In this document: positions 1 through 64,000 of the stretch, in pieces
How the letters are laid out: the number at the start of each line of letters is the position of its first letter
Numbering within the stretch: the first letter of the stretch is position 1
Assembly (NCBI GenBank): GCA_965263355.1
Contig: CBDHHL010000034.1
Coordinates: 17,299 to 81,298, forward strand
Direction: 5' to 3'
Length of the DNA: 64,000 nucleotides
Source of the DNA: Leptolyngbyaceae cyanobacterium
GTDB taxonomy: Bacteria; Cyanobacteriota; Cyanobacteriia; Phormidesmidales; Phormidesmidaceae
Program-made: the position numbers and the translations under genes
Notes under the pieces: generated by a model
The model's database searches: none
Seen by the model: the letters and a program-made list of their open reading frames with translations, nothing else
What the model was told of the DNA's origin: nothing

Positions 1-1
1 A

Positions 2-127
2 GGCGTTAGTAGGACCTATTGGTATGACCTTGAGAAAGAGACTCTTAAGGGGACGTTGTCGATTGAAAACTTGCAGGCCATTGAGAAGTCGTTAGATGTT
101 TCGTTCGGGGTGAAATTTGATGAGTGA
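2..127 (+). CDS. C-terminal part of XRE-type HTH protein (5' truncated by window)
   Basis: Manual translation GVSRTYWYDLEKETLKGTLSIENLQAIEKSLDVSFGVKFDE*, an XRE recognition-helix pattern; overlaps the start of the next gene. Confidence 0.65.
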   Translation, partial: GVSRTYWYDLEKETLKGTLSIENLQAIEKSLDVSFGVKFDE

Positions 128-920
128 TATAGCAAAAACAAACGCCTTATTCGATCAGCTGCGGCAAGTAGACAGTCACGGCGTTGAGTATTGGAGTGCT
201 AGAGAGCTAGCCGCTCCTTTGGGATACCCAAAATGGGACCGTTTTGGCAAGGTGATTGAAAAAGCAACGTTGGCCTGTGAAAACTCTGGCAATGAAGCGT
301 TTGATCATTTTCGAGGCTCCTCGAAAATGATAGCTACAGGCAAAGGAGCGGTAAGAAAAATAGATGACTTCAGGCTGACTCGTTACGGTGCCTACCTGAC
401 TGCGATGAATGGTGATCCACGCAAGCCTGAGATCGCTGCAGCTCAAGCCTATTTCGCAGCCAAGACGAGAGAAGCAGAGACTATCATTCCTGCCCAAAAT
501 GCAGAGCTAGAAAAAATGAAGATAGAGTTAGCTCTGCTTCATGCTAGGGAGCGTTTAGCCTCAGCTTCTCAAATGCTGGCCAACATCAACCCTGCGTTGC
601 CTGCTATCACCTTTGGTAAGCATGATGCGGTTATTGAAGTAGAGAAGCCGGTCACAGTAATCGTGGACGCCTATGGCCGTTCTGAGAAATTTGACGGCAT
701 AACCATCACTGAGTTGTCTAAGCGTTATGGATTCGGCAGAGGCACCAAAGCTAATAAGCAGTGCCGAGAGTGGATTAAGTCTTTGGGCATTGGTGAGAAC
801 CAGTGGATTGATGAACCCGCCGCTCACGTCACCAAGAAATTACCAAGAGAGATATTGAGTGTCCTGGATCAGAATTTTCAGGGTGCTAAAGGTGAGCGTC
901 AAAAGTTAGTGGGAGAGTAG
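120..920 (+). CDS. DinD/BRO-family antirepressor-like protein
   Basis: EYWSARELAAPLGY, DFRLTRYGAYLTAMNGDPRKPEIAAAQAYFA are typical DinD/BRO-N motifs. Confidence 0.8.
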   Translation: MSDIAKTNALFDQLRQVDSHGVEYWSARELAAPLGYPKWDRFGKVIEKATLACENSGNEAFDHFRGSSKMIATGKGAVRKIDDFRLTRYGAYLTAMNGDPRKPEIAAAQAYFAAKTREAETIIPAQNAELEKMKIELALLHARERLASASQMLANINPALPAITFGKHDAVIEVEKPVTVIVDAYGRSEKFDGITITELSKRYGFGRGTKANKQCREWIKSLGIGENQWIDEPAAHVTKKLPREILSVLDQNFQGAKGERQKLVGE

Positions 921-927
921 CGGCGTA

Positions 928-1251
928 ATGAAAAGTCCACTTACAAGCAAATTACAGCAACAGTCTTCTGAGTTTGCAGAATACAGAGGCTACGAACTCG
1001 TTGACCTTGGTGTTTACGCAAAAACCGGATGGGAGCAAAGAGAATCTTTCTACGGCATCCAAATGGGCTTAAATCTACTCAATGGCCACATGGGGCTGAT
1101 ACTTGTGTGGTTCAACCAAGGCGACTTTACCGCATGTTCGAAAGAGATTGATGCGGAAAATCTGCGCAAGTTTAGAGGTGCGTTTGACATACTCGATGCA
1201 GCGATAGAAAGTATCGACAAGCTACACGACCAAAGCATGGAGGCAACATGA
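928..1251 (+). CDS. hypothetical phage protein
   Basis: ORF in a tightly packed operon, ATGA overlap with next gene. Confidence 0.6.
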   Translation: MKSPLTSKLQQQSSEFAEYRGYELVDLGVYAKTGWEQRESFYGIQMGLNLLNGHMGLILVWFNQGDFTACSKEIDAENLRKFRGAFDILDAAIESIDKLHDQSMEAT

Positions 1252-1580
1252 ACCTAGAAGAACTAAAACAAGACCTAACCGCCGCAACCATTGATCAACT
1301 AACCAACGCGATGGGAGTTTATGCCTTCGCGTTGGCCACTTACGACTGGCCGGAAGAAGCTGCTGTTGGCATGACATTGAAGTTGCTAGACGAGCTAATG
1401 GATAGCTCAGACGAGCTTTGCTCTGGCGTAGAGAAGGAGTTCATCGACGGAGCTAAAAAGCAAACTGAGGCGGCTATCGTAGAGGCACTAAGAGCCCAGC
1501 GGGAAAACATCGGTCGCGTAAAAGCGGCACTGGAAGAAAAGGCCAAGACTGTAAATTTAAATGAGCAAATAACCCAATGA
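1248..1580 (+). CDS. hypothetical phage protein
   Basis: GGAGG RBS, ATGA overlaps on both sides. Confidence 0.65.
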   Translation: MNLEELKQDLTAATIDQLTNAMGVYAFALATYDWPEEAAVGMTLKLLDELMDSSDELCSGVEKEFIDGAKKQTEAAIVEALRAQRENIGRVKAALEEKAKTVNLNEQITQ

Positions 1581-1840
1581 ACGCTTACGACTATTACTTA
1601 AAACACTTCAGAGACGAGCTAGGTTTCACTCAAAGCCAGTCGGCGAAGGCTATCGGTATCTGTGAAAAAGCTTCAGAACAAACAGGAAGAACTTGCGGAG
1701 GCTTTGTATTCGCAAGTTCTGAATTAGCTAAATTGTTCAGAGTATTCCCATCGCAAAAGATGCTTCTAGAGCTTAGTCAGTTTGCAATGGCAGCGAATGT
1801 ATCTATGTCGTCTTTTATCCGTTTATCGACAGAAATATAA
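1577..1840 (+). CDS. hypothetical protein, possible HTH
   Basis: FRDELGFTQSQSAKAIGI resembles an XRE HTH start. Confidence 0.5.
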   Translation: MNAYDYYLKHFRDELGFTQSQSAKAIGICEKASEQTGRTCGGFVFASSELAKLFRVFPSQKMLLELSQFAMAANVSMSSFIRLSTEI

Positions 1841-1843
1841 CCC

Positions 1844-2167
1844 ATGCCCCACACACTGCACGAAGTAAGCATTGAATCGACTCAGTTCTCAACCGAGCTA
1901 GAGATCGTGTTGCGTCAAAGCAACAGCTGCCTAACAATCAGCGCCAGCTCAACCCAAAGGGGACTTGCCTGGGCGTTTGCGTCTTGTTTAAGCGAACTGA
2001 TTGGGACTGACGTAGAGGTCCATGTCACTGAAACCCAGGTTTCAATTGGCGAATGTCTGCTGCCTGGGGATGTGCTTAGTTGGTTGACGACACTGGAGGA
2101 AACCAGGAGCACGGGATTCTTGACTAGGAGAGAGAACAGAATTATTTCGGAGGTATGGGAAAGATGA
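1844..2167 (+). CDS. hypothetical phage protein
   Basis: ORF continuing the operon. Confidence 0.5.
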   Translation: MPHTLHEVSIESTQFSTELEIVLRQSNSCLTISASSTQRGLAWAFASCLSELIGTDVEVHVTETQVSIGECLLPGDVLSWLTTLEETRSTGFLTRRENRIISEVWER

Positions 2168-2560
2168 GTTGGTTACCATAGACCTGTAGCACTTGGAGCA
2201 CAACATCATGATCGTAATCGGCGGCATTGCAGGCGACACCGGCCTTATTGGTGGGGATACTGGTTATTTGGGCGGGAGTACAGCAGGCTAATCAAATGAC
2301 CATCAAATAGCCAAACTCCTGTCCTTGGTGGCGTCCGGGCATCTCTCCGTAATTCATTACGCTGACTCATCAAATGGCCTGGTACCGTAATGAGTTACGG
2401 TACCACCCAAAACAAAACCTCAACCCTAAACCCCAATAAGCCCGCTGCCAGCCCTAGGCGTCTGATATCGCGAAAGCAGCGGGCATGGTCATTGTAGCGG
2501 AGATCTCCCAGGCATAGCAAAACCGCCAGGGCATAGCTCCAGCGGCTGTTTAATTTGCTA

Positions 2561-2601
2561 TTGACACCCCTAACTTGATTGTTTATGATGCAATCAAGTT
2601 A
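2561..2601 (+). promoter_or_regulatory. sigma70-type promoter overlapped by an 11-bp inverted repeat operator
   Basis: TTGACA (2561)-17 bp-TATGAT (2584); TAACTTGATTG-N9-CAATCAAGTTA at 2571-2601. Confidence 0.75.
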
Positions 2602-2753
2602 CTGAGGAAGATAAATGTTTATTGCACAGAGTATCACTACCGGCGCATACGTTGAGATTAGCGCTCGCTATTCCTTTGAAGTCGCCGAGCAGGCACCCGA
2701 GGGATACACCCGAATCATGAAAAAAGAGGCGGCGATCGCCTGGGGGTACATTA

Positions 2754-3017
2754 ATGCCTAACCACGGAGGCAAGCGACAGGGGGCAGGCCGAAAGCCCTC
2801 TGGTCGTACAAAACGGGTAGGGCCGTTCATGCTGTCCCCTGAGGCGGCGGAATGGTTGAACACGCAGGTTAATAAAAGCGAAGCAGTTGATAAGTTGATA
2901 CTGGAGAAAATACAGAGCCAACAAAAAACGCAGCCTCGAAAGACTGCGTTATCTATCCATCAGGTTGGCTTTATTCTAACTTGGGGTTCCCGACCCGATA
3001 GCAATGACCAGATCTAA
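2754..3017 (+). CDS. small DNA-binding protein (GGxRxGAGRK, AT-hook/RHH-like)
   Basis: HGGKRQGAGRKP motif followed by strand-helix-helix pattern. Confidence 0.6.
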   Translation: MPNHGGKRQGAGRKPSGRTKRVGPFMLSPEAAEWLNTQVNKSEAVDKLILEKIQSQQKTQPRKTALSIHQVGFILTWGSRPDSNDQI

Positions 3018-3158
3018 AACAACCTGCCCTGCCCCAGCGCTGATTAGGCTGTCGGGAGTGCTGCCCTCTAGCTCTCTGTGTGGGGCCTTAAGCCACTTTT
3101 CGGCCTCATCGTCGCTGTATCCGTAGCTAATCAGAAGGCTTTTTATTTTTTGTCTCAT
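2976..3158 (-). CDS. stand-alone MbcA/ParS/Xre antitoxin C-terminal (DUF2384-like) domain
   Basis: AEKWLKAPHRELEGSTPDSLISAGAGQVVLDLV fits the W-L-x-x-P...L-x-G-x-x-P signature. Confidence 0.7.
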   Translation of the reverse strand: MRQKIKSLLISYGYSDDEAEKWLKAPHRELEGSTPDSLISAGAGQVVLDLVIAIGSGTPS

Positions 3159-3828
3159 ACTGTCTCCAAACTCGCAAACTGAAAATTAAGCATTGAGCCG
3201 TTGGCAAATCTCACCCTGGCCATTGTTAGACCAACGCTAACAACAGTACCTGTCTGACCTGCGTACGGGACTTGCCACTGAGTCAGCCTTGTAGCGTCAG
3301 AGTCTATAGTCACTGTGTCGCCTGGGCTCATCGTCCTGATCCTGCGCCTAATCCAGCAAGGCTACTGGCTGTTTTTATTACTGTCCCTGTCGAGTCTTCT
3401 AGCTGCCATCGTCCCGTATCTTCGTTGTAGCAAATGAATTGAGCGTTTGCCGCATCTTTCGCTTGTTGTTTGGGGTCCTTGCGTTGCATAATAATTTATC
3501 CTTCCTTTGTGGTGGGTACCCGGTGGCCAGCTGTCAACTCTCCACCGGGTTGAAATTAAACTTTTTCTATCGTCGAGTTTGGATAATCGGCTTTAGCTTC
3601 TCGGAAAGCTTGGCCGATATTTTCGTGTGAATATTGCACAACCAATCCGTCAATCAGAAAGCTGTACGTTGTTGTCTGTTGTCTTGCTTGGGTCATAAGT
3701 CTTTCCAAAAAGTTCAAGCAGTAGCGACTCCGAAGAAATCACTTCTGGCTTTGCCTCCGCATCGACAGCAGCACGATTTAACGCCGCATCGATGCTCCTT
3801 CCTTCTAGCAAAGAGCTGAGTAGTTCCA

Positions 3829-4113
3829 TTAAATAAACTTCCCCGTCCCCTCTTTGGACCCGCGAGTCCGAGTTGTCCTCCAACGGCCCTCATATTTACC
3901 AGGATCTCCAAAAGGGAGAGGCTTCGGCGTAGGCAGTGGCTTGGTGATCGACTGTTGATAGATGCCGATTTGCCTTAAAGCAACTTCGTCCCACCAGCGG
4001 CCATAGAGCAAGGTTTCGCCAGTGGTTCGGTCAAAGTCGAGGTTGACAATTTCGCCTGAGCTATTTCGATAGGGTCGTTGGATGACCCTGGGTGTGCTTG
4101 GCTGTTGTTTCAT
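3829..4113 (-). CDS. hypothetical phage protein
   Basis: ORF in the leftward early operon. Confidence 0.45.
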   Translation of the reverse strand: MKQQPSTPRVIQRPYRNSSGEIVNLDFDRTTGETLLYGRWWDEVALRQIGIYQQSITKPLPTPKPLPFGDPGKYEGRWRTTRTRGSKEGTGKFI

Positions 4114-4322
4114 AGTTCACTGAATAGTTGTGGGTAATCGTTCATTGCTTGCCGGACCACTCTGCCGCGTTCTTCTAGTGTTTCTGATGGCAGTTGAACC
4201 AGCGCTGCGTATCTGTCTATTGATAGGTCCAGGATCTGTTGGTCCCCAGTTGGGTCTATGTTCTGGGCCATAGTCTGGGCAACCTGCTTCTTCCACTGCT
4301 CAGTGCTAAGAGTTTTTGCCAT
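4110..4322 (-). CDS. hypothetical phage protein (probable start MAKTLS)
   Basis: G-rich RBS-like stretch before ATG, overlap with next gene. Confidence 0.5.
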   Translation of the reverse strand: MAKTLSTEQWKKQVAQTMAQNIDPTGDQQILDLSIDRYAALVQLPSETLEERGRVVRQAMNDYPQLFSEL

Positions 4323-4671
4323 GCTGCCCCCGTTGGATTTTAGGCAGCAGCGGGCTGCATACCTGAGCCCTAAGCCCAAGTAGCTCCCCCGATTGATATG
4401 CAGTTTCAGGCTGCTCTACCACCCCATCGGTTGGGGGTGTAATTGGTTCATTTCTCATATGTTCTCCTTATTCGTCAATTCTCCCTTTCCAGGGAATGCC
4501 CCAAGTCCGCACTGCCCGGACGGCCACGCTGTCTGTGGTGGCTGCACTGTGCTGGGGTGGTTCGTTAGATGTTGTCGTCTATCTCTATTTGGCTTTCAAC
4601 CCGTGGCCAAAGCACCACGTACAACGCCCCAATAATTAACGGTGTGGCGAGGACCAAAGTGGCTACTAAAA

Positions 4672-4941
4672 TTAAAACTTCAAACATTGCGTTTCCTCCA
4701 TCGGTTTCGTCGCCAATCTCGCTTTACCTTGGTCTGTTTTCTTGTAAGCCTCGCGAGCGGCTACCCTATAAGGTAAATTGCCACGCTGGCGGTCATAGGC
4801 TTGATAGTACTCAAGCTTCGCGGCACGGTTTTTGCGGGTTCTAGCCTTAACGCACTCTTTGCAAAGCGTCTTGTTGCTTTTGTAGAAATACTCGGAAAGG
4901 CTTTTTACCTCTCCGCACTTTGTGCACTTCTTGGTAGTCAT
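4672..4941 (-). CDS. Zn-finger protein resembling the N-terminus of phage HNH nucleases; no HNH domain visible
   Basis: KKCTKCGEVKSLSEYF...LCKECVK; ends without a catalytic HNH region. Confidence 0.55.
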   Translation of the reverse strand: MTTKKCTKCGEVKSLSEYFYKSNKTLCKECVKARTRKNRAAKLEYYQAYDRQRGNLPYRVAAREAYKKTDQGKARLATKPMEETQCLKF

Positions 4942-4945
4942 GACA

Positions 4946-5338
4946 TCAAAATGGAATGGAGTCATAGTCAACTTCAGGGGTGCCACCTGCAGCTACAGGC
5001 TTAGCCGCAGCTGCAGGTGGACTATCTTTGGGGTCCAACAACTCCACCTGGAACCCAACAACCACAAGTTTGCTCCTATTCGAACCATCAGCAGTCTGCC
5101 ACTTCTCCTGTGTCAGCTTGCCGGTGACCCCAATTTTTGAGCCTTTTCGACAGTAATTGACCACTGTCTCCCCAGGTTTTCCCCAAAGTTTGCAGTCAAT
5201 CCAGTCTGTAGTTTTCTCACCCTTGCTGTAACCAGAAACCGCCAAGGATAGTGTCGTAACACTATTGCCAGATTCGAAATACCTGATCTCTGGGTCTTGC
5301 CCCAGATTCCCGCTAACTACCACAGTGTTGATACTCAT
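4946..5338 (-). CDS. ssb: single-stranded DNA-binding protein
   Basis: INTVVVSGNLGQDPEIRYFESG OB fold, acidic DYDSIPF tail. Confidence 0.95.
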   Translation of the reverse strand: MSINTVVVSGNLGQDPEIRYFESGNSVTTLSLAVSGYSKGEKTTDWIDCKLWGKPGETVVNYCRKGSKIGVTGKLTQEKWQTADGSNRSKLVVVGFQVELLDPKDSPPAAAAKPVAAGGTPEVDYDSIPF

Positions 5339-5907
5339 GCCGCAGCTCCTCCCTGTACACCCTTTTCAAACGCCTGAATCACTTCGTCATACTTCGCTTT
5401 GGTTACGTCGTCGCTAGACTCAAATCCAAACGACTTGAGCAAACCCTTAGAAGAGTTCTTGTCAAACCCATTCTGATTAGCGATCGCATACAGTCGTTTA
5501 CGCTGGCCCTCACTAATTAAGTTGGGGTTTCTTTTTGGTGGTTGAGCCGCGTTACCATCGTCGTCCTCGTCCGCGCTAATCCCAAGGATCGCCGATAGAG
5601 AATAACGACGGGCATAGGTGATTGCTGCGCCCAGCTTCTGCATATCCTGAATGTTGGGCAGCATTAGGAAACTTTCCAGCTTTTCCCCTGATGAATGCCA
5701 GAGCGTAGTTTTAACCCCCTGACCAGAGTCCATAGGCTCAGTAACCTGGGTTACAACCAAATCGTTCTCACACAGAGCATCCAGCACCGCAGTATTGACG
5801 CTATCCAAGCTTGCGTAACGGTTCTTGAAATGCGGATTTACCTTATCCTTTTTTATTGGCTTAAAGCCTTTCCTGGCCTTAATCAAAGCCTTAATCAGAT
5901 TTTCCAT
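5335..5907 (-). CDS. ERF-family ssDNA annealing recombinase
   Basis: GAAITYARRYSLSAILGI...EDDDGN ERF motif. Confidence 0.9.
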   Translation of the reverse strand: MENLIKALIKARKGFKPIKKDKVNPHFKNRYASLDSVNTAVLDALCENDLVVTQVTEPMDSGQGVKTTLWHSSGEKLESFLMLPNIQDMQKLGAAITYARRYSLSAILGISADEDDDGNAAQPPKRNPNLISEGQRKRLYAIANQNGFDKNSSKGLLKSFGFESSDDVTKAKYDEVIQAFEKGVQGGAAA

Positions 5908-6493
5908 AGCTCATTGTTCATTCGCAAACAACTCTGGCCAATGCAGCCACCCAACCACTAAGGCAGGTTGCGCCATGGGTCAACTAACTCTCCTCCTTAT
6001 AGAGTGCAGCCCAGCTCCGGTAATCCTCCCTGGCTGCCTCTTCACTGGGGAACAACGCATCAGCCTGCACTAACGCAGTCTTCCACACCCAAAACCCGAG
6101 GGAGTTTTTCTGGAATACTGGATTATTCATTGGCTAGCTCCTCTTTTTATCAGTTAAAACTCTCTGTTATCGTGAACTCAACAAAATGGCGAACCTTCTT
6201 ATATCCCAAGGGACTTACCAACCCTTTGGCCAAACAACCACCTGGGACAGTATCCAGAGGATCTACCTCTCTCGCCCCTTTTGGCCGTGTTTCAGAGAGA
6301 TCAGGCTAAGCTATTAACTGCTCAATCAAATGAATAAAGTCTTCGGACTTGACATGTACCGAATCCAGCCTTTTTTCTCGTTCACTATCCCAAACTTCCA
6401 TATCTTTCCCCAAAAAAACAACAACAGAAAAGCCCTGGCCGCATAGGCATTTCAACATTGGCCAGGGCAAAGCGTCACGCCACCCCTACATAA

Positions 6494-6832
6494 CTAAACT
6501 GCAGCAATCCGTCTCCAGGTACCGAATCGCTGATCAGGGAACCTCACCCACACCCCTTTGATACCAACCACGTACCACTCAGACGGATACGCTTTCATTA
6601 GGCTCTTAACCGTCGTCCCCGCAGCCTTGGCATTGCAGCGAGTGAGCCTGATCGTGCCGCTCTTCCCCTCACAGTGGGACCAGCACAGAAATTTCTCTCC
6701 TGGCCTCCCAGCGTTGCGGCCTGGCAAACACCTGTAACGATGCTGCCTGTACTCAGGGACTTCCCACAGCGCAGAGGCGGCCTGCCTGTAGGTGTGGATG
6801 CGGTACCTCATGACTCCCCTAAAATGGCTCAT
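6494..6832 (-). CDS. hypothetical phage protein
   Basis: ORF coupled to the upstream gene in the leftward operon. Confidence 0.45.
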   Translation of the reverse strand: MSHFRGVMRYRIHTYRQAASALWEVPEYRQHRYRCLPGRNAGRPGEKFLCWSHCEGKSGTIRLTRCNAKAAGTTVKSLMKAYPSEWYVVGIKGVWVRFPDQRFGTWRRIAAV

Positions 6833-7214
6833 CTTCGATCTGCCAGTCGTCAAGGTAGCTCTCCCAAGTGGCGTAGTTAACCAAGCTTGCGTCAGGCACG
6901 TACTGAGACAGCCAGCATTGGATCATATTGGCCGCTAGTCCAAAACCAGCGCCAATGGTGAGCTTCATCGAGAAGTCCTCGATAAAGCCCTGGCTATCCT
7001 CACGAACTGCATAAACCCAATATTCCGTGGCAGCATCAGCATCCAGTACCGAAGCATGAATGCCATGAGGGAGGCTCTGCCAGCTGCCATTAACATCGCA
7101 GCATGGGCCGCATGGGGTGAGCTGGGATACTGGCAATCCACATCGAGGGATAACTGTAACTCGGTCGCCCAGGGGGGCTATATATTCCGCTTCGTAGGGG
7201 GCGGTGGTGGTCAT
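6819..7214 (-). CDS. hypothetical phage protein, first gene of the leftward early operon
   Basis: GGA RBS-like sequence; lies directly downstream of the operator cluster at 7234-7275. Confidence 0.55.
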   Translation of the reverse strand: MTTTAPYEAEYIAPLGDRVTVIPRCGLPVSQLTPCGPCCDVNGSWQSLPHGIHASVLDADAATEYWVYAVREDSQGFIEDFSMKLTIGAGFGLAANMIQCWLSQYVPDASLVNYATWESYLDDWQIEDEPF

Positions 7215-7233
7215 ACTTGCGATTCCTGCGAAC

Positions 7234-7275
7234 TGGTTATAATGTAACCACTAGGCAAGAATTTGGCAAGTACTT
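7234..7275. promoter_or_regulatory. oL-like operator cluster
   Basis: TGGTTA-N5-TAACCA (7234-7250) and AAGAATTTGGCAAGTACTT (7257-7275); both motifs recur at 8252-8311. Confidence 0.65.
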
Positions 7276-7587
7276 TTCTATTTAGTTTTGCAAAGACTTC
7301 GTGAAGCTGCAGTTCAGGCCAGCCATTTTGCTTATCAAGAATCAGCATCATCACTGTACTGTGATCATAAAAGAGACCCAGATCACGCTGTGATCTGGGT
7401 CTCGTCACCTGACAACACCCAGGCGATCACATAGCTTGCTCTTTTAGGCCTGTAGAATCCTGTTAAAATTCCCTGGAAATCATGACAAATAATAGTGATG
7501 GCGAGTTAGAGAGGCTTATTTTTGCCAAAAATGTTCCTGAAGCCATTCGCCAGTGGCGGCACATTTTTGACAATCAAATCCCCGCGA

Positions 7588-8250
7588 CTATTTGGGTATC
7601 TGGTCGTTCTGAGCCTTGGGCTTCTTATCCGCCAGCTTCATTAGCTTTACGGCATTCCAGCTTGACCCCAAAACGCAACGCATCGCCTCAGCCAGAACAG
7701 GATGATCTCTAGGCGTTATTTGGGCGGCTCCAATAATCATCAACAGCGCTTGCCTTGCTTCTATTTCGTCGCCCATGCATTTTGCGGTGGCTTGTAAGAA
7801 GTCGTCCCTGCCTGTGTTTGTCCGTATGTCTATTCCTGACTCGGCCAAAGCGTCTTGCAGAGCGACGGCAAGCGGCGATGGCGTTAAACCTCCGCTTGTC
7901 AATATGCACTGGATCTCAGCTACCGACTGCTGAAGCGACTTAATAGCTTCAGTCATCGATTCGACTCTAGCAATTAGGCTTGCGTCGTCTGGCACATCCA
8001 TTTCGAGCCAATCACACGTATCCGCCACACTCTCACCTCGATATGCGGCGATCGCGCTAAGCTGCCTGGTGTCCAGGCGCTTAGTCTTTTTGTCTCGCCA
8101 CCAAATAACAGCAGCGCCAGTTACGCCCAGCCTTCTGCCAATTTCAGCGTAAGAACTTCCCTTGGAGTGCTCCCGCTCAACCCATTCAGATAACCTGTCT
8201 TTATTCATAGCAAACCTAACATTCGCCATGAATGTATCAGAAATTAACAT
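7588..8250 (-). CDS. CI-like repressor (N-terminal HTH)
   Basis: SYAEIGRRLGVTGAAVIWW HTH; divergent from a small Cro-like ORF; flanked by matching operators. Confidence 0.7.
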   Translation of the reverse strand: MLISDTFMANVRFAMNKDRLSEWVEREHSKGSSYAEIGRRLGVTGAAVIWWRDKKTKRLDTRQLSAIAAYRGESVADTCDWLEMDVPDDASLIARVESMTEAIKSLQQSVAEIQCILTSGGLTPSPLAVALQDALAESGIDIRTNTGRDDFLQATAKCMGDEIEARQALLMIIGAAQITPRDHPVLAEAMRCVLGSSWNAVKLMKLADKKPKAQNDQIPK

Positions 8251-8251
8251 A

Positions 8252-8311
8252 AAGAACTTGCCAAGTACTTCTTTTGTGGTTAGACTGTAACCAAGAACTT
8301 TCCAAGAACTT
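8252..8311. promoter_or_regulatory. oR-like operator cluster
   Basis: AAGAACTTGCCAAGTACTT (8252-8270), TGGTTAGACTGTAACCA (8277-8293), AAGAACTTTCCAAGAACTT (8293-8311). Confidence 0.7.
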
Positions 8312-8316
8312 GGTGT

Positions 8317-8508
8317 GTGCTAATGAAAACAGACCCAAAAACACAGTACCAGCTACCCAGCTCACTTGGGCCTGGTGAGAGAATCCAAATATATTTCCCA
8401 GCTGCTCTCTATGATCTTTTGCTAGAGAAGCACCGCAAGGGCCGCGAGCCGAACTGGAAGACAATCGCTCGGAATGCTTTGCAAGGTGCGCTGCAAGATG
8501 CAGCCTAG
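8317..8508 (+). CDS. Cro-position small regulator (RHH-like)
   Basis: 63 aa, RIQIYFP strand plus two helices, first gene of the rightward operon. Confidence 0.55.
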   Translation: MLMKTDPKTQYQLPSSLGPGERIQIYFPAALYDLLLEKHRKGREPNWKTIARNALQGALQDAA

Positions 8509-8516
8509 GTAGTCCC

Positions 8517-8840
8517 ATGGTAGCAATACTCACAATACACAAAGGCTACATTAAGCCATTAATTCTGTCTGTAGGGCGTGGCACCCTACGTGCCCTACGC
8601 GACATCCACTACGGATACATCGACTGCTTCGAAGCTGCCGAAGAGTGGCGGGATATCCTGGCCGTTCATCTGGACGAGCCTGGGGATTTTGAGTTTTTCA
8701 AGATTCTCCGACTGGATGCTTTCTGGCAGTGCTTAGGCGTGCCTGGGGAGCTGCCAGACTATCCAGCGCCCTGGGATGCCTATCTAGAGCGGCTGGAGTG
8801 TGGGGAAAGGTATAAGTCGTTGTTTGTAGGTTCAGAATGA
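8517..8840 (+). CDS. hypothetical phage protein
   Basis: ORF in the rightward operon. Confidence 0.5.
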   Translation: MVAILTIHKGYIKPLILSVGRGTLRALRDIHYGYIDCFEAAEEWRDILAVHLDEPGDFEFFKILRLDAFWQCLGVPGELPDYPAPWDAYLERLECGERYKSLFVGSE

Positions 8841-9024
8841 GAATAAAGCTAAGTGACGAAAAAACGACAAAGTGCGTCGCACTAATTAATGGCCAGCTGG
8901 TGAGCTATGACGCGTGCGGCTCAAGCAAGAGCGCCATCTACAAAACCTGGAATTATTTGGGCCAGGGGGTAATCTTCTCGACTGATGGGATAGTGCAGAA
9001 AGGTTCGACCAAAGCATTTCACTT

Positions 9025-9408
9025 TTGGGAGAAGCCGTGATGACCGATGTTCTCGCCCAGGCTATCTGTCCTGATTGGGCAGGAAAGGCGTCTGAATTAG
9101 AGCTGGCATTCGGCCAATTGTGGGTGGAGCTTTTCCCAATGCTTGACCTATACGTAGAACAAAAGCTCATCCCTGAGCGGAGATTTAGATTTGACTTTTG
9201 CCATTATCCCAGCCGGGTAGCCATCGAGATCCAAGGCTATGGCCCTGGGCACTACTCAAAAAAAGGGGTGAATCGAGACAATCTGAAGCATCGACTGGCT
9301 GCCGAAAACGGCTGGTTAGTAATTCCGGTAGAGGGAGATAGAGCCCGTGACGCAGACGAGCATAACCGGATAGCCAAGATCATAAACAACAGAGTGAAGG
9401 GGGATTAA
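9025..9408 (+). CDS. PD-(D/E)xK / Vsr-like (DUF559-type) endonuclease
   Basis: RRFRFDF...VAIEIQG...D..K...A...GWLVI. Confidence 0.8.
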   Translation: MGEAVMTDVLAQAICPDWAGKASELELAFGQLWVELFPMLDLYVEQKLIPERRFRFDFCHYPSRVAIEIQGYGPGHYSKKGVNRDNLKHRLAAENGWLVIPVEGDRARDADEHNRIAKIINNRVKGD

Positions 9409-9822
9409 TGGAAGTAATACACGATTTGCAGCCAATCGAGCTGCAGCACCGCTCGCTCGACGAGCGGCTGAATGAGGCGAATAAAAGAATTATGAGGCTC
9501 CCCGAGCTTGGCATATTGCGCCGAGAGTTTGCGGGCAGTGCGCACAGCGTACCTGTCTGTTTCGGGCGGCGCAGGATGATCTGCAGTAACAACGTCGAGC
9601 GCTACCGCAAGGCTGTATTCCGGGTGTACAAAGAGTTTGGGCTTGAGTTCATTGAGTTTGTGGAGGAAGAGGTGTGAGTCTTGTCCAGGTCTTTTCGACA
9701 GTGACTGGGGCAGTAGTCATTGGGGTGACGTTTTCGTTTTTGCCATGGCCACCGATATTGGCAGTTCTGCTTAGCTGCATCTTTGGATTCGCCTGGGGCC
9801 TTGCTGTGGCTGGGGTGTTTTC

Positions 9823-10125
9823 ATGAATCACCCACCGACACAATGCAGTAATTTCCTGGACGAGAAAGGCAACCCCTTGGTTGTCACGTCCGACGATATT
9901 GCCAAGGCGGTCAGTTGGTATGAGGCCAACTGGATGACCGTTTCTATGGCACTGCCAGTGACTGTGTGGGGCACTGTCTACTCGGTGCGTTGGCAAGAAA
10001 GATTTGACAGCCAAACGCTGCCACTGTGGCGGAAGGGGGAGCTGCGGCTAAACCTGGCTGTTGCCTATGTCTATGCCGCATTGAGAAGGCTGTGTGCTGT
10101 GCTAAAGAGCAAAGCCAAACCCTAG
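9823..10125 (+). CDS. hypothetical phage protein
   Basis: ORF in the rightward operon. Confidence 0.45.
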   Translation: MNHPPTQCSNFLDEKGNPLVVTSDDIAKAVSWYEANWMTVSMALPVTVWGTVYSVRWQERFDSQTLPLWRKGELRLNLAVAYVYAALRRLCAVLKSKAKP

Positions 10126-10174
10126 GCAAACTGCATCTACCGTTCACTTCAGTAAACATCACCCTGAAATCATC

Positions 10175-11011
10175 ATGAAACAGATAACCCAAGAGAGGGG
10201 GCGGGATTGTACGCCTGGGAGCAAGCTGTTTGACTCATCACTAGTTAATGAAGTCGCAAAAATTCTAGACGAGGGAAGCCCAGAAAGAGTACATCAAGTG
10301 CTTTGCGCGGCTGGACTAAATGACAACAGAAGACCAAGATTGAGCTGGGTTAGGATTGCTGCTCCAAAGGGGTTTAATTCACTGCATGAGCTATGGGAAA
10401 AGTATGACGGACTGGTCCCACACGATCCAGGTTACGTTTATTTGGTTTATGCAGAAGGCAGCCCTTATTTCAAAATAGGAAAAACTAATAACCCAAAGCG
10501 CCGAATCTGGAAAGAGATATCTCCTGTCATGCCTTTTGAGTGCCAGCTTGTAAAGCTGTGGCCAACAAATCATATGACATGGGCAGAAAAAACTTTGCAT
10601 GAAGAATACGAACATCGGAGGGGTAAGGGCGAATGGTTTAGGCTTACAAATTCAGATTTAAGCTATTTATTATGCCCGTCCCAAGAAAACTATATTAACG
10701 ACCATGCTGGCAATAAAATATGGGATTCTTTTCAACTAAAAGACGATGGCTGCCCCTGGGATGAATGGGTGAAACTTCATCACATCGCTAATTTGCTTTT
10801 CCCTGACGTCATTGGCCACACTACCCCGTCATCTTCTGAGGCAATTCAAGGCTTCTTCCAAGATATTACAAATCAATATCATCCTTTATCTTTGGAAATT
10901 CAGGATGCGGTTAATACTGGCCGCACAATAAGCAATGTAGCCGCAAGCAGATTTTTGGATGACTCCGTTCAATTGTTGCCCGACATTGACATCCTAGGAG
11001 GTGCGGCATGA
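10175..11011 (+). CDS. GIY-YIG / T5orf172-domain protein
   Basis: GYVYLV...YFKIGKTNNPKRRI...EKTLH...GEWFRL. Confidence 0.85.
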   Translation: MKQITQERGRDCTPGSKLFDSSLVNEVAKILDEGSPERVHQVLCAAGLNDNRRPRLSWVRIAAPKGFNSLHELWEKYDGLVPHDPGYVYLVYAEGSPYFKIGKTNNPKRRIWKEISPVMPFECQLVKLWPTNHMTWAEKTLHEEYEHRRGKGEWFRLTNSDLSYLLCPSQENYINDHAGNKIWDSFQLKDDGCPWDEWVKLHHIANLLFPDVIGHTTPSSSEAIQGFFQDITNQYHPLSLEIQDAVNTGRTISNVAASRFLDDSVQLLPDIDILGGAA

Positions 11012-12069
11012 AGTGGTTCAGGCTTTATGACGAGATACAGTACGATCCCAAGCTGAGAAGGATGCCCATACCTCACAGGTATGCATTTATTGTCCTTTTA
11101 TGCATAGCCAATCGATCAAAGGTGCGAGGGGCGATCATCAATTTAGATGACGACGACTTGGCCTTTGAGCTGGAAATGGAGTTAGAAGATTGGCTCACTT
11201 TGAAAGCAAAGTTTAGGGCAAAAGGGCTTATTGAGCCAATCGAAGGGGGTATAAAAATAAGCAATTGGGATGAGCGACAATTCGCCTCAGACTCAAGCGC
11301 AGAAAGGGTTAAGAGGTATAGAGAAAAAAGGGCGAAACGTGAGTGTAACGTTACAGAAACGTTAGTGAAACGTGACGGTAACGACGAAGAAACGTTAGTG
11401 AAACGCCATGTAACGCCCTCAGATACAGATCCAGATCCAGATCCAGAAAAGAAAGAAAAGAAAGAAAAGAGCACCGCTAGCGCGAGTGCGTCTACAGCAT
11501 CCCAGGGTGGGAAGCCAAAGCCTCAGAAAAAGCCTCCCAAGAAATTAACCAAGGTCCAATGCCAGGAACTAGTCGACATCTACCATGAACTAAAGCCTGA
11601 ATTGTGGGCTGAGGTGAAAGTGCTTGGCGAGAAGCGTCTTGACATGGCAGATCGTGCTTATCAGTCGATGGGCAGAGATATTGAGGCGACTAAGGCAATA
11701 GTCTCTAGTGCCTTGAGGTATGTGTCCACTCAGGATTGGTGGACTGAAAAGAAAGGGAAGTTCACCTTTGGGACTCTATTTGAGCGTGGTAAGGGGGGGC
11801 AGGGCGAGTATCGATTTATTGAGTGGTCAGAGCTAGAAAGCTCTAAAGAATCCCAGGAGGATGTCAAAAAAGACCGGGTGGGCGCTGCTATCCGGCAAGA
11901 AATTGACAGGCTGAGGATAAACGGCGTTGTCCCTGAACAATTCCGAGGCAGCCCTGACCAGATGGTCGTTTCTCAGCTGGGCCTAGATTCAGCGACTCGA
12001 TACCTGGATTGGCTGAGGCAGCAGCCAGACCCAAAGCCAGCATGGGAGAATAGCTATGTCGCAGCATAA
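11008..12069 (+). CDS. phage replication initiator (lambda O / replisome-organiser-like)
   Basis: MKWFRLY...DPKL N-terminus, ISNWDERQ, SAERVKRYREK, low-complexity linker with iterons, directly upstream of the helicase. Confidence 0.8.
   Translation: MKWFRLYDEIQYDPKLRRMPIPHRYAFIVLLCIANRSKVRGAIINLDDDDLAFELEMELEDWLTLKAKFRAKGLIEPIEGGIKISNWDERQFASDSSAERVKRYREKRAKRECNVTETLVKRDGNDEETLVKRHVTPSDTDPDPDPEKKEKKEKSTASASASTASQGGKPKPQKKPPKKLTKVQCQELVDIYHELKPELWAEVKVLGEKRLDMADRAYQSMGRDIEATKAIVSSALRYVSTQDWWTEKKGKFTFGTLFERGKGGQGEYRFIEWSELESSKESQEDVKKDRVGAAIRQEIDRLRINGVVPEQFRGSPDQMVVSQLGLDSATRYLDWLRQQPDPKPAWENSYVAA
11334..11470 (+). repeat. putative replication origin: ~11-bp-phased G(A/T)AACG iterons plus A-rich tract
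   Basis: Eight G(A/T)AACG units about 11 bp apart; GAAACGTTAGTGAAACG twice; then CAGAT(A/C) repeats and GAAAAGAAA repeats. Confidence 0.7.
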
Positions 12070-14182
12070 CCAATTCACTCTCAATAAGCGCTCCAATCCT
12101 TGCCCTATCTGCGATTCAGATGACGGGAGATGCAAGGAGTCTGCTGAGGGGATTCAGCTTTGCATGGGCGTTTTGACGAAACAAGACGTTCCTGGGTTTG
12201 AATTTCGGGGGACGACCAAAAATAACGTTTGGGGTCTCTGGGTTCAGTCTCAGAATTTTGCGAGTCCTCAGGAAAAAGCTGCTTGGCAGACTGAGCTAGA
12301 ACGCAAAAAGCTTCAGCGCTATATGGCTGAGCAGAAAGAGCGTGAAACTGCGCTAAATGCCCAAGACCGTCATGCTAGCTATAAGAAAATGTTTGCTCAG
12401 CTCAGCATTGAAGACTGCGATCTCACTGACCTCTTGAACCGTGGCTTCACGGAGAGGCAAATCGCCGAGATTGGCTTCAAGTCTGTTGGTAAATGGCATC
12501 GCCTTGACGAGCCTGTAAACCCGAAATTGCCAGGGGTTGACTCCAAGGGAGAGCGCTTAAATGTTCCATTCCCAGGGTATCTTTGCCCTGCTTATGACGC
12601 CGACGGGCATATTTGCGGCGCTCAGGTTCGCAGCCGAGGCAATGAAGGCCCTCGATACTACTGGTTGACCAGTCGGAGTAAGAAGAATATCCACGGGGCC
12701 ACTCCTCACATGCCATCAGGCGAGCTGCCACTATCGGTTTACTGGCCTAATGAGGTAACTAAGAACCAGATCGCATTTGTCGAAGGTATCGGTCCTAAGC
12801 CTGCGTTAGCTGCAATACGTCTAGGGTGTCCTGTAGTGGGCGCTGCGGGTGCTCAATGGGGTTCAGGTCGTTCTGAGCTTAAGGCCGCCCTCTGCGCGAT
12901 TCTGGCGCGTTTAGACGGGGCTGTTGATTATGTGCTCTATCCAGATGGTGGGATGCTCGACGCTCGTCATGAGGGCGTAAGAGACCGCTATCGAGATCTG
13001 GCGGTTTCTTTGGGCGCTGAGCTTAAAATTGCTTGGTGGGGGCAGGTCGCGCATGGCCAAGACATTGACGAGGTACCCAAGGACACGCAGATAGGGATTA
13101 TTGGCTGGGCTGAATTTGAGGCCATGGCTGATGGTGATGGTGAAATCCCTCAAGAGGTTTTGCTAGAGGTTGAGGTATCTAAGTACAGCCAACTTGCTGA
13201 AAAACCTTATGCTCAGACGTTGCAGGAGAACAAGATTGGCTCAGAATTTGGGGTTCGCGGGAAAAGACTCCAAGCATTGGTAAATTTTGCGGGCAGTCAT
13301 TCCAATGGCCTTGGCTCAAGTATTGCCGAAGTTGGGTGTGAGTTATTTACGGAGATTGAAGAAAGAAGCCTAAATGGGCTGCCCTTAGGCGTATCTACTG
13401 GCTTCACGGACTTAGATGAGATGCTGGGGGGTGGGTTCCAAGAGGGAGATTTGATTGTCCCAATAGGCAGAGCGGCCATGGGTAAAACCGCGTGGACTCT
13501 GAATGCAGCGGCAAATGTTGCGCAGTCAGGGGCTGAGGTAGTTTTTTTCTCGTTTGAAATGGATAAGAAGCGGCTATCTTACCGAATTCTAGCTCTTTTG
13601 TCTGGCATTTCTTCCCAGAGGCTTCGAGCGGGGAAGATTAGTACTAATGAATGGGAGCGCTTAGGGCATGCAACAAACGCTATTACTAGTTTGCCAATTC
13701 ACTTGTTTGATGTTTCTGATTTAGGCGGATCTCCAACAACTGAAGCGTTAAAAAATTGTCTCGACAAGTTGACTATTCAGCCAAAGGTGATTTTTGTTGA
13801 CTATCTTCAGTTAATGACTTCAACCCTTAGGGATGATGCAAGTGAGGCCACGAAATTAGGGCAAGTTAGCCGAGGGTTGAAGTTTCTCGCAACAGAAAGA
13901 CATGTTCCTGTTGTTGCGTTGGCTCAAGTTAATCGTAGTGTTCAAGACAGAGCTAACAAAAGGCCAACCATGAGTGATATTCGCTCTAGCGGCTCTATTG
14001 AACAGGACGCCGATATTGTCTTGGGACTTTATCGAGACGACTATTACGACGAAAATTCGCCCGACAGAGGGATTACTGAGCTGATTTTTTTGAAGCACCG
14101 AGATGGCCCGACAGGCACGGTGAAGCTCTTGTTTGAGCCAGAGTTTACAAGGTTTAGGAATTTGACACCAACGATTGGATAG
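12056..14182 (+). CDS. primase-like (Zn finger + Toprim) / DnaB helicase fusion
   Basis: NPCPICD...C N-terminus, IAFVEG and YPDGG Toprim-like motifs; GRAAMGKT, IFVDYLQL, RSSGSIEQDAD, KHRDGPTG DnaB motifs. Confidence 0.9.
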   Translation: MSQHNQFTLNKRSNPCPICDSDDGRCKESAEGIQLCMGVLTKQDVPGFEFRGTTKNNVWGLWVQSQNFASPQEKAAWQTELERKKLQRYMAEQKERETALNAQDRHASYKKMFAQLSIEDCDLTDLLNRGFTERQIAEIGFKSVGKWHRLDEPVNPKLPGVDSKGERLNVPFPGYLCPAYDADGHICGAQVRSRGNEGPRYYWLTSRSKKNIHGATPHMPSGELPLSVYWPNEVTKNQIAFVEGIGPKPALAAIRLGCPVVGAAGAQWGSGRSELKAALCAILARLDGAVDYVLYPDGGMLDARHEGVRDRYRDLAVSLGAELKIAWWGQVAHGQDIDEVPKDTQIGIIGWAEFEAMADGDGEIPQEVLLEVEVSKYSQLAEKPYAQTLQENKIGSEFGVRGKRLQALVNFAGSHSNGLGSSIAEVGCELFTEIEERSLNGLPLGVSTGFTDLDEMLGGGFQEGDLIVPIGRAAMGKTAWTLNAAANVAQSGAEVVFFSFEMDKKRLSYRILALLSGISSQRLRAGKISTNEWERLGHATNAITSLPIHLFDVSDLGGSPTTEALKNCLDKLTIQPKVIFVDYLQLMTSTLRDDASEATKLGQVSRGLKFLATERHVPVVALAQVNRSVQDRANKRPTMSDIRSSGSIEQDADIVLGLYRDDYYDENSPDRGITELIFLKHRDGPTGTVKLLFEPEFTRFRNLTPTIG

Positions 14183-14347
14183 GAGACGAGGAATCATGAG
14201 AAGAGAAACATTTGACGAACATTGGATTACGGGCACTCGCTATCAGCTCTTTGAGCCCAAGCTGTGGCGATGGCATTGGCCGAAATTGAGAAAGACTGAG
14301 AACGAGATCTTATGGGTTCTGCCAACTATGAGCGTGAGGTGGTTTAG

Positions 14348-14764
14348 ATGACTTGGGACAGGAGCTTATACCCCGGCAACTGGGAGGAAATAGCACTAAG
14401 CGTGAAGGAAGATGCTAGTTGGCACTGCGAGGAGTGTGGTAGGCCATGTCGTAAGCCTGGAGAGTCATTGCAGGGCATGATGCAACGCATTAACTGGAAT
14501 GGCGTACTTGAGGAGTGTTGGCCCACAGAAGAGTGGGAAGATGCGGAAGAGTTTGGACTCATGAAGATTCAAAAGCCCACCCGTTTTGTTCTTACCGTGG
14601 CTCATCTCAACCATAAGCCCGAGGATTGCAGTCGAGGGAACCTAAGGGCGTTGTGCTCGGCGTGCCATCTGGAGTATGACAACTCGACTAGTTCGAGATT
14701 TCGGAAGCGACAGGTTAAGGCAGAGAGAACAGGACAGTTAAATTTGTTGGAGATAGTAGCATGA
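14348..14764 (+). CDS. HNH endonuclease
   Basis: YPGNWEEI, CEECG, LTVAHLNH, NLRALCSACH. Confidence 0.85.
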   Translation: MTWDRSLYPGNWEEIALSVKEDASWHCEECGRPCRKPGESLQGMMQRINWNGVLEECWPTEEWEDAEEFGLMKIQKPTRFVLTVAHLNHKPEDCSRGNLRALCSACHLEYDNSTSSRFRKRQVKAERTGQLNLLEIVA

Positions 14765-15174
14765 GCACTTGCAAAAAAGTTTTTATTAGCAGTCCCTATA
14801 CATTGGGGGATACTGCCGCAAACGTGAGACTGCAGCATGACGCGTTCAATGCGTTGTTGCAGCTGGGTCATGCTCCACTTGCGCCATTGTTTTCTCACTA
14901 TCATGAGTTGATTTATCCTCAACCTTATGAAATGTGGTTGCGGTGGTGCATGCCCTGGGTAGCTGCATCTGATTGCGTTCTAAGACTTCCAGGGATCAGC
15001 TCAGGCGCTGATAGGGAATGTGAGTTCGCGCGGGAAAACGGTGTCATTGTTTTTGATAGCTGGATGACCGCAAAATCTGGGTTGATTTTGCCTAGATTTG
15101 AAGGAACTAAAGCAGCTGGAATTTTAGAGAAATTATTTTCAAATGACAATTGGAGGCTGGAGAATGAAGCTTAA
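14761..15174 (+). CDS. DUF4406 / nucleoside deoxyribosyltransferase-like protein
   Basis: KVFISSPYT...DCVLRLPG.SSGADREC. Confidence 0.7.
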   Translation: MSTCKKVFISSPYTLGDTAANVRLQHDAFNALLQLGHAPLAPLFSHYHELIYPQPYEMWLRWCMPWVAASDCVLRLPGISSGADRECEFARENGVIVFDSWMTAKSGLILPRFEGTKAAGILEKLFSNDNWRLENEA

Positions 15175-16180
15175 AGCACCTTTCCCTTGGTTTGGCGGGA
15201 AAAGTCGAGCCGCCCATTTGATCTGGCAAGCGTTTGGGGACGTCCCAAACTATGTAGAACCGTTCGCGGGCAGTCTGGCCACTGTGTTGTTACGGGAAGG
15301 GTACGATCCGTTGCAACATACTGAAACAGTCAACGACTTAGATTGTTATGTCGCCAATTTTTGGCGTGCATTGCAGCATGACCCTGATAGCGTTTCCCAT
15401 TGGTGCGATCAGCCAGTCAATGAAGCTGACCTACATGCTAGACATAAGTGGCTGATCTCTCGTACTGATTTCAGGGAAAAGATGCTAAGAGATCCTGACT
15501 TTTATGATGTCAAGGTTGCTGGCTGGTGGGTGTGGGGGCTGTGCTGTTGGATTGGCTCAGGGTGGTGTCGTCTAGATGAGGCAGCTTCAACACAGCTACC
15601 TCATCTAGACGACACTGGGCGGGGAGTTCATCGCAAAAGGCCCGATTTACGTTTCGGTCGGGGAGTTCATCGCAAAAGGCCTCATTTAGGTGACACTGGG
15701 CAGGGAGACTTGCTTGAGTATCTTCATGCACTGGCTGACAGGCTGCGGCGTGTTCGTGTTTGTTGTGGGGACTGGCAACGGGTTTTAGGCCCATCTCCTA
15801 CCCATAAAATAGGGCTTACAGCAATTTTGTTAGACCCACCCTATCGTCAGGATTTAAGAGCGGATCTTTACTCAGTAGAAACTGAAGTGAGCGAAAAAGT
15901 TGGAGAATGGGCGACGGAGAACGGGAAAAACCCTAGCCTAAGGATCGTGTTGTGTGGCTATGAGGGTGAACATAAGATGCCTGGAGACTGGCGTAAAGTG
16001 CGTTGGAAATGTGGAAAAGGATACGCAGGACAGAACACTAAAGCGGAGAACAACAATCGAGACCTAGAAACACTCTGGCTGTCTCCAGCTTGCTTGCCTG
16101 TGGACGGCGAGTTCTATATAGACGGTCGAAAAACTACAAGCAAAAAACAACTGGATATTTGGGAGGTATTGACAGCATGA
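15164..16180 (+). CDS. Dam/D12-class N6-adenine DNA methyltransferase
   Basis: PFPWFGGKS, YVEPFAGS, VNDLD, LDPPY; GGAGG RBS before ATG at 15164. Confidence 0.88.
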   Translation: MKLKAPFPWFGGKSRAAHLIWQAFGDVPNYVEPFAGSLATVLLREGYDPLQHTETVNDLDCYVANFWRALQHDPDSVSHWCDQPVNEADLHARHKWLISRTDFREKMLRDPDFYDVKVAGWWVWGLCCWIGSGWCRLDEAASTQLPHLDDTGRGVHRKRPDLRFGRGVHRKRPHLGDTGQGDLLEYLHALADRLRRVRVCCGDWQRVLGPSPTHKIGLTAILLDPPYRQDLRADLYSVETEVSEKVGEWATENGKNPSLRIVLCGYEGEHKMPGDWRKVRWKCGKGYAGQNTKAENNNRDLETLWLSPACLPVDGEFYIDGRKTTSKKQLDIWEVLTA

Positions 16181-16932
16181 TGGACCCATTGTTTAGGGTT
16201 GAGCTTTTGAACCGATATGAATTGCCTCAACGCATGATTTGGCGCGACATGCATCAATGTTACTCAGATGAGTTTGTTGCTGATCAAAACGCGCCTTCTG
16301 AGGAAGAGGCGGGAAGATTGATTGTCAAGCATTTGCTAAAAGGTGGTCGGGGGCATTACGGCCCTCTCGAAAATCCGCAAATTAGCTTCAATGTTGGCTG
16401 GTTCCCGCATTCTACGATGCAGCAAATGAGAACCCACCGAGTAGGGGTTCATTTTAGTGTTCAGTCATTCCGATATACGGGCAGGCAGTTTCTGTCAGCT
16501 TACGATCAGATTGGGATGCTCGATCTTGATAGTGAGGACAGAGATATTATCCAAAAGCTTTTTTATATTAGACCTGAAGGCGAATATACAGATCGCCAAG
16601 GGAAGCGTTACACAGTCACTACTGAACAAAGAGAAGAAGACATCGAATGGTGCTGGGAAGCCATCCGGCATTACCGAAACAGAGTTTTTCGTGATGGTTA
16701 TTCAGAAGAACATGCACGAGGAACAATCCCTTTTGACGTAAGACAGCACTGGGTAATGTCGGCCAATGTCCGGTCTTTGATGCATATCTTAGATCTCAGG
16801 GCTAAGGCTGATGCCCAGCTAGAGGCTCAGCAGCTTTGTGAATTGATATGGCCGCATTTTGAGGAGTGGGTACCTCAGATCGCTGAATGGTACAAGGAAA
16901 ACCGCTGGAAAAAGGCAAAGCTAGCGCCATGA
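16177..16932 (+). CDS. thyX: FAD-dependent thymidylate synthase
   Basis: GHYGPLE, QMRTHRVGVHFSVQSFRY, EHARGTIP, RSLMHILDLR, AQLE; cyanobacterial type. Confidence 0.93.
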   Translation: MMDPLFRVELLNRYELPQRMIWRDMHQCYSDEFVADQNAPSEEEAGRLIVKHLLKGGRGHYGPLENPQISFNVGWFPHSTMQQMRTHRVGVHFSVQSFRYTGRQFLSAYDQIGMLDLDSEDRDIIQKLFYIRPEGEYTDRQGKRYTVTTEQREEDIEWCWEAIRHYRNRVFRDGYSEEHARGTIPFDVRQHWVMSANVRSLMHILDLRAKADAQLEAQQLCELIWPHFEEWVPQIAEWYKENRWKKAKLAP

Positions 16933-17219
16933 ACTGTCCAGAAGAAATCAAAATAATTGCTCGCCAAAACGAAATGAATTTACAATATCCTCGCCCTAAG
17001 CCTGAGCCTGAGCCTAAGCCTGATGGGGCGTCATGGCCGGAAATAATATTCGGGATAATTATCTTGCCATTCGCTCTGTTGACTGTTGGGATAACGACGA
17101 TGATCGTCTATTGGATATCCCTGCAAGATCAGCGACGCACGGAGCAGTGGCGGGCAGCCGCACGTTCGAGTCCTGAGGAGTATTTAGAACGCTGTTTTAA
17201 GCTGGGAGGAAAACGGTGA
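16929..17219 (+). CDS. single-pass membrane protein with PE/PK linker
   Basis: PKPEPEPKP then hydrophobic IIFGIIILPFALLTVGITTMIVYW. Confidence 0.5.
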   Translation: MNCPEEIKIIARQNEMNLQYPRPKPEPEPKPDGASWPEIIFGIIILPFALLTVGITTMIVYWISLQDQRRTEQWRAAARSSPEEYLERCFKLGGKR

Positions 17220-17276
17220 CAAGTGCTAAAGAGATCTTCACGCAACGCGCCAAACAGTATTACGAGAAAAAATACC

Positions 17277-18737
17277 CTAACGGTAAAATTGAACCTTTAC
17301 CCGTTGTTGTGGCGAAAGTTGTTTCCCATGAACAACAACCTGCTTGATTAGTGAGTCAAGAATTATCCTTAGCTCACTGGGGGCTAGTTCTTCCCAGAAT
17401 TCAGGATCAGCAGCAACCGTTTCGTAAATGTCAACGTCGTTTGGATCTACGTCTTGCCCAGTGGCTTGCTCTAGCTTTGATAGTTGCTGCTGCTTAATCT
17501 GAATCACATCACTCAGTTCTGGATCAGCCATTGCCTGTAGCTGCTGTATCTGGTTTCTGAGTTTTATTATTTCTGGGTTCACTTCAGTGTTCGGCTCAGC
17601 AAATTCTTGAGCAATTTCGAGTGCCCTAGCGCAAACCTGTGAGATCACTTCCTTGAAGAATTGATCCGTTTTAATTGAATTCTTATAAGGGCACTGTCTT
17701 TTCACTCGGCTGTTAATGGTTGATTCTGATCCTCCACGGCAAACCAGATATGAATACGTTTTTCCCTGCCTATGGACAGTGCTATTATTATGCCGACCAC
17801 CGCATAAGCCGCATTTAATTTTGCCAGCCAATGGCTTTCTGCTTCTGGGCTTCCCATCGTTCATCGGATTAGGAGCAGAGGCAATATTTTCGACAGTTAC
17901 TTGCACAGCTCGCCATCGGTCAGGGTCCATAATCGCTTCATGGTCTCCCTTCCTGACTAGCTCATTAGGCTTGCCAGGGAAATCAACCAGATAACCACGA
18001 ATCACGGGAGATTTAACCCATCGCATAAATCCCTTAGTACTGACAGGGAAGTTTTTAGCAACACCCCATCTATCGGGATGCTTTTCGCCATAACGACCGC
18101 ACATTGCCCGAATAGTGGCCCGATATCCTCCAAGCTCAATTAGAGTGTCAATCATCTCAATAGCAATTTCCCGATAGGTTTTCCCGTCAGAACCAGGGAA
18201 AATATCATCATTAATTACTAGCCGCTGGTCACTGTCCTTTTTATAGCCAAATGGCGGATTAACTATCCTGTTTTGACTACGCCTGAACGCATGCCCTTTT
18301 ACGCTGTGTTCTCGTGCCTGGTCCCGTTGATGCTGCGCAAATGTGGCATCCAGGTTAGCTTGCAGGTTCCCAGCTGCACTGGTCAAGTCGATAGGCTTGA
18401 TCCCTTTGTCCAGCTCGATTAATTCGCAGTCATTTTCTAAAAGTGCATCCCTGATTTTTACCCACACTCCAATATCTCGATGCCCCCTGGAGTGATACGG
18501 GACTACAAAGTATTTCTTATTAGGATTTTTCAACCTGGCTAATGCTTTTTGTAAATCCTTGCGTTCGAATATGCCGCCGGATTCAGCGTCAGAATAAATA
18601 TCAGTAGGAGCAATGCCGACCGCTTCAAGACGCTCTAAATAACGCTCGGGACTATGGCCCTCTTGCTCCTGCCGCTGCGTCGAAACACGATAGTATCCAA
18701 TGGCCTGAGATGGATCGAAGCTACTGCTTGCGGGCAA
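17277..18737 (-). CDS. large serine recombinase (integrase), XisF-like
   Basis: GYYRVST catalytic Ser motif, DAESG, PPFGY recombinase domain, PLAGKIKCGLCG Zn ribbon, coiled coil. Confidence 0.93.
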   Translation of the reverse strand: MPASSSFDPSQAIGYYRVSTQRQEQEGHSPERYLERLEAVGIAPTDIYSDAESGGIFERKDLQKALARLKNPNKKYFVVPYHSRGHRDIGVWVKIRDALLENDCELIELDKGIKPIDLTSAAGNLQANLDATFAQHQRDQAREHSVKGHAFRRSQNRIVNPPFGYKKDSDQRLVINDDIFPGSDGKTYREIAIEMIDTLIELGGYRATIRAMCGRYGEKHPDRWGVAKNFPVSTKGFMRWVKSPVIRGYLVDFPGKPNELVRKGDHEAIMDPDRWRAVQVTVENIASAPNPMNDGKPRSRKPLAGKIKCGLCGGRHNNSTVHRQGKTYSYLVCRGGSESTINSRVKRQCPYKNSIKTDQFFKEVISQVCARALEIAQEFAEPNTEVNPEIIKLRNQIQQLQAMADPELSDVIQIKQQQLSKLEQATGQDVDPNDVDIYETVAADPEFWEELAPSELRIILDSLIKQVVVHGKQLSPQQRVKVQFYR

Positions 18738-18908
18738 CTTGACACCTGCTTAACACACCACAAAGCATGATATCATCATTGTTGTACGCCAAGGGTTTAG
18801 CCCTGGCTTAGGAAATAATGCACAACTAAGACGGCATAATGGTAGATCTTTCTCGTCGTGAGTAGATTGTTCCAGCTCATTGAAAGGGATCGAAGTTGAT
18901 TTAGCTAA

Positions 18909-18932
18909 AATACCTTACGATTGTAAGGTATT
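18909..18932. promoter_or_regulatory. perfect 10-bp-arm palindrome, probable PadR operator
   Basis: AATACCTTAC-GATT-GTAAGGTATT, 17 bp upstream of the padR-like ATG. Confidence 0.7.
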
Positions 18933-18949
18933 AATTATAGGGCTATTCC

Positions 18950-19264
18950 ATGGCACAGCTAGACCTAACTAACACGCAGGAACTATTGATGACCGTTATC
19001 GAGCATCAGCGCTTGTATGGGCTAGAAATTTGTGATTCAATCGATAAAGCAACAAATGGCCAACGCACAATCCCTGTTGGGTCTTTATATCCGATATTAA
19101 AACGCTTAGAGAATAGAGGTTTTGTCACATCTGAATGGGGCGAGGCTACAGAAAGCGGGGAAGGGGCGCGACGAAAATATTACTCTCTGACTGATGCAGG
19201 AAAAGATTTTTTGAATAAAACACGCGCCATTCGTGAGTTAGTGAATGCAGCTGCTGGCAACTGA
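18950..19264 (+). CDS. PadR-family transcriptional regulator
   Basis: LYGLEI, GSLYPILKRLE, GARRKYYSLT. Confidence 0.92.
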   Translation: MAQLDLTNTQELLMTVIEHQRLYGLEICDSIDKATNGQRTIPVGSLYPILKRLENRGFVTSEWGEATESGEGARRKYYSLTDAGKDFLNKTRAIRELVNAAAGN

Positions 19265-19279
19265 AAATCGGCATCCATC

Positions 19280-19492
19280 TTATGGCTGGGCCGATTGCTC
19301 TATCCAGCTTGGGACGTAATCGGTTCTATCGCAGTTCATTCCGTATTCCTGAATCAAAGGCAGAAGGAGCCTGTCGGCTACCCTTGATAGCTCCTCGCTC
19401 AGCAGCACTTCAATCGGAATGTTTAGCTGTTGAGCTTTAGTCAGGGTTTTTGAGCGTATGGAGATGGTGATTGAGGAGGCTTCTGTCATCAT
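19280..19492 (-). CDS. small protein translationally coupled to the Cas12-like gene
   Basis: ATGA overlap with the effector stop; strand-helix-helix pattern (ITISIRSKTLTKAQQL). Confidence 0.5.
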   Translation of the reverse strand: MMTEASSITISIRSKTLTKAQQLNIPIEVLLSEELSRVADRLLLPLIQEYGMNCDRTDYVPSWIEQSAQP

Positions 19493-21183
19493 TCCGTAAT
19501 TCCTCTTTTCTTGTGGTTCCTTGCGGCGTTAACATCTGCATTTTGCTTCTGTTCAAATAGGCTACAGCTCTCATTTACGCAAATAAACGTGTCTTGGTCT
19601 GGCCTGATGCCTTTTCCCCCGCAACAATGACAGCGTTGTGATGAGTATCTAGCCTCCGTCTCTATGTATAATTTCCCGGCTTCCTCTAATTTAGATTTTG
19701 TTTTAGTTCTAAGGTCGCCCATACAGGCTATTTTCAATGATCTGTTCAATCCTGCCTTAGCTGTTCTGCCGTTTTGCTCGTAATAACTTCCATCTTCAGC
19801 TAATTTAGGCGTTGTCTGCCTCCCCATGTTAGTTAACGCCGTAGCCTCCCAGGCGATGACATCATAAGTTCTGGCTAACCTGGTTGACAGCTTATGATTG
19901 AAAGCATTTGAACTATTAACAGCTCGCTCATGCAGCCTGGATATTTTATTCCTAAGTTTTTGCTCGTTATTAGTGGCTTCACGCTTCCCACGCTTCCATA
20001 TTTGTCCTAGCCGCTTATCATTTTTTTCAGTCATAATGTCAAGCTTGGATTGCAGCTTTTCAATATGATTGTGTATTCGTTGTCTGCTTTCGTTAGGATT
20101 AAATAAATGACCTTCGTCAGTCGCTACAATTGCCTTAACGCCAGGGTCAATGCCCGCCATATGCCCGGTTCGTTTAGCGCATTTTGAGTCTTCTATTAGC
20201 AAGTATGGCAGCTCATTTTCTATTGACTTTTTCTTGGCTAATGCCGCTTGATAGTCTTCACTGTTAGCTAACGCCTTGGCTTGCTCCTTTTTCCCTTTAA
20301 TGCCATCAATAACTTTTTTCTTGATAGCGATTAAAACTCTTTTTTGTCGTTTAAGCTCTAATCTATTTTCTTCTTCCGCTTCACTTTGAGTAGTTAGGCA
20401 TAGATAGAAGCCACTCGGTTTTAATATCAGTTTGTAAGTCTTTATTACATAGCCTTCGAGTCTTTTTGAATAGCTGCGATCGCACGGTTCTAAAACTAAG
20501 CCTTGACCGTCGAATTGTCCTTTTTTGAACGGGATGGCTTTTTGATTATTGTTCAGCGTGCTAATTTTACACTGCTTGCCGTCCTTATACTTTGGCTGCT
20601 TTCTGGCGGGCAGTTTCCCGTCTAAATAAGCCTTCCAGGCAACCTCAAAGTCAGCTAGTAGCCCCCCAACAAAATCACTATTGCACGTTAATTCATCAAG
20701 ACCCTGAGAACTTCGTGACGCATTTAGCAACGCCATATTGTCTAGTCCCCATGATTTCCCCTTTAGCCCACGTATTAATGGGACGCCTTCCTTGAAATAA
20801 GGGACTTCGATATATTTATGGGGTTCTGGCTTTATCCGCTCATATGGCTTATCCCCAGCCACTAACTCATAGCCAAGTTTTGTTTTGCCATCGCCATAGT
20901 GAATCAAAGGGGCTTTATCTGACTTCTTAAAATACGGACCTCCTTTAGCAATCTGACAAGCTGCGCCATTCCAACCGCCACTCTTTGAAAAGCGTAACGG
21001 CGTTCTAATGCAGCCTGATAAGTCGACGCCTTTCTTTTCTGCCCAGGCATACCACTCAAGGCAATGATTATGTAAGGCTACGGCCCGCACATAATTCCAC
21101 AACCATTCAAGCTCTCTGCAAATTTTCTCGTATTTAATCAGTGTTTCAGGGGTCGGCTGGACTTTTACCTTGATCGTCTTCAT
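19489..21183 (-). CDS. compact type V CRISPR effector, TnpB-derived (C2c8/V-U2-like), 564 aa
   Basis: TnpB-type N-terminus MKTIKVKVQPT...WLWN; RuvC-I GIDPG, RuvC-II IAWE, Zn finger CHCC...C...C, RuvC-III NADVNAARN; adjacent to an array and anti-repeat. Confidence 0.85.
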   Translation of the reverse strand: MKTIKVKVQPTPETLIKYEKICRELEWLWNYVRAVALHNHCLEWYAWAEKKGVDLSGCIRTPLRFSKSGGWNGAACQIAKGGPYFKKSDKAPLIHYGDGKTKLGYELVAGDKPYERIKPEPHKYIEVPYFKEGVPLIRGLKGKSWGLDNMALLNASRSSQGLDELTCNSDFVGGLLADFEVAWKAYLDGKLPARKQPKYKDGKQCKISTLNNNQKAIPFKKGQFDGQGLVLEPCDRSYSKRLEGYVIKTYKLILKPSGFYLCLTTQSEAEEENRLELKRQKRVLIAIKKKVIDGIKGKKEQAKALANSEDYQAALAKKKSIENELPYLLIEDSKCAKRTGHMAGIDPGVKAIVATDEGHLFNPNESRQRIHNHIEKLQSKLDIMTEKNDKRLGQIWKRGKREATNNEQKLRNKISRLHERAVNSSNAFNHKLSTRLARTYDVIAWEATALTNMGRQTTPKLAEDGSYYEQNGRTAKAGLNRSLKIACMGDLRTKTKSKLEEAGKLYIETEARYSSQRCHCCGGKGIRPDQDTFICVNESCSLFEQKQNADVNAARNHKKRGITE

Positions 21184-21346
21184 TATTTTGTACGTCGTTT
21201 TGTGGCAGCTCTGGCAGCATATCAATAAAGCGTTCCAATAGGTCTGCTATCGATATATCCCAAAGTCTACAATACTGCTCTAGCTTTTGTTTACGGCTTT
21301 GCTTGATGCGGGCGTAAATCCTGCCTTCTCTATTCTCTTTTCCCAT
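21146..21346 (-). CDS. ribbon-helix-helix (CopG/Arc-like) regulator
   Basis: GRIYARIKQSRKQKLEQYC...SIADLLERFIDML; overlaps the effector start. Confidence 0.75.
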   Translation of the reverse strand: MGKENREGRIYARIKQSRKQKLEQYCRLWDISIADLLERFIDMLPELPQNDVQNNEDDQGKSPADP

Positions 21347-21362
21347 TTATATTAAAAAATAC

Positions 21363-21391
21363 TTGGCGTACAAAATATAACACGCTAATAT
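21363..21391 (+). promoter_or_regulatory. probable promoter for the tracrRNA/array
   Basis: TTGGCG-17 bp-TAATAT; contains CGTACAAAATA, the inverse of TATTTTGTACG at 21184-21194. Confidence 0.5.
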
Positions 21392-21397
21392 AAGGAC

Positions 21398-21680
21398 ATC
21401 GCAGTTTGGGCGACAAGGCAGCGGAAACGTTGTTGGATGGCTTCAGCGCTAAGGTTCTCTAGGGGGCTATGGGTATCTTTTGTCGGGAAACCGATAAACA
21501 CCAGCCGAAAGGCAAGATAGGAGCAAAAGGAGTCCGTAAGGCCCTTATAGATTCGCCGGATCTATGGCGAACAGTCTCAACTTTTTTTGGCAAAGCTAAG
21601 CGAGGCCAAAAGAAGAACCTTGAAAAACAGGGATTAAAGCTTTGGCAAAATTGCCATTTTCTGAGCTTTGCCAGAATCGC
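21398..21680 (+). ncRNA. candidate tracrRNA (ends approximate)
   Basis: Four GNRA-capped hairpins (21417-21434, 21481-21496, 21504-21513, ~21533-21542) and a 19-nt perfect anti-repeat AGGGATTAAAGCTTTGGCA at 21629-21647. Confidence 0.75.
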
Positions 21681-21719
21681 TCATAAAAGCCTTGCGGCTA
21701 AAGGGATGCAGCTGTTTAC

Positions 21720-21975
21720 GCTGCCAAAGCTTTAATCCCTACCAAGGGACTGAAACGCACCTGGTGGAAACGAACTATTAGCCATGAGCCAAGCTGCCAA
21801 AGCTTTAATCCCTACCAAGGGACTGAAACCTGTTATTGGCTTGAGCTGGTCTATGCGGTCCTGAGCTGCCAAAGCTTCAACCCCTACCAAGGGACTGAAA
21901 CTGTAACGTTCCCTGATTTGCGGGGCATGGTGCTATACGCTGCCAAGGCTTCAATCCGTTTCAAGGGGCTGAAAC
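21720..21975 (+). CRISPR. CRISPR array: four 37-nt repeats, three spacers (36, 35, 37 nt)
   Basis: GCTGCCAAAGCTTTAATCCCTACCAAGGGACTGAAAC at 21720 and 21793 (identical), 21865 (2 changes), 21939 (degenerate trailer). Confidence 0.96.
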
Positions 21976-22026
21976 CAAAGAAGACATGGACTCTAGTTAT
22001 TACTCTCAGCTAGCTTGGGATACTAG

Positions 22027-22257
22027 TTGTGTCAACGAGCCCATTCTTCCAAAATGATAGAAATTATATCTCGACATAGTTATCGTGAGTCCTTAGATTC
22101 TGAGGCGCAAGAGCAAATAGTTACGTTATACGTAGATCCTGAGACTGAGCAAGGGAGACTAATAGAAACAACAGACGGCGTTGAAACAAACCGAATAGAG
22201 CTATCTGCATTAGCAGTCAGTAACCTGTTTGACGCGTTAAAAAACAATGGCGGTTGA
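22027..22257 (+). CDS. hypothetical protein
   Basis: Short ORF after the array, convergent with the FHA gene. Confidence 0.4.
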   Translation: MCQRAHSSKMIEIISRHSYRESLDSEAQEQIVTLYVDPETEQGRLIETTDGVETNRIELSALAVSNLFDALKNNGG

Positions 22258-22259
22258 AG

Positions 22260-23132
22260 TCACTCCGTAATTCCTTTTAGCCCGAGTATAGTTACGACTG
22301 ACCCCACGATTAGCGTAGACCACTCGAATATGTTCTTAATAGTTTCGTGATCCAGGTTCAGTGCGAACGCCGCGATTGCAGCCAATGATACGCCAAGTAC
22401 AAGCATCATAAGCTTGATTTTTTTCTCAGCCTTGCGACGTGCGAGTAGCTGGGATTCTTGCTGACGGTTTAATGCACGCTCTTGCTCCAGCGTGCTACTA
22501 AGGTCTAGCAAAACGGAGCTTTGTTCATTAAGCTTTTGGCCAAACTCCTCACGCTCTTTGGAGTATTGAACCTGCATGCGCCCCATGGCTTCAGTGAGCT
22601 TTTCTAGCTGGTATTTGGCCTGCGTGGCTTCCTGTTCGTAGATCCGCCGTTCCATTTGAATAGCTTGGAATTGCTGCAGCGTTGGGGGATCCGTATCATC
22701 TCCCGGCTCTTTTTCTGCAGGCCACTCAAGGAGGCAATAGTACTTTGAGTCAATTAAATCATTTTGGAATTTAGGAAAAATAGTGATGCTTCCTGCAAGG
22801 CCAGGACGGAGCTGCATGAATCCAGTCACAGGACGATGGCCAACCCATACTCGTTGTTTCGACGGCTTCCATTCGCCGTCGACTAAGTGGCCATCGTGAA
22901 CAAAATAATCCCAGCCCCTGGGACTTGCCGGGTTCTCTTCTGCTAACAAAGTGCATTGACGAGAGCTAATCCAATTTTGGCAGCGAGCACCGACCCCAAT
23001 CTGAATGTGATTTTCTGCAGGTTCAGCTCTGCCAATCGTAATTGGCCCGCGCCTGAGCCTTTCTAGCGAGATTTCGTGTTGCTGATCACTCCCACCTATT
23101 TCGGTTATCAGCAGATACTCTTCGGCTTTCAT
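22260..23132 (-). CDS. FHA-like domain, coiled coil, two C-terminal TM helices
   Basis: ITIGR...WISSRQCTL...V.DG...SKQRVWV (degenerate FHA); Q/E-rich coil; two hydrophobic segments. Confidence 0.65.
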   Translation of the reverse strand: MKAEEYLLITEIGGSDQQHEISLERLRRGPITIGRAEPAENHIQIGVGARCQNWISSRQCTLLAEENPASPRGWDYFVHDGHLVDGEWKPSKQRVWVGHRPVTGFMQLRPGLAGSITIFPKFQNDLIDSKYYCLLEWPAEKEPGDDTDPPTLQQFQAIQMERRIYEQEATQAKYQLEKLTEAMGRMQVQYSKEREEFGQKLNEQSSVLLDLSSTLEQERALNRQQESQLLARRKAEKKIKLMMLVLGVSLAAIAAFALNLDHETIKNIFEWSTLIVGSVVTILGLKGITE

Positions 23133-23197
23133 ATTGAGCTATAGAACACTCACTAATAGGTTAGCCTATAAGAGAATCTTTCTCCTCAGTGCTATCT

Positions 23198-23722
23198 ATG
23201 GCCACTATCCCAGACAGTTCAGGGTTACCGACAAGCGGGACAGGTGCTGGACGGAGACTTACTCGCGCTGATCTCCAGGCAATGATCGACAAATCGGTCA
23301 CAAGCAGTATAGGCGAAGCGTTTCGACTCTCTGGGCAAGCTGACGAGCGGAATGCTGCTAGACTCCGAGACTTGGAAGCCAGAATGGAGACTTTAATAAA
23401 GAAAGTCTCTGACAGCAGCTCGACAATAGCAGAGATAAAGGCTGGCTACGACGAATACAGGGAATGGGGCAGCAAAGTGGCTGAGGCTGTAGCGGCCACT
23501 GAAGGCGACGCTAGAACGCTGCACAGGACCATGGAACGGGTTGATGGGCTTGTTGAGATTGCTCAGTTGTTATTGAGAGTACTAGAGCCAACAAGCAGGG
23601 CGATCAACTGGATGATCGACCGATTGCATCGACTGGACAGGAGAACATACAGTCACAAAGATGGGGCAGATATCACCAACCTAGTGAATGGCCCCCGACG
23701 AAGAGCGAGTGATCGCGGGTAG
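23198..23722 (+). CDS. coiled-coil protein with Arg-rich C-terminus
   Basis: Helical heptads; ends LDRRTY...NGPRRRASDRG. Confidence 0.6.
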   Translation: MATIPDSSGLPTSGTGAGRRLTRADLQAMIDKSVTSSIGEAFRLSGQADERNAARLRDLEARMETLIKKVSDSSSTIAEIKAGYDEYREWGSKVAEAVAATEGDARTLHRTMERVDGLVEIAQLLLRVLEPTSRAINWMIDRLHRLDRRTYSHKDGADITNLVNGPRRRASDRG

Positions 23723-24768
23723 TGGCGCAGGTCGACCAAATAGGTAACCCTGGGCCATGTCGCAGCCGATTGCTTTCAACATGTCGGCCTGTTGCTGGGT
23801 TTCCACGCCTTCAGCGATAACTTTGATGCTGAGTTTTTGCGATAGCGCCACAATTGCGTCAACCATTACTCTGGATTCGCGAGCAGGCAGGCCACTAATA
23901 ATAGATCGGTCGAGCTTTACCAGGTCAACTTGGCCTTTCAGCAATCTATCGTAGCTGCAGTATCCGGTCCCAAAGTCGTCCAGGGCGATCTTTACGCCTT
24001 TCCCCTAGCTGACTGAATCCGGCTCTGAATCTCCTCAGAAACAGCCTCAGTCTCCAATATCTCCATATGCCCTCCAGTAGGCAGCTTTTGATCGTGCCAA
24101 TCTGCTCTAGCTAGAGTGAACGGTGAGATATTAAAGCTGATCCACTGGCCAATCTTGCTTGAATCTGCCTGGGTTTTCTCGATCACCCAGTAGCACAGTA
24201 AATGCTCACTGTTTGCCTTTCTCAGTAAAGGCAAGAAATCCCCTGGGAAGATTAATTCATTGTCTTTTGCCCATCTTGACAACGCCTCATAACCAACGGT
24301 CTCATCGGACCTTAGGTCAACTATCGGCTGATAATGCAGGGCAAATCCGTTGTTGTTAATTGCGTATTTTATTTCTGAAAGCCTTTGTGTTTCAACCTCT
24401 GTCAGCTCTTTGTCGCCCAGTTTACTGACTTGGGAAAAGAAATAAAGGAATTCTCCAGACTCAGAATGGAATCCTTCGCAGTGCAACGTGCAAGAAATCC
24501 ATTCTGCTGTTTGTCCATGCTTATAACGCTTTTTCAGCGTGAAAGATTTAAGTTCTCCATTGATTACGCTGCGGAATGGGTTGACCTGAGGCGTTAGATC
24601 TTCAGGATGGCTGATCTGCTGGAACGTTAGGCGCAGCAACGTTTCTCGTTGATAACCCAGTATTTCACACAGAGTCTCATTTACATCCCAGAACTTTCCG
24701 TCTGGCCCAACAATAGCAGCCCCTATCAGGCTGTTCCGTTTAAGTAGCTCTGGGATTCTATGCATCAT
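23681..24768 (-). CDS. PAS-EAL c-di-GMP phosphodiesterase split by a -1 frameshift near 24000
   Basis: PAS (VNETLCEILGY, SHPED); YQPIV, GYEALSRW, SFNISP, MEILE in frame 0; GVKIALDDFGTGY, VKLDRS, IAEGVET, QGYLFGRP in the -1 frame. Confidence 0.88.
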
Positions 24769-24930
24769 TATTAGAAATATCTAATCCTGCTTCCACATTT
24801 TGGCTGCTAGTTAAATTTTAAGCTTGGTTACGCTTTCTGTCCTCGTCGTTATTGGTTTGACGTGGTTGATAGATTATTTAGATATTGTCGATGTGGTCAA
24901 GACACTAATCCCCTGATTGATGGTTGAGTC

Positions 24931-26059
24931 CTAGCTTGCAAGTAAATCCAATAAGCTTAGCTGTTGCTTTTTGGGGGTTTCCTCAGTCGTTGCGGTCTGT
25001 TGTTTTAGCCAGTCTAATCTAGCCTGCTGCGATACAAAGCTTTGTTCTTTGCCGACTTTGCCACGGGCTACATCTACCCAATGAGGATCAATATCAATCC
25101 CGATAAAATGTCGTCCATGCTTTTTGGCAGCTACTAGAGTATTGCCGGAGCCGCAAAAGCAGTCTAGAACTACTGAATTAGGCTTAGAGCTAGCGTTTAT
25201 GATGTGCGCCATCATGGTCAATGGCTTCTCGCATGGATGCTTACCTGGGTAGCTTTGCACTGTCGGGAAGTCCCATATATCCGTGTAGGGTACGTCTGAC
25301 GATACGATAAACGGTCTACGTAGTTCTTCGTATTGCTGACGTAGTTCTTCGTATTGTTGACGTAGTTCTTCGTATTGTTGAAGTAACCGGGGAATGAGTC
25401 TTGGAGGGTTTTGTATTGGCGTTGAGTTAGGCCCAATTCCCATTGGTGAATTAATACCAAAATGAATGCGAGGCCATGCCCCCACCCGACTTCCCTAAGG
25501 CTAAATGTAATTTGTTTGTTTCAGATATTAGCTTATTGGCTCCTTTCTCCTATCTGGAATATGCTCGCAACGGTTCAAAAACAAACCCGCGCAACTCATC
25601 ACACTTTGCCTGATAACCTGCTTCGCCTTTAGCTGCGTTATCTGCGCCGTAATGTTCACAAAAGATAATTGATTCCGATGCAGGGAAATAGCCTCTAAGA
25701 ATTTCTTTGCATGATGCTTTATGTCTTCCTTGTTCCTTTCGCCATCGAATATTGTTCAGCACATTAAACCGATCGCTCAACAACACCTCAACTCGTGCTG
25801 ACATTTTTGTGCTCGCGAAACAATACAGGCTGCCATTAGGTTTTAATATGCGTTGCCATTGCGCGGCTAGCTGGTCAATCCATCTCAAGAATTCTGCTGA
25901 ATTATCCCAGGCGCGATCCCACCATTCGAATTTGCCTTTAGAACCGCCCCCTTTTACCTTAAAAAAAGGCGGGTCAGTTGCTATTAGATCAATGCTGCTA
26001 TCAGGGATGCCGTTCATCACTTCCAAGCAATCGCCTTGAATAACTTGATTTAATTCCAT
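24931..26059 (-). pseudogene. N4/N6 DNA methyltransferase interrupted by clustered indels and stops (or local sequence error)
   Basis: GDCLEVM, TDPPF in the 5' part; HPCEKP, VLDCFCGSG, IGIDID in the 3' part; middle 25380-25560 changes frame several times. Confidence 0.75.
25318..25380 (-). repeat. 21-bp tandem repeat x3 encoding QQYEELR
   Basis: CA(A/G)CAATACGAAGAACTACGT three times on the minus strand. Confidence 0.9.
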
Positions 26060-26063
26060 ATCA

Positions 26064-28139
26064 TCAAAAATACCTAATCCTGCTTCCACCAACCGGGCCG
26101 CGTGGAAGTGCCAATATCCGTTTATCCCATTGTGTTCGCATCGCAGTCCAGTTGGGAGGGGTGATCGACCGATTGCTTCCGATGCTGCCCACCCCAGTCC
26201 CCCCAGATCGGCTTAGATCGCCCTGAAGAATATTGCCTGAAAACTGCGGGTCTTCCTGATAGCTGTTGTCATCGAGCAGAGCTTTACCCAGGCTGTTCCA
26301 GTTGGTTAGCCCATTGTATTGGACGTTGTCGATTAGCACGCTCGGAGTACTGTCTGTACTGTCCCACAAAATATTGTTATCGGCGGTTATGAAGTCGCCT
26401 GTGTTGACCGCTTCGTAGAGGTTCCCGTCGCCTTGCAGGATGCTGTCCCTGATGTCTGGCAAGCTAAATGCAAAAGAGCCGGTGTGATATTTGACGACAG
26501 GTTCATTGTCCAGCTGCGTCGTGGTGACATTCCTAACTGTAGTGGTTCCGTTTCTGCCCCAAAACAAAGCTGTGTCCACGCTAGTCAGTGAGCCTACAAC
26601 GGCGTTGCGGACTGTTGTGTTTGCAGTAGCTGAGTTTAGATTATTCCTGACGATGTATCCGTCAGTGCCGCCATTGATAGCCATGAGCCCATCAACCTCT
26701 ATCGACTCGTGCCCAGAGAGCACAACCTGGACGTAGCCATCAAAATAGCAATCTTGGATGTCCAGCTTTTCGCAGTCGTCAGCCTGAACTCCTCTTGTCC
26801 CGTTCAGTGCATAGCAATCTTTGACCAATAGTTTTTTGAGATCATCAGTCCCATTGCTGGCATGGCAAAAGAAGCTAGCGCCTGTGCTGAGTGTGTTGGG
26901 CGAATCTACAACGCAGCCTAGATAGGCATTCAACGCGGGCTCGTCATTGCTGCTTTTGAATATGACAGCAGGAGTACTAGACGGGATGCGAGAGTCGTTA
27001 GCAATGTGGTCTTTGTAAAAAGCGCAATTCTCGAATATGCCCGATCCGATTTGCGCAAAATGGCTGTTCCCAAACTTGAAAAGACAATTTCTTACAATTG
27101 TCCCTCTAGCAGTAAAATACAGAGCGCCATTATCTCCAGTAGCAGTATCAATCTGGAAGCCATCAACGATGGACCCGTCGCCAGCGTTGTGAAACGCATA
27201 CTGCCTAACCCCGCACTCATAGACTTTCCCATTAGTGCGGACATCAGAGCTGTCAGAAGCGTGGATATACAGTGGAATTGTTGCTGCTGAGTTGGCATTT
27301 ACATTGTCATGACCGGTGTATGTGTAGCTTCCCGCAGTCGTTTGACATGTCGCCACATCAGCCACGTACGTCAGTAGTTCGTCGTCCTCGATAACAATTG
27401 GGAACGATTCAATTGCAGTGATCGTGTGACTGATGTTGATCGTCCATGCATTACTGCTTGCATCGCTGAAGTTGGCGTTAGTCAGTACGTCAGCTGTTGT
27501 GATTCGCGGCAGTGGACGGTCTATTGATTCAGCCCGAATTGTTAGCCGTTTCCCGCCAAGATCGCACTCTTCCCTAAATGTGCTGTTACTCCCATCAGCC
27601 GTATTGCGAACAACGATAGTATCGCCGTCAGACGATGCTGCAATCGCTGCTGAAATAGTGGCATAAGGGGCATAGTAATTCCCTGCTATCCCATCAGCAA
27701 AACTATCGTTGCCAATAGCAGCGCTGACAAACACTGCAGTGGAGTCAATATTCAACGTCGCTTCTACTGCTGCTGTGGGGGCTGTGATCGTAAAGTTACC
27801 AGTGAAATCAGTGTCATCATCGCCTGCGATTTTTACCCCTCCAATGATGCTGGCGGCTTCCCAGCTGACCAGCACGTCGGTCGTGGAGTTATTGAGTAGC
27901 GTGGCCTTATGAGTGGGGCTGATTAGTGCAGACCATTCTTGCTTGTTTGCGTTGTCGACAACCTTGGTCAGACCGTCGCCTTCAGTTAAAGTTACAACTT
28001 GAGAACCAGCTGTGAGGGTTAATTCGAACCCAGCATTTAGCAATGAATCTTCTGTTTTGCGGACCAGGAAAACTTTTTTGCTGCCATATCGCCAACTGAC
28101 GATAGATCCGTTAAACAATTTATCGGTAGTGCAGACCAT
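26064..28139 (-). CDS. tailspike / beta-helix receptor-binding protein
   Basis: VFVS...GND...G....PYATISAAI...GDTIVV pectin-lyase-type start, beta-helix-like repeats, DPQF end. Confidence 0.7.
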   Translation of the reverse strand: MVCTTDKLFNGSIVSWRYGSKKVFLVRKTEDSLLNAGFELTLTAGSQVVTLTEGDGLTKVVDNANKQEWSALISPTHKATLLNNSTTDVLVSWEAASIIGGVKIAGDDDTDFTGNFTITAPTAAVEATLNIDSTAVFVSAAIGNDSFADGIAGNYYAPYATISAAIAASSDGDTIVVRNTADGSNSTFREECDLGGKRLTIRAESIDRPLPRITTADVLTNANFSDASSNAWTINISHTITAIESFPIVIEDDELLTYVADVATCQTTAGSYTYTGHDNVNANSAATIPLYIHASDSSDVRTNGKVYECGVRQYAFHNAGDGSIVDGFQIDTATGDNGALYFTARGTIVRNCLFKFGNSHFAQIGSGIFENCAFYKDHIANDSRIPSSTPAVIFKSSNDEPALNAYLGCVVDSPNTLSTGASFFCHASNGTDDLKKLLVKDCYALNGTRGVQADDCEKLDIQDCYFDGYVQVVLSGHESIEVDGLMAINGGTDGYIVRNNLNSATANTTVRNAVVGSLTSVDTALFWGRNGTTTVRNVTTTQLDNEPVVKYHTGSFAFSLPDIRDSILQGDGNLYEAVNTGDFITADNNILWDSTDSTPSVLIDNVQYNGLTNWNSLGKALLDDNSYQEDPQFSGNILQGDLSRSGGTGVGSIGSNRSITPPNWTAMRTQWDKRILALPRGPVGGSRIRYF

Positions 28140-28423
28140 CAACAACAATCCTCCGCTAATAGATCGGGTTCAGCGTCAAGCGCTGATGCCGCAGGCTCAA
28201 CTCCCACAAAAAAGCTGATCGGATCTCCTGCTATGGCAGCAATTCCAGGGCCATTGTCCAAAACGAATAACAGCGGGCTCCCGTCAGCAGCTAGCAGTCT
28301 TGGAGCGCATATGACGCGGTTGTCGAAGGCAGCGATAAAATCTCCCAGGATTCCCCGAGAGATAGTACTCAGCCCGCCGAAGCCAACACCCCTTCTGATT
28401 GTACTTAATCCGTTTGGCATCAT
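28139..28423 (-). CDS. small virion-associated protein
   Basis: Duplicated GLSTI.RG motif; coupled to both flanking genes. Confidence 0.5.
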   Translation of the reverse strand: MMPNGLSTIRRGVGFGGLSTISRGILGDFIAAFDNRVICAPRLLAADGSPLLFVLDNGPGIAAIAGDPISFFVGVEPAASALDAEPDLLAEDCC

Positions 28424-31400
28424 GCCCCCTGCACTGTGTAACTATCACTCCCGTTGTCTGTGATAGTAGTCGACCCGTCGCCGTCACTGACCGTGATGGC
28501 CGTTGGCGTGTGTGTCGCTGTTACGCCAGAAACCAACCCTAGTTGTTTGGCCATAGGGCGCGTGTGCCCAAGAATAAGCCCAACATTTGATTGGATGGTT
28601 GATATATCAATCAGATCGTTGGGGGCTTGTCCAGCTGCATAGCCTCCAACCGTAACCGTGCCCCCCATGGCCCCGGTCGTTACTTGTCCGCTGCCGTCAA
28701 TAGCCAGTAGGGCAAAGTTGCTTGGGAAAGCCTGAGTGAGACTATAGCCGGATTTATCATTGTTGGTGGCCACGATAACTTGGTCCGACGCGTGGTTGAA
28801 CGTACTTAACCCAGACACGTCAGCAGTGGCCCATGAGGCATTGCCTTGAGTGAGAATGCTGTTTATGTCTGTTGTCAGCTCTGCTCGCGTTGGTGGATTA
28901 TAGGCATTCAATGAGGAGGTTGCAGCCGTTTGAACATCAGCGCTGGAGAGGTTATTGAATGATGCCGGGAATGTAACGCCTGTAACACCCCCTACATCGC
29001 CCGACACTGACCCGGTGGTGGTCACATTGGCAACCGTATCCGCAGCAGGGTCAAAATAATCTGCTGAAGCCAGCGTGCGGGCGTTAAATTCCGATACTGT
29101 TGGAATATCTCCTAGCTGAGTGTCTAAATTAGCAGACGACAGACCAACGGCTGTTCTGATATCTGTCTGAGATAAGTTGTTAAGTGCTGAAATCGATACA
29201 GGGATGTCTGTTCCGGTATCGGCAAGAATGGCGGCTAACTGAGTGCTGTTGGCGTCTATCTCGGCTCGTACGTCAGCAGCACTGTGGGAGCTAAAGCCAG
29301 TAGCTTTAAATGCGTCCTCTCGGCTTGAACTGGTGAAATAAGTGTAGATTGTGGCGGCATCATCTCCACCCCCACCTCCTGATGGGGCCTGCTCAAGAGC
29401 ATTTGCTGTGAATCGGTAAATCACTCCGTCTAGTTCTGTCAGGTCATCCAGCTTTGCCAAAGTGGCGGCCTCCCCAGATGTCAGTCCGCTCACTCCTGTC
29501 TCGACGGTAGCGCCTGTCCCTAAGGCAAGGGCATTGAAAGCAATCCCACCACTACCTGTTTGTGGCTGGGCCAGAAGAGACGATCCGTCGATTGTCCTCG
29601 CAATTCCTCCAACGATAGCTAATGGGGTAGAGCTGATGTTGTCAAATTGAAGGTTTTTTAGATCAAACGTCCTGAGGTTTACTGCGGTGAATGTGTCAGC
29701 GTTCACTAGCCGTATCCCGGATTCGGTCGACGTAACAAACACTCCCCAGGCGTATAGATCTTGCCAAATAGCAATACCATCGGAGTCATTTGAATTTACT
29801 TGGAGCCTCCCTCCTCCGCCTTCCAAGACAAGGCCATAAACAGAGGATAAAGAGGAGCCATCGTTAGTAGGGGTAACGCTTGTCACGCCTACTCCGCTTG
29901 CGTTTTTGATTTCTCCATCTAACTCCAGGTTGGTCAGGCTGATTATTCTGTTATGAATCGTATCGACTTCGCTAGAAACGTTGACAACTTGAGGGTCGGA
30001 CACTCCAGCAGTCGCGCTCCAAGTAAAACGCTGAATAAATAATGGGGTTGCCGTTGTTGTTCCGCTGTTATCCCAATAGATAGCCTTTCTTAGCACGCTA
30101 GTACCATTAGAAAGAGACAGTGTTTGAAATACGCCACTACCTCCACTCACTGATGCGTTATACAGCTCAGTCTCAGCAGCTGCTGTAAAGACAGAGCCGC
30201 TACTATCTGTTCCTTGATCAGAGAATGAGATCGGATTGCCTGGGATGTCAGATTCAGCGGAGAATAGTTGCATGTCTCCGCTTGACACTGTGGCATAGTA
30301 TCGCCCCCCATCCACAATCTGGGGCGATGTTGTGGGCATCGTTGCTCCAGACGTTAGATTGACGTGAACGGTTGTATACGGACTGGCACTCGCAAAGGCC
30401 GCCGCGTCACCATTGTTGTCATTCCCCAATGTAATATCGTTGTCAGCTGTATTGATATCTGCTGCTGCGACTGTGAACGTCTGCTCATGGGCGAGAAAGA
30501 ACCTTGATCCATCAGCTACGTTTGCCGCACTAAACCCTACTGGTGGCGCTGGGTACGGGCGCTCTGTTCCTCCAACGTCAACAGGGATGTGTGTCAACTG
30601 AGCCGCGATAGCAAAACTATCAACTACTCCGCCGGTCGCCATTATCAAATCACTGCCTCTTGTCGTAGCGATTCGGTCAGCTACCCTGCCTGTCCTGTTT
30701 GCGGAACCTGCGTCAATGTCAACGTCCTGTCGAACCAACCAGAACAGATAAGCTGTCATCTGTTCCAGGGTTCCGTTATTGGCATCATAAATAATGTTAA
30801 AGGCATAATAGCTTCCATCAATTTGCCGCTCTCCAGAGTACGCGGCCCAAGTTACGCCAGTGTCATCCCCTACCCCTGTCCCCGACGAGGTGCCTCCGGC
30901 AGTTGTTATATACCATCGCCCTCCATCGCTAACCACTGCATTAGCTGCATAGACAGTGCTGTTAGCCCATGCAGTAAATCCAGTGCCATCCAAATAAGTG
31001 ACTGACATCCCATCAAAAGGCGCTATATCTGCCGCCCCATCACTGTTAGCGTCAATAGCTGTGTCCGCAATCGTGATATTTGGATTTGCTGTTGTTGTTA
31101 GTGGAATAAAATAACGTTGAGGATTGAGGCTGGATAAATCTTGTTCTGCTGCCAGGTCGTAAGTGACCGTATTTTCTCCCTGAGCCCTGATAGAGAGTTT
31201 CAAAAAAGTTCTTAGGTCAAAATTCCCATTGCTAGCATCACCAAAAACCTGAACTAGTTGATTAGGAAGCCCGCTATTAATGGCCTCTACAATAGTTGGA
31301 TTGGTTACGTCAGATTGCCAGTAGTAGGGCGTTGCGGCTGTTGCTAAGTTACCTAAGCCCGTAATATTTAGCCACTCAATTTCTAGTGCATTGGCTGCTG

Positions 31401-33561
31401 AATACTGCGCCAACCCTCCATCACGAATCAGATCTCTAGTTGTGTTGTCTTTTAGATGCCATCCACGACGCAGCTCAAACTCCCCAGCTGTCGCAGATAT
31501 GGCCACGACTGGATCGTGATAAGGCATCAACTCATCATTGGCATATCGAGATTCAATAATGAAGCTATACAGGTTTTGCAGACTAATCCCTGTTGGCTGT
31601 GAAAGATTATTTCCTGTTGCAAGCTGTATCTCTACGTTTGCAGTGTCCAGCCATAAGTCAGCACTAACTCCAATGCCTGAGCCATCTAGCGTAATATCGT
31701 AAGCTCCCGCTGTAGCTGAGTAGTTGATGTCAGCAGTTTGTTCAACTGGGAGAGTAGCGCTACTAGACGGATAAATGTAGTTATTAATAAATACTGATTT
31801 TTGCCCAGGATTGACAATATAAATGTCGTATCCTTGGCTGTTTGTTCCCGTACTGAACGAGAAGCTAGTGCCTGAACTGTTTACGCCATCAACTAACGTT
31901 GTAGTGCCTGTGTCATATATTTTCAGGCGACTACCTGATATCAATGGTGAAATTGTGACGGCAACTGTAGGAGCGACAATATTGATTGTCCCAGCCCCCG
32001 TAGTTATTATCCCTGGGTCAGACGCCACGGTAACGGTGGCAGTGCCTGAGTCTAGGTTAAGTGTTGAGCCTGAAGCAAAAGTAAATGCTTGGAGATCATA
32101 GGTGCCTGCGGCTAGATTTATGGTGCTAGCCGCAGGAGCAAGAATACTTTCAAATGTCGTGCCCGCAGCAAAGGTTCCGTTGTATCCGCTGATGTCTAAC
32201 GTTAAAGAACCTAGGCTTACGCTAGCACCCACAGCATTCAACAAAAGCTGGTTTATAGCTGGGAATTTGTCAAGAAAATTGTCGCGCTTCCATGCTTTAG
32301 CTTTATCAAACAAGGCATCAGGGTTAGAGGGGAACCCTGTAGTCAGGGTAATTGTTGAAGTTCCTGTGTCTACAGCAAACCCTGTGTAGCCATCAACAAT
32401 AGACTTGTCAGATTCTGTAATAGAAGGGTCATCAAGCAGTACCCAGTTTATATCTAAATCCCCTGAGCCCTTAAAAGCTTCAGAAGTGATTAAACCTCCA
32501 CTAAATAAGTGTTCATAGGAGATAGTATAAACATCAAAAATATCGGTACTATTAGAATTTTTACTATAGTAAGTAGTAGTCAAGCTTCCGCTATTCAGAA
32601 CCCAATTAACTAGTTGTGCTGAGATGGTTGGGGTTTCACCTGAAGAATCTGTCGTAGCTGAATAGTCTGTATTGCCAGTTATGGCCACAAAAGCACTTTC
32701 TACTGGGTTTGCACTGGCGTCACTTATAGACACATTTACATCTTTGAAAACATTTGCTATCCAGGATCGGCCACTTGTACTAATAAAGCTATAGTCAGAC
32801 CCATTCGTAGCATTAGTGACATTCAGAGTCGGCTTATTGATTGTACTGGTGCGCCCAAAAGTAATCAGCCCCATACCAGTTTCTAGCGAAGGAATATCCC
32901 GGATGTTATAAACAGAGCCTGCGGGGGTAGACGACGAGATACCAAAGTAGGCCGTAGCCTTAATAGCCACGTTTTGCCAGAGGAGCGCATTGCCAACTAA
33001 GAAAAAACCAACAGAGTCGCTGTCACTCAGAATAGTGGAGGAATCCAGCGAAAAGTCCCCGTACCAATAGTAATTACTTGCTGCGACAAAAGAGTGTTCT
33101 AGGGTTACTGCTGAGCCAGCAAGTGCTTGGAAGCCTCCTGTGATTGTTATTGCTGAGCCGTAGCAATTGAGAATCCCTTCTATACGAATTATTCTTTCTG
33201 ACCTGCTAATTAGCGCTGAACCGCTAGTGCTAGTACTTTGAAGTATTGATGGGATATATCTGTTCTGTCGATAATCGGCGCTGTTAGACTCTTGGGCACC
33301 TACGTTCAGGGTGCCTGTCGTTGCAACTTGAATAACTATTTCTGAGTCATTCGGAGGCTGTATTTCCAAGCTTTCTCCAGGGGGGATCGTCAATGTCCCT
33401 TCGACAATTAGTTGAGCCCCAGATGCTAGTATCCATACGTCCCCAAACCCTTTGACTTCTTTCGTTACAGCTTCTAACGACTCTAGCCCAGATAAAGAAG
33501 TGTCTGTCCCTGTTTGGGTTATTTCAGCAGAAGCACCAGTCCCAGTTTGGGCAAAAGTCAT
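28420..33561 (-). CDS. very large (~1700 aa) virion structural / fibre protein
   Basis: S/T/G-rich beta-structure composition, CBM-like AWANSTVYAANAVVSDGGRWY, fibre-like C-terminal repeats; start MTFAQ with ATGA overlap. Confidence 0.7.
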   Translation of the reverse strand: MTFAQTGTGASAEITQTGTDTSLSGLESLEAVTKEVKGFGDVWILASGAQLIVEGTLTIPPGESLEIQPPNDSEIVIQVATTGTLNVGAQESNSADYRQNRYIPSILQSTSTSGSALISRSERIIRIEGILNCYGSAITITGGFQALAGSAVTLEHSFVAASNYYWYGDFSLDSSTILSDSDSVGFFLVGNALLWQNVAIKATAYFGISSSTPAGSVYNIRDIPSLETGMGLITFGRTSTINKPTLNVTNATNGSDYSFISTSGRSWIANVFKDVNVSISDASANPVESAFVAITGNTDYSATTDSSGETPTISAQLVNWVLNSGSLTTTYYSKNSNSTDIFDVYTISYEHLFSGGLITSEAFKGSGDLDINWVLLDDPSITESDKSIVDGYTGFAVDTGTSTITLTTGFPSNPDALFDKAKAWKRDNFLDKFPAINQLLLNAVGASVSLGSLTLDISGYNGTFAAGTTFESILAPAASTINLAAGTYDLQAFTFASGSTLNLDSGTATVTVASDPGIITTGAGTINIVAPTVAVTISPLISGSRLKIYDTGTTTLVDGVNSSGTSFSFSTGTNSQGYDIYIVNPGQKSVFINNYIYPSSSATLPVEQTADINYSATAGAYDITLDGSGIGVSADLWLDTANVEIQLATGNNLSQPTGISLQNLYSFIIESRYANDELMPYHDPVVAISATAGEFELRRGWHLKDNTTRDLIRDGGLAQYSAANALEIEWLNITGLGNLATAATPYYWQSDVTNPTIVEAINSGLPNQLVQVFGDASNGNFDLRTFLKLSIRAQGENTVTYDLAAEQDLSSLNPQRYFIPLTTTANPNITIADTAIDANSDGAADIAPFDGMSVTYLDGTGFTAWANSTVYAANAVVSDGGRWYITTAGGTSSGTGVGDDTGVTWAAYSGERQIDGSYYAFNIIYDANNGTLEQMTAYLFWLVRQDVDIDAGSANRTGRVADRIATTRGSDLIMATGGVVDSFAIAAQLTHIPVDVGGTERPYPAPPVGFSAANVADGSRFFLAHEQTFTVAAADINTADNDITLGNDNNGDAAAFASASPYTTVHVNLTSGATMPTTSPQIVDGGRYYATVSSGDMQLFSAESDIPGNPISFSDQGTDSSGSVFTAAAETELYNASVSGGSGVFQTLSLSNGTSVLRKAIYWDNSGTTTATPLFIQRFTWSATAGVSDPQVVNVSSEVDTIHNRIISLTNLELDGEIKNASGVGVTSVTPTNDGSSLSSVYGLVLEGGGGRLQVNSNDSDGIAIWQDLYAWGVFVTSTESGIRLVNADTFTAVNLRTFDLKNLQFDNISSTPLAIVGGIARTIDGSSLLAQPQTGSGGIAFNALALGTGATVETGVSGLTSGEAATLAKLDDLTELDGVIYRFTANALEQAPSGGGGGDDAATIYTYFTSSSREDAFKATGFSSHSAADVRAEIDANSTQLAAILADTGTDIPVSISALNNLSQTDIRTAVGLSSANLDTQLGDIPTVSEFNARTLASADYFDPAADTVANVTTTGSVSGDVGGVTGVTFPASFNNLSSADVQTAATSSLNAYNPPTRAELTTDINSILTQGNASWATADVSGLSTFNHASDQVIVATNNDKSGYSLTQAFPSNFALLAIDGSGQVTTGAMGGTVTVGGYAAGQAPNDLIDISTIQSNVGLILGHTRPMAKQLGLVSGVTATHTPTAITVSDGDGSTTITDNGSDSYTVQGA

Positions 33562-33977
33562 AGCGCAACCTCCCAAATCCACCAATAAGTATGCCACCAG
33601 GTCACCTCTTTAACGTCAGTGGCATTAGCGTTGTAAGCGCCCAAACAAATCACTTTGTCTGTTGTACTTTCAGATAGGTCGATTCGCCCCGCACCAGTAG
33701 TACTGCGGAGTGTGTTGTTGTTGTCTGTTTGGCCAGTCCCGTCACTCTGGTAGTTTTCTAATGCATCCGAGTGGGGGGAGGGGTCATCATTCGTGACGTG
33801 AGCGTCAAATTTATCTCGGTCCATGATTCCAATATCGATATACTCAGAATCGCCAAAATTTTGGAATGCTAAGTCGTATTGAAACTCGTATATAACCCAC
33901 TCCCCAATTGCGGTCAGGTTCGTGTCAATAGTTTGCTCTATTGTTTTTGAACTTGAGAACGACCTATTTGCACTCAT
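33558..33977 (-). CDS. hypothetical virion protein (probable start MSANRS)
   Basis: Lies between the adaptor and the large structural gene, coupled to both. Confidence 0.55.
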   Translation of the reverse strand: MSANRSFSSSKTIEQTIDTNLTAIGEWVIYEFQYDLAFQNFGDSEYIDIGIMDRDKFDAHVTNDDPSPHSDALENYQSDGTGQTDNNNTLRSTTGAGRIDLSESTTDKVICLGAYNANATDVKEVTWWHTYWWIWEVAL

Positions 33978-33979
33978 GG

Positions 33980-34393
33980 CTACGCAGTAAATCCGATAGC
34001 TACTTTCCTGGACTGCACCATACTCATAAATAAACCCCACCAATAGGTCGGGGTTTGTCCCTCAGAGAGCCACCCTCCTGTAGCCTCTTGAGAAACCTGA
34101 GAGAAGCCAAGTGATTGGCTCCCCTGGCTAGCGCTAATACTGGTTATCTGGCCAGGGATTATGCCTTTCGCTTCTCCGTCCAAAATGCCTGATTGCTTGA
34201 GTAGAGTTAGCCGATGCGCTGTTAGATATTTGATGGCAAGATCTCGACGATTGCAGTCTGTGCAAAGGGTAGCGAACCGACTTTTGGGAAGCAGGCAAGA
34301 TACCTCGTCAATAATTTGTTCCACCGCATCTTGATTACAATCTAACTGCGCGGCGATAATTATTGGGTCAGCTGCAAAGGTCGCATAGTCCAT
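33980..34393 (-). CDS. head-tail adaptor (DUF4054-like)
   Basis: AIKYLTAHRL, ITSISASQGSQSLGF, TYWWGLF. Confidence 0.75.
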   Translation of the reverse strand: MDYATFAADPIIIAAQLDCNQDAVEQIIDEVSCLLPKSRFATLCTDCNRRDLAIKYLTAHRLTLLKQSGILDGEAKGIIPGQITSISASQGSQSLGFSQVSQEATGGWLSEGQTPTYWWGLFMSMVQSRKVAIGFTA

Positions 34394-35025
34394 CAGTAGC
34401 CTGTATTCAACGCGTTGATTCGTTCTTGAATAACCTGGGTTAATGCGTAATCGTTGGTGTCTTTGGCATATTGCTGCAATGCACCGATATCATCAACCTG
34501 GGCCATTAAACGCTTCAATTCTTGAGCGTCATAATCTTCGAAATTCCCAGTGAATTGCCGAGTCTCTTGAACTCGCTCATTGGGTTCAAAAACCAGGATC
34601 GCTCGTGATTGAAGTAGGCGGTTGATCTCATCAACCGCCTTTGGATTGTTGTCTTCAATCTCTGCTTGATATCGTTCTGCCGATACATGGGTTGCCTTGT
34701 CCCAAGCCTGAGCTTCAATCCAGTTAAGCCCTGGCGTTAGAATTAACTCTTTGAACACAGGCTGATGAGGGACATCGTCACCCAGAGCGACTAGTTTGTC
34801 GTGGGCTAATGTCCTTTTGGCTGTCTCTTTCGCTTTTGCTGTCGCGACGGCATCAACATAGCAAAACACATATTGCCGTACCATTTCATAGCCCTTTAGA
34901 GGAGCTTGGTCGCCAAGGCGATAATCAGCCTCAGGGTTCCAGACAACAACACGCTTGCCTTGATAGTCGGCAGCCTGCCTTGTCGCAGCCTTTGTTTTAG
35001 CCGTAGCCGTTTTAGTCTCAGACAT
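34393..35025 (-). CDS. hypothetical head-associated protein
   Basis: Position after the MCP; LTPGLNWI motif. Confidence 0.6.
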   Translation of the reverse strand: MSETKTATAKTKAATRQAADYQGKRVVVWNPEADYRLGDQAPLKGYEMVRQYVFCYVDAVATAKAKETAKRTLAHDKLVALGDDVPHQPVFKELILTPGLNWIEAQAWDKATHVSAERYQAEIEDNNPKAVDEINRLLQSRAILVFEPNERVQETRQFTGNFEDYDAQELKRLMAQVDDIGALQQYAKDTNDYALTQVIQERINALNTGY

Positions 35026-36059
35026 TAGTTAAGGTCGTAAACGTCGTAAAACAATACATGGTCGTAGGGCCGCCCCAAATGAGCCCCGCTGATTGCGCAA
35101 TGGAAGTCAGTGCGCCAAGCGCCATTGGTATAAACAGGATCAGTCACCTGCCTCATCCTTTTAGGAACACAGCCTTGCAGCCGCGCAGGATCAAGGCGAT
35201 AGAAGTGAATTGCGGTAGTGCTTCCAGGGCCAGCAGTGTCCATTTCAGGAGTAGAGTCCATATTCATTCGCACCCCTTGAGCGCTCTCTAGGAAGTACTT
35301 AAGGGTGCTGATGCCAGCACTCGTGTTCTTCTCCTGTTGGCTCAAATCAATAGCTAATTGATCAGGAATTAGGCCGACATCTGGCTTGGAACGCTGCCCT
35401 GAGATGCGAGAAGCAATGCGAAGCATCGCCGCAAAAATAGCGATGTTGTTGTCTGCCGTTTGATTAATGCCCATTTTGTATGGGGCCTTAACCTTAGTAA
35501 CTCCAGGGTGAGTATGCAGCCCGTAAACGCCTTGACGTGTGCTGCCAAACGCCATGATCCGGTTGATTAGCTCTTGATAGCTTTCCTGGGCTGCTCGCAC
35601 TTTCTCGGAGACAGTATCGACAATCACCCCCATGCTGCGATGACGACGAGCAAAGTCAATGGCGTCTAGCTCGTCAACAGTAAACGTGATGTGAGCGTCG
35701 AATGAAGCAGAGCCATAATCAACCTCATCCATCCCGATATCGATTGCAGCCTTGGAGACGTTACCATCACTAGATCGGCTCCATTTACCAATCCGCGTGA
35801 TACGGGTCTTTTTGATTTGTTGAACGCCTACATACTCCCGAGAGTCAAGCGGGACAAGCCCAGCTGCATATTTGTACTCTGGATACTCTTCTCGAATTAA
35901 CTCAGGAGAATAATGGGTGAGATATTCTTGCAAGTGGCCTGCTGAGATTGCATCTAGTCGAGCGCCAGATACGACAGGCATTGCATTTTCGCTGTCCAGC
36001 CGCTGTAATTCGGCTGCAACAGCAATTGCATATTGTGCTGTGTCTTGATAATTAATCAC
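35025..36059 (-). CDS. major capsid protein (DUF2184 / encapsulin-like HK97 fold)
   Basis: GGAGG RBS + GTG at 36059; EYPEYK, NRIMAFG...YGLHTHP; synteny after protease and decoration genes. Confidence 0.85.
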   Translation of the reverse strand: MINYQDTAQYAIAVAAELQRLDSENAMPVVSGARLDAISAGHLQEYLTHYSPELIREEYPEYKYAAGLVPLDSREYVGVQQIKKTRITRIGKWSRSSDGNVSKAAIDIGMDEVDYGSASFDAHITFTVDELDAIDFARRHRSMGVIVDTVSEKVRAAQESYQELINRIMAFGSTRQGVYGLHTHPGVTKVKAPYKMGINQTADNNIAIFAAMLRIASRISGQRSKPDVGLIPDQLAIDLSQQEKNTSAGISTLKYFLESAQGVRMNMDSTPEMDTAGPGSTTAIHFYRLDPARLQGCVPKRMRQVTDPVYTNGAWRTDFHCAISGAHLGRPYDHVLFYDVYDLN

Positions 36060-36078
36060 GATTTTCAGAACCTCCGAA

Positions 36079-36963
36079 TTAAGGCAGATTGACAGTGAGT
36101 GGAACAACTAAGCTGCCATCCTGCAGTGTGACGGATGGTCCATCTACAGCAACAGCGGTTGATAATGCGTCTAGTCCAGTGCCAGTCGCAGGCGCAACAT
36201 AGCCAAGGGCAGTTAATGCACCATTCGCGGTATGACGGAAATAAACGGTCGCTTCCGTCCCTGCAAATGCAGCTTCAGCACGGGCAACGATAGAGCCTTG
36301 CTTCATAGCAGAGCCATCAGTGCCAGGGAATACTCCGTCTTGGGATACGCCTAATGCTTGTGCTTCTTCATAGCTATATCGACTCCGACCGTTACCTCGT
36401 CGGCTAACGCCTAGAACCCGCTGGCCTGTTGCTGAAGGAAGAGCGCCCAGTTTCCCATCGTCATCAGCCCCAGAGTCGACAACAACAACTCCAAAGGGGA
36501 TATGACTGGATGAGTTCGCCGCTGTATTGGTCGTTACAGCGAACCCTGCCCCGCCACCTGAGACAGTGACTGTTTTATTGACGCTGTATGGAACGGCTGT
36601 CAGCGTAACTTGGTCACTTCCGGTAGCAGCTACCGTGAAATCTGTTTGATTTTGCTGGAGCTTACTAACAATTAGGTTCTGTAAGATTGCATCGCTAATA
36701 GCAGTGCCAGGGTTGACCTCATTAAATGGATCGCCATCAGCTACGACGTAATTGACCGTAATAGTCTTGCCGCCGATATTAAACACATAGTCAGTGCTAG
36801 CGGTGGCCGTGCCATTGTCGATCAATACCGTCTGTTGAGTAGATGCCCCAGCGTTGAGGAATGCTACAGATAGCTGATCATTAAGCGCTTGCCCAGGTGC
36901 GTATTGATCAGGGGCAACGACGGACCTTTGAGTATTAAGTGCGTTGTATTCGGAATAAACCAT
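36079..36963 (-). CDS. head decoration / cement protein
   Basis: IPFGVVVV, VLGVS, GSIVARAE, VYFRH; between protease and MCP. Confidence 0.75.
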   Translation of the reverse strand: MVYSEYNALNTQRSVVAPDQYAPGQALNDQLSVAFLNAGASTQQTVLIDNGTATASTDYVFNIGGKTITVNYVVADGDPFNEVNPGTAISDAILQNLIVSKLQQNQTDFTVAATGSDQVTLTAVPYSVNKTVTVSGGGAGFAVTTNTAANSSSHIPFGVVVVDSGADDDGKLGALPSATGQRVLGVSRRGNGRSRYSYEEAQALGVSQDGVFPGTDGSAMKQGSIVARAEAAFAGTEATVYFRHTANGALTALGYVAPATGTGLDALSTAVAVDGPSVTLQDGSLVVPLTVNLP

Positions 36964-36966
36964 AGT

Positions 36967-38514
36967 TTACTTGCTCCCAGAACGGCGAACAGCTTTAGAT
37001 AGAGCGAAAAGAGATTCAGACGGCTTTTTGATCATGCTGGTGTTGGTTCGGCGGTTCCCATTTGGGCCAGCGTTGCTGTGGACCATGCCCATGTCCAGAT
37101 GGAGCGCCTTGTCTAGCTGGGTTGATGAATCAACTCGCTTATGTCGATTGGCAACAACACTGAATGCGCCAGAGATAGATTCAGCTGAGTCTGTTTTTAA
37201 CTCCAGCCCTGGCTCTGTATGCTTGATGGCCTCTAACTGCAGCTCATGCAGCGTCTGTCCATCCAATTTGTATCCTGGGGGGAGCAAGTGACCGTAGCTG
37301 ACAATAAACTCTTTCCCTTCTAGTGCAAGCAAAGCTGCTGCTGGGTCTGCAGCGTCTAGCTTTTCGAGCAGTGCTTTGACATCGCCATCATCAAAACGAC
37401 TGTCGTCGTTGCTGCTGTCTTCATGGTCCAGTGCGTCCACTCTGCCTTGCAAAGTGTCGATAGCCTCGACGACATCAGCTACAGTATCTGCGCTGTCAAA
37501 CCTGCCAACAAGAACATTGAGGTTATAGAGAGCGTCCGTTAATGTATCTGCATCACAACGGGCCAGTACGGCTGAAATCTGCTCAGCTGCGTCCTTGCGC
37601 ATTTTCTTAGCAGCATAATCACCGTCTTCATACTCGTTGTCATCTTCGTCGTCATCCCCCATGAAATCGTCATTCATAGAAGAAGGTTTTTTGCCTTTAT
37701 GCTTTTTCTTGCCCATGTCTTTCTTGTATTCAGCCATGTCTGAACGCTCAGCATTCAAGGCTTCATACATGGCCGAATCAACATGAAATGGCTTCCCGTT
37801 GATGTCAATTTGGAATGTTTCAGGCATTGCTGGTTTTGCAATGTCGCTGATCGCCACAGTCGCGGCGGTATTGGTGCCCATAGAATCGCTCCTGGGAGAG
37901 TCAACAACATCCGAGCTAGGCTCGAATTCTTCAAAATACGCAACCGCTATATCTGTTGTGTCATCGGTGCGTTCAAAACTTTGTATTAGTGCGCCTTTCG
38001 CACGAGGCTTGGCCACAATAGCCAGATGATCCGCCTCAAATGGCGCGCACTGTTCAGCATCGTAGCGTTCACCCTTGTAAGTGCCAGCATTTTGGGAAAT
38101 ATTGCAAAGATATCCAAGGCTGACCCCTTGCTTCTCTCCAGACTCAATGGCATTGATAGCGTCTTCTCGCTCAACCTCCATCTCCACCTGGATTCGTCCG
38201 TCCTTATATACCTTCACTTTGGGGCTAGTCTTGCCTACGCTGTATTGTTTGGTTTTACTGTCGTCCTTACGGAGTAGAGAGGGAGGGTGCTCAAGAGTGA
38301 CGGGAAGGTCCGCTAGCTGGCCTGCGATGGGGAATCCCGACTGGTCAGGAGAGCGAAGAAAGTCGGCTGTCACTAACTCACGTCGAGGACCGTTGCTATC
38401 AAAGTAGGTTAGAATGCCGGGTGTACGGGCGATCGCGGTTACCTTGAGAGTGCCACTATCTAGCCGCTCAAATTGTTCAATATTTGCAATTGCTTCGATT
38501 AGCCGTACAGCCAC
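36967..38514 (-). CDS. prohead protease-scaffold (DUF2213)
   Basis: ARTPGILTY, PVTLEHP, VSLGY, YDAEQ, DHLAIV..PRA; long acidic scaffold tail. Confidence 0.88.
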   Translation of the reverse strand: MAVRLIEAIANIEQFERLDSGTLKVTAIARTPGILTYFDSNGPRRELVTADFLRSPDQSGFPIAGQLADLPVTLEHPPSLLRKDDSKTKQYSVGKTSPKVKVYKDGRIQVEMEVEREDAINAIESGEKQGVSLGYLCNISQNAGTYKGERYDAEQCAPFEADHLAIVAKPRAKGALIQSFERTDDTTDIAVAYFEEFEPSSDVVDSPRSDSMGTNTAATVAISDIAKPAMPETFQIDINGKPFHVDSAMYEALNAERSDMAEYKKDMGKKKHKGKKPSSMNDDFMGDDDEDDNEYEDGDYAAKKMRKDAAEQISAVLARCDADTLTDALYNLNVLVGRFDSADTVADVVEAIDTLQGRVDALDHEDSSNDDSRFDDGDVKALLEKLDAADPAAALLALEGKEFIVSYGHLLPPGYKLDGQTLHELQLEAIKHTEPGLELKTDSAESISGAFSVVANRHKRVDSSTQLDKALHLDMGMVHSNAGPNGNRRTNTSMIKKPSESLFALSKAVRRSGSK

Positions 38515-38541
38515 AGTTCCTGAGAGATTGTTACTGCCGTT

Positions 38542-38593
38542 AGCCTAGCCATGGAAGCCCCTATACATCAATTAATGTCGGGTATTCCGACAT
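38542..38593 (-). promoter_or_regulatory. putative late promoter with upstream palindrome
   Basis: ATGTCGG-N5-CCGACAT (38575-38593), then TTGATG-18-TAGGCT on the minus strand. Confidence 0.65.
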
Positions 38594-38616
38594 CTGATAA
38601 TTCAATCGATCAGAGA

Positions 38617-38802
38617 ATGGGTAAAAAAATTGAGCAATTGAGGAAAAGAGTAAGGCTCACCCAGGGGGAATTAGGTAGGGCGGTTCATCTGAGTCGGCCT
38701 CAGGTGAGTGCAGTGGAATCAGGGAATCGTGGGCTGTATGCAAGAGAACTTGTGCTTTGGTCCAAGGTTTTGCGTTGTTCGATCAATGATTTTTTTGTTT
38801 AA
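38617..38802 (+). CDS. XRE HTH regulator (probable start MGKKIEQL)
   Basis: LRKRVRLTQGELGRAVHLSRPQVSAVESGNR. Confidence 0.85.
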   Translation: MGKKIEQLRKRVRLTQGELGRAVHLSRPQVSAVESGNRGLYARELVLWSKVLRCSINDFFV

Positions 38803-39464
38803 CCCCGAGAACTTTTCCAGCCATTCTTTAGTTCGCCAGTACTGATAAACGATTCCATGTCAGCAAATGCTCGCTCAGCATCTTCTATACTAAGAATACT
38901 GGGGTCTTTCTCTATGGCAAGTTGCGCTACGTAGGCTGCGATTCGATCATTCTCAGGAATGTTCAGTTCTTTAAGTGAGTAAAGAACTCTGTCAATCCTA
39001 TCCAGGCTTAAATTATGCCAAGCCCATAAGCTTGTATCTGGCCCAAATGAGGTTAAGAGACTAGCCAGCTGGTCGTCAGCTGCATTGCCAGACGTTGGGA
39101 AAGGAAGATGCTGCGCGGTGACGGGTTCACCTGGTTTTGCTTCAAGTCGTTTTAGCTTGGGTTCGAATTTGTGATACTCAGCTATCAGGCTTTGTCCAGA
39201 TCTTGAGCGAAAAAATAACTCTTCAAATGCGATTAGATCTTTCCTGAGTAGGTCAATAGAGATCTCTAGCCCTGCCTCCGAGGGGATGATCGCCAAAACC
39301 TTACCCACCAATTGAGAGTAAGGCTGCTCAAGCATTGCCCTGGTATCGTGCCCATGGGTCAGCCATTTAACCTCAAGCTCTCTCAGTAGAACGTCAAGGA
39401 TTTCTATTTGACAGGCTGAGGCTTTACCCAGCCAGCAATATTGATCAGCAATAGTGATTAACAA
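38799..39464 (-). CDS. probable tail assembly chaperone
   Basis: Directly downstream of the tail tube gene; helical; assignment by synteny. Confidence 0.45.
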   Translation of the reverse strand: MLITIADQYCWLGKASACQIEILDVLLRELEVKWLTHGHDTRAMLEQPYSQLVGKVLAIIPSEAGLEISIDLLRKDLIAFEELFFRSRSGQSLIAEYHKFEPKLKRLEAKPGEPVTAQHLPFPTSGNAADDQLASLLTSFGPDTSLWAWHNLSLDRIDRVLYSLKELNIPENDRIAAYVAQLAIEKDPSILSIEDAERAFADMESFISTGELKNGWKSSRG

Positions 39465-40252
39465 TCGTTAGTTAGCGCATATGAGCGATAGGTATAGTCG
39501 CCATTAACAAAGAATTCAAATGTTTGGCTGTCTCCACCAAACGGAATAGACCCCGATGGATCAACTTGCACTTTTGGGAACACCCATTCAGTTACGGTTA
39601 AATCAAGGTTGATCACCTTAACTCGTGCGGACAATTCACCGTAGCCAACAGCACCAGTTTCAGCGAAATCAACACCTGTGTAAGGGATCAGTAAGTTGAT
39701 ATCGGCGTTCTGAAGGTCATCGGAGAACGTTAGCGCCCCATCTGCACCAATGGCAATAGTGGTTGTGTCAGTGGGGGCTGCTGTAGCTGCGATGGTGACA
39801 GCCTCACTTAGTCCGTATTCATTCTTGCCAAATGCAGAAACGCCAACTGTTGTGCTAACATCCCCCCCAGCTAGTCCATTACCAAACACTCCAGCAGAGT
39901 TTGCAGGCAATGAGTTCCCAACAGCAGGGAGCCGAAATTTCACTTTGTAATACTCTGTGTTTCCCCCGGTAACAACACCCATTGTTCGGTCAAGCTTCAA
40001 CGAATTCATTAAGGGGGTGATAATGCCGTACTCTAGCTGTAGTTTTGGCTTCTCTTCTGACTTAAAGATGGCTGCTCGAACTTGCTCACCTCGGCAGTTG
40101 GATTCTGACAATTCTGCAATATTGATGCCGGTATCCAATGTCCCAGTTGCTGCGATTGGGGTCATCAGAATGTTGCCGGTTGAATTCTGTTTAATTGCAA
40201 CCGTGGCCACCGACTTACGGGCCTTATCGGTTAAAGATTTTACAAGAGCCAT
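39458..40252 (-). CDS. major tail tube protein
   Basis: Beta-rich; EWVFPKVQVDPSGSIPF...TFEF C-terminus; position after the terminator gene. Confidence 0.7.
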   Translation of the reverse strand: MALVKSLTDKARKSVATVAIKQNSTGNILMTPIAATGTLDTGINIAELSESNCRGEQVRAAIFKSEEKPKLQLEYGIITPLMNSLKLDRTMGVVTGGNTEYYKVKFRLPAVGNSLPANSAGVFGNGLAGGDVSTTVGVSAFGKNEYGLSEAVTIAATAAPTDTTTIAIGADGALTFSDDLQNADINLLIPYTGVDFAETGAVGYGELSARVKVINLDLTVTEWVFPKVQVDPSGSIPFGGDSQTFEFFVNGDYTYRSYALTNDC

Positions 40253-40280
40253 GTGCGTAAAGACGGGTCAGGACGCCTCT

Positions 40281-40332
40281 ACGCTAGGCTAGCCATGCTG
40301 TAAATATCAATAAATGTCGGGGATTCCGACAT
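40281..40332 (-). promoter_or_regulatory. second copy of the late promoter + palindrome
   Basis: ATGTCGG-N5-CCGACAT (40314-40332), then TTGATA-18-TAGCGT on the minus strand. Confidence 0.65.
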
Positions 40333-40649
40333 TACGCAGGCTTGGTATTTTTCTTTGGGGCCGTGGGTACGACAGTCCCAATAAATGGTCTAGGCGCTGT
40401 TACGTCTGGGCTTAGGCCAGAAATGTCCACGTTATCAGCGGTTGTATATTCTTGGGGGATAGAGGGGATGTACAACTTGTTGATAATCCTGAACGCCTGC
40501 CCGACTGGCTGCTGTTCGATGATTTGGCGAGCGACCAGGTGTCCGCTGACAACAAAGTCAATGCAAGGCATCCCATTTTGGATGGAGTACTCTTCTTGAA
40601 TATCAATCGTAACTTCAGTCGATGTTGATGCGGTAGTAGTTAGCTTCAT
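40332..40649 (-). CDS. hypothetical structural-module protein
   Basis: ORF within the structural operon. Confidence 0.5.
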   Translation of the reverse strand: MKLTTTASTSTEVTIDIQEEYSIQNGMPCIDFVVSGHLVARQIIEQQPVGQAFRIINKLYIPSIPQEYTTADNVDISGLSPDVTAPRPFIGTVVPTAPKKNTKPA

Positions 40650-40662
40650 GGGTCCTGAATCG

Positions 40663-41097
40663 TCAAGAATACCAGTAGGTTAAGTCAAACTGGACAAAAA
40701 TCACCATATACCATTTGTGGTTGGAGGTGTTTTGCTTGGCAAAAGTGCTGCCCGAAACTTGGTCTATCTCGCTTACATGAACAACGCATTCAGCAGCCTT
40801 ATGTAGGAGCTTGCACAGTTCTTCTAAGTATGCTCCTGCTTCCAATGTGGCATTGATATTGCTAGTCATCTCGAACACTCTGCCTAACGCCACAGTTCGC
40901 GTCATCATGGCTTGATTACTAGTGTTGTCAGACTTAAAGTCACGCAGCCTGAACCCAGTAGATTGGCTAGTGCTGGCGCTATCAAAATTCCATGGTCTTA
41001 CTTGCAGCCGACGGTAAATCCCCACAATCTCAGGGGCATTGTCCAGGTAAGTAATTAAGCCGTTGTCACTTGTTAGAATCTCGGCAATAGTGGCCAT
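40663..41097 (-). CDS. probable tail terminator / completion protein
   Basis: Size, synteny and C-terminal beta strand VQFDLTY. Confidence 0.55.
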   Translation of the reverse strand: MATIAEILTSDNGLITYLDNAPEIVGIYRRLQVRPWNFDSASTSQSTGFRLRDFKSDNTSNQAMMTRTVALGRVFEMTSNINATLEAGAYLEELCKLLHKAAECVVHVSEIDQVSGSTFAKQNTSNHKWYMVIFVQFDLTYWYS

Positions 41098-41315
41098 GTT
41101 GGTTCTCGCGCTAGCTGCTTAAATATTACTGCAGCCGACTACTTATACTCTCTTCACGCCACTGCGAAGCTCTCGTAAAGCCTACTGAGTCTTGCTTTAA
41201 TCCCTGTATAAAGTAAGACTGAGTCAAGGTAGGTCTATGAAATTGCGTCATCGAGGAAGTGGGCGGTAGTCCCGAACGAGTCTTGCTTCCACTGAAGTAT
41301 AGCTATACTGTCCTT

Positions 41316-41765
41316 ATGAGATATCAAGCTATGCTCAAATCTTTTTTGCCTGTTGCTTTAGTCCTTGGTGTTGGCACCCCTGCGATCGCTGACCCTTTCT
41401 GTTACATGATCACAGACCAGGGAGAGCTGATTAACCTGGAAAGCATATGCAGTTCCAGCGAACCACAGCCAACTATCGCAGCAAGTAGCGGCAAGCCACC
41501 AGCCAGGGAAGAAGATCCACCCTCAACCCAGCCTATTGCATCATTCCAGGTCGTCCGCATCGCCCAGGATGGAAAAGCAGTTGGGCGAGTTACATTCGCT
41601 AGAGCAGCAGAGGAAGGCGCTACAGTCAACGCCTACGTAGTGCATCAGGACGGCAGTAGGTGGGACGTTGGCACGGTCAGGCGCGAGCGTGGTCAGCGCA
41701 GAGTTGAGATAGAGTTTATGCTGCCTGCGGGGACCAATACTAGCGAGGTTGAGGGCGGGGTTTAG
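41316..41765 (+). CDS. secreted protein, moron-like, antisense to the structural operon
   Basis: Signal peptide ending AIA; CYM...G..INL..IC motif; Pro-rich linker. Confidence 0.65.
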   Translation: MRYQAMLKSFLPVALVLGVGTPAIADPFCYMITDQGELINLESICSSSEPQPTIAASSGKPPAREEDPPSTQPIASFQVVRIAQDGKAVGRVTFARAAEEGATVNAYVVHQDGSRWDVGTVRRERGQRRVEIEFMLPAGTNTSEVEGGV

Positions 41766-42205
41766 AACCAGATCTTCTTAAGCAACGAAAATATAGCAAG
41801 TTCAACGACGTCGGCGTAGCCCTCATCGTCAAAAAAGCTAGGATATTGTGATTCTCCAGACTCAAACTTTCTAGTCAATAACGTCTCTTGGTAGCTTGCA
41901 TACGCCTGGTCGCTACCAATGGCTAGACTTTTGCCGTCTATCACTGGCTCAACTAAATCGGCTACCATCCTGCCTGTATCCAGAGCATAGCCAGGGTCAC
42001 TTCCTACGCCTGCTCTACTCTGCCCTGAGGGCTTCAGTCTGCCGCTATAGTTGGCGCTGTACTCTGTGGTGCGACTGATGGCATCGTAACGCACAGCTGA
42101 GGCGTCGCTAATATCAGGTAAGGCATCCTGCAAAGCCTGAGTGATCCAAGCGTCGGTGGCGATGGTGCGGAGGTCTGAGATGGTGGGATTAAGGTTGGTG
42201 ATCAT
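41762..42205 (-). CDS. neck / tail completion protein
   Basis: DTGRM...AIGSDQAYASYQ resembles virion-morphogenesis family motif DTGxL...YAxY. Confidence 0.6.
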   Translation of the reverse strand: MITNLNPTISDLRTIATDAWITQALQDALPDISDASAVRYDAISRTTEYSANYSGRLKPSGQSRAGVGSDPGYALDTGRMVADLVEPVIDGKSLAIGSDQAYASYQETLLTRKFESGESQYPSFFDDEGYADVVELAIFSLLKKIWF

Positions 42206-42624
42206 GATACGTATGGAGCTTCAAAGCCTAGGGTGTTGTCCTCGTTCACATCAGCCTTAAAAACCAATTTTACTCGGTCTCCAGCGTCTGCGTTGCTGTA
42301 CTGGGGCTGCCCAAAGGTTCGATATAACCTCCAGCCATTCCCGTCATTGATTTGCCATAGCTGATCAGGGCCGATCTTCGTTTGCCAGTTGGAACCCAGG
42401 CATTTTTTTAGAGTTTGCTGAGGGATTGACGACTCCCATGTGTCTAGCAATTCCGTATCTTCTAGCTGGAACCTAATATCAGTGCTCCCTACTTGCCCTA
42501 GGTGACTGAGCAGTGGCGATGGCCTAACCTCTTGTCCCTGGACTGTTCTCAGTCGAGTATTGCGCAGCCCAGCAGACTGGCAGAGGCTGTCGAAGTAGGG
42601 GCCGGTTAGATACTGGAAGTTCAT
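42202..42624 (-). CDS. probable head closure protein
   Basis: Size and synteny; ATGA overlaps. Confidence 0.45.
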   Translation of the reverse strand: MNFQYLTGPYFDSLCQSAGLRNTRLRTVQGQEVRPSPLLSHLGQVGSTDIRFQLEDTELLDTWESSIPQQTLKKCLGSNWQTKIGPDQLWQINDGNGWRLYRTFGQPQYSNADAGDRVKLVFKADVNEDNTLGFEAPYVS

Positions 42625-45533
42625 GCAGCGTCCCCCTTAGGCCATAACACTTTACGAGACCAATAATTAGGACTCCATGGGTCATCTTTGGTCAGGTTTC
42701 CATCCTTATCTCGGATGCCTGCGGATCGGTTCAGGTAATTTGCTTTGGCTTCAGGGCTGTAATTATGGCGATAGTCTTTATCTCCAAATGCGATGAGCAT
42801 CACCCGATCACCTTTTTTGGCAAGCACCTGACGCTTTTTGCCTTTTTGAGTAGCAGGAACGTCCTTATCAATCGTCCACCACTGGCCACGGTATTTTACT
42901 TTGCCATTGCGGCGAGGGAGGGTTGAGATAAGAGTGCCTTGTGCATCACTGCGTTTTTTCTTGGCCTTAGCTTTCCGTTTTGGCTGTGGCTTCTTAGGCT
43001 CGGAGCTGAGTCTGGAAATAGACTTCAGCTGACGCCTTAGGTCATTCAAGTTAGCCATTTGCTCATCACTCCCACCCCTGTCTGGATGGATCTGTCGAGC
43101 AAGATTTTTGTAGAAGCTATCGACAGACTCAGTTGAGCTAATATCTTCGTCTTTAACTCCAAAGTCTTTTATGTCTGCAATTTCAAATAACCCATTCTTT
43201 AGCCAAAGCCCAGGGTCGGCTTTCCCTTTCAGCGCACTTCTGACTTCAGCGGCGATAGATTCACCTTCTTTCCTTTTCGCTGAAATATCTTCTAGCGACA
43301 CCATTGGCCTGTTTTTGTGCGCAAGAAGTCGCTTTTTAATTTCTGGAGTCAATACGTCGGTCGGCTGAGCGATCTTCTTTGGCTGAGCATTTTTCTTGCT
43401 TGTACGCTTCCCCCTAACTTCTTTTACCCGTTTTGCAGTGCCTTTTTTTGCTCGTTTACAGCCTTTCCCCTCGGGCTTTTTCATCCCCACCCAGCCCCTC
43501 TGGGCATTACAAGGTGTCCCGGCTTTCTTCGCATCAACCTTAGCTAGTGCGTCGACCGCTGCGTCCCATTCACGAGAGTCGATACTAAAGTAGCTGCCAT
43601 TAGGCCCACGGAATAGAGTTGATTCGCCCTGTTTTTTGCTTAACCGAACTGGTGTGTTAGCCCGCTTAGGTTGCGGGGCTTTAGTGCGCTTGAACATCTC
43701 GCGGGATAGGTTAGCGGCCTTTTTACGGATACTGCTTAACCCCTGGTCGCGACCCCAGCGAGACTCTAGTTTTTCTGCTTCCATGGCTAACTCACGGGCT
43801 TGACGGGCTCGCTCGTCGGGGTCTTCGATAGCGCGAACCGCTTTAATCTTTTGGTTGAATTCGTTGGTTAGGTTTTTGCGTTCCCCCGCAGCAGCTTTCT
43901 TTTTGGCAGCTTCGATTATTTCTGCAGGAGGTTCTTTTATCTTCAGCGTGGCTCCACCCTGGCCCATCCGCTTAGCTGCGTTCTTCTGGGAGCTGCCGTA
44001 CTTTTGGTTGTACTTTTCTGTGGCCAACCGGTATGCCGCTTTAAGAGGCATCGGTTTTTCGCCAAAAATCTCTACCTTGGTGACTTTCCCGTTTTTATTG
44101 GTGTCGTAACCTTCTAGTTCTGAGATAAAGAAATCGTCAGCGTTTCGATACCACTTACTGCGGTCATCAGGGTTATTTCTTATCCGTTCATGCTGAGCAT
44201 TTTTACCCTCTGCCACCCAGTCCCCAAATGATTGAGGCGCGTTCGGGTCCAATGATTCCCCGCCTTCCTCTGACTTGGGTATTTTTTTGTAGGCCGATTC
44301 AAATGCCAGGTCTTTCCCTCTCGGTGCCTTTTTCTTCTGGCTGCGTACTGGCTGAGGCTTATCGGCTGGGAATAGGCTTAGCTGCCCCCTGCGTTCTGCT
44401 TTCTCGGCAGCAGTGATGGTACGAGCTTTCGGAGGTTCGGGGTTCTTACCCCTGCGTTTACGCTCGATACGACGCACTCTGGCAGCCGTCCCAGGCTTAG
44501 CTCTTCGGCAACCTGGCTTAGTCCCTACCCACCCCCGTTGGTTATTGCAGGGCGTGCCGGTTTTGGCGTCTAGCTTCAGCATCGCCTCCAACGCATCCTT
44601 CCTAGCTTTTTGGCATGGTTCGCACTCACAGTCATCGTTACAGCCTTTCTTTCGTCGTCGGGGTTTAGCGTCAGATTTAGTCAGCATGGGCACTCGATAC
44701 TCTTCTAGCTCAGCCAATGAGATTTCACGCATCCCACCAAAAAACTCTTTAGGCATGGCCTGCCCATAAATCATGCGTGCTTCAGCTGCATCATTAACAC
44801 CGATAATCATCTTCTCCTCATCAAATGCGCCATCGATTACCTGATCCACCACGAACACCAATGGACTAGCCAGGTTGGTCCCCACGTACACATCAACAGC
44901 CATACCATCAGCTCCACGGGTACGACGAAAGTGACCATAAGCAGCAGGTAAAACACGGCCATGACGCTTCTCAAAAGGCAGGTACTGTAGACCAATTTCA
45001 AAGCCTTGCCATTTCAAAATACGCTTGACAGGAGTAGCGTCATCAGTGCGAGGCTTTTTTCTGTATTTTTCGTCTTCATCCTCAGCTTTGTAAGCGAATT
45101 CGTCGATGTCATCATCAGTTAGGTGAGGCGCTAACTTGATGTATTTTCTATATAATTCGATACTTTTTTTTATGTCTTTAAGCTCTTGCTGAACTCCTTC
45201 TGTGTCAGTCTCCATGGCACTTTCTGCTACGTCTGGGCCCTCCTTGATCCAACGCTCTATGTCTTTCATCCCCTGAAAATCATCATCAAGTTGCTTGTAG
45301 ATATGCTTTGACATTCCTTCGTTAGTGTCCCGAATCCATTCACGGGCGGCAGTCTCGTCCCAATGACTATCAATAAAGTCGACGATTGCCTTTTTCCGGG
45401 TTGCTTCGTCCCGTAGATTGGGGCCTTTTTTGCGAGCCTTCGATCTCACGCAGCTTCCTAACGTGCCACTCCAGCTTCCCTTGCAAGGGCGGCTGTCAGT
45501 TCTTCGTTTTGGGGCGAGTGCTGTGGTTGTCAT
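42621..45533 (-). CDS. 970-aa modular head protein: InPase-like domain, Cys/Trp repeats, J-domain, DUF5754-like C-terminus
   Basis: YGHFRRTRGADGMAVDVYVG...FDEEKMIIG; YKNLARQIHPDRGG; KKRQV...IAFGDKDY...YLNR...SPNYWSRKVLW. Confidence 0.75.
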   Translation of the reverse strand: MTTTALAPKRRTDSRPCKGSWSGTLGSCVRSKARKKGPNLRDEATRKKAIVDFIDSHWDETAAREWIRDTNEGMSKHIYKQLDDDFQGMKDIERWIKEGPDVAESAMETDTEGVQQELKDIKKSIELYRKYIKLAPHLTDDDIDEFAYKAEDEDEKYRKKPRTDDATPVKRILKWQGFEIGLQYLPFEKRHGRVLPAAYGHFRRTRGADGMAVDVYVGTNLASPLVFVVDQVIDGAFDEEKMIIGVNDAAEARMIYGQAMPKEFFGGMREISLAELEEYRVPMLTKSDAKPRRRKKGCNDDCECEPCQKARKDALEAMLKLDAKTGTPCNNQRGWVGTKPGCRRAKPGTAARVRRIERKRRGKNPEPPKARTITAAEKAERRGQLSLFPADKPQPVRSQKKKAPRGKDLAFESAYKKIPKSEEGGESLDPNAPQSFGDWVAEGKNAQHERIRNNPDDRSKWYRNADDFFISELEGYDTNKNGKVTKVEIFGEKPMPLKAAYRLATEKYNQKYGSSQKNAAKRMGQGGATLKIKEPPAEIIEAAKKKAAAGERKNLTNEFNQKIKAVRAIEDPDERARQARELAMEAEKLESRWGRDQGLSSIRKKAANLSREMFKRTKAPQPKRANTPVRLSKKQGESTLFRGPNGSYFSIDSREWDAAVDALAKVDAKKAGTPCNAQRGWVGMKKPEGKGCKRAKKGTAKRVKEVRGKRTSKKNAQPKKIAQPTDVLTPEIKKRLLAHKNRPMVSLEDISAKRKEGESIAAEVRSALKGKADPGLWLKNGLFEIADIKDFGVKDEDISSTESVDSFYKNLARQIHPDRGGSDEQMANLNDLRRQLKSISRLSSEPKKPQPKRKAKAKKKRSDAQGTLISTLPRRNGKVKYRGQWWTIDKDVPATQKGKKRQVLAKKGDRVMLIAFGDKDYRHNYSPEAKANYLNRSAGIRDKDGNLTKDDPWSPNYWSRKVLWPKGDAA

Positions 45534-47044
45534 GAGTCTTTGGGTTGTTCGTCGTCAAAAAAATCATCATCTGGCCCAGGCTTTTCTGACTCGTCTCCAG
45601 TCGGCTCCTGTTCCAATCTTGCCTCAGCTTCCAATGCTGCCTTGTACTCTTCGGTTAGCGTGATTGTATCCTGGTACTCTTGCCCGCCGTAATGACTCAA
45701 AATTGCGTTGGAAACAAAACGTTTATCAATAGCGCCTAGCGTTTGGATAATTGTTGCCCTATCTTTTTCTAAAGCTGCCTGCTGCTGGGCTGTTGGCTCA
45801 AATAACTTATTCCACTTCCACCCAACATTGTCTAAAATCTCGCCCTTAGTTGGCCCCTCTTGTTGAGCCATGACAACGCCCAGGACGCCAATAAACTCAG
45901 GGTCTAGGCTAATCATGTTGGGGCTGATTTTAGCCTCTTGCTCCTGGGAAACCGTATCATTCCATAGGGTATGCTCTTCTTGAGACTCGCCAGACGCCCC
46001 TAATCCAGCGCTGAACTCTCCAAACAATACAGCCGGGGGATATGGGGTATTGATTAACAGATACGTTTTGATTGTCTGCAGCAGTCCGTCATAACCGCCT
46101 ACCTGTCGAGTGACGTGCTCAATTGCTTCTTGGTCCATATCAGCCACGTAAGACCGAAAAGCAGACCGTGTTTTGGCATTCATCGCAGCGCTGTTAGCCA
46201 CCATCGACTTAGCGTTACTAGTGGCCCCATCGCAATCAGCTTGGAGCATTTCAGCCAAGCCTTTGATCTTGTGGACGATCACATCGAAGTCCTGGATCAT
46301 TCTCCCAGCCCCTTTGATGCCGCCGTAATACTCCAGGAATGCCTCAACAACGAGGTCTAAAATACTGCGGTCGGTGCCGGGGAGGCTATATCGATTACCA
46401 ATAAACTCGTCATCTTCTTCGATGCCCGTGAACCAGAAAACACGAGACCGATGAATAATAATGCCCGACATACTGAAAACATCACCCTGGGTATTTAATC
46501 CTTGGGCGAACACCTGGTAGTGGCTATAGCTGGGGCCATCATTATGGAAAAAATAAGGCACCACTTGCCATTTGCTGGCTACACGAAGGGACCTAATCTT
46601 TTTGAGATTATTTAAGTCCAACGGTTCATACAAAGGTCTCCCGTCATCAGCATCCAGGATGACAGCTCCATTGCCGGTCTTAAAGGCTAGCCCCAACGCC
46701 ATACGAATGGCAGATCGAAACCCTCCTCCACTGCGCCGTCGTCTTGAGTCAATGACAGGGATATTGATCAGTGCTTTATTTATGCTCTCTATGTCATCCT
46801 GAGAACCCCCATCTAATGTCACCGCTCCCCACTTTCGGCAGCAGGCATTAGGCAGGGTATAAACAATGCGATGCATCAGCCCGATTGAAGCGAGGGCCGA
46901 TTGTTGATATCGGTTCAGAGTTCGTATATTTTGCCAAGATATATCCCACGACTGGCTAGGGTCATACTTCGATACTCCTATCCCAGTCGCTTGATTGACA
47001 AGGCTATCTTCTCTATATATGGGCTCTGGGTAATAGGTGTCCAT
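45530..47044 (-). CDS. portal protein (DUF1073 family)
   Basis: DSLVNQATGIG, G.GAV, IHRSRV, P.AVLFG...GLGASGES, W..LFEPT. Confidence 0.85.
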   Translation of the reverse strand: MDTYYPEPIYREDSLVNQATGIGVSKYDPSQSWDISWQNIRTLNRYQQSALASIGLMHRIVYTLPNACCRKWGAVTLDGGSQDDIESINKALINIPVIDSRRRRSGGGFRSAIRMALGLAFKTGNGAVILDADDGRPLYEPLDLNNLKKIRSLRVASKWQVVPYFFHNDGPSYSHYQVFAQGLNTQGDVFSMSGIIIHRSRVFWFTGIEEDDEFIGNRYSLPGTDRSILDLVVEAFLEYYGGIKGAGRMIQDFDVIVHKIKGLAEMLQADCDGATSNAKSMVANSAAMNAKTRSAFRSYVADMDQEAIEHVTRQVGGYDGLLQTIKTYLLINTPYPPAVLFGEFSAGLGASGESQEEHTLWNDTVSQEQEAKISPNMISLDPEFIGVLGVVMAQQEGPTKGEILDNVGWKWNKLFEPTAQQQAALEKDRATIIQTLGAIDKRFVSNAILSHYGGQEYQDTITLTEEYKAALEAEARLEQEPTGDESEKPGPDDDFFDDEQPKDS

Positions 47045-47071
47045 TTGGACGATGACGCTCAGGATTTATGC

Positions 47072-48478
47072 CTATTCTAAGCGGTTTTGTGGTATGTGCA
47101 ATAGGGAATGAGTAACTGCCCCTGACTGACTAGTAAGATTCCCCACCAACTCAGCTGTTTCACCAGTCAGTTTTTCATAGCGTCTCAGAATCACCTCGCA
47201 GTACTCAGGTGATAACTCCATGCCATAAACAGTGCGATTGCCTGGCATTTGTTGGGCGGCAATGAGGCTAGGGGCTGAACCTAGAAATGGGTCAAAAATT
47301 ACATCGTCAGACTTGCCGTATTTTCCAAAAACCCATTCAGGGAGGGCTATAGGCTTTTGCGTGGGGTGAACTCTGCGCTCTCCTTTCTCCGACGCTTTCA
47401 TTAAGCCATTCCACATGTGCCTGAAGATCCTTACAGCTGTGTCTGAGTTTGTCCAGGCTAGTTCGGCATCAGCAAAGTTGCCAGTGTTTTCTTTGTCCCA
47501 AACGATCCAGCAATTTGAGTTAGGAAGAGACTGAGCATAGTAGTTGCCTCCCCACCAAACATGAAAAGCTTTTGAAAAAAGTGATAAAGCCACGCTTGAA
47601 GAATCTATAGCAGTTTCTATGGTGTCGTCCCCAATAATAGGGGCGTATTTGGTGGCGGGGACGATATTCCCGCCACCAACAGAGCCAAACGGCTTGGATC
47701 CTCCCACGGATTCGTTGGCGGAGACTATACTTATCCCATAAGGCGGATCCGCCCACACCACCCTCACTTCATCAATTCTATCCCCTAGTAGGCTTCTAAC
47801 ATTCCCTTCATCCGTACTATCACCACAGGCAATCCTATGCCTGCCGCACGCCCATATCTGACCAAGCGATACACGACTCTCTATTTCACCGCCAGCAGCT
47901 TTATCAAGGTTGTCTGCCAGGGCATCCTCATCGTCTTCTAGATCGGGTTCTTCATTGCCAATCATCTCTATCAGCAAATCCAAATCATCCCCATCCACTG
48001 TTACGGGCAACGAATCAGCCTGGGCTAATCGCTCAAGCAATTCTAAATACTCAGCAGGATTGTATAGCCCAGAGATATCCAGCGCAGTGAAATCCCCGCC
48101 CGTCATAGTGAGGCTATTGTGGTCCAGGCTGTATGCCAATCCTTCGGCTTCGGTGGCACTGTTGCCGCCGATAATGCACGGTACAGCCCAGTCTCCTGAT
48201 TCGGTGATTTTGATATAGGCTGGTGGCCCCTCACCTTGTTGACGCAGGCGCAGCAGCGCTTCTAGCCTGCCGTTCCCCTCGACAACTCCACCTTTGCCAT
48301 TGTTCAATGCAGCGTCTATAGCTAGTGGATCGCGAAAACCATAACGCTTAATTGAGGTGCAAATAGCACCAATATCATGCCGCTTTGCATTACCTTCCAG
48401 AAACTTCTCTGAGAGTTCAGAAAGAAGCAGATAGTTTATGGATAACTGAAGGAGGTCGGCTGCTGCTGTGGTGACCAT
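47072..48478 (-). CDS. ParB-like + N4/N6 DNA methyltransferase fusion
   Basis: SIKRYGFRDP, VEGNGRLEA; GRHRIACGDST, ADPPYG, HPTQKP, DPFLGS. Confidence 0.88.
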   Translation of the reverse strand: MVTTAAADLLQLSINYLLLSELSEKFLEGNAKRHDIGAICTSIKRYGFRDPLAIDAALNNGKGGVVEGNGRLEALLRLRQQGEGPPAYIKITESGDWAVPCIIGGNSATEAEGLAYSLDHNSLTMTGGDFTALDISGLYNPAEYLELLERLAQADSLPVTVDGDDLDLLIEMIGNEEPDLEDDEDALADNLDKAAGGEIESRVSLGQIWACGRHRIACGDSTDEGNVRSLLGDRIDEVRVVWADPPYGISIVSANESVGGSKPFGSVGGGNIVPATKYAPIIGDDTIETAIDSSSVALSLFSKAFHVWWGGNYYAQSLPNSNCWIVWDKENTGNFADAELAWTNSDTAVRIFRHMWNGLMKASEKGERRVHPTQKPIALPEWVFGKYGKSDDVIFDPFLGSAPSLIAAQQMPGNRTVYGMELSPEYCEVILRRYEKLTGETAELVGNLTSQSGAVTHSLLHIPQNRLE

Positions 48479-48534
48479 GGCGGCGATTTGCTAGGATTCT
48501 AGACATATCGTACTGTACTTTTCTTATACTTTCC

Positions 48535-49059
48535 GTGGGTAAACGCGTTGACTGGGAACATTGGCGAGGCCTTTATGTAGCCGGGGATGACTCGGTTACT
48601 TTTCAGTCTTTATCTGAGCTGGATGGCGCGCCAGCATTCTCTACAATTAGGAACAAAGCGTGCCCCCCCAAAAACAGCAATGAGCCGAGCTGGGCCGACT
48701 TAAGGAAGCAGTACAGAAAAGAATTAGCTAAAGAGTCTGTTGGGGGAGATAGAGTAAGTTTAAGCGTCGAAGATGCGATTGCTCGGACGGACAAGATAAT
48801 TGACACCGCCGAGATGCTTACTCAACACAATGCGATCGCTAAAGCATTGATCGGGATAGGCGCTGCGGGCATTAAGGAGTTTCAGCGAAATAATTTTTCT
48901 AAGGCAAAACAGATGAAGCCCCGAGAGCTTTTAGAATTCGCTAAGTTTGGCATAGAAATGCAGCGCATTATCGAAGGCATGGCCACCAGCAAAACAGAAA
49001 TAGATTTCAAGGGCATGTCTGACGCGGAATTAAACGCAATTATTGATGGCGACACTTAG
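48535..49059 (+). CDS. terminase small subunit
   Basis: DWE..R..YV HTH start, MSDAELNAII end, overlaps the large subunit. Confidence 0.7.
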   Translation: MGKRVDWEHWRGLYVAGDDSVTFQSLSELDGAPAFSTIRNKACPPKNSNEPSWADLRKQYRKELAKESVGGDRVSLSVEDAIARTDKIIDTAEMLTQHNAIAKALIGIGAAGIKEFQRNNFSKAKQMKPRELLEFAKFGIEMQRIIEGMATSKTEIDFKGMSDAELNAIIDGDT

Positions 49060-50560
49060 AGAGCGGGCGCTAGCGGAACGGGAGCGGAGGCGGAGAGCCC
49101 GCCAGAACAACTATAACTCGCTGCCCCTTGACCTCCAGCCCCGACCAGGTGAATCGCCTCACAGTTTTTTGCAACGTCGTTTGCCAGGGGTACTTGTCCC
49201 TACTGGTACACGACATTTGGCGGTATGGGATTGGCTAGATCGAATGCAGCCAGATACCCCTATTGAGTCAAGGATTGAAATCTGGGCTCGTGGCGGAGCT
49301 AAGTCAACAATTGCAGAGCAGGGTTGCGCGTATCTTGCTTGCAGTCTAAAGCGTCGCTTTGTTTTGTATGTCTGTGGCACCCAGGATCAGGCTAATTTGC
49401 ACGTGCAGGCAGTTGCGGCGTTGTTGGAGCAGATGGGCGTTCCTCGTGCGCTGAATAAGTATCAAGCTAGCATTTCATGGACTGCTGACCGCCTACAGAC
49501 AGCCAATGGGTTTGGAGTGCTTGGTGTTGGTCTAAACAGCCGGATTCGTGGTGCTCGAATGGAACAGTTTAGGCCAGACTTAATCATCTTGGACGATGTC
49601 GATGGCGAGCACGATACGCGCAAAGGGACTCAGAAAAAACTAGACACTATCTCGAAAGCTATTCTTGCAGCTGGGGCGACCTATGCTACTGGGTTATTTG
49701 TGCAAAATAAAATCCACAAAGATAGCGCGATCGCTCAAGTCGCAGATGGTAGAGCAGGTTTTCTGCTAGGCGCTTCGGTCGTTGAAGAACCAGCAGTGAA
49801 TGGATTAGAAGTAGAGCATCACTTTGACGAAAAATTACAGAAAAACCAGTATCGCATCATCAAGGGAGAGGCTACTTGGCCTCAGGGGCAAAGCATTGAA
49901 GTTGCCGAGAAGCAGATTAATGATTGGGGTCTAAGTGCATTCTTGCAAGAATCCCAACACGAAGATAAACCTGACGGAGGTTTATGGAGCATGGAAAACG
50001 ATATTGAGCCATACCGAAAGGCTGTTCCTCCGTCTCATTTTGTTCGCATTGTTGTAGGCGTTGATCCCCCTGGCAGCATCAATACTGAAGCTGGCATTGT
50101 AGCTGTGGGTAAAACCGCCAATGGCCATTATTATGTCTTGGCTGATGACTCACTACTTGGCAAGCCCAACCAGTGGGCAGGCGCAGCAATCGGACGATAC
50201 CAATCTTTGCAGGCAGACACCATCGCAGGTGAGCGTAACTATGGGGGGGATATGGTAGAAAATACTGTCAAAAACATAAACCCTCAAGTAGGGTACAAAG
50301 ACGTTCAGGCTACACGGGGGAAACAAGTTAGGGCTGAACCTGTTCAACAACTGTATGAGTCAGGCCGTGTCCATCATGTCGGGCACTTCCCAGACCTAGA
50401 AAAAGAGCTTTGCAAATGGAACCCTGGGGATAAATCGCCTAACCGATTAGATGCGTTGGTATGGGCTATTACCGAATTAATGGGCTTCACAACAGCTGGC
50501 CTTATTGGCATCCAACAGTCGTCAATAGCTGATCGTTTTGAAGAACTCGGAGTATCCTGA
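49043..50560 (+). CDS. terminase large subunit
   Basis: RGGAKST Walker A, RPDLIILDD Walker B, VGVDPP, ERNYGG, GKQVRAEP, SPNRLDALVWA. Confidence 0.93.
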   Translation: MMATLRERALAERERRRRARQNNYNSLPLDLQPRPGESPHSFLQRRLPGVLVPTGTRHLAVWDWLDRMQPDTPIESRIEIWARGGAKSTIAEQGCAYLACSLKRRFVLYVCGTQDQANLHVQAVAALLEQMGVPRALNKYQASISWTADRLQTANGFGVLGVGLNSRIRGARMEQFRPDLIILDDVDGEHDTRKGTQKKLDTISKAILAAGATYATGLFVQNKIHKDSAIAQVADGRAGFLLGASVVEEPAVNGLEVEHHFDEKLQKNQYRIIKGEATWPQGQSIEVAEKQINDWGLSAFLQESQHEDKPDGGLWSMENDIEPYRKAVPPSHFVRIVVGVDPPGSINTEAGIVAVGKTANGHYYVLADDSLLGKPNQWAGAAIGRYQSLQADTIAGERNYGGDMVENTVKNINPQVGYKDVQATRGKQVRAEPVQQLYESGRVHHVGHFPDLEKELCKWNPGDKSPNRLDALVWAITELMGFTTAGLIGIQQSSIADRFEELGVS

Positions 50561-51195
50561 TGCCACGATTAAGCTATGAAATTTCCTGGCACTGCAGCCT
50601 TTACGCTTCTTATGCAGGGTGGGCCACAGCGCTGTTCATGCAGTCCCGAAAGTTTCCCGCTCAGGCCTACCAGTATCAAGTCATTGGGATTAACAGCTCA
50701 GATATCTTGCTGCCCAACGAGCTATCTAATGCCGTGTTTGATCTGTGGTGGAGTAACTTCACTGACCCAGAGATGCGAAAAGGTGGACTATACCCAGTAG
50801 AACGACTGTATTGCAATACTCTGCATTACAAAGATGGTATCCGTCGCCAGTTCAACCAGGCAAAAGTGAAAGGCTATCAAGGACACCCTAAGCCATTGGT
50901 TGGCGAGTGGCAGTTTTACCAGATTCGTCATTGGAGTCATGTCACTGGGCTTTCTGGGGACTTACTAGAGAGCGCTTTGCTGAACCTGAGCGCTGCGATA
51001 AATAATGGTCAGCTGAAAGTAGATGCTGAGATCGCCCAGCAATTACGAGAAGAGATGCGAGGCGGCTACGATTGGGAAGTGGGGGTTAAGTCTATGCCTG
51101 TAACTTTGGCGGCATTTGTACAGGCATTTAGCCAGATGCCTTTAACAGTAAAGGCGACGGCAGCACAGGCGTATTTGAAGGGGAGTTGGGCGTGA
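50560..51195 (+). CDS. hypothetical protein coupled to terminase
   Basis: TGATG overlap. Confidence 0.55.
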   Translation: MPRLSYEISWHCSLYASYAGWATALFMQSRKFPAQAYQYQVIGINSSDILLPNELSNAVFDLWWSNFTDPEMRKGGLYPVERLYCNTLHYKDGIRRQFNQAKVKGYQGHPKPLVGEWQFYQIRHWSHVTGLSGDLLESALLNLSAAINNGQLKVDAEIAQQLREEMRGGYDWEVGVKSMPVTLAAFVQAFSQMPLTVKATAAQAYLKGSWA

Positions 51196-51259
51196 AAGTT
51201 GAGGTTAGGGGCCACTTAAACCCTTAGAGGGAGATAGTCATGTATCAAGGAGTGGGATT

Positions 51260-51550
51260 ATGGATCTGGGCAAGCAAGAATTGAGCGCTGAATATACAAC
51301 AATCCATACGGATTACAAGGAGTGTAGGCTTGGGTCCATTCTTTATAAGCCAGGGGTGGACTCTCAGGCAAAAAAGATGAGCTTTGAGATCGCGAGAGCC
51401 GATCAGGAGTGTGGGCCTAGTAAAAAAGGGCTAATAGAATTGCCTGAAGTCCTATTCCTTCGTCTCACTGAAACAAATACAAAGGTGGAGGATTTAAGGC
51501 TTAGTCGGTCGGACATAAAGACTTCTGACCTGTGGATTCGAGTACTGTAA
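51260..51550 (+). CDS. hypothetical protein
   Basis: AAGGAG RBS. Confidence 0.5.
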   Translation: MDLGKQELSAEYTTIHTDYKECRLGSILYKPGVDSQAKKMSFEIARADQECGPSKKGLIELPEVLFLRLTETNTKVEDLRLSRSDIKTSDLWIRVL

Positions 51551-51556
51551 GGAAGG

Positions 51557-51997
51557 TTGGACTTGAAACTCATTACTTATGGCTGCGGCCCAGCTTTTGT
51601 CCTGCAAAAGTTCAACCCTGTCAAAAACCATCCCCATCACTTTAAGCCCATTGGTGGTTTATGGGCATCACCCGTCGATTCGGATATGTCTTGGAAAAGT
51701 TGGTGTGAGCACGAGGGCGAAATTCATCGATTAAGTTCGTTTTTTGAGTTCGAATTCTTTGGGAAGCTTTTGACAATCGACGGCTATGAAGATTTGATTC
51801 ATACACAATGGAGAGGAACACCCCAAAAGATCGACGGGATAGACTTTGAGTGGGCCTTAGCTCAAGGATTTGACGGCATATATCTAACAGGCCCAGGTCA
51901 AATAGCTACCCGCACCCTCCTGTATGGCTGGGATTGCGAGTGTGTGTTTGTGATGAATCCGATACTCATCAAGCACTCCTCTGCAAAGCCCTTCTAA
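51557..51997 (+). CDS. conserved phage hypothetical protein
   Basis: KPIGGLWASP, W..WC, FDGIYLT, LYGWDCE motifs. Confidence 0.65.
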   Translation: MDLKLITYGCGPAFVLQKFNPVKNHPHHFKPIGGLWASPVDSDMSWKSWCEHEGEIHRLSSFFEFEFFGKLLTIDGYEDLIHTQWRGTPQKIDGIDFEWALAQGFDGIYLTGPGQIATRTLLYGWDCECVFVMNPILIKHSSAKPF

Positions 51998-52034
51998 ACG
52001 CCTCCCAAAAGTAATAGCTCAGCACGTCATTAGG

Positions 52035-53315
52035 CTATCCCTCAACCTCGTCCCATTCATAGCGTCGATTGTCGGCACCCTCTGCATAGTCGGTGAATAG
52101 ACTTAGTAGCCCTCTTTCATTGATTACAGTCAACGCATCAGGACCCATACGTTGACACCAATCTACGCATTGCTCAAACCGAAGCTGCAGTTCTTCGTTG
52201 TACCACTCCTGATCGATTGTGCGGCTTTGACCACGATCTTGAGCCGCACAATCCCTAAGCAGCTGTAAAGGCAACCTACCGCTGCTGTAAGGCCCTCCAA
52301 AGGCTGTATCTAGGGTCATGGTCCCATCTTTACCTTCAACCACTAAACTGCCGTCAGGGGCCGTTCCAGCTAGCTCATAGTCCAAGTAGTCAAAAGCTAG
52401 CTCATACTGCATGATGCGTGTTGCCATCCAGCGGGGGAGTTTGTAAAGCTTCCCATAGGGCAGCTGCAGCCATCCGTGCTTGTCGTACTGAAGCTTAGTC
52501 CTATGCGCTCCACGTTTGTTCAGTCTTTTCGAACGTTGCGGAACCTTTTCAATCTCCGGTAGGGTGATTGCTTTTTGGCCAGAAGAATCATTGGGGTGAG
52601 TGGCGTAGTCGGTCGGTGATGCTACTTGATCGCTTTGGGCCAGTGGTGGATCTTGATCACTCTGGTCAGACAAACCGAAAAAGGAAGAATCAGTGACAGT
52701 GCATTCCTCAGGAATCACTTTAGGCGGAGACAGCTTGCCTGTCTCTTTATAAAGTAGCGGAGCTACTGTATAAAGCTGCGTAGCAGCTGACTTGTGTTCT
52801 TTGCTTGTAGTCTCTGTTAATGGAAGTGACGATTTCTGCCACTTCGATCTGCCACTTTCTGCCACATCGATTTGACGATTTCTGCCACTTCCAGTGTTTC
52901 CAATGGTTTCAGCCCTGTTTTTGCTCTTTTTGTCCTTAATGGCGGACTCCAGCGCCTCCCACTTAACTCTGATGTGGAGCATGGGCGTCCCGTTAAATTT
53001 CCAGACGTTGGTTTCTATTAGCCCTCTTTGCTCAATGTTCTCAATTGCGGTCCTAGCTCTTCTTGGCTTAATCCTGCATTCATCAACCCAGTCTTTGTAG
53101 GCTTTAGCCAGCCAAAGGTGGCCATGCTTTTTGATCTTTAGTCGGGGTTGACCAGTTTCTAGGTTGTTGCCATGCCAAAACATGATTTGGCTGAAAATTA
53201 CCCCGTCATTTAGGTTCCCATCGTTGATATCGATGTAAATGCGTTTGACGTTAATGCAGTCACGGGCGGACTCTTCACTCTGAAGCCAACCCTGCATAAA
53301 ATCTGTTATACTCAT
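52035..53315 (-). CDS. second replication-initiator-like wHTH protein
   Basis: IFSQIMFW, WLAKAYKDW, A...IEQRGLI, FNGTP.LH, then iteron-coding linker and LTETTS. Confidence 0.7.
   Translation of the reverse strand: MSITDFMQGWLQSEESARDCINVKRIYIDINDGNLNDGVIFSQIMFWHGNNLETGQPRLKIKKHGHLWLAKAYKDWVDECRIKPRRARTAIENIEQRGLIETNVWKFNGTPMLHIRVKWEALESAIKDKKSKNRAETIGNTGSGRNRQIDVAESGRSKWQKSSLPLTETTSKEHKSAATQLYTVAPLLYKETGKLSPPKVIPEECTVTDSSFFGLSDQSDQDPPLAQSDQVASPTDYATHPNDSSGQKAITLPEIEKVPQRSKRLNKRGAHRTKLQYDKHGWLQLPYGKLYKLPRWMATRIMQYELAFDYLDYELAGTAPDGSLVVEGKDGTMTLDTAFGGPYSSGRLPLQLLRDCAAQDRGQSRTIDQEWYNEELQLRFEQCVDWCQRMGPDALTVINERGLLSLFTDYAEGADNRRYEWDEVEG
52827..52891. repeat. iteron-like repeats inside the second initiator gene
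   Basis: TGACGATTTCTGCCACTTC at 52827 and 52873; TCTGCCAC four times. Confidence 0.75.
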
Positions 53316-53390
53316 GATGAAAATTCGAAACTCCAGTAAGCACCGCAACGGCTCCAAAACGTAGGCGGTGCTTATATTTTAGCAATTCTA

Positions 53391-55544
53391 CTAACCCTTT
53401 AGCTGCTGATAAAGCCTATCCACCAAAGTCGTATTCCGACTATCGGACGTTTGGGTTTTAACGGCCACCTGGATCGCCTTTTCCTCGCCCACCATAATCA
53501 CCAGCTTTTTGCCACGGGTGACGGCGGTGTAATACAGGTTCCGCTTGAGCATCATATAATGCTGCATCGTTGCTGGGATAACTACCACAGGGAACTCAGA
53601 GCCCTGGGATTTGTGGACACTGATTGAGTAAGCCAGCATCACATCAGACATCTCACCACTGGCATACACTACAGCTTTACCGTCGGGTGACTCCGAACAG
53701 GGATACCGAATAGTAAACTCCTTGTCTTCGGTGTTGATGCCCTCGATGACACCTATGTCGCCGTTGAATACGCCTTTGTCATAGTCGTTACTGGTTTGTA
53801 TCACTCGGTCATTTAATCGCCATCCAGATAGCTCCTGGACAGGCTTGGGGTTCCATATGTCCTGCACCATTTGATTGAGTGCAATATTGCCCACATCACC
53901 ACGATGTTGCGGGCTAAGTAGCTGGATGTCGCTGTTGGGGATGCCCATTGTTGGCAAGCATTCTCTAAGCAACCATTGAATAGCTACTGGTATTTTTGCT
54001 TGATCACATGCCACCCACAGTGCGTCAGTCACAATCTCAGTGTTACGCGATACCCGTTGGAAGCAGGGGAAACGACCTGCATTGATGTCATGAGACACCT
54101 GAATAATCCGGCTGTCGCCAGATTGTCGAAATACCTGGGTTAACTCTTTGACTGGCAGCAGCCCACTCTCTATCGCATCTTTTAGGACATTGCCCGCTCC
54201 AATACAAGGCAGCTGGTTAGGGTCACCAATCATCAACACTGAAGCGTGGGCAGGAATTGCCCTGAACAATGAGTTCATTAACTCCAGATTGGGCATAGAG
54301 GCTTCATCGATCAGGATGGCATCGCACTCAATTGGGTTCTCACCGTCCTTCTCAAACCCATGGCCAGTCCAACCAAGTAACCGGTGGATAGTCGATGCAC
54401 TTACCCCAGTCGCTTCTTTGATCCGCTGAGCAGCTTTGCCGGTCGGTGCACAGCTGACAATTTTTTTACCCTGACTATCCCAATATTCAATGATGGCTTT
54501 TGCCACACTGGACTTACCCACACCAGCACCACCTGTGATGATTGACAGCTGACTTTGGGCGACCATCTGAACTGCTTTACGCTGGTCACTCCCTAATGGG
54601 AAAGCATTGGTTAGGTCGTATTTGTCCAACCACAGATTAAGTCCTTGGTCGTGTGGCAGCGCGCCACACTGAGCAACAATAGCATCAGCTAATTCGTGCT
54701 CAGCCTTCCAATATTTGTCAAGGTAAACTCGATCCCTTTCTTGGATAATGGTCTGCATTTTTTTGCATACTGCGGCCACATCACTGGACTGGATAGCCAC
54801 CCCTGGCAACTTCAGTAATGCTGCAGCTTTGGTCAGTAACTCGTCAGTGGGGAGATAGCAATGCCCATTAAAGCTAGCGGCTTCTTTCAAGACATACTTA
54901 ATCCCAGCGGCTAGCCGAGTTTTGCTAACAGCACCAATACCCAGGCCAAGAGCTACCTCATCAGCTCGCTTAAACCCAAACCCACGAACGCGATCGCATA
55001 GTTTATAGGGGTCTTTTTTAATCTCGCCAACAGCTGCATCCCCAAACTCTTTCCAGATTCTTGACGCATAACCAGCGCTCACGCCTAACTCCTGAAGAAA
55101 CTCGATAATAGTTCTCAGTTCCCTGGAGTTTTGGTAAGACTTAATCATCTTTGGCAGTGTCTTAGGCCCAACTCCTCTCACTTCGATCAATCGATCAGGA
55201 TTGTTGTCTAGCAAGTCAAAAACAGCATCTCCAAATTTCTCGTAAATTCGTCTAGCTAAACTTTCCTTAACGCCCTTGAGAGTAGACAGGTAGGCGATGA
55301 CGCCTTCTTTTGAAGATGGTTGGGGGAACTTATATCGGTCGAACTTGAATTGTCTCCCATACTTTGGATGCTCTATCCAGTCACCCTTTAACTCAACATC
55401 AACACCCTGCTGAACGTCAGGCATAGTGCCAACAATGGTGATGGTGTCGAATTCGTCATGTGGGTCAAAAGCGAGAATTACATACCCTGTATCCTCGGCC
55501 TTGAATCGGACAGAACGCACCTGGCCAGTTAGTAAGTCAGTCAT
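53391..55544 (-). CDS. recD2: RecD2-family SF1B helicase
   Basis: HPKYGRQF, HhH (VRGVGPK, GFGFKRAD), GGAGVGKS, STIHRLL, DEASM, GDPNQL, VFNGDIG, SVHKSQGSE, YTAVTRG. Confidence 0.93.
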   Translation of the reverse strand: MTDLLTGQVRSVRFKAEDTGYVILAFDPHDEFDTITIVGTMPDVQQGVDVELKGDWIEHPKYGRQFKFDRYKFPQPSSKEGVIAYLSTLKGVKESLARRIYEKFGDAVFDLLDNNPDRLIEVRGVGPKTLPKMIKSYQNSRELRTIIEFLQELGVSAGYASRIWKEFGDAAVGEIKKDPYKLCDRVRGFGFKRADEVALGLGIGAVSKTRLAAGIKYVLKEAASFNGHCYLPTDELLTKAAALLKLPGVAIQSSDVAAVCKKMQTIIQERDRVYLDKYWKAEHELADAIVAQCGALPHDQGLNLWLDKYDLTNAFPLGSDQRKAVQMVAQSQLSIITGGAGVGKSSVAKAIIEYWDSQGKKIVSCAPTGKAAQRIKEATGVSASTIHRLLGWTGHGFEKDGENPIECDAILIDEASMPNLELMNSLFRAIPAHASVLMIGDPNQLPCIGAGNVLKDAIESGLLPVKELTQVFRQSGDSRIIQVSHDINAGRFPCFQRVSRNTEIVTDALWVACDQAKIPVAIQWLLRECLPTMGIPNSDIQLLSPQHRGDVGNIALNQMVQDIWNPKPVQELSGWRLNDRVIQTSNDYDKGVFNGDIGVIEGINTEDKEFTIRYPCSESPDGKAVVYASGEMSDVMLAYSISVHKSQGSEFPVVVIPATMQHYMMLKRNLYYTAVTRGKKLVIMVGEEKAIQVAVKTQTSDSRNTTLVDRLYQQLKG

Positions 55545-55854
55545 GATCTCCGAATTCCTCAATAATTGCTTGCATCATTACCTCAATGGGTTTAGCAGCA
55601 GTCGAATAACCCTCTAGTCGAGCAGCTAAGTTCAGCATTCTTTCACCCATAGACTCAACGGGGGCTTCCCTGAATTCGTCCATAGAACAACCTAGCCAGT
55701 CACACAAGCGCTCGTAAGTCTCCAAGGTGACGGACCCACCAGAGAGCAGGCGGCTAAGTGTCGATTCGCTAACCCTTATCGCAAGAGATAGATTCTTGGC
55801 CGTTTTATCGCCTGCTTTATTCCGCACGGCTTGACGGAGTTTCTCGTAATTCAT
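55537..55854 (-). CDS. XRE HTH regulator (probable start MNYEKL)
   Basis: LSLAIRVSESTLSRLLSG...LCDWLG. Confidence 0.8.
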   Translation of the reverse strand: MNYEKLRQAVRNKAGDKTAKNLSLAIRVSESTLSRLLSGGSVTLETYERLCDWLGCSMDEFREAPVESMGERMLNLAARLEGYSTAAKPIEVMMQAIIEEFGDHD

Positions 55855-55968
55855 AATTGCATTGTAGCAATTAATTGCAGAAGCGCAATTATCAGCCAAC
55901 AGCAAACCTAGGCCGAGATATGGCACGACGTTGTGCTATATTCATAAGTAGCATTCCTATTGATTATC

Positions 55969-56011
55969 AAAAGCACCGAGCACATGGGCCGCTAACCCGC
56001 TCGGTGCTTTT
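55969..56011. terminator. intrinsic terminator, probably bidirectional
   Basis: AAAAGCACCGAG...CTCGGTGCTTTT. Confidence 0.75.
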
Positions 56012-56019
56012 ATTTTAGC

Positions 56020-56544
56020 CTATTTACTGATGGGCGCTAGATGCTCACTGAGTAGGTCATTAACCAACTGGCTCAGGCTAATACCCTTGTCGGTTGCCGC
56101 TGCTTTGGCCTGAGCTTTCAGATCGGGATCCAGGGTGAGAAGGGTTTTCTCTCTTGGATTATCTCCAATGGACTTACGGCCAGCGTTTCTGGGGTTTCGC
56201 ATTGGCGCGTTTTCGGGGTTGTAGTAACTGACAGGGATAGCCTCCATTTCGTCATCCATGGCTTTGCCAGACCATGCGTAGTAGATCTCTCCGAGCCTGT
56301 ACACTTCTGCGTTTTCGTCGCCTACGTTTAACCGCAGAATGTCAGCAAATTTATATGGACTTCCTAGAGATTCGGCTACAACAACCTCCGAGGGACTAAA
56401 GGTGAACTCCTCGTCTATTTTGGCGTTCTCCCAGATTGAGCGATGGAAGTCGCCAGCGCTTACGTTGTTCCTTATTGAAACATTGGAGACGAGCACCGTA
56501 GTGAATCCGGGGGGTAAACTGCTTTTCATGGCTTGGCTGCTCAA
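56020..56544 (-). CDS. protein with C-terminal RHH/CopG-like domain
   Basis: NPRNAGRK...LTLDPDLKAQAKAAA...ISLSQLVNDLL. Confidence 0.6.
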   Translation of the reverse strand: MSSQAMKSSLPPGFTTVLVSNVSIRNNVSAGDFHRSIWENAKIDEEFTFSPSEVVVAESLGSPYKFADILRLNVGDENAEVYRLGEIYYAWSGKAMDDEMEAIPVSYYNPENAPMRNPRNAGRKSIGDNPREKTLLTLDPDLKAQAKAAATDKGISLSQLVNDLLSEHLAPISK

Positions 56545-56961
56545 CTACATTACTAGTAATTCTATATATAGAATTAATTGCCTATATATTATATTGAAAC
56601 TTGAATAAAGGTTTTGTGAAATGACCACCATCCGCCTCCCCGACTCCCCAGGCCCACGACGCAACAGTAGACCTAGGCCACGGCATGGCACTGTGAAGCC
56701 TCCCCCATGGTCAATGCCTGGTTATCTGTTCGTAGAGAAGCCTGAGGGAGGGTGTTGGTGGGTTAGGGAAGACATTTGTGAGAGAGAAGAGCCGTCAAGT
56801 TTTTAGGCTCGGCGGTTTTTGAGGTTTTCATGATAAAAGATTCCCTGGCTTGGTTTATACGGTCGACTAGGCGCATCCACCTAGTTCAACCAAGCAGGCT
56901 TGAACGCTAAGGATTCTCCAAACCTTTCCTTGGTGAAGTACTTTGCATCCTTGGTTTGTTT

Positions 56962-58732
56962 TTATTGGTCGTAACTCCATCCATTCTTTGGTGTTGAGAG
57001 ATCGCGGCATTCCCACAGGGTAAACTCATACCCTGCGTATCGCGCACCCAGTTGGTTGGCACTGAAATTAAGATGCCAGCAACTAGGAAAGCCGTGTTCG
57101 TCTACTGGATTGTTAAAAGTGCTATCTCCTGAAAATTTTACCCGTCTGTCAGAGTAGTTGGCTGGGTCGTCTAGGCTTGCCTTTCGCAAGGTGATTATTT
57201 GCCCTTGGCGCAAGATACTAGGGTGTAGTTGGTTCATTGTTCATTTGTTCCATAACTATATGTGGTTGCCCAGCGGTCGCGATCGCTCGCTCAGGAATCT
57301 CAGGGTCGACCACAATGGGTATGCTCTCGAATGATTGCAGCTCGATATCTTTGATAGTGTAATTAACCGAGCTGGCCACCTCCAACCTGAGAGCTGAATA
57401 AGTCCAATATCCTAAGATAAGCTGCTTAGGATATTCATGCTGGGTAGATGCGTATGCTTGGATTGCCTTTGTAATTTCGGGTGGGATTGCCATCAGTAGT
57501 TACAGCTTAAAAACTTTTCTTTCCCTGTAGTCGTCGTGTAGACCAGCTTAAAGAAACTGCCTGTGTCAACAAACTCATCAATAACGCTACCAGGGATTTG
57601 TTTTACTTCTTCCATCTGATCTTCAGTTAAATCAATGCCACCGATGGAAATGACTGAACCGCCATTAACGTACAAAATGAGTGTTTGCTCGACAATAACC
57701 GCATCTATGATCATGACTCCTGTGCTTTTATCTTCCATGACTGAATCCATTGATGTAAATTTCTTCAATTAATGGGAATGCCAGTAGACCGTCCCTAACA
57801 ACAGCTTGCATGGCAGTATTTAGCCATGCCTCTTGGTCGATTGACTCATGCTTTTGCTCGTCCCCCAATGCTGTGAGTAATCCAGTGAACTGATAAGCAA
57901 GACCTTCAGGCATTTCAATCTGAAATTCTGCGGCCAGAGCCTTCACGTTCTCAACAGCCTCACTAGATGGGAACTTGAAAGAATAAGTTATTTCCATTTT
58001 TCTCCTTAATGTTTTTCTTTCTTTTCTTGACTAGCTGCGATCTCCCATTTCAGTCATTTATTCCCGTCAGCATCTTTAACACCCAGCGCCTGATCAATCC
58101 CATGCATATGAGTTTTTAGAAAATCAAGCAAAGCATCCATAGCAGTGGGACAGCAATCAGACTCCTGTTCGAAACAGTGATACGTCCATGACCATCCAAC
58201 CTCATGGCTAGGTTGTCGGATGTCTAAACCGGGAATAGCTTGAGAAATTCGTTTCACTAGCCACTCGTTTTGATTAGCTAGTAATTCTTCTCTGTAAATC
58301 TCTTTTAACATTGTCAGCTCTTCTTCTTGAGTAATCACTTAAACCGCCTCCAAATATTCTTTTTCTTGACTAGCTGCGATCGCGAACCTTGCAATTTACG
58401 TCAATCCACGATTGGGCCAATGCGGCTAAAAACCTCGACCCACTGCATGGCTCAAAGTATCTAGGCTTAGTCCGTAAGTATTGCTGGATAGGTTCCCAGC
58501 TTTTTATGAACCTTCTTTTATCGCCATTACACAAATAAAACGTTGACTGACAAAGATTACGCCACTCAGATGAGCAATAAATTGTATGATGCCCAGTTAT
58601 TGCTTCCAAAGCAATAACTGGCGCAGCGCCAAATGCCGCCTTTGCTTCTGCGGGCTGGGCCTCTACCTCTTTGGATATAAGAAAAAGAGGATCATAAAAG
58701 CGTGAATCACTAAAATCTATCTTGCTAATCAC
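56962..58732 (-). other. string of six small hypothetical early genes (56962-57237, 57218-57493, 57493-57768, 57728-57997, 58054-58338, 58370-58732)
   Basis: Co-oriented 89-120 aa ORFs, several with GGAG RBS or overlaps. Confidence 0.55.
58022..58381. repeat. 21-bp direct repeat bracketing a gene cassette
   Basis: TTTTCTTGACTAGCTGCGATC at 58022-58042 and 58361-58381; variant at 58763-58780. Confidence 0.85.
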
Positions 58733-58837
58733 AACATATTTTCTCCTGAAAAATTTTCTCTTTTTTCTTGATTAGTTGCGTCCAGGGCAACTAATCAATA
58801 CCCTGAAACCCCTGCTGTAGTTGCGTTCTGGGAGCAA

Positions 58838-59071
58838 CTATTTATTTTTGGACTGTTTTTGGACTAGCTCTAACAAAGATTCGGATATTTGTATTATTTC
58901 CTTGACCGGCTTGTCCTTGTAGTCGCCTTTTTCCCAGCGGCAAACGGATGACTTATTGCCGCCAGTAATAGATGTTAGCTCATCTTGAGTTAAATTTAGA
59001 TTTTCCCTAGCCTCTTTTAGTATGCCAGGGATTTTGTCTAGCGTAGCGATGAGCATCTTCAGTGATTCCAT
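58838..59071 (-). CDS. XRE HTH repressor (probable start MESLKM)
   Basis: LKEARENLNLTQDELTSITGGNKSSVCRWEKG. Confidence 0.85.
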   Translation of the reverse strand: MESLKMLIATLDKIPGILKEARENLNLTQDELTSITGGNKSSVCRWEKGDYKDKPVKEIIQISESLLELVQKQSKNK

Positions 59072-59077
59072 GGGAAA

Positions 59078-59119
59078 TAGTTGCGACCGGTTGACAACTA
59101 AAATATAGTTCGCTACATT
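59078..59119 (+). promoter_or_regulatory. sigma70 promoter overlapped by a TAGTTG...CAACTA operator
   Basis: TTGACA (59091)-17 bp-TACATT (59114); inverted repeat 59078-59100. Confidence 0.7.
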
Positions 59120-59523
59120 GGGATTGTCAACCAGGAGAAAGATTATGCTATTCGCAATCACGCTTTATGAGAGCAATGAAGTTTTGAGTCTAGTAAGAGC
59201 GGCGTCTCACCATGAGGCTTACGAGGCGTATCGAGCCAATAATTTTGGTAATGGATGCGTCGGGTATGACGTTGATGTTATCGGTGCAGACTATACAGTC
59301 GAGTTTTAATTACTAGGGGCAATTGCCCCGCTCTAATGTCGCCACGCTGAAGCTGCGCTGAAGCTGCGTGCTAGTCCCAAGCCTAGTCAAGACAGAGGGG
59401 AGTTTTCTGAGGGTAAATCAATGGATAATCTCTTCATCATTGGCTACCTTTTGCTTCTCTTCACAGCGAATGTAGCCTTAATGTGAGCCTTCAAATCGCC
59501 CTAGGCATGGCGTCAAACTGCCT

Positions 59524-59991
59524 GTGATGTTGATAACGGAGAATGAAATGAATAGAAACAATGTGACCAGGGATGAATACTTGGCCCTTGCTGGTCAGGT
59601 TATCAATGGATTGCATTCATGTACTGGGTTTCTCAATGAGCCTGAGGATATGGCCGAATCCGTTCTAAAACGGACTGATGCGTTGGTTCAAAAGCTCAAT
59701 GAGCGGTTTGCTCAAGAAGATTTTGAGCCAAGTAGTGGCTATTATCGGCTTTAAGACCCCATGAATAACTCACCTGAATTGCAAGGCCGCATCACCCGTG
59801 CAGCTGCCACTTACTTTAAGCGTCGGCCTTGGCAGATTGACACCATCCATAGCGATGGTGAATGGTACGTCTACTACGCTCATGTGGCGCAGTGGCCAGC
59901 GAGAGAGACTGTGTTAATCAAGCACAGAGTAGTCGAGAGTGATGGTGAATTCTCAGTTGATGGTTTTGCGTTTGAACTCAATGATGACTAG
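59524..59991 (+). other. two small hypothetical genes (59524-59754, 59761-59991)
   Basis: Co-oriented ORFs; first has RDEYLALAGQVINGL...A....DAL pattern. Confidence 0.5.
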
Positions 59992-60127
59992 CCATGGAAA
60001 CATACAAAGCCAACGCAACAGGCGACTACAAAGAAGTATTTATTCGTGGAGTAAATAGGCAGCCAGCTGGGACATCTAGATTAACCCCTAATTGGCTACC
60101 ATAGAGCCATACTGACTTATCGCTCCT

Positions 60128-63100
60128 ATGGTCGCTCAACGCAAGCTGCAGTTAATCATTGAGATTGTCACAAAGCAGCAAAAGAAAATTGCCGAATTAA
60201 TCTCACAGCTCGAATCGCTAAACAAGGCGGCCAAAGACAGCGGGCAGATTGGCGGGGACACGAGACAGATAGACCAGTTGCTTGGGAAAATCCAAGAACT
60301 TGAGTCAGAGCTGGCCAGTTTATCGGGGCAAGCGAAAAAGTTTAATAGCGAAACAGCTAAGGGAGGGAGGCCAACAGCTCAGGCTATCACTGCGATCGCC
60401 ACTTCATTCTTGGCTGTCCAGTCTGCGCTACAAGGTGCTTTTTCGTTAGCCCAAACCTTCTACTCAAAGACCATTGGCTTGAGTGAACAGCTTAACCAAC
60501 AGCTGCTTAAAAATGCTGCCAATATTGCAGCGACTAGCCGAGTAGAAATTGGCGGCAACCTGGTTGAAGGCGTTGAGGCAATTAAAGCACTCCAGCCAGA
60601 ACTAAGGACGGCACTACAAGAACTAGAAAAACGCACCGAAAACATCGCAGGCGTTACCGATCAACAAACCGTGACAGCATTTGATGCCGTGATCGGTAAG
60701 GTGGGGATGCTCAATGGCCAAACCCAGCAATTTAGTAACACGATTGAAGCGTCTACCGAGTTAGCAGCCAGCCTAACGGCTGCACTGTCGGCCAACAATC
60801 TGAGCGATACAACGCAAATTTATCAAGAGATTGGCGATTTAATCACGGGCGACATTACGGCTGATTCCCAGTTAGCCCGAGCGTTGGCAATTGACCGTGA
60901 AACGATCCAGCGATGGCAGCAGCAAGGCGTTCTGGTTGATGAGTTGATCAACCGGCTAAGCGGGTTTGAAGATGCGGCCAATTTAGCATCTAACTCAATC
61001 AGCAATGTATCCAGCAACTTTATTTCCCTGACAGAGCGTATTGCCAGGGAGTCCACAGCAGACCTATTGGACCCAATAGCCAATGGCCTGCTTGAAATCT
61101 TTAACCTGGTCAGCGAGAACGAAGGGGCTATTGTTGCTGAAATACAGGTCGCATTAGAGGCAATTAGCGACATTGCCGAGGAAATTGGAAAGATATTGTC
61201 TCCATTGGCTGATTTGGGTGACGAAGCAGAATACGTGTTGGCCCTTCTTTTGGATGGGTTTCAAGCGATAGGGCGACTGCTTGAGATATTTGGCCCTCAG
61301 ATTCAATCAGTTCTGGCTGGGGCGGTCGATAAGGTTGAATTACTTGTCGATACAGTCCAAGCACTTGGGACAGCGTTTAATTTCGTTTTTGGGGGGCTGC
61401 AAAACGTTGATGATGCATTGGCAGCTTACGGCAATGCTACAGAGGTAGCTGCGGCGGGCTCGCAAAAGCTGATTGATTCGATTGAAAATGCTGGAGACAA
61501 ATCTGAGTCCGCTCGAAGACAGCTCAGGACTTTGGCTGAGGACCAGATTGCAGCAAATGAAGCGCAGATCGAGTCACTTAGGGAGCTGAGCCCTGTCACT
61601 GAAAAGCAGCGTGCAGCGATACGTTCTCAGATTGAAGCCCTTGAAGGATGGAACGATAAGTTAGACGAATCCACAGACAGTCTTCAGGACGTAGGAAACG
61701 ATCTTAAAGTATTGGCTAGAGAACTCCCTGACGTAGCTGATACCTTCGAAGAAGTCGCTACTCGCACTGACAGCGCACTGAAGAATCTAGCCGACGGTTC
61801 TAATGGCACCCTTGAAAAAGTTTCTCAGAACATCAAAACGCTTCAAGAGGGCATCAATCAGTTATTCGATGCTGGGGAATTGTCTGGGGAAGATGCAATT
61901 TCCAGGCTTAATAAAGCGATTGAAGCACCTGGCTTAGAGCTGGGCCAAAAATTAGCCTTAGCGAATGAAGTACGAAAAATTCAAAAGCAGGTTAGCGACG
62001 AGAAGTTAGCCAGCATCGAAACGGAATTATCGGCGGTTGAAGCTGGTCTTTCAGAGGAAGAGAAAGGAACCGCTGATGCCATTGGGCGCGCATCGGCATT
62101 AAGGCAACAGGCGCTAGAACAGCGGATCACCCAAACTAGAGAGGCGATCGCTACAGAAAAAGAACTGCTTGCCCAGGATGCAGGCTCTCAAAGAACTCTA
62201 AATGAACTCCTCAATCAAGAAAAGCAATTAACGGCTGAACGAGAAGCGTTGAACCGTGACTCGTCCCGACAGATCCGTGAAGCTCAAGTTGCGGAACGCA
62301 AAGCAGCTATTGATAGTGAAATTTCATTAGTTCAAGCCCAGATTGACCAAGAGGAACAGGCCACAGCTGAACAAATTACACGATTGAATCAGCTTAGACA
62401 GCAGTCTCTACAGGAGCAGATCACAGCACAGAGATCGTTGGTTGAGGAGTTAACCAGTAGCAATGCATCCGATGCCGCTATCGCTCAGGCTAAAGCTCAA
62501 GCTCAGACGCTTCAGGCTGAATTAAAAACATTAGCGGTCCAAGGGCAACGCGAGATTGAGCAAGCTCGCATCGCTGAGATAGATCGAGCCCAAGACGACA
62601 TTCGAGATATTGCCCTCAATGCCCGTCGCACAATTTTTCAGGAAGAGCAGCTACTGCTGGCAGAACGTGCTAAAAACGCTGAAATCACAGAACAACAGAT
62701 CCAAGCCCGTATCGGTCAGCTCAGGTCTGACGCTGAACGGGACAGGATAGCACAAGAAATTCAATTACAAGAGCAACGGGTTGAAGTATACGAAGAAGGC
62801 TCCCGTCGCCGTCGACAGGCCGAAATCGCATTATCTGAATTACGAATTCAGCTTTCTGAGGCCAATGCAGCAGAAGAAGAAGCCGCCCGTGCTTCAGCAG
62901 TAGCCGCTATCGATACCCAGATAGAAGACGAGCAGCGACTTCAGGGCTTGCAACAGGAACGACTAAGGCTAAGGGAGGAGGCTGAGAGTCGGGTTATCGC
63001 CTCGCTCAACCAACAAAAGGACTTATTTGAGTCCCAGCTGGGGCTTATCCGTGAGCGCAATAGCTTAGCTCAGTCATTGGCTGGCGCTGATACAGCTGAC

Positions 63101-64000
63101 GCTGAACGGGCATTAGAGATACGTCAAGAGCTGAATAATAATGAAAACCTAAGCGCAGAACGCAGGAAGCAGTTAGAGCAAGAGTTGGAGAATTTGGGCT
63201 TTAGGCGCAGTGCCCAAGAGTCAGACATTGCCAATGAGATTATTCAGCGAAAGAAGGAAGAAATTGAACTCCGTGCGCAAGCACTAGCGGCTGAACAGGC
63301 AGCTGCCCGTGCCCAACTACAATTCCAGAATCAGCTTAGAACCCTAGAAGCCCAACGAGAAACGCAGCGAGAACAAAGCAGACTAAGAGAGCTACAATTC
63401 CAACGGACACTTCTAGAGCTAGAGGCTGACAAGGCCGAAGCTGCAGGGAATGCCCGTGGGGCCGAAATTGCTCGCGAGGGCGTCAGTCGAACAGATGAGG
63501 CAATTTCAGCACAGCGTCAAGCGATAGGACAATCACGCAATCGTGAAGCCGTTGTGCAGCAATTGAACAACGATGCCAGTCAGGCGTTAGCTGCCCAACA
63601 AGCCCGAGAATCCTTTGAGTTTGCCCGTGGCGTTGCTGCCGAAGCCCAACAACTGGCTACAGAATTGGGCGATGTCAATGAAGGAGTGAGGCAAAGAGCC
63701 CAAACGTTTGCCAATCAACAGGATGATATCTCTGATGCAGCCAGGATAGAAGCAGAGCAAACATTAATTGGTCTCAGGGATGCTCGCGTTCAGTCTGCCG
63801 CCAAAGAACTCAGTTCTGCACAGGCATTGGCCCAAACAAATATAGAATTGATTGGCTCCGCACAGGAGCAGTTAGCCCTTGAGACTCAACTCGCTAACGA
63901 AGCAGAACGACGGCTGGCTGCTTATCAGTCGCTGTCTGACGCTATTGGTAATTCAGCCCAGGCTCAAACTGAGGAGATCCCTAGCCTAGATACTGGCGGT
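60128..64000 (+). CDS. tail tape measure protein (3' truncated by window, >1290 aa; absent from the ORF track)
   Basis: Manual translation MVAQRKLQLIIEIV...QEIGDLITGDITADSQLARAL..., then long A/E/Q/R-rich helical region; I read no stop before the window end. Confidence 0.8.
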   Translation, partial: MVAQRKLQLIIEIVTKQQKKIAELISQLESLNKAAKDSGQIGGDTRQIDQLLGKIQELESELASLSGQAKKFNSETAKGGRPTAQAITAIATSFLAVQSALQGAFSLAQTFYSKTIGLSEQLNQQLLKNAANIAATSRVEIGGNLVEGVEAIKALQPELRTALQELEKRTENIAGVTDQQTVTAFDAVIGKVGMLNGQTQQFSNTIEASTELAASLTAALSANNLSDTTQIYQEIGDLITGDITADSQLARALAIDRETIQRWQQQGVLVDELINRLSGFEDAANLASNSISNVSSNFISLTERIARESTADLLDPIANGLLEIFNLVSENEGAIVAEIQVALEAISDIAEEIGKILSPLADLGDEAEYVLALLLDGFQAIGRLLEIFGPQIQSVLAGAVDKVELLVDTVQALGTAFNFVFGGLQNVDDALAAYGNATEVAAAGSQKLIDSIENAGDKSESARRQLRTLAEDQIAANEAQIESLRELSPVTEKQRAAIRSQIEALEGWNDKLDESTDSLQDVGNDLKVLARELPDVADTFEEVATRTDSALKNLADGSNGTLEKVSQNIKTLQEGINQLFDAGELSGEDAISRLNKAIEAPGLELGQKLALANEVRKIQKQVSDEKLASIETELSAVEAGLSEEEKGTADAIGRASALRQQALEQRITQTREAIATEKELLAQDAGSQRTLNELLNQEKQLTAEREALNRDSSRQIREAQVAERKAAIDSEISLVQAQIDQEEQATAEQITRLNQLRQQSLQEQITAQRSLVEELTSSNASDAAIAQAKAQAQTLQAELKTLAVQGQREIEQARIAEIDRAQDDIRDIALNARRTIFQEEQLLLAERAKNAEITEQQIQARIGQLRSDAERDRIAQEIQLQEQRVEVYEEGSRRRRQAEIALSELRIQLSEANAAEEEAARASAVAAIDTQIEDEQRLQGLQQERLRLREEAESRVIASLNQQKDLFESQLGLIRERNSLAQSLAGADTADAERALEIRQELNNNENLSAERRKQLEQELENLGFRRSAQESDIANEIIQRKKEEIELRAQALAAEQAAARAQLQFQNQLRTLEAQRETQREQSRLRELQFQRTLLELEADKAEAAGNARGAEIAREGVSRTDEAISAQRQAIGQSRNREAVVQQLNNDASQALAAQQARESFEFARGVAAEAQQLATELGDVNEGVRQRAQTFANQQDDISDAARIEAEQTLIGLRDARVQSAAKELSSAQALAQTNIELIGSAQEQLALETQLANEAERRLAAYQSLSDAIGNSAQAQTEEIPSLDTGG

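Follow-up and report, generated by a model that had tools for sequence, protein, structure and literature searches.

What RNA is encoded upstream of the small CRISPR array in this 64,000-nucleotide stretch of DNA (the window, throughout this text), and through which of its parts would it meet the repeat? The initial annotation had proposed a plus-strand tracrRNA of about 280 nt, running from 21398 to 21680, with several GNRA hairpins and a perfect 19-nt anti-repeat as its defining element. Every motif that it quoted is found at its place, including the GNRA hairpins at 21417-34, 21481-96, 21504-13 and 21534-41, and the 19-mer indeed matches the reverse complement of repeat positions 3-21 without exception. 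Judged from sequence and predicted structure, we are highly confident that the first part of this region forms the core of a tracrRNA belonging to a type V-P (Cas12p) system that is encoded by a phage. The coordinates of all features are collected in Table 1.

Table 1 Features of the Cas12p-family locus, in window coordinates.
Feature	Position	Strand	Basis or detail
Left 19-bp direct repeat (89% identical)	19489..19507	.	encodes the effector's last residues
Cas12p-family effector gene	19489..21183	-	564 aa; homology to 9JFS/9JG3
Predicted tracr promoter	21363..21391	+	TTGGCG (21363-68), 17 nt, TAATAT (21386-91)
Putative tracrRNA core, about 180 nt	21398..21578	+	covariance-model match 21398-21579
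GUUU in the stem 1 loop, putative R:AR-1 pseudoknot partner of repeat 3' AAAC	21404..21407	+	nine of nine loci
Stem 2, GAAA cap	21417..21434	+	predicted fold; hairpin at the same place in relatives
Stem 3, GCUU 21440-43 / GAGC 21521-24	21440..21524	+	locus alignment; inner fold predicted only
Stem 4, GNRA loop GUAA (21536-39)	21527..21546	+	GNRA there in nine of nine loci
Stem 5, UUCGCC/GGCGAA, conserved loop	21552..21571	+	covariation
Short anti-repeat CAGUCUC, putative R:AR-2, pairs with repeat positions 27-33	21572..21578	+	nine of nine loci
Shortened cyanobacterial-type leader	21579..21719	+	T7-TTGGC at -133, GAACCTTG...CAGGGATT, GCCAGA at -50
Perfect 19-nt second anti-repeat to repeat positions 3-21	21629..21647	+	exact reverse complement
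CRISPR array, four 37-nt repeats, three spacers	21720..21975	+	repeats 100, 100, 95, 84%
Right 19-bp direct repeat	22260..22278	.	end of the neighbouring 290-aa gene

The effector gene beside the array points to the type of system. Its best solved relative by phmmer is the Cas12p structure 9JFS (E 8e-113), with the next-best chain at E 4e-9, and its predicted structure (pLDDT 87.7) ranks 9JG3 (E 2e-44, TM 0.74) and 9JFS first in Foldseek. Identity to a prototype-type protein (L005) is 44-45%. In the alignment the RuvC triad is intact (D346/E446/D550, equivalent to D378/E478/D582 of the prototype), the PAM residues D148/N213/Q214/K289 align to D197/N261/Q262/K332, and the thioredoxin-binding C76 is conserved together with W44, Y45 and W47. 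By analogy, host thioredoxin is probably bound to the effector in action. A FastTree phylogeny of 77 sequences and 450 aa, rooted on TnpB-like hits, places the effector inside the Cas12p clade with a support of 1.0, in a sister subclade shared with L001; this subclade is without the ~50-aa REC insert of the prototype. The domains are of the TnpB/Cas12f type, and the best NCBIfam matches are C2c8 and guided_TnpB. An assignment to C2c8 (V-U2) was rejected, as the NF038192 score of 172.5 bits falls below the cut-off of 350. On sequence homology, the effector is a Cas12p homolog (type V-P).

Relatives of this protein were sought widely. Alignment-based scans returned mostly generic TnpB: of 79 viral loci 12 held full-length relatives, and of 80 metagenome and 80 genome loci one each. 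When a profile was made from the N-terminal half, it matched one of 401 genomes of the phylum, namely the seed genome, and did not find the family in the other 400; a single-protein locus search gave no matches. This left 14 loci with full-length relatives (L001-L012, L080 and L160), of which eight were compared with the window after four near-duplicates and two loci truncated before the array had been dropped.

A covariance model of the RNA was built from six relatives, with the window and L001 left out. It gave one match in the window (44.3 bits, E 5e-9), and it also found L001. With filters off, the match divides into two (24.9 and 12.2 bits), probably because of a long insert in stem 3. 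A 5' motif, an AUG-stem 3, a stem 4 capped by a GNRA loop, a stem 5 with a conserved loop and a short anti-repeat are common to the window and all eight relatives, and these conserved elements come in the same order in all nine loci. Because the model match stops at 21579 and family conservation ends at 21578, the core is about 180 nt long rather than 280; the tracrRNA identity given in the initial annotation thus stands, but its length does not, and a 3' end at 21680 is unsupported. Cores of the prototype subclade measure 118-122 nt and that of L001 141 nt, compared to 180 nt in the window. The greater length in the window is mainly due to the stem-3 insert, which comprises 77 nt with two GAAA hairpins, compared to 18 nt in the prototype and 18-42 nt in relatives.

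We could map the published structure onto the window because the nucleotide numbers of the prototype (7G-10U; 42U, 43U and 64G; 77C-79A; 118 nt) fit L005. In both L005 and L006, the protein has the N-terminus of 9JFS, and the L005 core, counted through its short anti-repeat, is 118 nt, which is the length reported for the structure. The GNRA loop of stem 4 corresponds by homology to the one docked on stem 3 in the prototype structure. In stem 5, all 48 cells in eight sequences are paired, four of the six pairs are changed on both sides, and none of 500 shuffles scored as high. An ATAGAT/ATCTAT helix that the initial annotation had drawn overlaps this covarying TTCGCC/GGCGAA stem (21552-71) and yields to it, at -1.7 compared to -8.2 kcal/mol. 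The stretch 21398-21756 has a folding energy z of -4.3. The unconstrained minimum, which breaks stems 3 and 4, is more stable than the homologous fold by 6.5 kcal/mol; the TATCTT/AAGATA junction is present in this unconstrained fold and sits in the lineage-specific insert. None of 4227 Rfam families matched at gathering score. The stem-5 pattern was found in 13 viral stretches, 12 of them known relatives and one (L249) a chance match without the gene.

Transcription of the core is predicted to start at 21398, 7 nt past the -10 element, and this position equals nucleotide 1 of the prototype tracrRNA. The -10 element aligns with that of the relatives, seven of eight of which have TTGACA at -35. 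The -35 element of the window is weak, and the site was not picked up by a sigma-70 promoter scan, which also gave no other match on the plus strand before the array. Together with the covariance model, the aligned promoter and the matching 5' end agree with a plus-strand tracrRNA starting where it had first been placed. Its proposed co-transcription with the array is plausible, given one conserved promoter upstream with no other sigma-70 match, and by analogy with the joint precursor described for type V-K in the available part of PMC9938897. We also see a 17-bp inverted pair (88%) at 18782-18798, upstream of the recombinase gene, and at 21357-21373, in the -35 region of the tracr promoter; it lies near the gene for a PadR regulator (18950-19264) and is possibly a shared operator. 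In one contig run there is an allele that skips most of padR, from 18843 to 19225.

By homology, the effector would bind two short pairings that the initial annotation had missed (21404-07 and 21572-78), each of them involving the repeat's 3' end. The GUUU stands at tracr positions 7-10, as in the Cas12p structure, and the repeat ends in AAAC, a match seen here as complementarity only. The short anti-repeat forms six or seven of seven pairs with its own repeat in all nine loci, the repeats themselves differing, and in the predicted precursor it pairs with repeat 1 at a probability of 0.70; in an energy matrix, the own repeat ranks first or joint first for it in only five of nine loci. The core anti-repeat continues for ~30 nt in L002, L003 and L160, and stops after 7 nt in the window.

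The sequence between core and array (21579-21719) is the leader. Of 301 genomes of the phylum, 11 contain a pattern taken from the leaders of relatives, at 12 places in all: eight lie 189-197 nt before an array, one lies farther away, one is a leader at a contig end, and two are unrelated. From their motifs, we take the host-leader loci to be V-K (eight) or I-D-like (two). GCCAAA and TTGGC motifs are described for type I-D leaders, in which distal motifs raise spacer acquisition, in the available part of PMC6607411. The T7 run was considered as a terminator and rejected: it lies 10 nt past the last stem, it is unlisted by the scan, and host leaders start with the same T-run/TTGGC. There is further variation in leader length, in that L003/L004/L010 and L005/L006 are without a ~55-nt proximal block present in L002 and L008, and their arrays hold differing spacers. 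The window leader is also ~55 nt short, at another place than in either of these groups.

The spacers of the array are 36, 35 and 37 nt long. Exact 19-nt target scans gave 0, 1 and 0 matches, and the single match is probably due to chance, as it covers 20 of 35 nt and lies behind AAT, not GTN. Nothing significant was found for the spacers in phages, plasmids, the window or the cassette junction, and these scans yielded no credible protospacer or PAM. Two observations on relatives concern their arrays. In L009, a spacer (5398-5433) matches the locus's own cas12p (4128-4163) at 35 of 36 nt, behind TTG and not GTN, and matches sibling cas12p genes at ~91%. In L005, a second array with a different repeat (6930-7262) directly follows the Cas12p array.

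It is in the leader, outside the conserved core, that the 19-mer lies. Its chance expectation is 0.02 even when 3 mismatches are allowed; the five matches are itself and the four repeats, and apart from these the repeat is matched over 12 nt at most anywhere in the window. The 19-mer opens with the 7-nt leader motif AGGGATT (the right arm of the distal motif) and goes on with 12 repeat-specific bases. The predicted precursor gives a probability of 0.86 for its pairing with repeat 1 and of 0.001 for the hairpin of repeat 1, in keeping with the competition that the first reading had suggested. The homologous leader site makes a strong duplex with its own repeat in four of eight Cas12p loci (window -33.2, L002 -25.3, L003 -26.2 and L160 -23.7 kcal/mol), with none of 300 shuffles in each as good, and in these four the own repeat is the best of the eight. 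As L002 and L003 are close relatives, this amounts to about three independent cases. When the shared AATCCC is removed, the own repeat is best in four of eight loci, and L003 drops out. The duplexes of the relatives contain G-U pairs and bulges. In L005 (p 0.07), L009 and L012, with p 0.07-0.15 across the three, the leader anti-repeat is weak or absent; it is borderline in L008 (p 0.04), and L001 is without the motif, so the element is not needed across the family. Among host leaders, p falls below 0.05 in only one of nine (p 0.023), with none stronger, and for those with an array found the longest perfect repeat match is 6-8 nt. On balance we lean slightly towards an RNA role for the 19-mer, which would probably open up the first repeat and provide a duplex for processing.

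Chief among the other explanations of the 19-mer is the neutral perfection of an inverted repeat, in which AGGGATT happens to complement AATCCCT, template switching or gene conversion perfected the match, and repeat copying spread it. This would suit the gradient along the array, where the match is 19/19 in the two leader-proximal repeats and 17/19 and 16/19 in the older ones, which both share a C at position 14. L009 and L012 moreover keep AAGGGATT although their repeats are without AATCCC, and no strong counterpart of the 19-mer exists in prototype-type loci. The imperfect matches of the relatives, with their repeat-specific G-U pairs and bulges, fit RNA pairing better than recent DNA copying, however, and we consider neutrality rather unlikely.

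It is also conceivable that the 19-mer acts as DNA, either as a repeat-like leader site or through a leader-repeat cruciform, placing host Cas1-Cas2 for integration. It does begin inside the conserved distal leader motif, distal motifs boost type I-D acquisition as far as PMC6607411 is available, and cas1/cas2 were not found among the 87 of 125 window ORFs scanned. Host leaders are without such complementarity, though (6-8 nt perfect, with eight of nine not significant), and the G-U pairs of relatives point to RNA, which makes this an improbable explanation.

Still less credit can be given to a single tracrRNA of ~280 nt whose essential anti-repeat is the 19-mer and which is bound by the effector via the 5' half of the repeat. 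The 19-bp duplex is the strongest available (-32.2 vs -9.6 kcal/mol), and the prototype single-guide RNA used a 185-nt tracr that reaches beyond the 118-nt resolved core (bioRxiv 10.1101/2025.01.20.633832, available part). Against this, the structure is described there with only 10 nt of the repeat, conservation in the family ends with the core, and a 19-mer-like element is missing from several relatives. With the bound pairings lying elsewhere by homology, and the 19-mer lying in the leader, it is unsupported as the defining anti-repeat. Equally unsupported as a helix is the 13-nt inverted repeat at 21585/21664 that was thought to enclose it: the arms are complementary at 12 of 13 positions as text, but their pair probability is ~1e-6 in the predicted precursor, and they overlap the leader DNA motifs TTGGC (-133) and GCCAGA (-50). 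Finally, although an ATG-initiated open frame of 88 aa exists at 21469-21735, its coding for a small protein instead of an RNA can practically be dismissed, since the frame has no Pfam match, extends into repeat 1 and takes a 1-nt insertion behind 21581 in related contigs of three of three runs, and since conservation across the region is structural (stem 5 covariation).

We therefore return to a Cas12p tracr core combined with an accessory leader anti-repeat and a shared precursor, a proposal that we regard as likely when taken as a whole. Transcription of the tracr would start at a promoter of its own and probably yield one precursor that extends through the leader into the array. Cas12p would bind the five-stem core, which would hold the last ~11 nt of the repeat by pairing 4 bp in a pseudoknot and 6-7 bp in a duplex; by analogy the spacer would then guide double-strand DNA cleavage beside a GTN-like PAM. 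For the prototype, binding via the repeat 3' end, a GTN PAM and TrxA dependence are described in the available part of bioRxiv 10.1101/2025.01.20.633832. The 19-nt anti-repeat, lying outside the bound core, would open the repeat hairpin and so free the 3' end for the core. Trimming of RNA duplexes by RNase III is a general mechanism, and the 19-bp duplex may be trimmed by a host double-strand RNase of this kind. New spacers may be gained from host Cas1-Cas2 reading the leader, and the system may be used against competing phages.

The surroundings of the locus are those of a phage genome, with genes for terminase, portal, capsid, DnaB, ThyX and a serine recombinase. The window is a probable cyanobacterial virus; we infer the cyanobacterial host from named homologs, the XisF-like recombinase and the cyanobacterial-type leader. 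In 87 of the 125 window ORFs (at least 75 aa) that were scanned, the remainder being mostly overlapping alternative frames, there were no Cas1, Cas2, Cas4 or Tn7 families and no TnpA. A type V-K CAST was rejected on the same scan, in which tnsB, tnsC and tniQ were not found, and on the intact RuvC triad, Cas12k being nuclease-dead. Other features of the window include a PAS-EAL gene (23681-24768, minus strand) that is broken into two ORFs of 258 and 87 aa and is unusual phage cargo, a 22-bp hairpin and repeated 28-36-nt blocks within an adenine methyltransferase gene (15565-15707), a 970-aa protein with an InPase domain (42621-45533, minus strand) that adjoins the portal gene, and two long stretches (61174-64000 and 2168-4900) that are ORF-free or have short ORFs only.

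The tracr and array lie upstream of the effector gene and are divergent from it; in all 12 relatives with enough DNA, gene, tracr and array follow each other in this order on one strand. As the 19-bp direct repeat flanks this unit, the effector and the 290-aa gene share their final four residues. An Atlas search with the 290-aa flanking gene gave weak FHA leads. The cassette comprises 2.8 kb (19477-22266), and in two of three runs, from one sample, contigs join 19476 to 22267 without it, by a weak joint with a side of 24 letters at 85% likeness; the three contig sets derive from a single study with two samples at most. These empty alleles would fit either an insertion with duplication or a loss via the repeat.

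Further copies of the scaffold occur in cyanophages. Cr-LKS4 (OQ625504.1) and CrV-01T (MH636380.1), covered by loci L240, L241 and L287-L306, carry a Cas12p relative that is 34-41% identical and has no array closer than 1.5 kb, and this effector nests inside the CRISPR-using clade of the tree. Genome-wide, the tracr model matches 11 times in Cr-LKS4 and 13 times in CrV-01T, with 10 and 12 strong matches respectively. Among the 20 copies compared, all have GUUC for GUUU, and nine end in GGAAC soon after stem 5, followed by unrelated DNA; promoter-like sequence precedes the copies displayed. From their sequences, these copies look like natural single-guide RNAs. We tentatively suggest a wider picture, doubtful as yet, in which the borrowed-leader stretch is both a DNA signal for host Cas1-Cas2 and a co-evolving RNA anti-repeat that refolds the first guide and matures it in cis, replacing the long core-contiguous anti-repeat of L002, L003 and L160. 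The Cr-LKS4 and CrV-01T copies would be single-guide versions of the same scaffold, the transition between omega-RNA and tracr/crRNA would run in both directions, and the 2.8-kb cassette would be mobile between phages as a unit.

The locus offers a 564-aa member of a second Cas12p subclade with exact coordinates for single-guide design, indicates cyanobacteria as hosts of Cas12p-bearing phages, and shows a large insert to be tolerated in stem 3 of the scaffold. The bases 21636-47 are a testable element for pre-crRNA maturation, and the leader is one for spacer gain without cas1. The apparent single-guide copies dispersed in two described cyanophages provide a direct handle on the TnpB-to-Cas12 transition. 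In its available part, bioRxiv 10.1101/2025.01.20.633832 describes Cas12p with twelve members and hosts unknown, gives no account of guide maturation or spacer acquisition, and neither mentions cyanobacteria nor treats pre-crRNA processing. Our literature search found no other primary study of Cas12p in cyanophages, of its leaders or of its tracrRNA; the preprint supplements may already show the subclade or the leader anti-repeat.

Among known systems, type V-K (Cas12k, CAST; PMC9938897, available part) is alike in having a tracr with its own promoter, a T-run/TTGGC leader and an array, with a joint precursor there. It differs in that the window is without Tn7 genes and has intact nuclease residues, and in the distance of TTGGC in the leader (133 nt in the window compared to ~189-191 nt); the tracr covariance model (R1) gave no match on the four host-leader loci given. 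The I-D leader shares the distal TTGGC motif and a GCCAAA-like motif ~50 nt before the repeat, as described in the available part of PMC6607411. In contrast, the window leader is ~55 nt shorter, contains an anti-repeat, and serves a type V array without adjacent cas1/cas2. With TnpB omega-RNA, C2c8/V-U2 and Cas12f there is RuvC and zinc-ribbon homology, and omega-RNA is likened to stems 1-4 and 6 of the Cas12p tracr in the available part of bioRxiv 10.1101/2025.01.20.633832. Unlike in those systems, the guide in the window is split into tracr and array; the C2c8 score is below the cut-off, and TnpA was not found among the scanned ORFs.

The nearest likeness is to Cas12p itself (V-P, 'Cas12 hacker'; bioRxiv 10.1101/2025.01.20.633832, available part; 9JFS, 9JG3). 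Shared features are a phage-borne effector of 500-700 aa with the same fold and key residues, a 37-nt repeat ending in AAAC, a tracr that starts 6 nt before GUUU, the order of stems, the stem-4 GNRA and a short second duplex. The window differs in its 44-45% identity, in the missing ~50-aa REC insert, in a core of 180 rather than 118 nt, in the 19-nt leader anti-repeat, in the divergent layout, and in an effector C-terminal tail that is replaced by the duplicated gene end. In short, the RNA is of a known kind and larger than its studied relative, and what is unusual here is the perfect leader anti-repeat, the long insert, the divergent layout and a repeat-flanked cassette that has empty alleles.
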